A stretch of DNA of 64,000 nucleotides, from contig CM074804.1 in NCBI GenBank assembly GCA_037447605.1, forward strand, positions 5,185,909-5,249,908. The letters are read 5' to 3'. The notes below the pieces were generated by a model. That model did no database searches and was not told the origin of the DNA. It worked only from the letters and a program-made list of their open reading frames with translations. Both the position numbers and the translations under genes were made by a program. Of this stretch, positions 1 through 64,000 are shown one piece after another (the first letter of the stretch is position 1; each line of letters starts with the position of its first letter). This DNA is from Zygnema circumcarinatum SAG 698-1b. Its lineage: Eukaryota > Plantae > Zygnematophyceae.

Positions 1-482
1 CGCACTCCAACGCTTCGGAGTACGTTTGCGGCTCCCCTTCGTGTGCCATGAGGCAGATCGCCATTCCGCAAAATCGGCGGAGTCAAGGGGAGCTCTCTCT
101 TCAGGCTCCTCTCTCCTTCTCGTCGGCCTCCTCGTTGGTCCTCCTCTACCGAACCATTTCGGTTGATGCCTATCTCTGTAGGGTGGCTTGTCGCCGTAGT
201 TCGGAGTGAACCCCTTTGCATTTGCATACAAGGGTGGATCCATACCGTGGCGTGGAATCCAGGTACGTGGTGCCGGTGCCTCAATTGCTTCTTCCTCTGT
301 GGACTCCTGGTCAAAATCGTCGTCTTCGGGCTCTTCTCCTCCGGGCAGCTCCTCTTGAGGTGTCGGGGAGGGATCATGCGGCGCCTCCGGGCGCTGTGCG
401 AATTCTTCTTGCGACTCCGATGCCGCTGGAAACAAGGGGGCAGTGGTAGGGGGTGAAGTTGACTCACTCCCAAAGATGTCCC

Positions 483-1232
483 TTACTGGAAGGAACTCAA
501 TGTCGGGAGGTGGCTCCACACCTGTTCGCATCTGCTGCTCCCCTTGGAATTCTCGTCGACTTGAAGGTCACGGCTTGACATAACCTTCTGCGTGGAAGGG
601 TTCCAGACCCTGTAGGTCAAGCTGTCGGCGTTGTAGCCGAGGAAGTAGCCGAACTCGCTTCTCGGGCTAAACTTTGTATCTAACTTGACCTTTGGAACCG
701 CTATCCAGCACTTCGAGCCCCAGACTCTTAAGTGCTGAACTGTAGGCTTATTGCCACTCCACATTTCCTCGGGTACTTTCTTCTCATCTTTCAGGGCACT
801 GGAAGGACACCTGTTCCGGATGTAAGCTGCCGTGAGTATTGCTTCTCCCCAAAAATCGAGGGTGAAGGGGGACTCACTCAGCATGGCTCTTGCCATGTCA
901 CCGAGGGTTCGGTTCACCCTCTCAGCCGCGCCGTTGCTTTGCGGGCTGTAGGGAGCGGTGAACTCGTGTCGAATCCCGAGTGACTTGAGGTGAGCAGAGA
1001 ATTGGAGGGACCTGTATTCACCTCCATTGTCCGTTCGGATCCTCTGCACCTTCTCTCCGGTCTGCCTCTCTACCTCTAACTGCCAGGTCCGAAAGGTCTC
1101 AAACGCCTCACTTTTAAACTTCAGCAGTACTACCCATATCTTCCTGGAATAATCATCAAGGAAGGTGATGAAATACCTTGAACCGCCCTTTGACTCGGGA
1201 GTGATCGGTCCGCATAGATCGCTGTGGACCAA
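483..1232 (-). CDS. copia integrase core (rve); pol continues leftward through two apparent 1-nt frameshifts
   Basis: VHSDLCGP...FLDDYSR...RTDNGGEY...PQSNGAAERVNRTL (DDE triad), followed by GYFLGY and SSRD. Confidence 0.93.
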   Translation of the reverse strand: MVHSDLCGPITPESKGGSRYFITFLDDYSRKIWVVLLKFKSEAFETFRTWQLEVERQTGEKVQRIRTDNGGEYRSLQFSAHLKSLGIRHEFTAPYSPQSNGAAERVNRTLGDMARAMLSESPFTLDFWGEAILTAAYIRNRCPSSALKDEKKVPEEMWSGNKPTVQHLRVWGSKCWIAVPKVKLDTKFSPRSEFGYFLGYNADSLTYRVWNPSTQKVMSSRDLQVDENSKGSSRCEQVWSHLPTLSSFQ

Positions 1233-1275
1233 CTCCAGCAGCTTGGACGCGCGATGCTTCTCCGCNNNNNNNNNN

Positions 1276-2667
1276 AGAAGGAAGCCAGTCTAGGAAGTAG
1301 AGTCCATCCCTCTGTGTTCCTCTGCAAAGAACCTTCCTGGTTTTTCTGTGCACTATCTTACAGGACTCCTCCCGGAAGACCCCCTCGTATCCGCCCTTGC
1401 AAATCTGACTAACCGAGAAGAAGTTATTCTTCAGGGTTGGGGTATGAAGCACACTACCAATTCTGAGTTTGGAAGCTGTCCCTTCTCCTGTGGGGGACAG
1501 CTGGACGAACCCACCATGGGTGACGGAGACCTCGTCTCCGGTTGCCGAAGTCACGGCTCGTGACTGGTCAAGCAACGTCATCTCTGTAAAGAGAGACTTA
1601 TCACCACACATATGTTTAGAGGCACCAGAGTCTATGAGCCACGGTGAAAGATTATCTTTATTCATAAAGATTTGATTTACAAATTCCGCTGGCTTGGCAT
1701 CACTTGCCATGTTACTCGCCTCTATCTGAGCCGACCCTGACCCTGGACAGTTCCGGGCCAGATGACCCGGCTTCTGGCACTGAAAACATAACATCTCCTT
1801 GCCTTTCTTCTTGTCACCGTGAGGGACACCGCTGGGTCGTCCTCCACCCTGGGCTGCCTTCTTGGTACGACAATCGGCTTCGAGATGTCCCTTCCGCTTG
1901 CAGTAGTTGCAGAATGTTCCCGGTGCGCCGCCTCTCTTCACGGGGTTTCGTTGTGCGATCACCATGACGTCTTCGGGAGACGACTTCTTTGCTCCCTTTA
2001 TGCCGCTCTCTTCTGCTCTCACTCGCATCTGCACTTCCTCAAGGGTGAGCGAGTTCTTGACGAGCAGCGTTTTCAACGAGTTTATGGTTGGTGCAAAACG
2101 GGCTGGCAGGCCTCTCAGGAAACTGATGATCTGTTGGTCATTGTCAATTGCTTTAGAAATAATGACAAACTTATCCATTAGTTCGCTGAACCTGATGACG
2201 TAGGAAGTCAGTTCCTCCGTCTGTCCCATCTTCATCTGCACCAATTCGTCGTAGAGCTCGAACTTCACGTTCGTGTCGATGGTGTCGTAGATGGCCGTGA
2301 GCTTCTGCCACATCTCGCGTGCAGTTTTGAGCTCTCGGAGCATCTTCGCCGGGTTCCCCTTTACGCTTGAGGCGATGTACATCCTCACTTGGACGTCCTT
2401 CTTCCACCACTCCGTCTTCTCCTGCTCGTCAGGAAGTAGGAGGGTGAAGTCGGCCGGTGGTGAGATCAACCCGTTGACGTACTTCAAGAGGCCCTTGCTC
2501 TGAAGAAGAGTTGTCATCTGCCACCGCCAATCCTTATAGTCAGTTCCCCGAAAGATAGGGATGGTGTGCCGCACATCACCTTCAGCTCTGATACCACTTG
2601 TTGAGATTGAGGGGTCAAAAACTGAGCCCCCTCTGGTCGTGTCTTCTCCCGTGTTGTTCTCGGCCAT
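1276..2667 (-). CDS. copia Gag-protease (gag, two CCHC zinc knuckles, aspartic protease)
   Basis: IPIFRGTDYKDWRWQM gag N-terminus, CNYCKRKGHLEADC, CFQCQKPGHLARNC and WLIDSGASKHM. The ORF is cut by the N gap. Confidence 0.92.
2585..2596 (-). other. primer-binding site for tRNA-iMet
   Basis: Minus strand reads CAACA-AG-TGGTATCAGAGC, the canonical copia PBS 2 nt after the LTR end. Confidence 0.93.
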
Positions 2668-3779
2668 GATGACTACCGTGAGCCAAGCAAGAACTGAGAG
2701 ACAGTGTGTAAGAGAAAAGCCCACCGGCCGAAAACCTCTTCTTTATACAATGAAAGATACAACAGGCGCAGGCAGCAAACTACTCCTGGCTCTGGCTCTA
2801 TCCTACGCTCTCTACTAAGCGTTGCTTGCGGCTGCCCCTGACTACCACACCCTTCCTCAGACAGCTACCTACACTCGGGAAGCACTGCTCCCAGTGCAGT
2901 AGCAGTAGGCATGAGCCTCCCCATAAAGGCTCGGGTGATTCTGGATACTAAGCTTCTCCCCGCGGAGCGGCTTATGTAGCTCGCCGGGCAGTGACCCGGT
3001 CACGGCCGCCTGCATGCACAGGCTGTACAGACCCCTACGTGGGCTCGTGTCCGCCATGGCATTCTCAGTGCGCCTTAGTGCGCCTCTGTGCAGAGGTCTC
3101 TGCACAGGGTGGCATGGCTCAGTGGGAGGGGAGCACACTCAGAGTGAGTGCGCTCTGACGCCGCCGCCTTCGCGCGAGTTTTCGAAACGCGGCTTTCTCG
3201 GTGTGCGCGAAACTTTCCGCGCGCCTAACTGAAACTCGTCCTAAGTTTCAGTTCCGAGTCGCGCGCGAATATTTGTCACGTCGCGCCTCCGTTCACATTC
3301 CGATCTCCGCGCTCCTTAGTCGCGTCGCGCTCCGCCGTCGTCCGTACGCCCGAACATTTCGTTTCGGTTCGTCACGTCACGGTACCATGATTTAACCTCG
3401 GACTTTTCGCGTCCGCGCCCGCGCGACCATCCTTGTCGCTTGGCGTCCGCGCCTAAGTCCCAGGTCCTTCATGTCCTAGAGAGTCTATGTCCCAAACAGT
3501 TGTACGGCCTCTAGCGCTGTACAACAGACGCGACGTGACATGTGTGTCACGTCACGGACGCCATATTATATAGTGCGTAGTTTTATCATGGGAAGTAACC
3601 CACCTACACTACTCTGTCATAGTCTCGGGTCTTACTCAGAACCTGCTCGTGCTGCTAGGCTGCCTACACTTGTGTCGTGAGGTAGTGAGTAAGAGGGACC
3701 TTGAAGTGGTGGGAGAACTTCATTGTGGGAAGACAGTTTTATTATAAGGAGTTTTAGAGCCGTGAGCTTTCTCCTAACA
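2599..3779 (-). repeat. putative 5' LTR (about 1181 bp)
   Basis: Minus strand begins TGTTAGGA at 3779 and ends TCTCAACA at 2599, with TATAAA at 2742-2747. The 3' end is fixed by the PBS. The 5' end is inferred because the second LTR is outside the window. Confidence 0.7.
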
Positions 3780-3864
3780 CTCTCTCATTGTGATTTCCGC
3801 TGTGCTTGTCTTGTAGCTTCATTCTGTTGTTATGGGCGATGAGTGAAGTAAGATAGAGCTTTGA

Positions 3865-4540
3865 GTGTTTGAATGTCTTCATCCGTGGGAACTCAAGTTC
3901 CAATGGAGGGCGACACCCGAGGTGGCGCCGGAAGTGGGGAGCAGACCCCTGCTTCAACAGCCTCTCCCCCGGGTTCCTTGTGATCATTGTGGAAATTGTT
4001 TTGGTCAGGGTGCGGGTTTGTCCCGGCATATGCGCGCGTGTCCTCTTCGTCCTCCTCCCATTGTCGACCCTTCTTCTACTCCCTCTTCTTCTCTACCCGT
4101 CACTGCCACCCCTGGGTCTACTTTGCATGTTGGGCCTAGTCCGGCTGCTTGNNNNNNNNNNTGTCCTTGGGTCGTTTTTTGTTGGGTCCCGTCGTCCTCG
4201 TCTTTACGCTCGTATCCCACGGGCTTTGCGTGTTTGTGTTCGTGATGCTTTGCGTTTGCCTCTTGCTCGTCTTGCGTGTGATCCATCAGATGTTGCTGCT
4301 TGGCATGTCCTTCTTCTTTTCCCCCTTTGGGTTTTAATTTTGCCCCCTCGTGGTGGGGCCAGCGCCGTTCGCGAGACCCGTCGGCGATGTCTTCGTTTTT
4401 TGGGTGGGGATTGGGAGCTTTTGCAGGCCGAGCACGCNNNNNNNNNNCGTGCTGCAGTTGTTGGTGACCGTGTTGGTGGACTTCCGCCGCTCCCTCCTCG
4501 CGACGTGCCTCACATCGGTCACCTTCGCGGCTGCTTCTAA
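3865..4540 (+). mobile_element. non-LTR retrotransposon fragments (CRE/R2-superfamily-like), interrupted by two N gaps
   Basis: N-terminal zinc finger CDHCGNCFGQGAGLSRHMRAC, and WHVLLLFPLWVLILPPRGG...RRRCLRFLGGDWELL resembling the pre-RT region of CRE-type elements. RT and endonuclease are not visible (gap 4438-4447). Confidence 0.7.
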
Positions 4541-4599
4541 GGCTGCGTTGTTGTGCCTAGGCGTAGTTTTCCGCTCCTAGCTTCGTTTTATTGTGTTTC

Positions 4600-4683
4600 G
4601 GTCCTTTGTGACCAGTCCTTCGTGGTTCCACATTTTGCCTTTATCCATGTAAATTTGATGGCCTCGCCATCGCGAGTTCAATG
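4600..4683 (+). repeat. dispersed repeat R2, copy 1 (others at 25932-26028, 58252-58330, partial 57533-57555)
   Basis: ggtcctttgYgaccagtccYtcgtggttcc...tccatgtaMatttgatggcctcgccatcgYgagWtcaatg is shared with the 25932 copy; the 58252 copy is more degenerate. Confidence 0.8.
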
Positions 4684-5171
4684 AAAGTTTGCGTCGTTTT
4701 GAACGGAGATAACTTATTCGATCGTGCTAATTGTACAGCCAAAGGCCCAACATGATCGGGCATGGCATGCACTGTCTACTTAGCATCAAGAAGATTTTAA
4801 GGGCCAGCAATTCATATGTCTACTGCCACAACATGAAATGTCGCGCATGGCCAGAGGGTTAGGCGCCCCTGGTCGGCCCACGTGCCCACGTGCCCACGTG
4901 CAACGCCCGCCTTCCCTAGGTTTCTGGTTTTCCCCCACAAACTCTTGTGCACCCACCCGTACGGCCAACATATGACAGCGAGCACGCGCCACTACTGCTG
5001 CTGGTTTTCCTTCGCACTTACAGTATTTCTATTTCTATCGATACAGTGGTTGACCTAGAGGGCGTGGCGTCGGTCTCCGCCTGTCGTGTCCTCTCACGGC
5101 ACTGCAGGCTTGTCTGGATGGTGGAAGCGCAGGGCGAGCAGTAGGAGAGGCGACGGGGCAAGCAAGGATTT

Positions 5172-5179
5172 TAGGGTTT
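5172..5179 (-). promoter_or_regulatory. telo-box (AAACCCTA) upstream of the methyltransferase ATG
   Basis: Exact TAGGGTTT on the + strand, 76 nt before the ATG. Function is inferred from known plant telo-boxes. Confidence 0.35.
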
Positions 5180-5254
5180 GTGCGATCCCTGCAGGGCGCC
5201 ATGAAGTAAGCTGTCCTTGGCCCGCATCGAGATCAGAAAAAGACATCGGTGACA

Positions 5255-6439
5255 ATGCATCCATATTCCACGTATACTACCAACCCCAGGAGGAGAGTAA
5301 GCCTGGGGCTGAGCAACAATCAGAGCATAGCCCTAGTGCTAGTTGCGCTTGCGTATTCCGCAGTGGGGATTGACTATGCTCGAAGGATGATATCTGCTTC
5401 TGTGATGTGCTCTGCAAAGCAGAGTCAACGTGTTTTGCTGGAGACCGAAATAAGGAGGTGCGTAGCCTCGGTTGAGGGGAGCGCAGGGGCAGGTGGCAAA
5501 GCATTCATGGCAAAAGCGAAGTTCACTATGAAAAGATTGCTTAGTAGTTCGGAAGCTGAAGCTGCATCGGAAAGACTTCCAGGCCTTGGCGATTGCACGA
5601 GTGTAGAGGAATTCAAAGAATTTATGAAATATGTGCCTCATGAAACGTGTCCGGATGATTGGCCAACGGCGCAGAAAATGCTGTTAAACGAAGCATGTCA
5701 CAGCTTTGGAATTCCGAGAAGAAATTGTTTCACGGTTGTTCCAGAAAAGTTTGTAGAGTTACCACGTGGCCGGGAGGATTTTCGTTGGAATATTCCCGAT
5801 GATCGAAACATTGAGTGGAATCATTACGATTGCAAAAGCTTTGCTTGCCTCAACAATCGGACTAGTGGCGATTGCAGGGAGTGCTTTCAGATGCAAAATG
5901 AAGCCAGGCGGTGGATCTTTGAAAGGCAGGGAAAACTTGATTTGAAGTCAGTTCTTGCACTGAAGCCAGGAAGCATTAGAATCGCCTTAGATGTAGGAGG
6001 GGGTTCAGGATCTTTTGCAGCGAGATTGGTGGAGCACAATATCACTGTGCTGACAACGGGAATCAACTCAGGAGCTCCATTTTTAGAGACTATGGCCCAG
6101 CGAGGTGTTTTGGGTCTGCACTTGTCACATACAGCTAGACTACCGATGTTTGATCATACCTTAGATATGATTCATACAATGCATAGCGTGCAGTATTTGC
6201 CACCAGAGAAGCTTCGATTAATGTTATTTGATTGGGATAGAGTGCTTCGGCCAGGAGGGCTTATTTGGATGGAGTTTCTTTACATGGAAGCAAGTGTTAT
6301 GCCCAAGTACGAAGCCACCTTACGACAGTTCAGATACAAGGAGCATGAGTGGTACATGGAGAAATTTGAGGAAAATGGTGGTACCAGGAAAATGAAGAGG
6401 CTAAGTGTTGTTCTGGAGAAGCCCAAACATAAAGCCTGA
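5255..6439 (+). CDS. SAM-dependent methyltransferase, At1g29790-like type II membrane protein (single coding exon)
   Basis: N-terminal hydrophobic anchor, IRIALDVGGGSGSFAARL (motif I), RLPMFDHTLDMIH and FDWDRVLRPGG. First ATG at 5255. Confidence 0.9.
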   Translation: MHPYSTYTTNPRRRVSLGLSNNQSIALVLVALAYSAVGIDYARRMISASVMCSAKQSQRVLLETEIRRCVASVEGSAGAGGKAFMAKAKFTMKRLLSSSEAEAASERLPGLGDCTSVEEFKEFMKYVPHETCPDDWPTAQKMLLNEACHSFGIPRRNCFTVVPEKFVELPRGREDFRWNIPDDRNIEWNHYDCKSFACLNNRTSGDCRECFQMQNEARRWIFERQGKLDLKSVLALKPGSIRIALDVGGGSGSFAARLVEHNITVLTTGINSGAPFLETMAQRGVLGLHLSHTARLPMFDHTLDMIHTMHSVQYLPPEKLRLMLFDWDRVLRPGGLIWMEFLYMEASVMPKYEATLRQFRYKEHEWYMEKFEENGGTRKMKRLSVVLEKPKHKA

Positions 6440-7592
6440 AAATACGGCATGTACGTGGACCTCCATGTGATATAAAAATCTAATATTTTTTTTTGAAACT
6501 GATGAATTGATTGTGTGCTTGTTATTGCACAATGATGACTTATTGCCATGTTGTGTGTGATAACACCATGCAACCTGTTGCAGGATGTAGCACCTGAACT
6601 GGCCCCGCATGGATCACCTGTATTGCTGGGAAGATCAGCTGTCGATGTTCATCTCCAGTGTTGATATAAGTCTAAGCAAAAATCGCATGATGTTTCTGGA
6701 GGCATCCATTTGATTGACCTCGTGGACTTTTCTTCTTCTTTCTTGCAATTGAGTATTAATTACTCGCACGCTCCTCCTTCACTCAATCCTCTCCTTTCTC
6801 AAACACCATTTCCCTCCTCCAATACCGCTTCGTCGTTTCCTGACCCCGCATCACTTCCACCTAAAACCTCGTCACTACTGTCACCGACATACTACCAACT
6901 TCAATTTGTCATCCACTTTTTTTTCTCTTTTGAACTCCTTCAGCCAAAAGCGTCATCACTCACAATATACGGCGTTGCAGCGAAAGGCAGCAGCACTTCC
7001 CTTATACACCAGGCATCGAACCGTGTAAACTGACTTTTTTTTCGCCTCACAAATAGCTGACATTTCCTTGTGAGTGGATTGCCGCTTCAAAGCAGCGACA
7101 AGTGTAGCAGAAGTATTTCAAATACATCCAGAACATTCAGTTGATTTTTCGCATCAAGTCGAGCCTGTGCCTTGGACCTAAGGAATGCACGCAATGCTAT
7201 AAGAATGAGCAGATCAAATAACGGAGCCATTCGAGACGGACACTCCACAGGCCTTCAATAAATTACTTTCAAAGATGGAGCCATGCTTCTGCGACTTTTT
7301 CCTCATTCTGCCTCAATTGCGGCTGTCTGTGTACCCTGAGAGTTCCATGGCAAAAAAAGATGGACAAGACTAGATCGGACTGCGTCGCATTTGACAAAAA
7401 ATGGCTGGATGTACACACTACTTGTCTCACCGCTGCAACGAGTTACAAACCTTCAGCTGAAGCCTGAGGCTTGGGCTGCGGTAGCCTAACCTACTGATAA
7501 CCATTCCTCGAAAGACTATGCCTGACATCCTGCAAAACATCTCACGACGGACAATTGGAGTCCTGGCCTTCACAATCAGCCACTTTTCAGCC

Positions 7593-9106
7593 TTACAAGA
7601 GCTTCTTTCGTTCAAAGTACGTCTTCAAGTGCCACAGTTGCAGGGCCGCAAGCCCCACGCAGACAAACAAAGAGAGAATACTTAAGTTAGCGACTCTTGA
7701 GTTCGCCACTTCGTTCAGGTTTCGCATCTCCGCCTCCCTGGCCCAAGACAATACATTTGAACAGAGGCCCAGTCAGGCTAGCTTGATCTCCCTATTCCTA
7801 AACTTATACAGAGTCCGAAAGCTCACAAAATACGAATCTTGCCTGAATATCAGAGAGACAGAACTTGTGAAGTGTTGGACGGTGCCAAAGATGGAGAATG
7901 ACAGTAAATTAGATATGTCTACAACAATCTGGTCTAGTGATATAAACTTCAGGAGTGAAAACATTTCGGTGCAGACACCAGCGGAGCCAACCATACCTTT
8001 CTTGACCATTTTCCCGCCCATTTCAATGTACAGGATGATACGAAGCACATCAATGTTGAGACTTCAGCTAGTTTCGAGGCCGATCACATACCCTAGCATT
8101 GACTAAATGACCGACAGGGACAGTGATACCTGCCTCACCTATTCCTGAAGTACATCATCTCTTCCCTGACGGAAGTCACTGCTTCTTCAAGCTTCCGCAA
8201 CTCCAGCCCCATTCCCTGCACCCAAATTACACTGGCTACATTTGAAGGCAGTTCAAACCGACGAACGAATAGGCCATGTGGTGCATGCAAAGATTTGACC
8301 AAAAAAATGGTGGTTGTTATCTAGTTCAGAAAGAGAAGGGGCTTACGTCCAGCTTATCCTTTTTGGCAATCGATGCCCAATCCTTGGCTGCGACACCCAT
8401 CTTCCAGTCCAGCTCCACTGTCACAGACTGTACCCCAGGCGTAGCATGGGGGATCCAGAAACATGCCATGTACTGTCCTGACTCTTTTGTCGTGAAACCG
8501 AACTGCCCTTTATCCACACTGTCTTGCCAATGCATCTGCTGGCCGTAAGGAGAGGTGACCTGCAAATTTCCAAAATAGCGTCCCTTCCTTTGTGTAAGGG
8601 CATGTCCAGCATAAAATGCTCAAAAAGGGAGGATAATGGCAGTGCTGTAAGCTTCTATGAGTGCAGATACACGGCTTAAGAAAACATCGACGCCGCACAA
8701 GCAGCCCCAGATTTGGATTCCGTCAAGATGAAGACAAACGTTTAATCACGTACGAAGTGTGGAACTTCCTCTCTCCGTTCTTCGACTTGCCAGGCCTTAT
8801 ACTCCACATCACAAGATCAATGATGTAAACTTTATGGCCACGTGGGACCGGCATTTGTTATGACAGAACCTGAATCTATACTTTCTGATTGTCCTTGAGA
8901 CTCACCTTCACTGCTATTTTGGTCTGAGGAGGCTCCCCTCCATTAACGACAGAGTAGTCACCAACTACTAGCACACCCTGCTGGATTTCTTCCCCGATGC
9001 ACTTGCTGTAAGCGTTAACTTCAAAGCGCACGGCATGGCAAGGGACGAGAGCAAGAGCGAGAAGTAACACAACAGCTAGGGAATACGTCGCAGAAGAAGA
9101 CTCCAT
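7593..9106 (-). CDS. p24/emp24 delta-subfamily (TMED10-like) cargo receptor, 211 aa
   Basis: Exons 9106-8906, 8559-8347, 8215-8139, 7737-7593, all GT-AG and phase-consistent. Signal peptide, GOLD domain, LDWKMGVAAKDW, TM helix and C-terminal ERKKLL. Confidence 0.95.
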
Positions 9107-10818
9107 GTTGCACCGCCAAACTCGCGAACGAGTCGGGAATGCCGCTGCGCAACCTGTCAAGCCTTTGATCCCACCACCAGTAGAACTCTGAAAAGGCTTC
9201 CACCTCCGCTTCCCTCCTGTGCGCTCCAGCAACAGAATCGCCCACGATCCCTGTACAGCGCACACTCCCCACCTCCCGACACTGTTCTTTCACTCAAGCA
9301 AAGCCCCGCTACCGCTGCGGTGCCCTCCCCGGAGTCTCCTCTTCTCGCAGCTCTACGCGCTTTCGCAAGGGTTAGGTTTAGGGCCCGGCCGCATGGATGC
9401 GTGCGTGCGTTCGTGCGCCGCAGGGCAGTTCCAGTCGCGGCGGGCGGAGTCGCTCCTCCCGCGGCCGATGATGCTTGCGTGCGGCGAGGTCGGCCTCCAG
9501 CGCGCAACATGGAGGGGGCACGAGCACACCCCCCGCCATTCACCAACCCTCCCGTGCAAGCAACATTGTTCAGTGTTGCATGTGATGAGTTGAAAGGGCT
9601 ACGCAAACCGTGGAATGTAAGTGGAGTTTGAATGGCACTCAAAGCTGACACAGGAAGGTGCTTTGTTGTCTCATCGAAGCGCAAACTTGCAACATGCGCA
9701 TGTAGGCTAGAAACATTGGACCGCTCATCTGCTCAACAGCTACCTTTCAGTAAGTGTTCGATGGGCAACCAACATTTGTCGTTTACGGCTGACAAGACCG
9801 TACAGCAGTAGTTCATGCAAAGAAAATTTAACGAAGTCCATCATGACATGACAATGAGCCTAGAACCTAACTATGCCAATACAGACATCCTTCATTTCTG
9901 GCATGCATTCCGTTGAGTTCATGCCAAGTGGTTGAAGCCTAGCCATAGTGCTGGCAAAAACCGTGATTTAGGAATTCCTGACTTCCTAAACAAAAAGTTA
10001 CGGTATTGCCATCACCTAATCAGTAAAGAGAAATTTTTGCCATCGTCTACGACTCAAACCTAAGCACTTGCTGGTTGTGTTCGTGACATCTTCGTTATGT
10101 ACAATATAACGAATTGTACTGTCATGACATCACACCTTCCATAGTTGTGTGGCATGTCTGAGGCTGCAGTCGAATGTGACTAAAACATGACTAGATCTGT
10201 GACTAACAAGCGGCAAGTCAGTAATAGGAGTGAGTGCAGTTTTCTGGCCAGCAGGCCTTATACCTTGGAGCTTGTTCTCCTATTCAATGCCGTACAATGC
10301 CCGCCCCATGCCTTACTGACCGTACCAGTCCCTCCCCCCCTCCCTCCCTACCTCCGTATCACACGTGCGAGTGGGGCCGCAGGCAGCGCTACGCCAGCCG
10401 CCTGCTATCCGCCGTGGCCCTCTCCCGGCAGCGTGCGCCACGCTCCGCAGCGCGCTCCCATTGGCCGCCTGCCCCCGACCGACCCCTGCGCCCCGCGTAC
10501 CCCATTTGCGCCCCCTCCCTTTATCCCAAAGCCCCGAACGGCCCGCGTCGCTGCCGCCGCCACGTCACTCCCCGCCCGCCGCTATGACGTGGCCCGTACT
10601 CGCTTGTCCTCCAATGGGGACACGACACCTGGAAAAAGGCGCGTCCGCCATTGGACGGCGCGCGAGCCTCGCTGGCCCGCAGAGCAGCTCCGCGCCCGCC
10701 CGCCCCCACCTCTGCAGTGGCCCTCTCAGCTCCGACTGGCGGGCAAAGGGGAGTGTCCCAGGGGAGGAGATAAGCTGCCGCAGGAGGCCTGCTGGGGAAG
10801 GGAGGCGAGGGGAGCTGC

Positions 10819-13800
10819 ATGGCGACCAAGCCCGGTGTTCTGTATGACTGGCCATGGGAGAGCCTCGGGAACTTCAAGGCAGGGCTGCGAATCCTCCCAG
10901 CTTTGACGATTTGGAGGCAGTGAATGCTGGATAGTGAGAGATGAGATATGGTTTGCTTGACTAGGAGGACAAAAGATGAAGATAGAGAGGGACGCTGTCG
11001 TGTTTTCGAGGAGAAGATTGGCCGGATGTGTCTGGCTGCTAGTTTGAAGTAGGAGATCGAGTATAGTATAAGGATTCTTGCTGCAGAAGTAAATGGGAGT
11101 CTGGATATTGGATGAGTTTGAATTGTTGGTGTGGTAAAAGTCAAGGAAGAATCTTGTGTGGAGCAATGGTGAAAAAGTGGATCATATCTCAGAGGCTTAG
11201 TTAAACTAGACAGAAGTGTAGAATACGCAGCTTCTTTGCAAGATGGTAGTAAGGTTGAGGTGACGGAGCAATTTTCTCAATCGAGATTTTTTTGTCAGCA
11301 CAACCGGCTGACTCCTTGACTACAGCAGAGAGCTGCCTGCTGAGATCATATTGAGAAATGAGCCAGTCCTTTCCAAATGGGGTCGCATTTCCAGCAGATA
11401 TCCTCATTGTAGAAAACCCTTGTTTCTTATAATTGATTCTGATTGGACATTGCATTCGTGTAGCTTCAATGATAAGGCTCAGCTGGCTTATCCCATTGTT
11501 AATACTCCCCGACAAACGGATGACTGCTGCAGTATGCCATTTTTGCACCCTTTGTCGCCAAGGCGATCCATGCGAATTTTCTTGGAGGCCATGACGTGGA
11601 CAACTGGTGTTTTCATGTCATTTTCGCATCCGTTTTAAGACTTCTTCACGGACAAGTGTGGATGACTCTCTCCCGCTGGCGTTACTTGGTGGACAAGCAC
11701 GAAATTCAAACAAAGGGCATTGCATTTGACCAGGTTGATCGTGAAGAGCGCTGGTAAGGCCGACCTTAGGCGATTTATTCCCATTATATGCACGTATGTT
11801 TTTCGTTATCTTCTTCTTTTCTTTGATAGTTTTTTTGTCTTTTGTTCCATGTCTTGGTTTTTTAAAGGTTGCGAGAACTGTCTGGAACCTGTGCCACGAT
11901 ACAATGTGGACATGACCACTTACTGAATGTGCATACAGCTCAGTACGTAATGTTAGTTGGCGCCCGTAGCAGGATGTTTTTTCTATTCAAAATTGGTAGT
12001 AAACTGTGTCCGAGGTTACAGACTTGATGGTCAAGCTGGTTCACTAACATTTTGGTTGGGTCCTCAGGGATGACTACATCATCCTCCATGTCCTGGTGGC
12101 AACTGCGGTGCACGCCATCCTTCCCGGATTCAGTAATTTTCCTCTCTACGATGGCTGGGGTCTTGTAATGCTCGTGTTACTACACATGGGCCCAACTGAG
12201 TTTGTTTATTACTGGGCTCATCGTGCTCTTCATCACCACTATCTTTATACGCGCTACCATTCTCATCACCATGCGTCATTCATCACGGAGCCTGTTACAG
12301 GTGATGCACAGCTTCTTTGCTGCAACAGCAGTTCAAGCCATAGGCTGCTTGAGTGCGCTCATTCTTCAACAGAGTTGATTCCTAAGCAAACATAAAACGT
12401 GTACAAGCTCAATTCGGACTCGTTTGAGCGTATTCCATGTCATCCGAAAAATGCATTCACAGGAGGTAGATATTGGATTATTTGTTGGATTTTCTCGTTC
12501 CATCAGTATTTCGGTACTCGACTGGAGGTGAGTAGTAGCAAATGGGCAGATCAGTGGTAAGTGGAAACAGAGGGCTGACTTCGTTCAGGGTTTCATGCAG
12601 GCTCCGTGCATCCATTCGCTGAACATGTGCTGTATACGGCTATGTTTGCGATCCCTTTGCTGGGGACATGGATGCTCGGGGGAGGGTCAATGGCTATGTT
12701 CTATGTGTACTGGATTGGCTTCGACTTTTTCAATGCGATTGGCCATTGCAATTGGGAATTCTTCCCGTCCTGGGTGCTGAAATCCTTTCCTTTCATCAAG
12801 TACCTGGTATACACACCATCGTAAGTTTTGTGACTTTCTTATGGATAAGAAAATGAAATCGTAGGCATTCTTAAGTAAATGCCTTGCAATTGCTTGCTGC
12901 TGCCATCTTTTCTTCTAAGTTAATTTTGGACATTCTAAAGATATTACTTGTAAGCGAATTTGTGTATTTGTACATGTAGATGTGTGGTGTAGATGCAGAG
13001 TAATTATATCACTAACTATATGTTATATTAATATACTATATTATATTATTTCAGTGGATAAGGCATGGACTCTACTTTCAAGTCGAAAACCATGTTTTAT
13101 CGTGTGCGTAGTTTATCCACGAATGCCTGTTTTAAGCAAGTAAAGGAGTACACAGCTCTCAGAGGGCGTACTCCCTCTCCAACCATTTTTCTTTTGTCCC
13201 ACAAAGACTGACTCAAACTCTCTGTGTCTCAGATACCATTCTCTGCATCATTCTCAGGTGCATACCAATTTTGCACTTTTTATGCCCTTATACGACTACT
13301 TAGGAGGTACGGTGGATCCGATGTCAGATTTGCTTCATACCTCTGTCCGCAAAGGTGAGAGCCCTTCCTTCATCAGAACGAGCAAGCCAACAGTTTTGGC
13401 CGATGAGATGAGGAGCTGCGCTGTTTGTCGATGCCTTGAGATTTCATTTCTGCTAGGAACAGCAAATGACTTCATAGCTCTTCATGATGAAATGATGTTG
13501 TCTGTTTCTTTCATTAGCATTGCTCAGCCGTCTTGGCAACATTGAAGCCGCTGTCTCGCCCTAAACTCATGCTTTGGCTGCTATAGTAGTTGTGAAATAG
13601 CAATGTTGCGAGTCAACCACAGGAATCGAAACTTCAGGCCCTCGGTGTATTTGATGACTCCATGCTGCAGGTCGTACCACCCAACCGGAGTTTGTGTTTC
13701 TTGCCCATGGCACGGAGTTACTTTCTCTTTTTCACCTTCCGTTCGGTATTCCATCCTTTGCTTCCCGGCCGTATGCCCCAACGATGCTAATGTACTTGCT

Positions 13801-16177
13801 GTGGCCGCTGACTGTTCCCGCCCTCGCGCTCATCTGGCTATTTGGAAGAGTCTTCGTCTCCGATAAGTACACTCTCGATGGACTGCGTATGCAGACTTGG
13901 GTGGTGCCGCGGTTTGGATTCCAGGTGAGCAACAATTGGCTTCTCCTCCGTTCCTTAATGCCTGCACCATCCACTTGTGTCAATATGACCGGGATTGAGG
14001 CGGCAAACGCTTGCGGCACAGAGCTTGCATTTCGTTTGAAATAAACCACAAGTCTGTGGAACGTACTGAGTATACCAGTTCAGGTGTTGGCTACTATATA
14101 TAGCAGGCCAGAAATTTTACCAAAGCATGAGGTGCGCCTAACTCTAGCCAGAGTACTGCAAGTTGAGCGCAGTAGGAGGATGATGCAAAACCTCTAGAGG
14201 TATACCAGACAGCGGGCGTTATGTGTGAGGAAATGCTCAAAATCTAGACTCATAAGGTTTTGTTGTTCAATCTACATTGGCTGGTTTTCAAATAGAAGGG
14301 AACGTTTTTAAGAGTAGCATGAAAAACATAAATATTCGCTTACAACAATAATAATTGTACAAAAATGATGGTAACCATCGTCGTTTCACTTCATGTACCT
14401 TGTGACTGGGTGTGCGTGGAGGTTAGCCGATCGGAATGTGGTGTGGTTCTAACTGTTCATTATTCTAGGAATAATTTGAACCTGTTGTGTGTGAGAGTAG
14501 CCCATATCAAGTCTCATTGTGATGGCTATTTGCTCCTTGGGTGAAACAGTATTTCCTCCCATCTGAAAAGAAAAGTATCAATAAGCACATTGAGCGAGCC
14601 ATCCTTGATGCTGATCGAATGGGCGTCAAAGTCTTCACTTTAGGAGCACTTAACAAGGTATGAAACCATTCATACTTTTATACGTGTCTCGTAATGAAGT
14701 GGAGGCAGCAGATTAACTCGAATGCACTCTTACCCTAGACATGTGAAATTGCTGCCTTGATTTCTCTAAAAAGGTTGTTTTTTGCTGCAGAATGAAAGCC
14801 TAAATGGAGGTGGTACTTATTTTGTTGAGAAAAACAAGAACCTAAGAGTTCGTGTGGCCCATGGGAACACGCTAACAGCTGCTGTTGTATTGAGGGAACT
14901 ACCTCCGGAGACAAAGGAAATTTTTCTGACAGGAGCCACATCAAAGCTTGGTCGCGCGATTGCATTGTATCTTTGCCAAAAAGGAGTTAGAGTAATGGTA
15001 TGGTTCATGTCCCGGAATCTCTCATTGAATCCGTATGCGTTGTAGCGGCTTCAATACACAAAGTAGAATGTGACATCCTGCTCTCCTGCTCTTGCTCGCC
15101 CTGTCACACGCAACTTATTGATTGAGAATTCTTAAGAAATCTCATGGCTGCTGCATCCACTTCACAGAGAGAGGTACTTGTTCTATGTTCCTCAGGGCTG
15201 GTTCGATGTTCGTTGTGCAGATGCTTACAACATCCGTGGAGCGCTTCAATGCCATTCGAGAGGAAGCAGACCCTGGAAAGCGTCACTTGCTTGTTCGAGC
15301 AGAGAAGTACTCCGAAGGAGCAAGTTGCAAGGCACAATTTCACGCTCTCTTCCTTCTCAGTGCCTTTTGGTGCCGAGCTGCTTCATCAAGAATAGCTGTT
15401 TATCGATGAGAGTAGAAATGGGCGTTCCTTCCATCACGCAATGCTTGTTAACCCTGTTCTGACGCTTTGGATTTTGACTGAAATGCAGACTTGGGTGATT
15501 GGTAAGTGGATGAAGCCGGCGGAGCAGGATTGCGCTCCTCCAGGGACACATTTCCATCAGTATGTGGTGCCTCCTATTGCTGAAACGCGGAAAGACTGCA
15601 CCTACGGCAAACTGGCAGCAATGCGTCTTCCAAAGAGCATACAGGGATTGAGGACTTGTGAGGTAAGCCTCACATTCAGGATGTGCCCGTTTCACGCTTC
15701 ATGGCTGCTTTATTGAAGGTAGTTGTTTGTGAGAGCAGCAACATTCGAATTGAATGCCAGCAGTCTTTCCTCTTTGTCCTCGAGGGGGCAACACTATGGG
15801 ACATGCCATACCATGCCATGCTAGTTTTACTCCAAGCAGTAGCAAAGATCCAAAAAAATTGAGACCCAGGTGATGAAAAGAACTCTGGAATGCTTCGCAG
15901 CCTATTCATGAGTGACAGATTAGGATACCACGTGTTCACGTGTGCCACGTGTTCACGTGTGCCACGTGTTCGTTGTCTGCTCTCAGTTGGCAACTGACAG
16001 GACGTTGTCTCCATTTGACAGATGACCATGCAGAGGGGTTGTGTCCACGCGTGCCACGCTGGGGGCCTGGTGCACGCGCTGGAAGGGTGGGACTTCCACG
16101 AGGTCGGCGCCATAGACCATACGCGCATCGATGCCGTGTGGGATGCCGCTATGAGGCATGGCTTCCAAGCTGTATAG
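10819..16177 (+). CDS. CER1/3: ECERIFERUM CER1/CER3-family very-long-chain alkane biosynthesis protein, 621 aa, 11 exons
   Basis: Exons 10819-10878, 11533-11753, 12068-12300, 12601-12820, 13233-13354, 13671-13924, 14550-14657, 14791-14997, 15221-15331, 15489-15662, 16022-16177. [13 protein letters not shown] start, His boxes [33 protein letters not shown] and LEGW. Confidence 0.95.
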
Positions 16178-16663
16178 TTATCCGAATGGGGACCATCCAA
16201 GCGTGAGGCCGAGAGGCTTACGCAAAGTTTTTGAAGTATTCATTGGATGAGAAAGTCTGACTGGCGATGTTTTTTGGGCAGTGAATTCTCTCATTCTCCG
16301 TTTTCAGTTAGACCCGAGGATTTGTACGATACGGATTTTGTAGCGTTCACTAGTGCTTCGACAGCTGTCCTCCCCAAGGTTTAACATTAATTTTGAGGAA
16401 TCGAATCCTGGAGCAAATGTTAACTGTCTCTAAAAGCTCCGTCTGTGACGACGAACATTGATCGTGCCCTATAAACATCATGCTTGAAATTGATTGAGAA
16501 ACAAGGGACAAGTACGCTCAGCAAAGTGACATGTAATGTTAACTACTTATCAAGCAAAAAATATCTCTGAATAGCAAACTGAGTATACCAGTTGGTCCCC
16601 AATTTGACGAAAAATCACAAATAAATTGCAAACGAAGAAGCACCGCACAACCAGGCAGACGCT

Positions 16664-19600
16664 TCAGCAGGCACATGTCCTGTCAGACGTGACGTTGAGC
16701 TTCACCATGCCGGGCGATATGCCTGGCTTGAACTCCTGCACTAAGGCCGCATGACGGAGGGCTTGAGCCATCCAGCATAGGATGTCCTCCTGACGCAGCC
16801 GCTCCCAGTAGAACTTGAAACCTTCCTCTGCAATCTTTCTTGACTCCCTCTCGTGGCTTTTTGCCCACTCAATTTTCTGAAAAAAAAAAGTACAATTCGT
16901 TAATTTTGACTGAGTAGAAGTATCGCGACAGCCATGCCCCTCACCATAACCAGCGTTAAAGACATGCACATTGATTCAGGGAGCTTGCGTATTCACTCAC
17001 CTGTGTAAGGTCTTGGAGATTGTAATCCACCTGTAAGGAGTTCACCCCGTGTTTAAGCTCGTCGTAAAAGTATTCCTCGTAAGGGGAGGTCTGCTTTACG
17101 AGCAAGCTGCCACCCGCCATGAGAAACGAAGTCCGGTAGGGTGCTGAGAACCCATCCATATCAAGCGCATATTTGAACTCCCACGGCCGTTCCTTCGGAT
17201 CCGATTTAGTCTCGACAGTAAGGTTGTGCTTTTCAACCCACGCCTTCGCCTCATCAGAGACTTTATCGGCAATACTCAAACATATTTTGACGTCGAGAAG
17301 GTCAGGTCGCTGCTGTGACATCAACGCCGCACGGAACCGAGGATGAAAAGGGATATAGTCGGGGTGTTCCATGCGCTCATCCCCAGTATTGGCACCACGG
17401 AAGTAGGCCTTTGGTATGCGTTCATCCCATGCCTTCGCCTTGCATACACTGCGGAGAGCAGCACCACTGAAGGCCTCCTTGATGTGGTCTGCAACCGGCA
17501 TGGGAATGTCACTATGCATCGGATCGGTTGTAAAACTAAAGAGAGGCGGTCCTACTCTGATGTGTGACATTTGAGGCCAGTCCGAATTGTGAGCATAAAA
17601 TTCCACATCCGGCAGCTTCACCTTGTGCACAACGGAGGTGAGCAGCCTCTCAAACGTGGGCCAACTCCATGCCCATGGCCCATCTGTATGGCGATAATAG
17701 ATCTCGTTCTTTAGTATGGCGATATGGGTAGCCTGCAGATCCCACCAGCAGGCAAGGCTGACTGAGTAAGAGTGCTCTTACGAAGGAAGGAGCTTTTTGT
17801 AATAGGGAAGTGACAGCCAAGAGAACGAGAAAGAGAGCTTTACCAGCTTTAACTGGATTACTCTATATTGCAAAGCAACGCTCCAGTAGGAAAAACTTTT
17901 CTGGTCTACCATAGCTATAAGTTGGCGATAATCCATGACAAGGGATTATGAAGAACAAACGATAAAATCAATCTCAAATTATTTAAGTTGCACAACCGAC
18001 GAGCAATTAATACTTCTTTATCAGAAAACTCAATTGCAAGTTGCCTGCAACTTTGCTGCATGGCAGAGCTCAAATGTAAACAAACAATATGAACACAAGC
18101 CGATCATGTTTGGGGGAACAGGTACTTTCTCTCAATACACACGTCAATGACTTTTGAGAAGGACTAGAGTCTGCAGGAAGAAGACTCGTCAATCCCGAGG
18201 TGGTCCCACAAGAACCCGAAATATTAGTTTCCGGTATTGAAGCACGATTTCCGTTCGCAGCAAGAATGAAACCAAATGATTCCGCTCATCAACAAGAAAG
18301 AGATCTGATCAAACAGCTTACCGTTCCTGGAGGACGATGTTCCCAAAAATCATCCATGATTTTGCGAGTGACGGATCGTGGCAACCATCGTGCAAACAGC
18401 TTCTTTAATCTAGCTGCGTCTGCCACGCAAAGCAAGATTGATAAGTCCCACGACCATTGCCTATCCCTCCTTTCGTTCTTGAAAAATCCTTCCGCATATA
18501 TTGCAATATCAATCGCTTCAAGGAAATAAAGGTTTCTGTGGTTCTGTACACTATAGCGGGCGACTGCCATCTCAAAGCGAGTTCTGGAGAAAATGCGTTA
18601 ACAAGGGCTAAAGATTTCCGATCATTTCCGAATCACCGAAACAGAAGCCTGCTATGAGAAAACTCGTTGAATCGCATATCTTCCTGCTTTTTCTGGTACT
18701 TTGAAAGATTACAGAGATACAGCTTCGCAATAATTAAAAGTGCGTACTCATTCAAAATGCTCAGTATGTAACAGCTGACTCTTGTTTCCACCAGTTTCAT
18801 GTTGTGACCAAGCTCTCCCAACATCTATGAATTTCAAATCAACAGATAAAATGATCTCCCATCTTTGTCCTATCATCTCCTATAGTTGGCCTGCAGTAGA
18901 TGCAAATGAAGTCAGAAGATGCTGCCGTGCTTATGCCTGGTTACGCATGTTCCTTTTCTCTACGCATCTCTTATTCTTCGACGATGCCTGCAGTTTGTTT
19001 CCTTGCTGATCTTGCACAGGTGAGTGGTCCTTTAATACAGAGGAAGTCAATTTTGCATGGATTTGAATGGTGTTTTCACGGAAGACCCCCAATCCCAGAA
19101 CCACTTGAGGATTCTCACCTTGTTGCCCACATCCATACTCATGGGTGAAAGTCCTAAACGGTAAGGGACACTTGCAGCCATCTAGCCGAGCTTTGAAGGT
19201 ACCAACTTCGACTCCTTTATAAAGTATCCTGTAACGGTAGAACAGGAGAGATTTGCATCATGATCAAAATCACGTCATGATCATCATTCAATCAACATAA
19301 TACATCATACAATTGTTGTTTGCTGTGTCTATATATGCATTAACTTGCATTCTTCCTGCCAAGAGAATTGCTGAGAATGAGGCCAAGTCTCACTCAACCA
19401 CAAACACCCGTTGGTGTCAGGCAGGGGAACGACACCTGGCAGGTCCTTCAATCTTAGGTTGAAAACTGTAGATGTGGGGCCCCATTCCAAGGACCTGCCC
19501 GTGACGCGTCAGAACAACAGGGCCGGCCGGATCTTCAAGCGACAAATCTTTATCTGCTGGGTGGCAGAACCATTGGAAGGGAAGAGGAACATTGAGAGGC

Positions 19601-21087
19601 TTCCATCGACAAGGGAAAAGGCCGCCATATTTACTCAAAATGCTGTCCCCTCCTATCTGCCAAAAAACAAGCAATAAGAAAATGAAAACATACGGAGAAA
19701 GTTAAAACCTGAAGGCTAAGCTATGTCTTTCACATTTTAAGAGAAGGATGCGCCTCACTGTCTTGCGTACACAACTCTTAGAAATAACCTTTCCTCCATG
19801 TGCGCATAGCAGCAGTACTTTCCTGTGAAAGAAGGCTTCCTACAAATACAGAACAGGAGTTGTAAGGTGATTTACAGACTCGATTCTGCTGTCTTTAATA
19901 CATGCACCATTCACGTTCCTAAAGTTGCAGTTGTAAGCGTAAGTATTAGCTTGCTCAGTGTACAGAAATGTAGACATGACATGGAATAGAATGTAAATGA
20001 ATCAGATGCATATCTTATCAAATCGCAACCACTAAGACTAACAAAAGAACTCTTCAAATTTGCCTTATATAATTTACGAGGTACAAACTCCGATGACTAC
20101 GCCTTTTTCCCCGACTTTACTCTTTTATTTTTCTCGTCCTTCCCCACGGAATTTTCTCATGCACAACCCTTTTGTTCCTTCTCGTTTTTCACTCTCTTCT
20201 TTCCATAATTCTTTTTCGTCTTCTCACTATTTAATGTTGTTTCTAACTTATTGTGGCTAACTGCCTCTACGACTGAAACAAAAAAATCAGTGGAAATAAC
20301 AGCCTTCGTCCTTATGCTGGCCTACCGTCATATCTGTCAATTGACCAATCACCAAAGAGTCCATAAAGTTCCCATAGTAGATGATTAAAACGACTTGGGA
20401 TCACTAAATAAAGGTGAGCGGCCCTTTCCATATCATTAACTCGGGCAACAACTCGTCCGTTAAGTTGTGTGTGTCCACAAGGAAAATCCAAGCGCTCTTC
20501 ATGTCAACTCTAAAACTAAAAAAAATGACTTACGTCCGCCTTCTCTTGCCAAATAAAACAAAGCATTTAATATGAAACTATGTGCAAAAACCGCAACATT
20601 CCAACTGCGCTGCTTTCTCGCCACCCTTACATGAATATCTCACCGATCTTTGCTGCTTTTTCCGTCGCAAACGCGTGGAGATTCCTTTATTTCCGTCCAG
20701 AAACTTGTCCATGTCCGATACCCACGACCGCCGCCGGCCGCGTCCGACAGAAGCCAGCCCTCTGCGACTTGCCAGCGCAGCGCCTTCCTCAGTCGCAGCA
20801 TTTCCAGCTGCAGATGCGACGCCTTCCGATACTTCCAAAGCAGGACTGCTCCGTACGGCCGTGCAAGTCAGCTGATCACCCATTCCACCCCAGCAGAAAA
20901 TTGCTCAGCAAAAGCATTTCTGGCGATATGCGTGCATCCGTGCGCGAACAGTGCAGGAAAGACGCAGCGTTACAGCGCGAGAGGGACAGGCCCTTACTGC
21001 CAACAACAGCAGGAGAGCGGCCCAGCGGGAGGCGAGCGGGCCCCTGCGGCAGAGCCCCCAGCGGGAGCGCGGGAAGGCGGCCTCCAT
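16664..21087 (-). CDS. GT90/CAP10-family glycosyltransferase, about 563 aa, 7 exons
   Basis: Exons 21087-20998, 20871-20644, 19656-19436, 19228-19119, 18419-18322, 17732-17001, 16876-16664, phase-consistent. LPDVEFY..SDWP, AYFRGANTG and KYALDMDGFSAPYR. The first three exons are less certain. Confidence 0.85.
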
Positions 21088-21350
21088 GGCCAGGGCCGGC
21101 CTGCATGCCTTCCTCGCCTCGCCGAGTGGCCATGTAATGTATCTATGTGTGGCTCCGCCCGCCCGCCCTCACGCCGTACATCCTACCGTACAAGCCTGCC
21201 TCGTTTCCAGCGCGGAGGGTTTGGCTTGGCGGCACGGCACGGTACGGTACCGTACGGCACGGTACGAAACTGGCGATTTTCAAATTTGGCGCGAATGTGA
21301 GGGGCGCGCTCCCGCCTGCCCAGCCCGCCCCCGCCCGCGATTGGCCGCGC

Positions 21351-21356
21351 TTATAA
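21351..21356 (+). promoter_or_regulatory. TATA box of the microprotein gene
   Basis: TTATAA just downstream of GATTGG (reverse CCAAT), 170 nt before the ATG at 21521. Confidence 0.5.
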
Positions 21357-21520
21357 GGAGGGGAGGCGGAGGCGGAGGGCGGTCTAAGGAGGCGAGAGCT
21401 TAGGGCGGTCGGCACTGCAGCAGGGAGGCAGCGAACTGACTCCAGGGTGGCAAGGAGGCTCTCCTGCAGCCCGCGCCTACCGCGCCGCCCTGTCTTGCTT
21501 TGTGAAACTAGGGCGCAGCC

Positions 21521-22159
21521 ATGAGCGGAGAGAAGGTCTACCAACAGGGCAAGAACTGGACCAGCGAGGGGGGGCAGTACCGCAATGGACACGGGCAACC
21601 AATTTCTGCACCGGTGCGTGATTGCTGTGGATTATCGTGCACTCCTTTTATTCCCTTATGGATGTGCTGATGTAGGGGCTTTCGGTATGGATGTCCATTT
21701 TGCAGAGTGCGTACTTCAATGCTGTGAGCGGAAACAACCACGGGTACAACACCGGCTACGCGAACGGAGTTGGACAGCCCATTAACAATCCGTCTTCCTA
21801 TTTCAAGGTGATGCTTCCAGCCATGCTCCCGGTCCTGCTCCTGGCTTCTACTCTCTCCATGCAGCTCTTTCCTCCATGCTGCAATAATTCCAGTACAACG
21901 TGGCCATCACTAACAGAAGGTTTTTACGCCAGGTCTAATGTTTTTCCTTTTTTTACGACGATGAGTCTGGTTTTACTGATCTGGTTCCAATTGTTTTTCT
22001 GCAGAGCGTTGCCGAGGACCGCTATGGGTGAGTGCTGCACCTTTCTTCTTGAGATGTGATTAGTGTATCTGATTTGCATGCTGAGCTTCAGTTTACGTCC
22101 TAGTTTCTGTTTTCTTTTGCAGATACAACGGCAGCTCCAACAACAACGCCAAGAAATGA
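21521..22159 (+). CDS. 84-aa unknown microprotein with two internal 29-aa-period repeats (4 coding exons)
   Basis: Exons 21521-21613, 21706-21807, 22005-22027, 22123-22159, all GT-AG and in phase, with gccATG context. Protein: MSGEKVYQQGKNWTSEGGQYRNGHGQPISAPSAYFNAVSGNNHGYNTGYANGVGQPINNPSSYFKSVAEDRYGYNGSSNNNAKK. Confidence 0.8.
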
Positions 22160-23308
22160 CTTCAACCTGGAACTTTGAGTGGATACTGTTTCTGGCGTTG
22201 CCTCGCCGTGCACTAAATCTGTTTCGACTAGTATGGAATTTTTGAGGAAGCCGGTTTACAGTGACTACACTGTTGGCAATTTACTGTTGTTTAGTGCTGG
22301 TTTTTAGGGTTTTTAGTGTTTTTTGGCAGGGTGTTTTGGTACGATTCTTTTTTTTGTTTCCTATGAAAGGGATAGACATATATTATATGCGTTATTCGCT
22401 AGCTATATCTTTTTGACTTATAAATTTGAGGGGTTCGAGGGGAAGTGGGGGGTTCGTTCTGAGGTATGGAATTTTGAATCTGCGACGGTTTGGTTCAGTA
22501 TTGGTGGCATCTGTGGTTTGAATGTAGTGGGTTCTCTCCCATTCCGTATATGGATTGATATGAGAAGTACAAAGCTGGAGAACAGTTTGTTTTTTTGGGT
22601 CACTTCCTTTGCAGAAAGGCTCAGGCCATTCAACTTGAATCCTTTTTAAAGTAAAGCTGTTCAGTGAGAGAAACGGCGAATGGCCGATTATAAGCAGCCT
22701 CTAACACATCGACATTTTTAACTACTTCGGTGTGCAACTGGTGCTGCTGTGCACTCTGTGGATATATCAACCGACTTACCGACAGTCCAAACTACTGAGC
22801 GAATTTCTGACCAGATTCATGAGTATAATAAAAACTATATGAGTAAAGCCAAGTGGTTAGTGTTAATTTCTTCCCTCAGGAAAAAAAGATGCTCTGATGA
22901 AATCTAATCAGGGGGAGCAGGCGACAAAGGCTCTGTGGGGAGTGGGAAGAGCTCAGTGGGGGAAGTGAGGGATGATGATGTCAGTAAACGTAGGAAAGTT
23001 GCAATCTTCTCTGCCGCTCCAGAAACCGAGTGGTCGAACCCGTTTCCGTGCGCGCAAAACTGGGCCGTTAATTTTGAACTTGTGAGCGGCTGACGGCTGA
23101 GGGATGTGCTTCAGATACTGCACACATCGCACCAACATAAAGGTAAGTAAAAATCAAAGAAAGTGGCATTGGTTTCACGACGACGACGCCATCATCCTGC
23201 ACACGGCCCAAGGCAATGTTGTAGTACCAGGAGGAAGAAAACTCGTAGGCCCACCACCATCGCGGCTCTAGACCCGCTGCCCGGGCAGGGCAGGGCAGGG
23301 CGTACGTA

Positions 23309-23853
23309 CAGTAGGGGGTCCTCATATTTTCCACCCTGGTTCCGGGCAAAATGAGGCGAAAATATTAAATTTGCATATATAAGGTTCGTGTTACGAATAG
23401 ACGGGCGGTATTATGTTAGAGTTAATGTTGAACCGTACGTATCGTACCGTACCGTATCGTACCGTATCATTTAGAATCGTATCGTATCGTGATATATCGT
23501 GACGCATAAGCGTAGTTTTTAGGACTGTTGTTCGTCTCATTGATGATGCCGTACTACGGATAGTACCGTATCGGGAAGTTTCGTATCGTATTGACGATAT
23601 CGTATCGTATCGTATCGTGTCGAAGTCAAGAAGACGGGGAGAAGAGCGAGCGCCTCTTACGGCGGCACGAGCGGGGAGATTAGGTGAGTTTTGCGTAAGC
23701 CCGTAACGGCTAGTACAGACAGTACGGACAGTACGGACAGTACGAATAGTACGGCTAACACAAGTTACCGTACAAAAAGGTGGTTTCGGCAAAATCGGGG
23801 CGAAAATATTGAGGACGCACTCCTTAGGGTCGTAAATACGAGGACCCCCCACT
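23309..23853. mobile_element. Tc1/mariner-type MITE (545 bp)
   Basis: Left end TA|CAGTAGGGGGTCCTCATATTT; right end in reverse complement TA|CAGTGGGGGTCCTCGTATTT. TA flanks both sides and there is no transposase. Confidence 0.8.
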
Positions 23854-24030
23854 GTATTGACGACGTGACTGTACGGATGGATATACTGTACGGACAGCGG
23901 GGGTGACCTTTCAAGGAGAATTCTACTGCAGCCCCGCGTTTTGGCTTTCGCACCCCCCTTTTGATAATTTGGCCTGCCCGTTTTGGTTACCCCCCCTGTT
24001 TTGAATATTTCGGGAGGGAATCTTTTTCCC

Positions 24031-24100
24031 GCCCCTCCCGTCCCCTCCCCTCCCCTCCCCTCCCCTCCCCTCCCCTCCCCTCCCCTCCCTTCCCCTGCCC
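24031..24100. repeat. (CCCCT)n microsatellite
   Basis: Direct inspection. Confidence 0.95.
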
Positions 24101-24240
24101 TGTCCTCCTTGGCCCTCCCCTCCCGCTGAAGTTGGATCATCGTTATTACGACGGGCAATGACAATCAAGGCTTTAACAAGCAGGCTGTTTGCAAACGATT
24201 CTTCAGCAGCGTTGGTCCTTGCATCTCAGGTGATGAACTT

Positions 24241-24410
24241 TTGGCTGCCGAACCATTGCAGTTGCAAAACCCCCACCCGCTTCTGAAGAAACGAGGTCGA
24301 CCTACTAGCGCGCGCAGTTTGGCAATCAGCCGGACAAGAGCCATTTCGAGTACGTTGAAGGGAAAAAATGTTCCAATTGCAAGCAACCAGGCCACAACTT
24401 AAGATCTTGC
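24241..24410 (+). pseudogene. degenerate Mutator/FAR1-like transposase C-terminal remnant
   Basis: QNPHPLLKKRGRPTSAR, then a 1-nt shift, then HFEYVEGKKCSNCKQPGHNLRSC. The xRGRP...CX2CX4HX4C arrangement is typical of MULE C-termini. Confidence 0.55.
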
Positions 24411-24743
24411 CTTAATCTTGCCTTAATTGCTGTACAACATTTTGCGCCAGATCAACGATTTTCGTACGGTACGGAAATGGAACTGGGCGAAATTTGAACG
24501 CGCGTGGACACGCGCTTTGCGATTTGCCAAAATCCCATTGTTAATTGGCGGATGCGAAGTACGCTGAAATTGAACAGGACCCGTAGTTAATCGTTCAAGG
24601 TTCAGTTGGTTTTGTTTTGGATTCGCATTTAAACAAGGACCGTTGTTCAAACAAAACACGGAAACTTAAAGCGGAAACAGTTTTTTTTTTTAACAGCCAA
24701 AATCTTTATTTGTTCAAAGTTCAAACCTATTGATAGTTGGGTA

Positions 24744-25096
24744 CCGTAAAACCGAACACGTTGAGAAATTGAGAAACGATTTTACTTCATTTCTCAAATC
24801 TCAATCTTGTTGAACAGGGTTGGACTTTGAACACTCGAGGTCGAAACTTTTTCTATTTACGACAGCGAATTTTTTTAGAGAAAGGGTTCAAAGACTCAAT
24901 ACGTGTGGATTCCAATTTTTGCCACATAGGTCTGTGCGATTCGAGGGATCTGGTTAACCCGGGCATCATTCGTGCCGTACGGCTCTTTCCACGAGCTGAT
25001 CAACAATTTCTGTACGGACCTGCGCTTGACGATCCACTAGAATCTGATTGTTGATCGGTGGACCCAAAGAAAACTCAAATTGAACACGAACGATAA
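24744..25096 (+). repeat. dispersed repeat R1, copy 1
   Basis: Colinear with 57690-58042 over about 350 bp (e.g. acactcgaggtcgaaacttttt, gttcaaagactcaat, cgtgtggattcca, ttgttgatcggt, aaagaaaactcaaa). Confidence 0.88.
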
Positions 25097-26363
25097 TCGT
25101 TTGAGGAAGCCGGTTTACAGTGACTGCACTGTTGGCAATTTGTTGCTGCTGGAGCTTTGAATTGAAGGCATGAATCGAGCGACGAACGGACCTGGCTTTG
25201 CTGCATTACACGCTCATTCCGATTATTGATAATTGGATTTCCCTTGCAAGAACATGCCTTGTGAAATGTGGCAGACAGTCTGCACCATATTCTTTTTCTC
25301 GAGCAAAATTGTCGTCGTTTGAAGGCTGAAATTATGCATGATCCAATGACTAGACCATTCCAATCCTCGTTGATCTGACCGATTCGACCATAGTCGAACA
25401 TGCTGTCACCCTGAAAATGTTTGCTTTATCCTGGCAGCAGCATCACTCCACTGCACGATTTAAACTGAAATGACGCTTTTGAACCCAGTAAAGTAGAGCT
25501 TCAACAAAACAACAAAGAAAATGGTTGTGCCTACGCTGACTTTATCAGTTCAGTGAAAGCACTCTATGCGACACTCGTACTAAAATAGTGAAAGAAATAA
25601 AGTAAACAGTAAATAAAAATACTACTAAAATAGTGCTGGTTAAGGGTTTTTTTATCACAAGAAGAAAAATCCTTGTCGATTTGATAGGGTCGACAAATGC
25701 ACAAAGGTTTCGGCCGCGCAGGCACAGGGGTTCCTAGAATAGAGCTGTTCTATTTTTTTAAAACTTTTGAGCTCTTCTTGCCTGTCTGTCTGTCTGTCTG
25801 TCCGAGGCGGAAAGCACCAAAACCCTTGCGATGGTTGTCAAGTGCCCATCGCCGACTGCTCAGCGGTGTGCTCCACACCCTGCACACACAGCACCGCCAT
25901 CAATGGAAAGTGAAAAGCATAGAAGTGCTTAGGTCCTTTGCGACCAGTCCCTCGTGGTTCCTTCCCCATGCTGCTTTTGTCCATGTACATTTGATGGCCT
26001 CGCCATCGTGAGATCAATGCCATTTTCCTCCCCTGAAAGTGAGAATGAAAGAAAATGAACTGGCGTTGGACTCACGGCGGCGACGCCATCATCCTGCACA
26101 AGCACAACACGACCAAAGGCAAAATTTGCAACCAATGGCAATGGCAATGTCGATCGCGTGGCGCGTGACGTGGCTATTGACTTTATCGAGATGGCTGGCT
26201 CTGCCGTAAAGTCCGAACAGAAAGCAACTCTCCGGAAAAGAGGACAGCGCGCTGGAGTGGGGACTCCGTGCTGGAGAGCGGAGCTCGCGGTGAGGCGGAG
26301 GGATGGCATAGGGGAAGTGGCAGAGAGAGGGGGAATCGAAGGTAGAGCTCCTCTCAAGCAGGC

Positions 26364-27515
26364 ATGGGCCTGCTCTCCATCATCCGGAAAGTGAAGCGCA
26401 GAGAGAAGGAAATGCGCCTTCTTGTTGTGTACGTTTCTCGCACCCGCTTCGACTCCTTTCTTATCAGAGTTTTGACCGGAAGGGAGGGAGCGTCTGATCG
26501 TTGTGGGAACGCGCTGTCAGGGGACTCGATAATGCGGGAAAGACGAGCATTGTGAAGCGGTTGAATGGAGAGGACATTGATACCATCAGCCCGACCCTAG
26601 GCTTCAATATCTCCACTGTGGAATTCGAAGGGTGAGTGTTGGGCCGCTGCCTCGTTTGTCCAAAGGAAAGTGTCAGAGCTTGAGCTCTTACTTTTTGCAT
26701 GCTTTTTTGCTTCCTGTGGGTCAGGTACAGACTCAACATCTGGGATGTTGGCGGGCAGAAGACGCTTCGATCATATTGGCGCAACTACTTTGAGCAGACA
26801 GATGGCATTATTTGGGTGGTGGACAGTTCCGACGTGAGGCGTCTTGAAGATTGTCGACTAGAACTGCATGCCCTTCTGCAGGAGGAGGTGAGAGCAGTTA
26901 GGAGTTCTCGGAAAGCTATGAAGGGATATTGTGGGTTCTCGAGAACGGTATGCCCTATGAATTGAGCCACTAAGAGTTGTTCTGGAAGTGGTTCTGCGCA
27001 GAAACTGGCAGGGGCATCTGCACTCATACTTGCTAACAAGCAGGATGTGAAAGGAGCTTTGCAAACAGCACAAATTGCTACGGTAGGACGTCTTTCCTGC
27101 ATAGCCTTCAAAGTTGTCTTTACGGCATCTCAGTGGCACGTGGGTGAAGCATTCATGTTCTTACGCGAAATAAGAGGTTGGCAGGGTCTTAGTCGATTCG
27201 TTGAGAGCACGAGATTAGTCATGGGAGTTGTATGAATATAGAGTCTTGGTATGAAAAAGAAGGGGGGTGCGCGATAACAGGAATGATCGTGAACGGTTGT
27301 GTGGAGTGAGGGGAAGGGCAAGTCTGTGTTAGCGGAGAAAATTAAGGAGAGGCAAACGGGCGGCTTGTGTGATGCAGGCTTTGGAAGTCGATCAATTTGA
27401 GGGCAGTCGGCATTGGCGAATTGTTCCTTGTAGTGCATTATCCGGACGGGGAATTTTGGACGGTTTCGATTGGCTAGTGTCAGATGTTGGCTCCCGAATA
27501 TACATGTATGAGTGA
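26364..27515 (+). CDS. ARL2: ADP-ribosylation factor-like 2 (TITAN5 ortholog), 185 aa
   Basis: Exons 26364-26428, 26521-26631, 26725-26887, 27002-27082, 27378-27515. [23 protein letters not shown] and NKQD. Confidence 0.97.
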
Positions 27516-28322
27516 TATCATTCACTATTATTTTCTGCGGGATTTTCGCAATGTATGGCTTGGTCATTGAAACGGAAGACTCCCCCAAACGTTGCAGACT
27601 AGGTAGGAGAAGCCATGGGATGAATACCAACCGTATACCTCTAATCCTATAATGGGATCGGATAGTAGTTCTGGTTTTGCAATGACTGTAGTGAGTTCGT
27701 GGGGCATTACTCTGTTTGTTTTGTAACAAGATTGTGCCTGTTGTTTAATCCGTCAAGGCATATATCCTCTTGTAAATGGCATAAGAAGATCTTGCTTTCA
27801 AATTCCCGTCAACATGTGATGTTTAGAATATTCTGTCAGATCCATTAGATTTTTTTTAAAATGAAACAGGGTCGTTTTGCAGCGTAGAATGAGAATTAGT
27901 TTGTTACTTTCGGGAAAAAAGCTGCCTGGCAAAAATACAACAGGTATCTTTTGAGCGCGGATTGCAATGTCCCATAAAGTGCTCATTTTGGTAACGGATT
28001 TACAAAAGTTTCTTAAGCCTGCCACCGTTCTTCCAGTTAATCGCACGAAGAAGGTGATGGCTGATAAAAAATAAAAAGTCACACCACACTCTTGTAACAC
28101 CAGGCATGGAACATCTTTACATTCAAACTGGGAACACATGCATTACGGAGGGGTCTACTATCTCTCCCTCTCAGAGAATGAGATAAGGCCACGAAGTCTG
28201 CCTAAAGTTCTGCTCGTAGATAAAGAGCAACCTTCCCCCCACGGCTACAAAGCTCACCCCATAATCCAGTGTCACAAGTTTTGCCTCCTATCGTCCGTAT
28301 GTACAACGCTGCTGCCTGCTTC

Positions 28323-31300
28323 CTACATCCCGCGCTTCCCTGCAGCCTTCCCAATGTCCTGCTGTTTGTACATCTGCACCAGCTCCTTTACAACGCGCTT
28401 CACGCTTCCCTTGTTCTTGAACATCAGACGGCGATTCACTTTCGTGTCATAAAACCCCTGCACCCAAGACAGACACGATTTCATTAGACCATCAGCCACC
28501 GATTTGGCTCCCCTCGATTTCCATGTGCTATAAAGATGACAAGCCATTTGAGAGAGTGCCAGCACCCCCACATACAGTCAGGATATGGGACTCAAATGCA
28601 ACTAGCAACTAATATTACTGACAAGCAAACAGCAATTGCAAACTTACCATTTCGTGGAGTTCCTCAAGCATGGGATCCCACTCCGTTGCGGCAACAAGCT
28701 CATCCAGTACACGCGCAAAATCCATGTTCTGCTGCTTCAGCAAATCTTCATTCAGCTCCCGGTCCGGAAAGCCCATGACTTCGAGCTGCTGCAGCAGCTG
28801 TGTCATCTGAGTATCTTCAGAGTACACATTGCCAGCCGGAACATCTCGCACGAGACCATTTACGGATGCCTCGGCCATCACTGCCATCGGTATCTCCTGT
28901 AGTGCGACTTCCTCAGAAAGTGGCTTCGCTACTGAAGCATCACCGGGAAAGGCAATGGCCACATCCTTAGCTGCAGGATGCTCAACAAACGAGAAACCAC
29001 CAACGCTCGTGTTCTCTTCCTTGGGAGATTCGGGTGCAGACACCGCGGCTTGGACGAAGGTAGCAGGCTCTGCAGCCTTGTCAGTGAAAATGACAGGGAC
29101 AGAAAGGACGGGCGGTGACTTGTCCTCGACCTCAATTCCAGCAGAGTTCTGCCCTTGAGGCAGTTCATCGCTCACTTCCACAAGTGGCGCAACTGCGACT
29201 ATCACCTCTGCAGCCAATGGGGCCTCAGGGACTGGCTGGAGGCTCTCAGTTCCAGCCATCTCCACTTGAGATGGTACAGACGCCAGAGGCGGAGCGGAAG
29301 CCAACGAGGTGGCGCGAGAATTCTCCTGAACTGGTGCATCTGCCACAGATTCTGCCACCTGAGGTGACGGCTCGTTGGGTGGGACAACCTATATCACACA
29401 ACCCACAAAAACAGAACACACTGAAAAGCTTTTCTTAAGGAGGACAGTACACAATGTTCATGTAGACTTCTCTCTCCAAAGAAACCTTGTCAGTCAAACC
29501 TTATCATTCGACAACTACGGCTCAAAACTAGTCCTCTTGGCTTGAGCAGAATGGCCTAAAACACTTAGCATACATGCCTTCTAGTCCAAAGAAAGATACC
29601 CATCAACACAGGATTTACGACATGATGAACTGCTCACCTGGATAAGAGCCCAGACGCGGTGACCGAACTTGCGACCTCCAGGGGCCATGAGGCGCCAGTG
29701 ACACACATAGCGTCCAGCTCTCTCTGGGGCCACAAGATCTACAGAGGCCTCGATCTCTTCTCCTGGTTGCATTCCCTCCTCAGGCACCTGGTTGCATAAC
29801 GTGTCGAACGAAAGGATGTTAGAGAGGCAAACGACATGTACGTCTAAAAGCTAGTCGAGACCACCTAGACAAATGGAGAAAGCCAACCCACAACGCAGGA
29901 CACTCACCGGGACGGGCACAAAGTCATCAGCTCCAAAACGATCACCACCAACATGGACAAGGCGGGTGTGCTGAGGCCAGGGCATAGTTCCGTTGTTTCG
30001 CAGGCGCCAGATCTTTGTGAAACGAGTTCCAGGAGTAAACTCAGTTCCATCGAAGATGGTCACATCCTTGACAAACCGAGCATCGAGCTTCCCCTCAGAA
30101 AAGCGATTTTCGAAGGAGCGCCCACAGCTACCCCCACGCCCCATATGGAAAGGCCTCCCTCCAAAGCAAGGGGGAACTCCAGATGTAGGCACGAAACCAT
30201 GTCTTCCCTGTCAATTTCATACACAAACCTGTGTCTTGTCAGGTTCCCTATTGAAAAGTAACTCGAAAAACTCAGACAAGCATCACAAACGGGTCACTAA
30301 TTCCACAGCGTCGCAAGCACTGCCTGTAACCGGAAAAACATCCGGTACCCAGCACGACCAGCATCTAGTCTTTTTAAAAATCATACCGTCCGCCCAAACG
30401 AGCCACCCTCTGCCCAAAATGGGTGCTGGCGAGGGCGAAAGAGAGGGCGCTCGATTTTGTTATACTCTCCCTCCACGCCATGTAATCCATAACAAGTGCG
30501 GCACAAGTCATAATCGGGCTTCCTGAAAACAAGAAAAGTCTGGGATAAGACATACTGGACATGCTGCAGAGGAATCAATGGGCAGTACACCACGGAGGGA
30601 AAGGCATATAATGACCTCTAAGAAAAAAGCTTACAAGCGATCGATTCCAATGAAGAGTGAACAAAGAACAAAAATAGTAACTCGACCAAGGAATGTACAC
30701 CACTTACATGGTCGACTTGAAGCGAGGTCCCACTATGGGACACATCCCACACAGGTCACATTGAACTCCCGTGTGAAACAACCTATCAGCGTCCGTCTCT
30801 GCGTCTGCCGAGCCGGCAGCGCTAGCGGGGATGGCATTCTCACCACCTTCCTTCGGCACATCCTCTGCCTTAGGAGGAACATATTCACCTGCCGGTTCCT
30901 CGCTCTTGGGAACTTCAGGGACCGCACTCTTCTCGGCGTTGCTCTCAGCAACACCTGCGTTTTCAGAGTAGTCCTCATGCATACAGAAACTTGGTTCAAA
31001 AGAGGCAGTGAAGCCCGACTTCAGTGCTGCCTCCACAACCTGACTCAGTGTCTTGGGAGCAACCGCAAGAAAGGGCTGAAAGGCTGCGACTACAGACTCA
31101 ACATCAACTCCACCGTCCTTCAGCGCTGTCTTAATCTTCTCCTCAACTTTCCCCTGAATCTTCTCAAACTCTTCCGCAATTCGAGAGGACGCTGACGACG
31201 ACCCTTCTTCTCGTTTAACACCAGCAGCAGAAGAAGCCTTGGAAGACGATTGCGACGGCTTTTCCTCCGTCGAAGTTGTATTCGACATAGGAGGAGCTGA

Positions 31301-31811
31301 GCCCTCAGACAATTTGAGACTCAAACGAAGGGGATTCAGGCGCTGGATAAGGAGTGCGTCCTTCAGTTCGTCGTCATCCGCCATCGTTACGACATCCCCC
31401 TCATTGTCAGCGTAAGTGAATTCGATAGTTCCTTCCCTCGAAAGCTTGAAAAGATCACGGACCTTCTCAACCAGGACAGAAAAAGACACCTCTGATGAAT
31501 ACATGGTGATGCGCCGGAGCGTAGCGCCATGCTTAATCTGCGAACGCAATCAACACATCCTCCTTGGTCAGGGGCCTACGCAATCCAAACAATACTCCTC
31601 ACTACCTCTCTACCTCTTTGCCTCTCTACTTAAGCATGTTCCGCTGCATCCTGCGACCCTAACCCCAAACGAACATTACCTTCAGCACAAGAACGTCCCC
31701 CATGGCTGCCGACAAGAATGACAGAAGGAGCTTTCACACGCACGGCAGAGCTTCCCAGCAGCGACCGCGTTCCAGTGAGCCGCGGATGACCTTCAATCGA
31801 AGGGAAGCCAT
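28323..31811 (-). CDS. NBR1: selective autophagy receptor NBR1 (PB1-ZZ-FW-UBA-AIM-UBA), about 760 aa
   Basis: Exons 31811-31791, 31537-30708, 30522-30387, 30207-29908, 29787-29638, 29358-28648, 28457-28323. CDLCGMCPIVGPRFKS, FVKDVTIFDGT..KIWRLRNNG and WDPM. The 21-nt first exon has a weak donor (GTCATC) and is least sure. Confidence 0.95.
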
Positions 31812-33197
31812 GGCTTTATGTGCAGGGCCCCGTTTGCAGTCGGTCGCAGGACCGCGTCGCACGAGTCGCAGCAGGTGCGCCCAAGTCGCAGGGGGCCGCA
31901 GTTCTTCGCAGCGAATAGTAACGATCGCAATCCGTCGCAAATTGTCGTAATTCGTCGCCGGCGTCGCAGGTTCGAGAAGCGGTCCCTGCCGGGCGCACAT
32001 TCCTCGTCAGCGCCACGAAGGCGTGTCCGCTACTCCAAGGAAACGTCGCGATTGGCCGAGAACTTGACTCCAGAATGACCGGAGCCAATCGGCGACTCGT
32101 TTACGCGACTACCAAAATAGTGTGAATGAATGACTTGCCTTTCGTCGATGGATGGGGCATGGACTCATGGGCATCCATCCATCCATCCGATGGATGGATG
32201 TGCTTCGTCGCTGGGGCTTGTCTTTGGCGATGATTATGGATAGCATGATGATTTTATCCATGTTTGATGGCACCGCCATCGTGGGACCAATGCCGCATCC
32301 TCCACTATCTGATAGAAAGAGAATAGAAGATGTGGCATTGGTCTCACGATGGCGATGATGCCATCAAATGTACATGGAAGGCTTGTAGTTGACACTTGAC
32401 CTCCGCTTTGCTGCTTTGAGAGCCGTGTGCGTTGTTAGTCAGGCTTAGGCAGCGTTCCACTCGTAGCCTCTTTTTCTTTTTGTGGGTTATTTATGACACT
32501 TTCATAGTAGTTCTGCATATTGCCTTCTTGCATGTACTCTTGATGGCGTTGCTATTGTGAGGTCAATGGCAAAGCACCACACTGTTCATGTTGGCATGTA
32601 CACCTCAAACTCACCACACTGCACGACCCAACACTGAACCGAATTGTATTCATACGGTTCCTTCTCTAATTGTCATTTTAAGGTACAGTACTGTATTTCG
32701 AGGGTCGGAGATTGTCACTGCACGTGCGGAAGGCATGCAATGTTTGGGACTTGCAGAAGCGATCGCATTGTCAATCCAACTTCCCGTATAGAAGAATTTG
32801 CGCGAATAGCAAACCTTACCAGGGGTTTGAAACCATAAGCGATGGCGATTTCGAGTTCACAATCGATTCATCACAGCACCATTGCTGACATAGTAGCGGT
32901 GTTTGACTTCGTTTGAGAGGGAGAAGCATGCACGAGCTTTTAAGGTTGTATGTTAGTTGCATACACTGGTTATGGCGAGCGGAGAGGGAATGAGAACTTC
33001 AAAAAGACATAACGGCAGTTCAAAAGGAAGAAAAACAGAGAAAACTAAAATCAGTACGTACAGAAAAAGACACGGCTTGGCTATGCTCATTCACGCAGTT
33101 CACCCCATGTCGTGCATCAAGGCAGCTCTGACAACATTGAATGAACAATTTGAATTTCATTATTTAAAGAAGAAAAATTACAGAGCCCCTCGCGCAT

Positions 33198-36100
33198 CTA
33201 TAGGGAACCAAAGCTGGACAAAACACCTTTGAAGTATGTCACGAAAGCAGACGCCAGTGATGTGTCTTCAGACTTAACTTTGGCAGATGCAGTTCCAGCA
33301 GCCTTATTGACAAGTAACTCTACCAGAAAAACGCCGCTGCCGGAGGGCGAGTCGGCTTTCTGTGCATAAAAAAAAAACTTAAAGTTGGGAGCTGTTCCTC
33401 CTGATGCCATGCATTGAACGTTTTTGGACGCCATATGCTTCAGCAAAGGTGGGGGCCCGAGCAGAGCCTCTGCAGCCTGCACGGATAAGTTTTCGTTCTG
33501 TACAGGCAGCAACAACAGCATTAGGGCATAACTCAGCACGTCCCACAAAAGTGAAGCCCGATAAAACCTGTTCAAATACGACTATGCAACCTGCAGTGTG
33601 TGAATAAACATTAGATGACCAAGCTCAACAAGTGTCAGGAGAATTTGCAAGACTCACCAAAGTTTCGGTGATAGGCAGCTGGCTCCACTTCCGTTGGAAC
33701 GTTGGCGCATCCAGGACAGGCCGAGGATTGAGTCTCAAAGTGGGAACTGGACGCAGGACTTGGCTGGGAGATGGTGAGGTGAATCCAAGCAGGTCATCTA
33801 GCGAAGCAATGGCTGAGGCGGGCGCCGGAGGAGGCATGGAAGAGGCTGGTGGCCCTGCTGATGAGAAAGGCTGAGCTCGCTGGACGGGCTCATAGCTTGT
33901 TCTTGCACCAATTGATGCTGGCTGCATCAGGGGAGTGGCAGGAAGAGCTGCGGATGGTGAAGGTGAAAGCAGATCAAAAGTAGGGACCTCTTGAGGAGGT
34001 GCCATCACGCTGGGTCCATTGACGGCAGGTGCAAGGGTTTCTTCCTTCTCTTCAGCACTAAGAAGTGTATCTGCTTCGGAATAAGGCACTCCAGCCGAGG
34101 CAATCCCACTGGGTGAGGGCAGAGCTGCCGGCGCAGCCATGGCTTCAGGGTCGGTGACATCGAGTGGTCCACGGAACTCCTTATCAAGGAACAGGTACGA
34201 GGGCTGCAGGAAGCCAGCATACCACAAATGGATGGTAATAAAATGAGCAGTAGACAACTTGCAATACATTCAATAGGTACCATCATATTACATACTCCAC
34301 ACCTAACCATGACCTGTCCTAAGCCAGCCACAAACTGATAAATTCAGCTTAAACTGATTGATTTAGTCATACAAGCGCAATAATCAGGACCCTTCGAAAA
34401 TTTAGACGAGTGCAATACGATTCGGGCAGAAAGAATTGCTGAGATCTGAAAAAAACCATGCAAAATCCGCAGCAATCCAATCATGACTTGTAAAAGGGGA
34501 AGCCGTAACCGACGCCATCGAGACCTGCTGAGCCAACTACAGAAGCTGCAGTGAATGAGCCATCAGGCAGACAAAAGGCGGCCCCCATGTCAGTCACAAA
34601 TTTGCAGGAAGAAGCTATTAGTGGTACGGCTGGCATGGGTAACCCTAAACTCGAACCCCTAACCTTAACCCTAAACCCCAAAACCCTAACCCCCGCGAGC
34701 CCATGTCGCTACGGCCCTATCGCGGTGGCCACACACCTAGCACGGGTGGGAAAAGCGGAGAATAGGAGGGTAATCACCCGCCTGTATACTGTATGAGAGT
34801 TCGAATGACCCACCTTCCGGTAAACAACTGCCAAGGTGTTGAATTCGTCAAAAACGCGGTCTTTAGCCTCACTGCTTTGTGATTCAGCAAACACTGACAC
34901 CGCTTGCCTTGGAGGGTTAATCACTCGTTCTGCGGCTTCAATTCCTGCCTGCAGAAGGCGGTAATAAAGAAGTGCTCTATCATGTACATCCTGCGCACAA
35001 ACAAAGTAATACAGCATTTGTAAGTCCATCTGGAAAGTTGTCGACAACCATGGTAATGGCTGCCCAAGAATGCTGAGCCTATAGCACATGTACATGATGT
35101 GTTCACGTATGAAGTACATGCATTCGTTATGTACCTCTATTTGCAATCGACACTCCTATCTCGCCAGCGTAGGCCGGTTACAATTGTGACAAGGGTCAAG
35201 CTGCTGTGCTGGCATGGTTCCCCGTTCATAGGGCTATGTGCAGGCTTTCATTGCCTTACCTGGTGTTGATCGGTGAGACCATGAGACAGGGCTGTCCCCA
35301 AAATCGACTGGCACTCTGGTGGTCTTTTGAAGAACAGCTTGGCTATAGCCGTCAAGATCTCTAGCCTCACCTGCAGGCCATTCACGATTCGACATCCCGA
35401 GTGAATCCACTTCCTTTCTTGAAAGCCGATCTTTCAATTCGATTCCACAAGTCAACTTGAATCTTGCAAGTAAATCGAGTGCTGAAGCATAAATTTGTCA
35501 TAGGACAAGTTTCCAAAGGCGAGGGCAAGGACAATAATTCTCGTCAACTCATCTTCTGCCAACTGCAATTTTCGAATCCAACAAAAGTTTGAAGGAAGCT
35601 GCATGTACTATGATTTAAAAATTGTCACACCATGAATCCAACAACTTAACTGAGCGAAAGCTACTCGGATCCCTCTGCGGAGGGATGCAAAATGCAGGGT
35701 ACTGACCATTGGCATCAAGGACACATTTTTTATATAACCCATGGAAGTAGTGGTAATGCGGTCCCAACATCTAGCACAGTTGAAGACTTACCACCGGAGA
35801 TTCCTCCTCTGCCCAGCCGTCAATGAGGCCCTCCAGAACATAAGGGGAATCTTGCATGTCCTGCCCGTACTCCCCCAGCATCCAAACAAGAGCCGCTTTG
35901 GCCTTCGGCTCCTGCACGCCCTTGCTGCTGACGCTTCCCACAACCGCTATGCAGTCTTGACTCCATTGAGGGTACTTCCGCAGCAAATCCTTTATGAGGA
36001 CCTGAACCCAACTCAAAATACTAGCAACGACAGATTATCAATCTTTTAAGCCTCAGACGAGAGTTAGAAAGGATTTTCTTGTTCCGAGGCAGTGAAACAT

Positions 36101-39100
36101 AGGCGCTTCTAGGACAAAACTCAAACAAACAGGACAGCCTGTTCTTGTTCTCTTCCCAAGGCTTCTGACTGCATCCCCATTGAAGCCAGTATGTCCACCC
36201 ACATCTAATGCAAAAAGGCCTCGATCACAACACCATATTATATGACTAAAACACAACCATGAAGGGATTGATCTATGAATGAGGTCATACGCGACAAGAA
36301 ATAAGTATGGTCGTGCCAAAAGACTGCAACCCATACGTGGCAAGTTTTCTGAGTTTGCATAGCCAATTTTCCGGACATAAACAATCATTCACTTAGTTAG
36401 GAGCTCCTCTAGCAGATCGGAGGAAAAGACATTCGTCTTGTAGATACAATGAATCTGCGTAAGCAGGCCTCCGCAATCTAGGAAAGAAAGGGCTTATGCA
36501 ACAGCTAGGGGGAGACTAGAACGTGCACGGGGAGTTATTAAAACATTCCTACACAATAAAGCCTAGAACAGAAAATCAAACAGCTACTTGACCACTTTCT
36601 ATGAGCAATTCTTTCATTTGGGTCTTTACGATAGGAAGCTAATTCCACCTACGATAACTTACCTATTGCATGCATAAAATGCAACATGTTTACCTTTTGC
36701 ACGAAAGATTACTGAAACTTAATATTTTATTGAAAAGACCAACGATCATTGATACATTCACTTGAACACCTTTCTTATCATAAGAAAACCTTTTGGAAAG
36801 TATTTTCAAAACCCTTTCTCGTAAAGTTAGTTAAACATTGCTAATTGGTACACAAAAAGTTCCATTCAAGGTAGAGAAAGCTGACCAGGGTTTCTGCTGT
36901 AACATAGTCCGTGTCCATCTCCAGGAATTGCAATAGCCTGTCAACGATGCCATTCACGTCGTAGCTTTGCAAAGCGATTTGACCGACTGCTCTGATTGAC
37001 TCGCGAGCGATGGTCACATCGACATTCGCAGCATACTCACTGAGTTCAGTCACTGTATATCCCATCCATCCGCCCTCCTGTCTTTCAGCTCTTTCGAAAC
37101 TACTAAGCTCTATAAAAGCTTAAAGAGGGGCCTGATTACAACTGCTATCCTAAACTTGGCAGTCCCACGTACTAATAGTGGAACACAGAAATTAGATAAT
37201 CTACTGGTTCACCAAATCATGAAAGGAATGCAAATACCAGGGAGGCTAGAGAAAGATCACTTAGGATTTCATATCTGCTTTAATCACGCAGGCATGGTTA
37301 GTACTTCAGAAATCCCAACTGAATAACAACCATAAGGAGCAGAATCCAGGAAGGAGAAGAGACGTTCATCTGAGAATAATCCAATCTGAAAACGTGAAAG
37401 CTTGCTATCTCAAGAAGAACAGGTTATGCCCTGAATGTCACCTATTTCATATGTATTGTTCTCATTGGCCACTGCTGTGAGCATTTCCAGCTTCAGCTTC
37501 TTAACATACGTTGGGTCGCTGAAGCGGCAGTAAAAGTGCTTGTAGTCTGATGCAAAAAGCATGGGTGCCCTCGCGACAAGCAGGCTCAAATGACTCAAAA
37601 CGGCATATGACTGCTCGGAGCTGCTTGTGCTCATAAGTGTGAGCAAAGGGGCCTTTATTCTCTCATAGACCTGCAGAGCAACCCATCAAATGGAAAATGT
37701 CCATGAAAAGTGTTAACCAGCAGCTTATGCGAGATAAAGTCCTGCGCATCACTTCAGGCAACTTCGGCACATCGCATGAGAGGCAGCTTAACGAATCTGC
37801 TCCTAACTATATCAAGTTTGCTAATTGGCAGACCAACAATCTTAGAGCAATTGCCAAGGAGGCAGATGTTGCAAAGTTTCTTATACGCTTGTGTACAATA
37901 TCAGCCAAAAACTACCGAAAGGCAGTTTATAATTCCAAATTTATCCAGAGACTATCAAGTGTGCAACTCCAATGTGTCACACACACCTTTTAGGAATATC
38001 GATTAAAACGCTGGGATCCTGATAGTTTCACAGTTTTCCAGCAAAGGTTCCATAACACCTACCTGTTGGTGCACATCCGCCATTGACAGTGTGAGGTGTA
38101 GAAACACTTTTGTAGTCGCCAATACCAAGGCGCTGTTTGCATGTTGCAGTCGATCTTCCAGCAGATTCATTATGTCAAATGTGTCGTTTGGATCAATTGG
38201 TGTATACTTGGACACCAGCTCCAGAACCAGACACTGGCCCCATTCGCTGAAATCTTTGATCCTGTGCCCATGTCATTCCCCATCAGTTGCTGCTTCTAGC
38301 ATGTTCTCAAAGAGTAAAGATGAGACGAGCCGGATTTATGCCGACATAATAGGCTTTTGACCCTTGATGTTACAAATTTCGAAGGTGTGAAATGCTCATC
38401 CTGGATAGGCTAGTATTAACTTAGCTATTTCAGAGGAGCAGATTGAGCAGAGTACCAATACAATGTTGCCTTCACATTACCCTTAGTCAGTAACCAGCTG
38501 TCTAAAGCAGGAAGTCAATACAATGGCGATAAGGTCAAGTGAAGCCTAAGGCAAAATTTGCTTCTAGTGCAAATGGTTTAGGTTTGGCGCATTTCGAACC
38601 TATTTAGTAAAGAAAACACAACCGGTTTGCTGTACAAAATTTCTTTTTCCTTGATAGCAGTCTCATTGTTTTGATTGGCTTCAATCGTCAAAATTTCTTC
38701 AAGTGCACACAGGCTGTTGGCCACCACCTGCACATCTCCATCAAGAACATTACTGCCTAGGTCCGGCTGCTTTAACCGGTTTGCGCTAGTTGCAGGTAAA
38801 GGCTCCTGTTGATCTGTGAAATATTTGATCATGTCTTCCATTTCCATGAAATATTTGCCAATTGCAATATCTTTCTATTTTTTATCAACTAAAAACGTCT
38901 GATGGCCCGAGATATTGCTTGAAGTTCAAAGCAAGATGCTGTCCGTGAAAAAAAACTGTACTGTTTTCAACAATAAGCCGATGAACACTCCTTGTGACAA
39001 AGTAGTCAGTTCATGACTAAAACTTATGTGTCCAAAATTATCCCTTCCTTATCAAACATGCACACTCTCCCAACTAGTCCCTAAGCTGTAAATGTTCATT

Positions 39101-40577
39101 GCACGATTGTTTAGCACATCATGCTTTTCAAGAGACGATAATGATGAAATCAAGCCTCCAAAAGCGTCTGAAATTGAGAACGTTTAATCAGCCTCTTTCA
39201 TTGATCAACAACTCTCAGTAATGGCGAGACCAGTAGTCGGCTAGCAAGAATTGCAAATGGACAAACTGTGAGCTTTAGATTCACCTTTATCTCATACCTG
39301 TCCGTCAGGGTCATGAATCAAAAGCGTCTTTAGTGTGTCCGAAAACTCATTCTCCTTGCAGGCTGCCGGTGCTATATGGTACAATTTCAAAACTCCCGTA
39401 GCAGCGGTCATCCGAACATAAGGACTGGCATCCTTCAGGCCAAGGCGAATTGGGCCAACAAGATACTCCACTAAGTTCCGAACTCGAAGTCCACAGAGAC
39501 TTCGCAACGCTAGACCCCTAATCATGGGATCATCATCCTGTTTAAGAGGCGTGAAAAATCATGAAAAACGGAAGAGCGACGAGTAAATTCTGAGTTTCAA
39601 ATGGTGGGTGAACCAATGCGATTTTATCGGATGGATACATTTTTGCAACTATTCGTGCACAAATAGCCATGCGAGAGCGAAAGTCAAAATTACGATACCA
39701 TGAACATTTGCATCATACGCTTACACTGCAGCAAACGTAATACTAGCATCCCTACTCCTCATGCTCACCTGGCAATCTCTTTGAAGGAAATTTATGGTCA
39801 GCAATGCAAGCTCCGGATTTGTGGACGCGTAGTTGCAAACATACAAGTAGCACATTTTCTTGAGAACCAGGTCGGATGTGGCACTGCACATGACCATCTC
39901 ACTGACGTTCCAAAACCCTTTGTCAGTCCCTTGCGTCAGTTTAATTAACGTGGCAAACCTACAAGATGCCTATGAGATAGCATTTTCTATTCACGTTGAC
40001 TTCATTCGCAGCCGTGGGAGCCAACTTTCTGTTTGCATTCCCGAATTCGGAATTCCCCAAAACTCCCCGCGGATCAACCTAAACAAAAAGACAATTGATG
40101 AGCTCACAACGAGCACACAAGAGCGAATTTTAAAGAGATCGCGCATTCACCTGAAAAGTGCAGAAACATCAATGCCGACTGTCATGTATGAGATTACTTT
40201 CTTATAAAGTTCCCGTTTGACATCGCCTACTCCAATAGCCCTGTACAGCCGCTCAATAGTACAGGTGCTCAATATTGCCCCAGTGTTACGCACAAACACC
40301 AGTGACAAGTGGACTCGGCAGCAAGTATTCCTCGACCAAATGAAGGAAATGGGAGATGTAAGAACAGCATAACAACTGATATTCTACGCACTATATTCTT
40401 CCGTGAGTTATCGTTCGTAGAATAATAAGTTCAAGCATAAAAAATGACGCATCAACACTCCTCCGATCAGCGCATACTCTCTCAAGGAATATACAGTGAT
40501 ACATACCTGCTGCCAGCGAGTTGTCGTAGTTGGTTCTTGAGCTCCACGAGCTCTCCCTTTCGATTGTCGACGTTCAT
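33198..40577 (-). CDS. AP4B1: AP-4 complex beta subunit (beta-adaptin-like protein A), 13 coding exons
   Basis: MNVDNRKGELVELKNQLRQLAGSR, KKVISYMTVGIDVS, DPMIRGLALRSL and the C-terminal appendage ASGGTAPNFKFFFYAQ. All traced junctions are GT-AG. Confidence 0.95.
34641..34694. repeat. degenerate telomere-like (CCCTAA/CCCTAAA) cluster in an AP4B1 intron
   Basis: aaccctaaactcgaacccctaaccttaaccctaaaccccaaaaccctaacccc. Confidence 0.7.
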
Positions 40578-41303
40578 TATGGCGACTGCAGAGGATGGCC
40601 GACGCAGGAGAGGCGGTGCTCTGTTCTACCCAACAGGCCCGTCCGGCGTCCAACTGCTCCGTCGCGCCCTCCTGCTTCCTCCCGCTAGCAACCTGCAGGG
40701 GAGGGCCCGAGGAAAGGCCAGGCTCACAATTGATCCGCGAGTCTACTCGGTGAGTTTCGGCCGATTCCACACTCCAGAGGCAGGTCCACCCCGACCAATG
40801 TCACATGTCCCTTGCCGCGGTTGAAACCCGTCCGGTGCTTCCAAGGGCGACAGCGAGCGGGCCGGGGGAGGGGACCAGACGCTGCTGCTGGGGCTGTTAG
40901 GGCAGACGGACGGACGGAGGCTCGCGCAAGCGGGCGGGCGGGGGCGGTCAGGGCCAAGGGCCGCTTGCAAGCGATTTGCAGGGTCGCGCTTGGCCGCAGA
41001 AAGCGCACGCCAATACTTGCCTGCCTGCCTGCTTGTACCGCTTTCCACCTCTATATAAGCATCGTCCAAGTTTTTTCCAGAAAATTCGTTTCACATAGTC
41101 GACTGGCATTTCAGAGATGGTCATTTCAACAACGACCCCGCGTGTGAATTTTTTCTAAGGAGGAGCACAGCGAGTAGAAGAGTGCTTTCAGCGGCACTTT
41201 TTCGCTGTTTTTGAAGCTTATTGAGCATATAGTTGGAAGAAAATATGTTCTAGAATCTTGCAGTAATCCGGCAGCTCTGCCATAGCTAGTTCTGCAGTTC
41301 AAC

Positions 41304-44300
41304 ATGTCGGCAATTGAGTTCCTGGAAGCACAGCAAGCTGCCCATCCTGATCTTGCAGGATGGTACGCAGACATGGCGAGCTTGTACCAGCAAAAATTAT
41401 GGCACCAACTTACCGTGAAGTTGGAGCAGTTTGTGGCCTTGGCTGTAATCCAGGTAAGGTTCTTAGCTCTTTGGCGATTGCTAATCAAAACTAGCCTTCA
41501 ATAGCTTTAAACTATAAAACATTTTTCGACGTGCATAACCTGTTCCCTCTGAGCTCTCCATCATTGGTCGCATAATCGCCTGCCCCCCCTTTTTTTTTTT
41601 TTTAGTGAATGTCCTTGGCTAATTTTGTATGGAGGATCCGACCAGAAGCCGTACCTTGTCTAGGGTTCAACCAGATAAGTAGCTTACGGTGATGGCAAGC
41701 TAGTCTGACGACTTTTGAATGCAAATGCGGAATCGCCTATTGAAAGATGGATCTATGCGTTTGTCACGCCATAACTAGGCTATTCGTATATACAACAGAC
41801 GAGAGTGTTTTTTTTGTTTTTTCCAGGTCCTGCCGTTATTTATATTAAGTTTTTTGTCCATCGGTTGAGACGGGTCAGAGGACCAGTCATTATTTGCACG
41901 ATCAAATCAATTGGTCTCACTTTTGTTTGTCTGTGTGTAGGCCGGAGATACCTTGATTCAGCTGTATCACAATTTCATCACAGACTTTGAGACCAAAATA
42001 AACCTTCTCAAGCTCGCGCATTTTGCCGTGATCGTTTCAAGGCAGTACATAGAGAAGGAATCGGCTACAGCTTACCTTGAAAGTGTTATTGAGAAGTTAC
42101 GGGCCACGAGGGAGCGTCGAGTAGAGGAGCCTATTCTGTATGTAAAAATGCAAATTGCTGCATTGAAACTGCAAGGTGGGGACCAGAAGGATTGCAAGGT
42201 ACTTCTGGAAGAGGGGAAAAGCGTACTTGATAGCATGATGGATGTGGACTCAACAGTACATGCGAGTGTTCACTGGGTTAGCTCGCAATACTACAAATCA
42301 AGGCACGACTTCGCAGAGTTTTACAAAAGTGCGCTTCTTTACTTAGCATATACACCAATTGACTCATTGTCAGAGTCATTCAAGCTGGTAAGCTATTGCA
42401 GGCCACGTTGAGTGAAGTTTGTGCAATTCTTTGGAACCCAGTAATGCAGTCTGAATTGACCTTTCTTTCGCATTACTTGCATAGGCCGTCCGTGCTGATT
42501 ATTATCAACTTCCTGAGGCAGTCCTATGCCAGATAGAGACTAAACTTCGTTGAAATGCGATAATAACAATGTCAGAGTATCGGGGGTTTTGACATTTTGG
42601 CAAGATTTTGATTGATTTCTGTTTTCAGGACCTTGCTGTTGACCTCTCACTCGCGGCGTTACTGGGCGAAAACATCTACAACTTTGGGGAGCTATTTGCG
42701 CATCCAATTGTAAGTGAAATTTAAATTATTGTGTGCAGTCAAGTGGCATGGTTTCAGCGCGCGTGTAGGAGGCATTGACGCGCTTTACCCATGGCGTTTG
42801 TGACATGGAAGTGCTAGCTCCCGCTTTCCCCCCCTTTTTTTTTTCTTGAGGAATGAGAGGCCGGCAGATGACAGTGTCTGCAGAATCTGTCACGCTATGA
42901 AACTGAATCCCTACAGTGTGCTTATGTTTGTGTCCGTGCTGCTTTCAAGAAGGACATTAGTCTGTAGTTGGCAAGGGTGTTTCATCCCTCCTGTTGGTAT
43001 CTTAGAGTCGATTTATCAGCACTGACTTTGACAGTATTTGCCTGAAATTATTGCGTTCCCAAGGTTGTCTGGCAACTGATCCTTGTCCATTAGTGAAATG
43101 TACATTCAGGTATAGTGAAGAATGAGTCGAATGAAGAAAAAATTTCGTCTTTCACTGCAGACTAAACTTATGGTTTCATCTTGTGTTGCATGAGCGTGTC
43201 CGATGAAGAGGGCTTCCATGGGATGCATCTGCAATGTTTATACATGATTTTTAACCTGGATTTCTCAGAATTACCGAGCATTGCAAGGTTAACAGAGTAT
43301 TCATCCTGGCACTCATTCGAATCTGAGGGCTGAGGACATGCAAGAATTTAGCTTAGCTGAAACGACGTAGTTATTTTTTTGAATTGGATGGGCAATCGTA
43401 AGGCTTCGACCTAATGGTTTCCTTCAGGTTGTCCTCCCTTCTGGCTGCTTTATCTTCAGAGCAAGATGGGTCTAACATAACCTAAGAGTAGGCGCTTGCA
43501 TTTGCGGCAATCCAAGAGTTGTATTGCCTTAGTTTAGCCATCCTGGTAGATCTAGTTAGATAGCTTCGGTTACAAGGCTCCACTACCAAATCCCTTCAAA
43601 GGGTGCAGTCGCCGCCGCTTGTAAGATGATGAACAGTCTTTTTGCTGGGGATGTTGGACAGGTGAAGGCTCTTGAAGGCACGAGTTTTGAGTGGCTTTTT
43701 CAAGTTCTACAGGCATTTGATCAAGGGGATCTTCATAAGTACGACGAGCTCTGCAGCTTGTTTGCTGCACAATTGAATGTCCAGCCCGCCCTTGTGGAGA
43801 ATGAAAGGCGACTACGTGAAAAAATAACAATCCTTTGCCTTTTGGAGCTTATTTTCAGGTGAAGCATCCATTCCCTTGGTTTTATTTGCTTGCTGTTGCG
43901 GGATTTGTAAACCTCTGCCGGCAGGTCTCGCCAATTGTATGAGCTCTGGTCTCTATGCCTAGTCAGAAATTTATGAGTTTTCTGTTCCATATAGTTTTTG
44001 CACATAAACTTGTATTTGAAAGAAAACCCTCTTTCCTTCTGTATCTTTTGGGTTGAGGCACTCGCAAGGATGTGACATGTCTGCTAATAGACAACATAAA
44101 GGGCATATGAATGATAAACGTGTTCTGCCTGTCTTGTTCCAGGCTCTCTGTTAGTTGAATAACATTCTGGTTTGCTTTTCCTTTTATACATTATTTGATT
44201 ATATACAATACCAATGTTTAGGCAAAGATATGCCGTATAGAGTGAGCTAGGCCAGGTGGATAGCTTCTAATGTCGTGTCCTGGTATATTATGTTTGCAGC

Positions 44301-45064
44301 CTCCCGTCAGAGGAGCGCACCATACCCCTTTCCGTGATTGCTGAGAAAACAAAACTTCCACCTGATGGAGTTGAGCTTCTGCTTATGAAGACACTATCGG
44401 TAAATTGCTGAACACTTTTTCAAGTTTGGACAATAGCCTGACTCGCGCCTTTTGTATGTTCTGACGTCACATTGTTTGAATGCTTCTTCGTAAGTAGTCG
44501 ACCGAATTCTCAAGTCTTGTATGTTCTCATCGGATACGATATTTGTCCTCAGTCACTTCAGACAAGCTATTTTTTTTGGTCTGAGCCTGGAATATCCAGC
44601 GTAAGTAATGATGCTGGCATTAAAGTCAAGACTGCTGGCATTAAAGTCAAGGGTGATGGCATAAGCGAGAACGAGGAACTTTATATGAGACACCTTTCTG
44701 GGCCGGTGTGTGCTGTTTGTTGCTAAATCACCCACAGAATCTAGCTCTTTCTGGTCACAAAGAATGGATCTGCAATGAAAGGCCGCTTTGCATCCTATGT
44801 ACATGATAGTGCAAGCACATTAGTAAGTCTCGGCCGGCCTCACTCGCGATTGAGGGATGGTCAACGTGGGACGTGCAGGTGCATCTCATTGAGGGAGTGA
44901 TCGACCAGGTAGACGCCACAGTGCGCGTTTCATGGGTGCAGCCGCGCGTGCTGGCCGTGTCCCAAATAGCTGCGTTGGGCGAGCGCCTGGACGGCTGGCT
45001 CAGCAAAGTGCACACCACTCTCCTGGCGGTGGAGGCTGAAGCGCCAGACCTACTTGTCTCCTAG
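41304..45064 (+). CDS. RPN9: 26S proteasome lid subunit RPN9/PSMD13, 386 aa
   Basis: Exons 41304-41453, 41941-42387, 42629-42709, 43662-43858, 44300-44399, 44879-45064. KLWHQLT, ALLGENIYNFGEL and GVIDQVDATVRVSWVQPRVL (PCI domain). Confidence 0.97.
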
Positions 45065-46013
45065 GAGAATCTCTGCCCGGCAGTGACAGGCTCAATGTAT
45101 TTGCATTTTTGGTGATCTTCAAAGCAGACGGGTCTGTGGATGCTTCTTTCAATGGCATTTTTTCAATTTTCTACATCTCGTTTTGCCCTAGTTCCTGGGA
45201 ATTGGTGTTTTCGTTGTTTGGAGCCCTTGAAGTGGATTAGGGCATCACGAGACGGAGAAACTTCTGTTTTCTTTCTCGGATTGCAACATATCAGGCCCAA
45301 ATGCCCACTCTGCTTCGGGACTGCCACTGTACTCCTGGCCTTTTGGTCCTCTCCAAAAAAAAATTGTGCATGTCGAGAGTCTTCAGAAATCCCAAGAAAA
45401 TCCAATCCCAATCCCAAACAGACAACGGGAGCTGGTCAGAATCTGCTCAGAACTCCTGAGATATGATCTTGGATTAAGCCAAACGATCACGTCTTGAAAT
45501 TTATGAGATTCATATAAGCTCCACAATACCGCACGTTGAGGCCTTCGGAGGAAGTTGCACCTCAAATTGTTTAAAGAAAAGGCATACCCTAGCCGCAAGT
45601 GAAAGTCCTCCTCCACATAATCTGAACGCACAAATTCTAGTTCTAGATTTCCACTACATCCTGCATTTGGCAACCTCCGTTCTGCCTCCTTGTCCTTCCT
45701 TTTTTCTCGAAGCGTCCCTCTAGCCGCTCATACTGTCTAAATGCACAGCCTGTCACCCTGTGCATGTTTTTTATGAGTGAATGTATACTGAAAAGTGAGC
45801 AACACAGCAATGCTTCACTTGTTCAGTAGAAGAGTTAGGCCGTGTTGGTTACTCTTTGCAAGTCAGAGCAAGAAGCAGGTAAAAAAGCAGCCCGATTTTG
45901 GTTCTAGCATCAGTGGCAAGCTTTAATCTCTGCCGTGCTGCTTTTCAAGGGAAGTTCAAACCCTCCCAAATTGCATTGCGCTTATAAACGAACGTTGGGG
46001 TAATCATCACTAT

Positions 46014-46160
46014 TTGTGGCGGATCCAGGATTTTTGCTCAGGGGGGGGCTAAGCCCACTTTCGGTATAAAACTCACAAGGTATAATTAAAAAAAAGTTGA
46101 ATTTTCAAAATCTGAGAGGGGGCTAAGTCCCCCCAACTTGTATATGCAGGTCCGCCACTG
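46014..46160. mobile_element. hAT-type MITE (147 bp)
   Basis: TIRs ttGTGGCGGAtcc and, in reverse complement, caGTGGCGGAcct. Flanked by 8-bp near-duplicates ATCACTAT (46006-46013) and ATCACTGT (46161-46168). Confidence 0.8.
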
Positions 46161-46621
46161 ATCACTGTCGCAGTTCAAGCATTGCATTCAAATCAAGCCT
46201 GAACATGCATACGACAGCCTGAATTCGAATGTGATGACAGAACAAGAACTTATTCACACAGACTCCCGCTGGAGCTCAAACGACGTAGTGACACAAACAT
46301 TGAACGAATGTCATATTTTATTAAGGTGTCAAGCTCTGCATCCTTGAAGGAGAAGTTTGCGCCTACGCCGCCACTCTGCACCGGGAGTGACCTTCAAACA
46401 GCCCTATTAAAGCACCATTCTGACTATTTTTTATCTTCTAGAGGAATCGTGTCAAGGCCTAAAGCCAACATGCAAGTGCTGCCGAGCAGCCCCCTCGGCA
46501 GATTGCCTTCACTCGCCAAAATTGTGCACATGCAGGAAAAGCACGGTCCAAAGCCCTAGAAACGCCTACGAATCCTTTACGCTTCCTCATACTCGCAGAG
46601 CAATTAAGCCCCAACCCTAAA

Positions 46622-49600
46622 TCAAGGTGGCAAAGGCGTGCAGGTGAGGGCCTCTCTGCCGCCAAGTATCTGCCAATCGAAGAAGACGTACTGCAAGTTG
46701 TCCTTATAGCGGTGCAGCTCCACTGCGAAGAGGTTGGTGCCGTTTTTGAGCCACCCGCCTGACAAGTTCAGCGGCCAATACGACCAGCTGCCGTACCACC
46801 CCGCATAGACAGTCCCATTCAGGGGACCTGAAGAAGGAGGAGGAAGGTTGGAGGTTCTGTAAGCTTCGACTCCGTTGATGTAGAGCACCTGGCACAGGGC
46901 GAAAAATATGTATGGTGAGCACATTTTGGTCAGCAAGGCTTGTCATGAATACGGATTGTCATTTAGCAGACGAAAGAAAAAGGAGGTCGCAATATAACTG
47001 TGATCGAGGAAGGAACGCCACTTAATTGTAGTAAAATAATATTCATCTACAGCTTTGGCAATTAATGTAAATTTCGATGTGCTAATGGCTTTCATGCTTC
47101 ACAGGTTGACTATGGCGACTGGCCGAGCGATGAGGGGAATGGTCATAGCAGTTGAAAGTTGGTTCATCGCAGTTGATTTCTCCACCAAACCATGCGAAGG
47201 TTAGGAATAGATTCTACGAATTTTCTGCTTGCGGAGGACGGAAAGGAAGAACTTTGAGAACTTTGGGGGACAATCTGGAAGTTAAATTACTTGAAAAAGT
47301 AGACTAATAAAAAGATAAACCTTAAATACCGAAAAATCGGTCTCCAGTGAAGTAATTATATGGTGCATTGAAAGTTGAACTTACAATAGCATCGTTGACC
47401 AGAAAGGAATTGTTCAGCTGAAAGTAGCACTGAGCATCAGGGAGCTCAATAGTCTTCCGGAAGTAGAAGGTGCGGCGCAGATCAGGGCCTAGGATGAGTG
47501 TTGTTTTTCTCCAATAGAATCCATCAGTTGCAAATGTTGACAATCCTGCGTGCACCACGTTACTGGTGAGAACGCAAACAACAACGAGATTCTTCACTGT
47601 ACTGGAACCTCTTGGTCAGTAGTCAAATGCCTTTTTTCCACACGACCAGCTTTCAATACCTGTGCTCCAGGAACTTGAGTTGAAGCTCGGTAGCATCCAG
47701 TCAGATGACGGCAGGGGACTCGTTCCATCGAGATACTGAAAACCATCGTTCTCCTGTGCATGAAGCAAAGGAAGGACGATGGATTCAGAAAAAAAGGTGG
47801 TAAACATATACACTGCTCTGGAAAACTCAACTTGATGTATATGAACTAAAGTCTTCTCTCTCTCTAATGCCATCATTGCTGCAGAGTAGCTGCACGTACT
47901 TACCGGAATTATTTTTTGCACCACTTGTCGCACGCAAGGCGGTGATGGGCAGTTCACAGGGACATTGCGGAACAAATTCATGTCAAATGCAACATTGCGC
48001 TTCCAATTCCAAGCTGCGTGGAGTCGCACTGCTATCCAGTTTACGCCAGGCTGCAAATGCTCCCATTTCCCGCTTCCTGTATTCGGTGAGTGCACAAAAA
48101 GGAGGTTCAACTGCAAACCATCACTGCTCAGATTCGTGCCAACTTCAAAATCCTTTTGGGTATACCGCGGTCCATGAAGGCCTCATACCTGGAGCAGTGC
48201 GGTCGTGTTGCGGAGGCACGATGTGCAAATTTGATAGTCCCACGGCAGATCGGTGCTCGTCCAAGTGTTGGTGTATGTAGGTGAAGGAGTGTTGTAGGCA
48301 ATCGAGCCCCAGGGTAGTTTCTGCCTGTTCAATTCGATTCCATTCAAGAATACGATGGCGGCATCTGTTCTCCGAATGTTAAAACCTGGACGACAAAAAG
48401 CGTGCAGGTCCCAGTTGGTCATAACTTCCTTCACCTGAGAACCAAAAACAAAATGAGAAAGCTAAACGGATTGACTCGTGACTTATGCTGCTGGCCCTAC
48501 ATTCTGGCTCGCACTAGAAATTATCAAAGAAAATGTGCCTCCCACAGAATTTGCAGGACCTTACTTCAGCCTGCGAGAGAGCAATCTTATATTAACAGAA
48601 GGATACATGACCTTCAAGCAGGAAAAGGGTGATGCCATTGACAAAGTACTCCGCCCTAAAGGTTGAGCAGGGATTGAAGAAATACCTAAGCTGTAAGTGT
48701 TGGAGATGTCGTCGGTTGAAACAGTGAAGTTCTTGACGAAGTACGATACCAAACTGTCTGGTGTATAGTACCTCAGAGTGGTGTTAAAGACATCCCATGC
48801 AGGTGCATCCAAATTATATCCAAGAGGACCAGTGCCCATTGCCCAGTTTGAGACATTCCTGCAAATTCACAAACTGAGTCCTCGTTCAATTCAAGGTGAA
48901 AGCCAGAATTTTGCTAGAGAAACCAAGTTATACTAACAGCAGAAAGTTTTGCAAAGATCAGATTTCTAAATTACTTCAATTCGTATTGTTGGATGGGAAA
49001 AGAGACAAGGATGTTGAAGAAGGGGTTGGACGTAAGGAGTGGACAGAAGCGAGTCTCATTTGAACGGCGACATGGCTTTCGACTTCAGATTTGTGAGATT
49101 CACATCATGTCTATATCAGCGCCCCAAACAGTTTGAAAAGAATGGGTAACACTACAGCCAGTCAGAGATATGAACGCTGCAGGAATGAACCAAATCTTTA
49201 CCCTATGCGCCATGCTGAATTGATAGCATCCAAATTGGAAATCCTGTCATTGTAGAACCATCCAGTCGAGTTGGCCGGCCACAATTGCGAAATGGCTGTT
49301 GCATTCACCACAGGGAGGCAACTCCCCGCGTTGCAGACTTGTCCAGAAGGGCAGTTCAACTGGCTCGCGCCATTGTCAACCAGTCCATCGCAATTGTCAT
49401 CCACGCCATTGCACCTGTTCGAAGAAGCAGGGGTCAAAGAGTTAAGCAGGAAAGTTATGAAAAAGGAAGGAAAAAAAGGAAAAAGGAAGGTTCTGGAAAG
49501 ATCTGATGTGTCTGAAAAGTACATTTCGAAACTGATGGAAACGTGCAAATGCAGCTTTTGCAGCCTTGTCTTCTCTCGTCCATGGAGAAGGACCCAAAGG

Positions 49601-52600
49601 GATTCCTGCTTTCCCATTTTCTAATCAACAGACTTCTGAGAGTCCTCTCGCCCTCGTGCAGTTCCAATGAGAAGATGGAAGGGGCAAAAGGATCGATCAG
49701 AACTTACACTTCTGGCGAGACCGGCTGAGCGGTGCAGTTCACAAAGAAACCCTGAAAGCAGACCTCTATGCCGGAGCCACAGCCAGTGAAGCATGGCCTC
49801 GTCAAGACCTTACCATCACTGCCCATGTCTACTGTGCCTGCACCGCTCCAACAGACAGTCAGCTGTAGTGAGCAACTCATGAACTGGTCCTTGTACAGGC
49901 CCGAACTCCGTTACTGAAACCGAGTGCTGCTGTCGTATATACAGCCTTGGAAACTGCCATTGAGGGGATTACTTGCGATACATCGGCTGAAATTATGACA
50001 GGTGGGTTGCGAAGTCGGCAGTAGCACGACTCTTTACTACTACTATTCGAGAGTCCCCTTACAAGATATCGCGCATCTATAGGTACAGTAGGTTCAATGG
50101 GGTTCCATCCTTTCAGCATGCAGGATAGACAAAGGAGCTGTTCCAGTGGCTCGTGGAAAAGTGCAGACGAGGGAAAGATGTTTACCGTCATTATCGTTGT
50201 CAACTCCGTCACATATTTCAGGAGTGATGCTGATGTTGCCAGCGCAGGATGGGCTGCCAAGTTCAGGAAATGCGTGTAAGATGAACGATAGACGACAGGC
50301 ATTTACGCCTTACAAATTTTGCAAGAAAGGAAACGGTGTCAGTGTAGAAGGAAAGCCGAAGCACTCACTTGCGAATGGCAGATATTCTCATGTCGAAGCT
50401 CAGCTGCCCATGCCTCCACACATGAGAATGCATTTCTGCGGCGATGGTATTCACTCCTTCCACGAGGTAATAAGAGTTGTTTGGAGCTGGCAGCGGCAGG
50501 GTGGCAGTTGCCCAAACATTGAAGTCTCCCTGTTTGGTGGCCTGCACGTAAGCGCATCACCCAAGAACGAGCACTGTCAGAAAGGAATCTGGTGCAAGCA
50601 ACGCTTGGAGTGTAAAAAAGCATTCCTCAATGAGAGTGTTTCATGGATGATGAGCCTTACTGTGGTAGCATTGGTTACTGTGCCGTTAGGCATACTCCCA
50701 CGGAATAATTCTTGGCGATTGAGGTACACTACTGCGCCATCGTGAAGATTAACTTCCAGAACAAGCGCTGAATAACAGCCTGTGCTGGTGAGCGTGAAAT
50801 TCGTCCGAAAGTAGTATGTTGTGAGCGCTGGGGCCAGCCATGTTTTGATGTATGTATACTTCCCTGGCAGATACAATCCCGTACCACCACCAGTTAACGG
50901 AAACAGTTTTAGAAAAGGTATGTACGGACAAAGTTTGACGAGTGCGTGAAGGAACAAAGCTTGCAATGTTTACACACGAAAACAAAAATAGTGGAATCCC
51001 AAATTTGCAGGACAGATAATTTGGAGGAGGGATAAAAAGCAAATATCGGCTATCGCTTCTTAAAATTTGCAGCATACGGAGTGCTGCTTCGACTGTACAG
51101 TGAGCAACACAGCGCTGCCAAAGCAGACAGCAGAGAGACAGGGGAGCTTACAGGTGGTGAACCCAAAGGGCGCGGAGCCAGTTGCCCAGCCAGTTGTCGT
51201 GTCAGCTGCTGGACTGTAGAAGGATGGATGGAGTTCACTACTGGAATCGTTATACAGCCAAGTAGAGCCAGCAGACAGGAGGCCGCACTGGCTGCAAAGA
51301 GCACACACAAAGGACAGAACATGGTCATATGTCAGCGGCTTTGAAAAGGTCTGCGCCCTTGCTTAGAAGGGTCAAGGGAAAGGCCGGCAGGAACGAAAGA
51401 GTAATCAGTGCAACACGAAATCTAAAATCAAAGCAAAAGACGCTTACGTCGGACCGGTGCAGGCGATAGGATCGTTTCCTGGCAGCAGAGTGATTGGGCT
51501 GTCCCATGCAGATCCCAAGGCCAGCTCCAGATTCGGCGGTCCGACGCTGTTGCAGACAAAGCTATACTGAGCGTTCACGGCCGGAAGGGATTTTGTGCCC
51601 TCACACTGCCTGCAAGGACAGGAGCAAAACACGAATCCATAAAATCACCCCGCTGACTGAAAAGCACTTGTTTCCTCAATGATTCCTGCTTGCTTGCTTT
51701 TTCTAGGCTCAAAAACAAAGGAGAGCTGAGTTCCCACTTGAAGTAGAGACCGGGGGAGGGCTTGATGGTCCAGGATGCAGCGGGGCCGGCGACGAACTGC
51801 AGAGTAAGGCCCTGCCCGCAGGGGCCGGGGTCGCGGTACTCGACGGTGATGTTCGAGGGGATGAAGGCGGGCAAGCTCGAGGGCGGCAAAATGGCGACGA
51901 TATATGTCTGTTGGGCCAATAGAACTGCATGGAATTCTCTCGTCACCGTCACCATGCTGCTCTGCAGATTTCCATCCAACGTGAGGACAGCACCGTCGCT
52001 CACGCGGGTGATGCTGACGTAGCTGCAAGGCATAGAGGAAAAGATTGGGTTAAAAAGAAGCCGGTATGCTTTTCTCGTCCTGGTTCTCTCATAGCCTCGA
52101 TCTTTGCAATGATCGGCGGCAAAAGACCGCTGCTAGAGTAAACGCGAAACGCCGACGACATCAAACCATTCCCTAGAAAATCAACCTATCGCCTTATCCT
52201 TCTCCTCCTCCTTCCACTCTATTACTCTCTATCGCATCATGATTGCTCGCAAGAAAATGCAATGTACCTAAACGATCCGCGAGTGTTTGCGGCATCAGAC
52301 ACGAAGCCGGGTTCGAAGTAGGAGAGTTTGAGGGTGCGGTAGCAGGCGCCGGGGCACTTGTAGGCGTTCCATGAGGCGTTGAACTGGCAGTCCCCCCCCC
52401 CCGCGGCGGCGGCGGGCGGGAGGATGGCCGAATTGTTCGCCACGATGTACCCGGGCGCGCCCACCACGCTCCCGTCCGCGTCGTAGATACTGTAAAACAT
52501 CGACTGCTCGCCTCCATCCGAAATTTCGTCCCACGGCTGCACGATTGCGGGGACAACGGCTCAGGGGTCTGAAGCTCTGCTGTGATTTTTCTCGAGTGTT

Positions 52601-55600
52601 CCATGAACCTGCTGTCTATGGACTCTTGGCTGGCATGTTTTGGAAGGATGAGGTTGAACTAGTTGAATCAGAAACATGAGAACCGCCTGAACTGGCGGGA
52701 GTAAACTCACCACAAATCGAACTTTCCTGGGGTTCAGCCATATGGGGATGGTGTTGGGAGCGAACTTGAGAGCCTGCAACACGTTTTTTGAAACAGTATG
52801 AAGGAAATCAGCCGAAAGGAATCACTGCCATCACGTGCAGTAATAGGGAGTTCCAGCATCCAGGAGCGGTGCAGAAGGGAGCATGCAAAGATCGCCACTG
52901 TACCTTCAAGGAGTGACCAGAACTCCAATATCCACCCGGCCCTGTTGCCGCAATGCCGGCTGCCATTCTACAGGTGCTATCGAAGTTGCTAAAGCTGAAC
53001 AGGCACGTATTCAATGTCATTATCGATGTCATGGACGGGGGCAACAACAACTTTCAATTTCTGATCAATCATGAAAAATAATATGATGTCCTCTAGCTGT
53101 ACAGGTCAAACCCCAGCTACACATGCAATAAATCGATACACCGAATTACTATATAGTCAGAAAATCCCTACCTGACATTTTCAAGAGAGTGAGTCTTCCA
53201 TCCTTGACTAGTTCGATACTGGTTGATGATAACCCCGACTGTCGGTGCGGTGTTCATCAACCCTCCAGTAGACCGACCGCGGGCTCCCCAGAGCAGCGGC
53301 ATGCTGCAAAGGTCAGGAGATAACGACAAGCCAACCCCACCAATCCAGCATGTCAATTGAAGTAACCCTCATGATGCATCAGCAGCATCCGGGCATCGTG
53401 ACAGCTTGCAGAGCCATGCAGAACGACGAAAATGGAGAAGGGAGAGGCGAAAAGCGGCGGTGGAGGAACGGGAGGCCCTCACGTGCAGCCTGAGACAGGG
53501 CGGCAGTTCGCCCAGGGGCTGTCCGACCAGCACTGGGTGGGGTTGCCGTAGTTCTCAGTTTGGCCTACAACCCGCGTGTTCCTCACAGTGATCTGCTGGT
53601 CCTGGTCCAGGTCTATGCCCCACAGGTTATCTGAAACTGCGCTGTCGGAAATGGTCAAAATGTCGGTGTTGTGCACGAAAAGTCTGCCAAGGCCGTCATC
53701 CATTTTAAGTCAACCATCCATCAGAAGAGGTCTACTACACTAAAACCAGGATTTGGGGTCACTGCAATAAGGCAGTCGAGTTTGTCACTGTGTTATTGCT
53801 TGATTATGCAGGGAATAAATAGATGTTTTGCAGATTCTAAAGGTACATTGCCTGCGCTTAGGGAGAGTAGACGAGGAGGGTAACAGAGAACTCACCCAAT
53901 CCAACGGTTCTTGTAAACATTGAGCTTGTCCATGGAATTTGGCGCACCAAATGTCTGCTCAGTCCCACAAGAAAGAGCACCAATCGCAACTGTCAAGGCA
54001 GCTGTACAACAGTAGCTACTGAAGTTTGAGCAGATTGCGATTGAAACACTGAAAAACGCGCACAAACTCGCAGCACCGCTCTTTCACGGCAGACAGTAAA
54101 TAAAATGGTCTGACATTGCCGGTTGGGCACTGCAGCGAATCACGACCCTGAGGCCGACACTATAAGCGGGGCAGAGAGCTCACCCAGTCGGAATTTCGTG
54201 GATTGATGCCATGTGGATAAGTGCGAATTCCTACAGTAACAAAAAAAGGAACACAAGAACAAGGAGTCGTCGTCAACAAGAAAAATGATTCCCTTGAAAA
54301 CTTGAAAGAGAAGCTTTTGCACTTCTCCACAATTTAGAACATTATGCAGCCCTTGTGCCAATGCCAAGTTACCTGAGAAGGCTTCACAAACTAAGGCATG
54401 ACTCCTATGACACCCTTTAACGGGTTTTACAATTTTCCATTCTTCAACTTTTGGCTTCAGTTTTTGGAATTGAAGTTTTAGTTTAAAATGCAATGCAATA
54501 TACAAGATGGCTTCCAACATAAGCTTGGGTTCATTTACGCTACTGAAATGTATGCCAGGTCCTACCTATTCCATCGTTGGAATGTGCGACGTTTCCGCTG
54601 AAGTTTGTCAAGGACATGAGAATCGGAGACACATTTTTAATGCGTGGAATACTCAGAGAGGCGCCTCGTACTGCATTTCGAAGCTCGATCCAGAACCTGC
54701 ATGACGGGAGGGAAGAGAATCACTTCGCGTGGCAATCGATGGAACTTGAGGTGCTGATTTACAAGGAGATTAATTCTGAAGGAACAGACTGCAGCATCAT
54801 TCAGCACACGAGGAGAGATAACAGACACGCCTCGAACAAGTGAACAGCTAAATCCACAGCTTCGCAAGGAAACAGCAAGGAGGAAACGAGCGCGAGAGCC
54901 GACCCGCTTGCTTCAGAGCCGGCAGCCACATTATTGATGATGTTGTTCTGTACGTTTGAAATCCAGAACGTTGCCGGTTCATTGTCAGTTTCGTCCGTCA
55001 TCGTAGTGCTGCCGGTCTGCATGATCATGCGATCCACTGCAGCCACCTCCGCATGCAATGCCATGTCTGAGGGTGATGCAGACCAGCAACTGCGATAGGC
55101 AGCGAGGCAGTGGCTGCTGCTCATGCGCGCAGGCAAGAAGGGGGAAGCGGGCGCGCACCCTTGTTGGTGAGGATGCCGATGTTGTTGATGAAGGTGTTCC
55201 CGACCTCCCCGCCCTCCTGCAGCATGCAGCAAACAGCACGATGCAGCGACAGCATCAGCACCATCATGAGCAGCACCATCATGAGCAGCACCATCATGAG
55301 CAGCACCATCATGAGCAGCACCATCAGGAGCAGCACCATCATGAGCAGCACCATCATGAGCAGCACCATCATGAGCAGCACCATCATGAGCAGCACCATC
55401 ATGAGCAGCACCATCATGAGCAGCACCATCATGAGCAGCACCATCATGAGCAGCACCATCAGGAGCAGCACCATCATGAGCAGCACCATCATGAGCAGCA
55501 GCACCATAACGAGCACCATCAGCGAGCAGCATGCACCTCGGTCATGAAGCAGTGGCCGCTGGTGTTGTACGCCACGTTGCTGTCAGCCGTGATGTTGTCG

Positions 55601-57139
55601 GAGGCGTGCAGCACGATGCAGCGCTGCAGGAGGAGGAAAGCGCTTTGTTAGGATCCGCCAGAGAGTCTTGCGGCGCAGCCATTAGCCCGCCTCTAGCGGT
55701 GAGTAGCAGGAGGCCCTTAGAACAGGTGCGGGAGTGCAGGGCGGCCTGCCTGCTTGCTGTGCACAAGAGCGTTCTTGCGGACGACGCTGTTGGGACTCGA
55801 TCCCACGACGTGGAAGTGGATGTTGTAGCGGCCGAGCTGGCCCTGCTGGCCCATCCGCAGGTACTGCACGCCCTCGATGTACTGCGGAATGCTCGTCATG
55901 AACACGATGAAGTGCCCGCCTGCATCCCCCCTCCCGCTGCTGCCTCCCTCAGCATCCCGCTGAAGGCAGAGAACAGAGTCCATGGCCGCACTCCGCAGTT
56001 GCCGGGGGGGAAGGCAGAGCTGGCCGACCTTCATACTGATTCGGGGCCGGCTCGTCGGTGCCGGTGATGACAATGTTGCGAGAAAGGAGCGCAACCTCAC
56101 CACGCTGGTCAATGAACCCTCCCATGCCGTCAGACGCGCGCTCACCAAAATGGTCGTATTGCAGTGGCGCATCCAACAGTATGATGGAACCTGTTCCATT
56201 TCGGGCCACTGGATTTCCAACCCAAAACATTTCCATCAATATAAACACAATGACCGTGGAAGAATTCCTGAAGAATGGCAGTAGGGTATCTAAAATTTCA
56301 GGTGCTGACAGCAGAAATTGACAGTGGAGTTCATACACCGTCAATGTACACTTTTCGTTCAATTAAAAAAGCCAAACTATGACCAACCAGCTCTGCCTTA
56401 ACTCAGCCTCAGTGTAAGCAAGTCGTTGCCTACCGCCCGTAATGTTGAACACTTCCGCCTGTTTCCGGTCGAAGTCGGTAGATGAAAGCACAATTTGAGA
56501 GCCCACCGGCCACAGTCTAGTGACATCTGTGCTGACGGAAATACTTGAGTCACCATCCTTGGCCGTGCGGCTGAGCTTGACCCAGACGGGCATGCTGGCC
56601 GGGCCGGGGAGGCCGTGGAGGCGCACCTGCCCGCCGACCTGCGCAGGGCCGCCCGGCAGGGCAGTGAGTGCGCTACAGCAGCAGCAGCAGCAGCACGAGG
56701 AGGAGGAGGAGGAGCAGCAGGAGGAGGAGGAGGAGAAGGAGGAGGAGGAGGGAGAGAGGAGGAGGAGCAGGAGGAGGAGGAAGAGGAGGAGGAGGAGGAG
56801 GAGGAGGAGGNNNNNNNNNNCGCGCTGAGTCCCGGCCAGGGGCCCGCGGGCGGCTTTCCGGCGGCCCGCGGAGGCGGGAGTGGAAGAGAGGGGGCGCTGA
56901 CCTTGCGGCGGAGGTACGGGCGGCGGGAAGGGAGGCGGAGGCGAGGGCGGGGGGGGCGAGGGGGGCGGCGGGGAGACGGGTGGGAAGAGCAGGGAAGGGG
57001 AGGGGTCGGCGAGGAAGGCGCAGGGCGAGACGAACACGTCGGTGAAGGTCGCCGGCGCGGCGCGCGCGGTCAGCGGCAGGTCGAGGGCGGCGAGCAGCGC
57101 CGGAAGCAGAAGCACAGCCGCGCGCACCACCGCCGCCAT
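46622..57139 (-). CDS. large secreted G8-domain/parallel beta-helix (TMEM2/CEMIP/PKHD1-like) protein, copy A, with MopE-like motifs and three C-terminal beta-sandwich modules
   Basis: Signal peptide MAAVVRAAVLLLPALLAA, Pro-rich linker, RGEVALLSRNIVI, GQQGQLGRYNIHFH, RCIVLHAS, NNVAAGSE and FSGNVAHSN. About 25 exons traced in phase to the stop at 46622. The G8 exons fall in the N gap at 56811-56820. Confidence 0.88.
55261..55500. repeat. 15-bp minisatellite (CCATCATGAGCAGCA)x16 in an intron of copy A
   Basis: Sixteen tandem units counted, two of them with ATG changed to AGG. The same intron in copy B has 2 units (62671-62700). Confidence 0.95.
56697..56810. repeat. (GGA)n tract; paralogous (CCT)n tract at 61324-61587
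   Basis: Direct inspection. The tract is intronic and abuts the N gap in copy A. Confidence 0.95.
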
Positions 57140-57689
57140 GGCTCCTCCTCCTCCTCCTCCTCCTCCTCGTCCGACCGCCGGTCGCCGTTCCCGCTCCGCC
57201 TCCGCCCCCCGCTCCACTTCCCCCCTCGCCCGCCCGCCCGCCCGCGGCCGTGCCTCTCCGTCCGTACCGCTAGGGACAAAACGCCCGCACGTCACCTTCC
57301 TCAGGCCACCAGCTGGCCCTGGCCCGGCCGGGCCGATCCGCGGACCGCCGCCGGGCGAATCGGAGCGCTGCGCACCGCCGGGCGGGCGGGCGGACGGTCA
57401 GACGGGCGGGCGGGCGGGCGGGCGGGCGGGCGGGCGGGCGGGCGGGCGGACGTGCGGGCGGCCAAAGTCTCGATGGTCAAAGTTTGTCGCAGAAAATTGA
57501 AATACGACAAGGTGACAACGAATGCTTGAATGTCGCGAGTTCAATGCCATTTTCCTTCTTTGAATGTCTGTTTGTTTCTTTATTCACGTGGTTTAATGCC
57601 CGACGGCAGCAACTTGACCAACCTCACCCTCGCGGCTGCTTACCAGTAGGGCTGCGCTGGTGAGCCTACGCGTAGCTTTCCGCTTCTAG

Positions 57690-58042
57690 CCGTAAAATTG
57701 AACAGGCTGAGAAATTAAGAAACGAGTTTACTCAATTCTCAATCTTATTGAATAGGGTTGAACTTTGGACACTCGAGGTCGAAACTTTTTCGATTTAAGT
57801 AAGCGAAAAGTGTTAGAGAAAAAGTTCAAAGACTCAATGTGTTCGTCGCACGTGTGGATTCCAGTTTTTGCAACGTTGGTTCCGTGCGATTTGAGGGACG
57901 ACCCCATTGTCCGTACGATTCTTCCCGTGAGCCGATGAACAATTTTTGCACTGAAATCCGGGTCCAAGCGCATTGCAATCCGCTAAATTCTCATTGTTGA
58001 TCGGTAGACCAAAAGAAAACTCAAACTGAAAAGGAACGATAA
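57690..58042 (+). repeat. dispersed repeat R1, copy 2, in the palindrome spacer
   Basis: Colinear with 24744-25096. Confidence 0.88.
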
Positions 58043-59785
58043 CTAATTCTTCAATGTTTCTTCAGTTCTCCATAAAAATTGTATTGGGAAAAAAATAAGA
58101 ATTCATTTCTCATTTGTCGAAATGAATCGTGTTACAAATAGGTGGACTTTTTTCAGAAAGTGGTTTTGAAAGTTTTAAATTTTGAAGAGCCAAAATCTTT
58201 TATGTCTTTTTTCTCAACCTGTTCGATAACACAAATAACTTTTTTCGTTTTGTCCTTCGCTCCACAGCGACCAGTTCCTCGTGGTTCCCCATACTGATTC
58301 TATTCATGTATTTTTGATGGCGAGATCGATAGGGGTTGTCCAACTTCGCGAAAAGTTACGAAAAGCATTTATGAAGTTAAGTTCACGAGACTACTCCGCT
58401 CCAGGCGGATCGCTTCATCTCCGGGGTACTCGTTTTGATGGAAAACTTACGGACGGACATTCCGACGATGTTCAAGTCAGGCAACCGCCAGTGCCACGTC
58501 CCTTCAAGCAGAACAAATGCATGCCCGTTTGGGTGCCACGGTGGCGGCTACGATCAACCGCCCGCGGCCGCAGCCGCCCGGGACGCCACCGACAAGATAC
58601 GCCAGGCTGGCGAACTGCGCTGTTCGTACGGTCAAGCGAGCCGCCAACTAAAAGATTGAACCGAAAGATATGGAGTGACGTGGCACGTGAAACTGACTCA
58701 GCCAGCTGTGCGCTTGACGACAAACCCTCTGTAGAATGAAGTTTCAAGGAGGCTGCGCGAGAGACGGAGGGCGTTGAAATCTGACGACGGCAGGTTGTCG
58801 GCGCTGGCGGCGCCTTCCGCCAGCTGGCATCAACGAGGGAGGTCCATTGGACGCGAGAGGATCTCCAGGATCCACTACGATCTTCCTTCCGATTTCGGAT
58901 ATAGGTTCCGTACCATACGGTGCAGTGGGTCGTGGCACTTTTGACACCTTCAGTTCCACCGTACCTTCGTCCTCAAGATCGAGGCAGGTACCGTACGGGA
59001 TCCTCCTGTCCTTGCGGTACAATCAAACTTGCGCTGTCAGAGATTGTCGAGAGCTCTAGAGTCCGGCGATGCGTCGTGCCTACGGCTCGTAGTCGCCGTG
59101 GCCGGCTTGTCGCGGCCTGCCGCTGCCGCCCCGCCCGCCCGCAGCGGACGGAGCTTTTTTTTCACCCCCTTCATGGCCAGAGTGGCGTCATCATGATAAT
59201 GCCCCGACCGGGCCACGTCACGCGCTCCCTCGCTCCCGTCCGCCGCGAGGCAGGACCGTACGGAGGAAGCTTGCGCGGCGGGCCTGCCGCTATGGGCGGC
59301 CGCAACGGCACCAGCACGGCAGCACGATTCGTACAACCTGGCTGGGATAGCACCAGCTAGCGACACGTGGTGATAGCCGAGTAGATCTTTGCTACCCGAT
59401 TATCTAGCGTTAGGATCTTGACCTCAGATTCGACGACAACCGACAAGGCCAAGGGTTATCCGAATCCAATATGGCGGTCATATCCGATACGCCCGCGATC
59501 TGAACCTGGGGCGGTACAGCCGCTGCAAGGCCGCCCTCAGCGCCGTACAGAGAGGCGCGTGAAGCCGGCGGCTCGCCGGTCAGACAAGCCGTTTTCGTTG
59601 CCAGCTGGTGGCCTGAGGAAGGTGACGTGCGGGCGTTTTGTCCCTAGCGGTACGGACGGAGAGGCACGGCCGCGGGCGGGCGGGCGGGCGGGCGGGCGAG
59701 GGGGGAAGTGGAGCGGGGGGCGGAGGCGGAGCGGGAACGGCGACCGGCGGTCGGACGAGGAGGAGGAGGAGGAGGAGGAGGAGCC

Positions 59786-62700
59786 ATGGCGGCGGTGGTG
59801 CGCGCGGCTGTGCTTCTGCTTCCGGCGCTGCTCGCCGCCCTCGACCTGCCGCTGACCGCGCGCGCCGCGCCGGCGACCTTCACCGACGTGTTCGTCTCGC
59901 CCTGCGCCTTCCTCGCCGACCCCTCCCCTTCCCTGCTCTTCCCACCCGTCTCCCCGCCGCCCCCCTCGCCCCCCCCGCCCTCGCCTCCGCCTCCCTTCCC
60001 GCCGCCCGTACCTCCGCCGCAAGGTCAGCGCCCCCTCTCTTCCACTCCCGCCTCCGCGGGCCGCCGGAAAGCCGCCCGCGGGCCCCTGGCCGGGACTCAG
60101 CGCGGAGCTGAGTGCGCGGGCGGGCGGGCGGGCGTGCAGGGAACTGCTCGTGGGTGTGCCCCGCGTCGCCGCCGCCGCCGGGCAGCGACCCGCCGCCTCC
60201 CGGCAACGATGCGTCTCCGCCGCCGCTCGACATCCCTCCGCCATACACCGCCGGTACGCGCCATGGCTCACTCTCCTCGTGCGTTCCTGGGCGACGCCTG
60301 GGCCCCATCGTGCTCAGCTCGCTTTCCGAAGCACAATGCACAAGCTTAGTACAGCGCAATGCCCCTGTTTTGCTTTAATATAGGCTACATGCGGGTACTC
60401 CAAATATGGCTGTCGCATATTTATTCTCGGCTGCTCTTCTCTTCCCTCTCCCCTCCCCCTTCCTCTGTCTCGGCCACGCCCCCCTCTCTCTCACTCTCTC
60501 CCCATCTCTCCCGTCCTCTCGTCTTTCTCGCTGTATTCTCCCTCTCCCTTCCTCTCCGCTTTTTCTCCTCCGCTCCCTCTCTCACCCTCTTTCCCCCCTT
60601 TCTTCTCCCCCCTTCCCCGACCGACTTTCTTTTTCTCCCTCTACCTCTCCACTATCTCCCTCGTTCTCTCTCCTCTCTCTCCCCCTCCCCGCTCTTTTCT
60701 CTCTTACTCGTCCCCACCCCACTCTCTCTCTCTCCCTTTCTCCCTCCCTCCCTCCCCGGTCGAGCAGGGTTCCAGCTGTGGAGCGACCCGGCGACGTGGC
60801 CGGGGGGCGCGGTCCCGGGCCTCCCCGGCGTGTCGGAGCTGGCGAACGCGACCATCCCCTGCGGGCAGCTCGTCATGCTGGACGTGCCGCTCCTCGTTCT
60901 GGCCAACCTGCGCGTGCAGGGCCTCCTCAGGTGCGCCCTCCCGCACCGCACCGCACCGCACCGCACCGCGCCCTCTCCCTGCACACCACGTCTCCATGGC
61001 TGACCGCGCTTTGCATGTGCGGTGCTGCGCAGGGTGCTGGACCACCCCTTGCTGCCGAGCATCTACGTGAAGGCGAACTCCATCCTGGTGGAGGGCCAGC
61101 TCTCTGCCGGCACGCCCGCTCGGCAGTTCTCGCAGAAGCTCACCTTCGAGCTCACGCCGAACCCCAACAACCGCGCGCCCCTCCTCTTCACCAGCTTCGC
61201 ACCCGCGGAGCCGCTCTATCCGCGTAACCTCGGCCACAAGGCCTTCGCCGTGGTACATCCTCTGCTTCCTCCTCCACTCTCCCTCCTGCTCCCCCTCCTC
61301 CTCCTCCTCTCTCCCTCCTGCTAACCCTCCTCCTCCTCCTCCTCCTCCTCCTCCTCCTCCTCCTCCTCCTCCTGCTGCTCCTCCTCCTCCTCCTCCTCCT
61401 GCTCCTCCTCCTCCTCCTCCTCCTCCTCCTCCTCCTCCTCCTCCTCCTCCTCCTCCTCCTCCTCCTCCTCCTCCTCCTCTTCCTCCTCCTGCTCCTCCTC
61501 CTCTCTCCCTCCTGCTCCTCCTTCTCCTCCTCCTCCTCCTGCTGCTCCTCCTCCTCCTCCTCCTCCTCCTCCTCCTCCTCCTCCTCGTGCTGCTGCTGCT
61601 GCTGCTGTAGCGCACTCACTGCCCTGCCGGGCGGCCCTGCGCAGGTCGGCGGGCAGGTGCGCCTCCACGGCCTCCCCGGCCCGGCCAGCATGCCCGTCTG
61701 GGTCAAGCTCAGCCGCACGGCCAAGCAGGAACAGACCGCCCTTGCAGTTGACGTGAATCTGGTTGGTCAGTGGAAGGCGGGATCACAAATTGTTATCACC
61801 TCCACGGACTACGACCGAACTCAAGCAGAAGTTTTCACTATCACTGGAGGTAATTTGGGCAATCCAGACGCTGCAGCCATGTGATGCTTGTCGGAATGAC
61901 TTTTTTGGTCAGGCAGTAACCAATCTGAGTTGAACATCGGGGTATGGTGAGGGCAGTTACTCGAAACGGGACAGGTTCCATCCTCCTGTTGGATGCGCCA
62001 CTGAAGTATGAGCATTTTGGAGAGCTTCTTGGAGCCTCCGACGGCATGGGAGGGTTCATGGATCAGCGTGGTGAGGTGGCGCTCCTTTCTCGCAACATTG
62101 TCATCACCGGCACCGACGAACCGGCCCCGAATCAGTATGAAGGTCGGCCAGCTCTGCCTCCCCCCCCGGCAACTGCGGAGTGCGGCCATGGACTCTGTTC
62201 TCTGCCTTCAGCGGGATGCTGAGGGAGGCAGCAGCGGGAGGGGGGATGCAGGCGGGCACTTCATCGTGTTCATGACGAGCATTCCGCAGTACATCGAGGG
62301 CGTGCAGTACCTGCGGATGGGCCAGCAGGGCCAGCTCGGCCGCTACAACATCCACTTCCACGTCGTGGGATCGAGTCCCAACAGCGTCGTCCGCAAGAAC
62401 GCTCTTGTGCACAGCAAGCAGGCAGGCCGCCCTGCACTCCCGCACCTGTTCTAAGGGCCTCCTGCTACTCACCGCTAGAGGCGGGCTAATGGCTGCGCCG
62501 CAAGACTCTCTGGCGGATCCTAACAAAGCGCTTTCCTCCTCCTGCAGCGCTGCATCGTGCTGCACGCCTCCGACAACATCACGGCTGACAGCAACGTGGC
62601 GTACAACACCAGCGGCCACTGCTTCATGACCGAGGTGCATGCTGCTCGCTGATGGTGCTCGTTATGGTGCTGCTGCTCATGATGGTGCTGCTCATGATGG

Positions 62701-64000
62701 TGCTGATGCTGTCGCTGCATCGTGCTGTTTGCTGCATGCTGCAGGAGGGCGGGGAGGTCGGGAACACCTTCATCAACAACATCGGCATCCTCACCAACAA
62801 GGGTGCGTGCCCGCTTCCCTCTTCTTGCCTGCGCGCATGAGCAGCAGCCACAGCCTCGCTGCCTATCGCAGTTGCTGGTCTGCATCACCCTCAGAAATGT
62901 CATTGCATTTGGAGGTGGCTGCAGTGGATCGCCTGATCATGCAGACCGGCAGCACTACAATGACGGACGAAACTGATAATGAACCGGCAACGTTCTGGAT
63001 TACAAATGCACAGAACAATGTCATCAATAATGTGGCTGCCGGCTCTGAAGGAAGCGGGTCTGTCTTCTCGTCTCCTTTTGCTTGTTCCTCATGTGTTCTT
63101 TTCATAACTCATTCAGTAAACTTCCACATTGAATGCCGTGAATCAGTCTGTATGCCTGGTGGAGGTATAGAAAAAGTTAGCAAGTTAGCAAGCCAGCGTC
63201 CTTGACGTCCTGGCTATTTGTTATGCAGATTCTGGATCGAGCTTCGGCGTGCAGTAAGAGGCGCCTCTCTGAGTATTCCACGCGTGAAAGATATGCTTCC
63301 CCTTCACATGTCTCTGACAAACTTCAGCGGAAACGTGGCTCATTCCAATGGGGGAGTAGGTAAGACCTGGCATACATTCCGGTAAAGGAAATGAAACCCA
63401 CGGTTATGCTGGGACCTTTGTATATTGAACTATGTAAAAATCCCTACAACCTGAAACTCAAAAAAGTAAAGCCAAGATTTGAAGAATGGAAAATATTAAA
63501 AACTTTTTGAATGGTTTCATGGCAGTGAGGCCCTAGTAGGTGTAGCGGTCGTCAGGTAACTTGGCTTCGGCTCAAGGGCTGCATAAGATTTCGGAAACTG
63601 TGACGACATGCAAAATATGCAAAGTCTTGCAAGTCTTGACTGGAATCGTTTATCTTGTGAAACGACTTCGCTAAATTATATATCTATTTTTTTTTCAACT
63701 GTAGGCATTCGTACGTATCCGAATGGCATCGATCCTCGAAATGCCGACTGGGTGAGGTTCACTATGAATCATTTCTCGAACTGCTCGTTTAATGGTTTTT
63801 TCTCCGGATTTGCATGCTTTGCTTTCAATTCAAATGCGTTCTGACAGCAGTTGGTGCATGCATTTGGACAGTCACAAGGCAAACCCAACTACATGGATAA
63901 GCTCAATGTCTTCAAGAACCGGTGGACAGGGTAAGCCTCCAACGCATGTACTGGCCCGCCACGTACTCCTTCGTAGCAGTATTTATCATCGTGAAAGCTG
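59786..64000 (+). CDS. G8-domain/beta-helix protein, copy B (5' part; runs off the window)
   Basis: Exons 59786-60023, 60768-60930 (GFQLWSDPATWPGGAVP), 61033-61252 (VKANSILVEGQLSAGT...LGHKAFAV), 61645-61849, then further exons matching copy A. Confidence 0.9.

What the first reader, a model, noticed from the sequence alone, without database searches (positions are those of the whole stretch)
54500..64000. Head-to-head gene palindrome with a mosaic of homogenised and diverged tracts
Two paralogs diverge across a 2.28-kb spacer (57318-59599). Tract 1 (A 56558-57317, B 59600-61725) and tract 2 (A about 55150-56130, B about 62040-62810) are nearly identical, including introns and UTR. Between them even the protein differs (DGDSSISVSTDVTRLWPVG versus QEQTALAVDVNLVGQWKAG). 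Identity then fades gradually after tract 2. Both frames stay open, so this is an old duplication undergoing arm-to-arm gene conversion. It may keep the signal and catalytic cores uniform while other segments diversify.
Basis: partly seen in the sequence, partly recalled or inferred. Interest (0 to 1): 0.8.

Follow-up and report, generated by a model that had tools for sequence, protein, structure and literature searches.

The report
Gene-converted inverted G8 gene pair
Two old, head-to-head copies of a secreted G8/CEMIP-type beta-helix gene in a streptophyte alga share two stretches kept letter-identical by copying between the copies, and exactly these stretches are extremely GC-rich; this is a clean but ordinary case of gene conversion with a GC-bias footprint.

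Summary
Two divergently oriented, intron-rich G8 + CEMIP-beta-helix genes face each other across a 2.29-kb single-copy spacer. Copy A is on the minus strand from 57139 downward. Copy B is on the plus strand from 59786 and is cut by the window end.

- **Identity mosaic.** Tract 1 (B 59604-61725) and the tract 2 core (B 62161-62807) have no substitutions, introns and 5' flank included. Between and beyond them, introns are unalignable and pS is 0.33-0.75. Identical runs of 647 and 525 sites compare with at most 97 in 10,000 permutations.
- **Not a polishing artefact.** In three independent DNA data sets the tracts are single contigs at about twice single-copy depth. The B-specific diverged piece sits at single-copy depth.
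- **The gap in copy A.** The N gap (56811-56820) joins intron 1 to intron 4 and hides about 1.34 kb with exons 2-4. Depth shows at least exons 2 and 3 exist, identical to B.
- **Expression.** B is shown spliced, including B-specific exons. An RNA run also holds A-specific words.
- **Composition.** GC3 is 0.93 in the tracts and 0.49 in diverged exons. Non-coding GC is 0.66 against 0.42.

Best reading: recurrent arm-to-arm gene conversion confined to two homology blocks, with a GC-biased footprint. I found no support for selection keeping "cores" uniform. This is a new member of a known kind. The scan's first-reader notes report similar patchwork tracts elsewhere in this genome.

The parts
46622..57139 (-). 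Copy A of the G8/CEMIP-beta-helix gene. Exon 1 is 57139-56902. Exons 5-12 are 56638-56434, 56208-56029, 55919-55750, 55623-55537, 55216-55159, 55036-54904, 54696-54566 and 54230-54184. Further exons run downstream to about 46.6 kb.
   Evidence: Exons were mapped from copy B through the alignment, with AG/GT (one GC) splice flanks and an open frame. RNA run X13 holds 0.44 of the sampled words of 46600-54900.
56811..56820 (.). Assembly gap in arm A. It hides about 1.34 kb equivalent to B 60105-61448, which covers the rest of intron 1, exons 2-4, introns 2-3 and the start of intron 4.
   Evidence: The gap's flanks align to B 60104 and B 61449. Contigs covering B 59792-60662 and 60766-61034 run unbranched at about 2x depth in DNA runs.
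56558..57313 (-). Tract 1, arm A, as assembled: 5' flank/UTR, exon 1, part of intron 1, the gap, the end of intron 4 and the first 81 nt of exon 5.
   Evidence: 0 substitutions against arm B outside the (CCT)n array.
57318..59603 (.). Single-copy spacer between the arms. It has (CGGG)n at 57379-61, a dispersed TE-like repeat at about 57690-58321 and a GC-rich stretch at 58473-59603.
   Evidence: No arm homology. Word depth is 1x at 58270-59629. A 74-80% match to window 24744-25998 and a depth of about 2900 at 58100-58296 mark the repeat.
59604..61725 (+). Tract 1, arm B (2.12 kb): promoter/5'UTR, signal peptide and Pro-rich exon 1, exon 2, G8 exons 3-4, introns 1-4 and the first 81 nt of exon 5.
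   Evidence: Identity data. Double depth in X1, X2 and X6. GC3 is 0.87-1.00.
59786..64000 (+). Copy B of the gene, cut by the window end. Exons: 59786-60023, 60140-60253, 60768-60930, 61033-61252, 61645-61849, 61957-62142, 62252-62421 (GC donor), 62548-62634, 62745-62802, 62925-63057, 63229-63359, 63705-63751, and a further exon from 63872.
   Evidence: Open 584-codon frame. Spliced RNA contigs of X13 confirm introns 4-13. Pfam matches G8 and CEMIP_beta-hel. The protein is 44-58% identical to Closterium and other streptophyte G8 proteins.
61726..62031 (+). Diverged block in arm B (rest of exon 5, intron 5, start of exon 6). Its counterpart in arm A is 56557-56140.
   Evidence: 36-71% identity, with pS 0.45-0.75 and GC3 about 0.5. 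B-specific contig 61696-62108 lies at 1x depth and is present, spliced, in RNA.
62040..63060 (+). Tract 2, arm B. The zero-substitution core is 62161-62807 (exon 7 to exon 9 with introns 6-8). Graded flanks are 62032-62160 and 62808-63060. The arm A counterpart is 56131-54901.
   Evidence: Identity data. Contig 62079-62633 lies at 1.7-2.0x depth in three DNA runs. GC3 is 0.94.
55256..55531 (-). 15-bp minisatellite in intron 8, with 18 copies in arm A against about 4 in arm B (62640-62710).
61267..61586 (+). (TCC)n microsatellite of about 105 units in intron 4 of arm B. The arm A part (56697-56810) abuts the gap.
   Evidence: Read contigs break here.

Best explanation
Two paralogous genes for a secreted protein lie head-to-head. 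The protein has a signal peptide, a proline-rich linker, a G8 domain, a CEMIP-type beta-helix and further C-terminal modules. The duplication is old, both copies are under purifying selection, and both are transcribed.

Repair or recombination that uses the nearby inverted copy as template (intrachromosomal, non-allelic gene conversion) has repeatedly overwritten two blocks. One is about 2.1 kb, from the promoter to mid-exon 5. The other is a 0.65-kb core with graded flanks reaching about 1 kb. Conversion stops where homology has been lost, which explains the sharp edges at 59604 and 61726 and at intron 10. Older events with other end points left the graded flanks.

Because mismatch repair in heteroduplex DNA favours G/C, or because the same simple-repeat-rich hotspots also drive allelic GC-biased conversion, the converted blocks have drifted to GC3 of about 0.93 and intron GC of about 0.66. 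Unconverted parts stay near 0.5 and 0.42.

**Shown:** the duplication, the mosaic, true identity in the reads, transcription, and the GC contrast.

**Inferred:** that conversion is recurrent, that it is GC-biased, and that homology loss sets the edges.
For: - **Identity pattern.** The inverted repeat has zero-substitution runs of 647 and 525 sites against a permutation maximum of 97.
- **Non-coding identity.** Introns and the 5' flank inside the tracts are identical, while introns outside are 43-72% identical. Selection on the protein therefore cannot explain the tracts.
- **Age of the duplication.** Diverged exons have pS 0.33-0.75, pN 0.10-0.31 and dN/dS about 0.25.
- **Depth.** Three DNA data sets from three studies give one unbranched contig per tract. 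Depths are 120-154 against 59-85 (X1), 82-109 against 34-50 (X2) and 44-48 against 27-31 (X6). The B-specific contig 61696-62108 lies at 1x.
- **Sensitivity of that test.** Where the arms do differ (62120, 62852), the other arm's letter surfaces in some run. Hidden differences in the cores would therefore have shown.
- **Composition.** GC3 is 350/377 in the tracts against 62/126 in diverged exons (Fisher p = 9e-25). Non-coding GC is 0.66 against 0.42 (p = 1e-27), and 0.65 against 0.42 without simple repeats. Transition zones are intermediate at 0.60.
- **GC3 dip.** GC3 falls to about 0.5 in the diverged block between the two tracts. A plain 5'-to-3' gradient does not explain that.
- **Precedent.** GC-biased arm-to-arm conversion is established for primate sex-chromosome palindromes (PMC8981503, PMC3723533).
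Against: - **No outgroup or population data.** Direction (AT to GC) and recurrence are not shown. One recent event per tract would give the same identity.
- **GC islands without duplication.** The spacer stretch 58473-59603 has GC of about 0.6 and is single-copy. Other islands of 0.3-1 kb occur elsewhere in the window.
- **Unchecked first-reader notes.** These report GC3 islands beside C-rich repeats in apparently single-copy genes of this genome.
- **Limits of Logan contigs.** They pop single-base bubbles, so a few hidden arm differences cannot be excluded.
- **Other paralogues.** Further copies at 95% identity or more to exons 4 and 8 exist elsewhere. Donors other than the partner arm are possible.
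- **Adjacency not confirmed.** The A-side junction and the linkage across the repeat in the spacer were not independently confirmed.
Confidence: 0.7

Rival explanations
1. Recombination or repair hotspots cause both features independently of paralogy. Simple-repeat-rich, promoter-proximal segments are hotspots whose allelic GC-biased conversion, or a local mutation bias, makes them GC-rich. The same breaks occasionally use the inverted copy as template. On this reading the GC spike is not a product of arm-to-arm conversion, and one recent event per tract may suffice.
For: - 14 of the window's 28 tandem-repeat arrays lie in 55256-62710.
- GC islands occur elsewhere in the window and in the single-copy spacer next to arm B.
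- Unchecked first-reader notes report GC3 islands beside C-rich repeats in other genes of this genome.
Against: - The GC3 switch coincides to the base with the identity breakpoint inside exon 5.
- The transition zones are intermediate in both identity and GC.
- The other islands in the window are shorter and less extreme, at 0.57-0.63.
Confidence: 0.17
2. Family-wide concerted evolution. The identical tracts in A and B were written from, or are exchanged with, other GC-rich paralogues elsewhere in the genome, not only between the two arms.
For: - Exon 4 lies under 5-14x single-copy depth, with variant letters at 61096, 61210 and 61219.
- Contigs leave the reference at 61000, 61255 and 62637, that is at exon edges.
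- The family is large and locally clustered in Closterium.
Against: - The long tract contigs (59792-60662, 62079-62633) lie at about 2x, not more, so most of the tract sequence exists in just two copies.
- Introns of the tracts are shared only by A and B.
Confidence: 0.08
3. Assembly or polishing artefact. The arms really differ in the tracts, or one arm is a mis-joined copy.
For: - A gap sits inside arm A, at the edge of a 100% identical stretch.
- Identical repeats are where polishers err.
- No read piece spans the whole locus.
Against: - Single unbranched contigs at double depth appear in three independent DNA data sets, with no alternative letters in the cores.
- Known arm differences at 62120 and 62852 are visible.
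- The assembly keeps arm-specific SNPs right next to the cores.
- The diverged parts prove there are two distinct loci.
Confidence: 0.03
4. Identity is kept by purifying selection on sequence (protein, codon usage or regulatory elements) without conversion.
For: The tracts hold the signal peptide, the G8 domain and the most conserved beta-helix exons.
Against: - Introns of 81-172 aligned nt, a 178-nt 5' flank and all synonymous sites are identical.
- Neighbouring exons have pS 0.33-0.75.
Confidence: 0.02

Closest known systems
Gene-bearing palindromes of primate X and Y chromosomes with GC-biased arm-to-arm gene conversion (PMC8981503, PMC3723533, PMC8600007)
   Same: Inverted arms around a unique spacer, genes in the arms, identity maintained by intrachromosomal conversion, and a GC-enrichment footprint.
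   Different: In this window the arms are only gene-sized (at least 4.4 kb seen, about 10.5 kb for the gene) rather than tens to hundreds of kb. Identity is a mosaic: two tracts at about 100% inside arms that are otherwise 40-80% identical, not above 99% throughout. The organism is a streptophyte alga, and nothing points to a sex chromosome.
Head-to-head or inverted paralogue pairs with partial interlocus gene conversion, e.g. vertebrate CYP1A1/CYP1A2 (PMC3199271), Drosophila duplicates (PMC3924832), and Hsp70 pairs (from my own knowledge)
   Same: An old duplication, divergent orientation, conversion limited to parts of the genes, and a mosaic of young and old segments.
   Different: A different gene family and lineage. 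The GC3 contrast (0.93 against 0.49), with a switch inside one exon, is unusually sharp.
G8 + CEMIP beta-helix proteins (animal CEMIP/KIAA1199, TMEM2/CEMIP2, bacterial G8 proteins, the large Closterium family)
   Same: Pfam G8 and CEMIP_beta-hel matches. The protein is 44-58% identical to streptophyte homologues over residues 107-580. A head-to-head pair of family members also exists in Closterium sp. Yama58-4 (L001).
   Different: An N-terminal proline-rich (SPPPP-type) linker and other C-terminal modules. No activity has been tested. The Closterium pair belongs to another subfamily and shows only 72-95% patchy arm identity, without identical tracts.

Membership tests
Interlocus (non-allelic) gene conversion between paralogues | Identical or near-identical fragments significantly longer than expected from the overall divergence (GENECONV-type test) | tested here: met
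   Runs of 647 and 525 sites against a maximum of 97 in 10,000 permutations.
Interlocus (non-allelic) gene conversion between paralogues | Homogenisation includes unconstrained sequence (introns, flanks, synonymous sites) | tested here: met
   Introns 1, 4 (unique part), 6, 7 and 8 and the 5' flank are 98-100% identical. Introns 5, 10 and 12 are 43-53% identical.
Interlocus (non-allelic) gene conversion between paralogues | The identity is real in the organism, not an assembly product | tested here: met
   Double word depth and unbranched contigs in X1, X2 and X6, with the B-specific block at 1x. One limit remains: contigs can hide isolated SNPs.
Interlocus (non-allelic) gene conversion between paralogues | Phylogenetic incongruence or observed transfer events (orthologues in other strains or species) | not testable with these tools
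No other assembly of this organism or a close relative could be reached.
GC-biased gene conversion footprint | Converted segments are GC-richer than unconverted ones at silent and non-coding sites | tested here: met
   GC3 is 0.93 against 0.49. Non-coding GC is 0.66 against 0.42. Transition zones are at 0.60.
GC-biased gene conversion footprint | Excess of AT-to-GC over GC-to-AT changes when polarised | not tested
   No outgroup was available. In the right-hand transition zone, arm A carries G/C where arm B carries A/T at 13 sites against 4 the other way (p = 0.049), which cannot be interpreted without polarisation.
Classical large palindrome (sex-chromosome type) | Arms above 99% identical over their whole length | tested here: not met
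   Overall identity is 87% over ungapped aligned sites, and large parts are unalignable.
Classical large palindrome (sex-chromosome type) | Spacer inversion polymorphism from arm-to-arm crossing-over | not testable with these tools
   Short contigs cannot bridge arms of 0.5 kb or more.
G8/CEMIP family | G8 domain | tested here: inconclusive
   The domain is split over exons. Separate hits score 15.9 bits (profile 1-41) and 19.3 bits (profile 48-86), each below the 22.9-bit cut-off. Colinear alignment to homologues that carry PF10162 supports the domain.
G8/CEMIP family | CEMIP-type beta-helix | tested here: met
   PF24606 scores 42.2 and 37.6 bits on exons 7 and 10, against a cut-off of 27.3.

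The most novel reading that the evidence does not exclude
Conversion between the two arms is itself the engine of the GC spike. On this reading, recurrent and probably mitotic intrachromosomal repair in a streptophyte alga drives silent sites to about 93-100% G/C. This happens within blocks whose borders have stayed fixed for a long time. The many 'patchwork' paralogue pairs noted in this genome would then form a natural series for measuring the strength and tract length of GC-biased conversion outside animals, fungi and flowering plants. Single exons would also be homogenised across dispersed family members.
Probability: 0.3. Interest if true: 0.55.

Novelty: new member of a known kind. Interest (0 to 1): 0.4.

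Why it matters
This is a well-delimited, read-supported example of partial concerted evolution. Identity and base composition switch together at single-base resolution inside an exon. That is the pattern expected if non-allelic conversion is GC-biased.

There are three practical consequences. Arm A of this assembly lacks three exons behind a 10-N gap, so any gene model through the gap is wrong. Short-read mapping and expression estimates for the two genes will be confounded in the tracts. Phylogenies or dS-based dating of this family in the organism will be misled unless the tracts are masked.

If the pattern is general in this genome, as unchecked notes from the scan suggest, the organism could serve to quantify GC-biased conversion in the algal relatives of land plants.

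Tried and rejected
- **The look-up of sequencing runs, first call.** It did not complete. The repeat worked.
- **Raw reads.** All runs are kept only as Logan contigs. Allele fractions, read pairs and long reads were therefore unavailable, and spacer inversion and the A-side junction could not be tested.
- **Second read laying on arm A.** Only one read-laying run is allowed. A's expression rests on word sharing and was not seen as spliced contigs.
- **Finding the organism's own proteins and other paralogues.** I searched with exon 7 and with the Closterium homologue P0001. Only other species came back (Closterium, Spirogloea, metagenomes). The paralogues hinted at could not be fetched.
- **Pfam on single exons.** It gives sub-threshold G8 hits because the domain is split.
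- **Word search of earlier findings for GC-rich tracts.** It was blank. A search for 'GC3' gave leads only.
- **GC against identity in the Closterium head-to-head pair.** Uninformative, because the correlation is dominated by one minisatellite.
- **Selection for uniform 'cores'.** Rejected, because non-coding sequence is equally identical.
- **Diversifying selection on the 19-residue block.** Rejected. pN is below pS, and the block is variable family-wide.
Full report
**1. What is there**

An inverted repeat occupies the last 10 kb of the window. Each arm holds the 5' part of an intron-rich gene.

I built the model for copy B on the plus strand. It has twelve exons from the ATG at 59786 to 63751, then at least one more before the window ends. 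The frame is open for 584 codons.

Spliced RNA contigs of run X13 reproduce introns 4 to 13 exactly. This includes a GC-AG intron at 62422-62547.

The protein begins with a signal-peptide-like segment and a proline-rich stretch. Pfam then matches the G8 domain, split over exons 3-5, with two sub-threshold hits that are colinear. The CEMIP beta-helix matches above threshold on exons 7 and 10.

The nearest proteins are a transcriptome protein (P0009, 58% identity) and many Closterium proteins at 44-55% over residues 107-580. Spirogloea also has a member. The organism is therefore a streptophyte alga. Its own proteins were not in the searched collections.

Copy A lies on the minus strand. Exons 1 and 5-12 map one-to-one with correct splice flanks and an open frame, and the gene continues to about 46.6 kb.

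**2. The assembly gap**

The ten N at 56811-56820 are not a small hole. The letters on the spacer side (A 56821) match B 60104 in intron 1. The letters on the other side (A 56810) match B 61449 in the (TCC)n array of intron 4.

Arm A as assembled therefore lacks about 1,344 bp with exons 2, 3 and 4 (497 nt of coding sequence). Joining exon 1 to exon 5 would shift the frame. The long ORF that crosses the gap is intron read-through.

Read data show the missing part exists. The contig over B 59792-60662 crosses the break point 60104/60105 without branching, at about twice single-copy depth, in X1 and X6. In X2 it appears as two overlapping contigs. The contig over 60766-61034 lies at 2.2-2.6x in X1 and X2. 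Arm A thus carries exon 2, intron 2, exon 3 and intron 3, identical to arm B.

Exon 4 lies under a higher, composite depth and cannot be assigned.

**3. The mosaic**

A global alignment of the arms gives the following picture.

- The inner edge is sharp, at B 59604 / A 57313.
- There are no substitutions from there to the gap (493 compared sites, one 8-bp repeat-length difference).
- There are no substitutions from B 61549 to 61725.
- Identity breaks abruptly at 61726 inside exon 5.
- Divergence is strong up to about 62031. Intron 5 is 43% identical and differs in length by 118 nt.
- Identity recovers from 62040.
- The core 62161-62807 has no substitution in 647 sites. The only difference is 14 extra copies of a 15-bp minisatellite in arm A.
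- Identity then decays through 98, 95 and 92% to 63060. Intron 10 is unalignable, and the rest is patchy at 39-80%.

With 370 differences in 2,763 ungapped sites, the longest identical runs (647, 525 and 187 sites) exceed anything seen in 10,000 permutations, where the maximum was 97.

Outside the tracts, divergence by block is as follows.

| Block | pS | pN |
|---|---|---|
| Exon 5b | 0.75 | 0.31 |
| Exon 6a | 0.45 | 0.10 |
| Exons 11-12 | 0.33 | 0.11 |

Pooled over these diverged exons, dS is about 0.8 and dN/dS about 0.25. The duplication is old, both copies are constrained, and the differing ages of the blocks point to several events with different end points.

**4. Is the identity real?**

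All available runs are stored as Logan contigs, so the test rests on word depth and branching. I laid three DNA runs from three studies and one RNA run on 58100-64000.

| Run | Single-copy pieces (spacer, B-specific block 61696-62108, 3' part) | Tract contigs |
|---|---|---|
| X1 | 59-85 | 120-154 |
| X2 | 34-50 | 82-109 |
| X6 | 27-31 | 44-48 |

The tract contigs are single and carry no alternative letters in the cores. The B-specific contig begins 30 nt before 61726 and ends 30 nt after the last dense difference. That is the expected result if a second, different sequence joins there.

Contigs do pop single-base bubbles. Even so, where the arms differ (62120, 62852), the other arm's letter appears in one run or another. 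A divergence of even 1% in the cores would therefore have surfaced.

Zero substitutions in 1,317 sites present in both assembled arms bounds arm divergence at about 0.2%. That is no larger than the difference between run X6 and the reference in single-copy DNA (8 in about 2,900).

The polishing-artefact reading is therefore rejected. Two things were not independently confirmed. One is the junction of arm A with the spacer. The other is continuity across the dispersed repeat inside the spacer.

**5. Expression**

X13 has no depth over the spacer or over introns such as 63419-63615, so it behaves as RNA. It holds a spliced contig joining the B-specific parts of exons 5 and 6. It also holds 44% of the sampled words of the A-only stretch 46600-54900, against 39% for the B stretch, whose exon share is about 40%. 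Both copies are thus very probably transcribed. Only B was seen spliced.

**6. Composition**

The tracts coincide with a GC spike.

- Third codon positions are G/C in 350 of 377 codons inside the zero-substitution tracts, 49 of 81 in the graded flanks and 62 of 126 in diverged exons.
- Non-coding GC is 0.66, 0.61 and 0.42 respectively. It stays at 0.65 against 0.42 when simple repeats are removed.
- Within exon 5, GC3 falls from 27/27 to about 0.5 at the identity breakpoint. This confirms an earlier first-reader note (s1-363550).
- GC3 is low in the diverged block that lies between two high-GC3 tracts. A simple promoter-to-3' gradient therefore does not fit.

GC-biased conversion between palindrome arms is documented in primates (PMC8981503, PMC3723533). 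The same footprint is the most economical reading here.

There are three caveats.

- The single-copy spacer next to arm B is also GC-rich.
- Half of all the window's tandem-repeat arrays lie in the arms.
- Unchecked notes from the scan describe GC3 islands next to C-rich repeats in other, apparently single-copy genes.

Hotspots that cause both GC enrichment and conversion remain a serious rival. Without an outgroup the direction of change cannot be shown.

**7. Beyond the two arms**

Exon 4 lies under 5-14x depth with three variant letters. Contigs leave the reference just outside exon 4 (61000, 61255) and at the end of exon 8 (62637). Other family members elsewhere in the genome are therefore 95% or more identical to single exons but have different introns. 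I could not fetch them.

In Closterium sp. Yama58-4, two members of another subfamily also lie head-to-head across 3.6 kb. Their arm identity is patchy at 72-95%, with no identical tract. Local inverted pairs are thus a habit of the family, and ongoing conversion is not universal.

**8. Verdict**

The core interpretation, an old duplication with arm-to-arm gene conversion, is supported. The adaptive gloss is not:

- Tract edges ignore domain borders.
- Non-coding DNA is homogenised alike.
- The diverged block is a family-wide variable stretch under purifying selection.

This is a new, unusually crisp member of a known kind of process. The scan's first readers noted similar patchwork tracts on other pieces of the same genome, but I did not check those notes.

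Noticed in passing
window 57690-58321 (spacer) and 24744-25998: The spacer holds a dispersed, TE-like repeat that is 74-80% identical to a stretch 33 kb away in the window. Word depth at 58100-58296 is about 2,900 in X1 against about 70 for single-copy DNA, so the element is high-copy in this genome.
   Followed up: partly
window 61033-61252 (exon 4) and 62548-62634 (exon 8): Further paralogues elsewhere in the genome share 95% or more identity with these single exons but not with the flanking introns. The signs are composite depth, variant letters at 61096/61210/61219, and loose contig ends at 61000, 61255 and 62637.
   Followed up: partly
window 62422-62547 and 55749-55624: Intron 7 of both copies uses a GC donor (GC-AG). 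A spliced RNA contig confirms it for copy B.
   Followed up: yes
window 55256-55531 vs 62640-62710: A 15-bp minisatellite in intron 8 has about 18 copies in arm A and about 4 in arm B, inside an otherwise identical tract. The (TCC)n, (GCGG)n and poly-C tracts also differ in length. Repeat-length change therefore outpaces homogenisation, or the assembly mis-sizes these repeats.
   Followed up: partly
window 51575-53703, minus strand: Downstream exons of copy A have intermediate GC3 (0.68-0.78), against 0.48-0.55 further on. These may be further or older conversion tracts. The matching part of copy B lies beyond the window end.
   Followed up: no
L001 1-18489 (Closterium sp. Yama58-4, CANIUD010000883.1): Two G8/CEMIP genes lie head-to-head across a 3.6-kb spacer, and a third family member lies tail-to-tail. 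Arm identity is patchy at 72-95%. One gene carries a long 25-bp-period minisatellite at 13995-15390.
   Followed up: partly
window 1266-1275, 4152-4161, 4438-4447: Three more 10-N assembly gaps. If they resemble the one at 56811-56820, they may each hide kilobase-scale sequence, possibly with exons.
   Followed up: no
window 62159 and 62505, run X6: A different strain or sample (X6, about 0.3% diverged in single-copy DNA) carries +CC and +CTCT inside tract 2, in a contig at about 1.7x depth. If both arms carry them, conversion post-dates the strain split. Contigs cannot tell.
   Followed up: no
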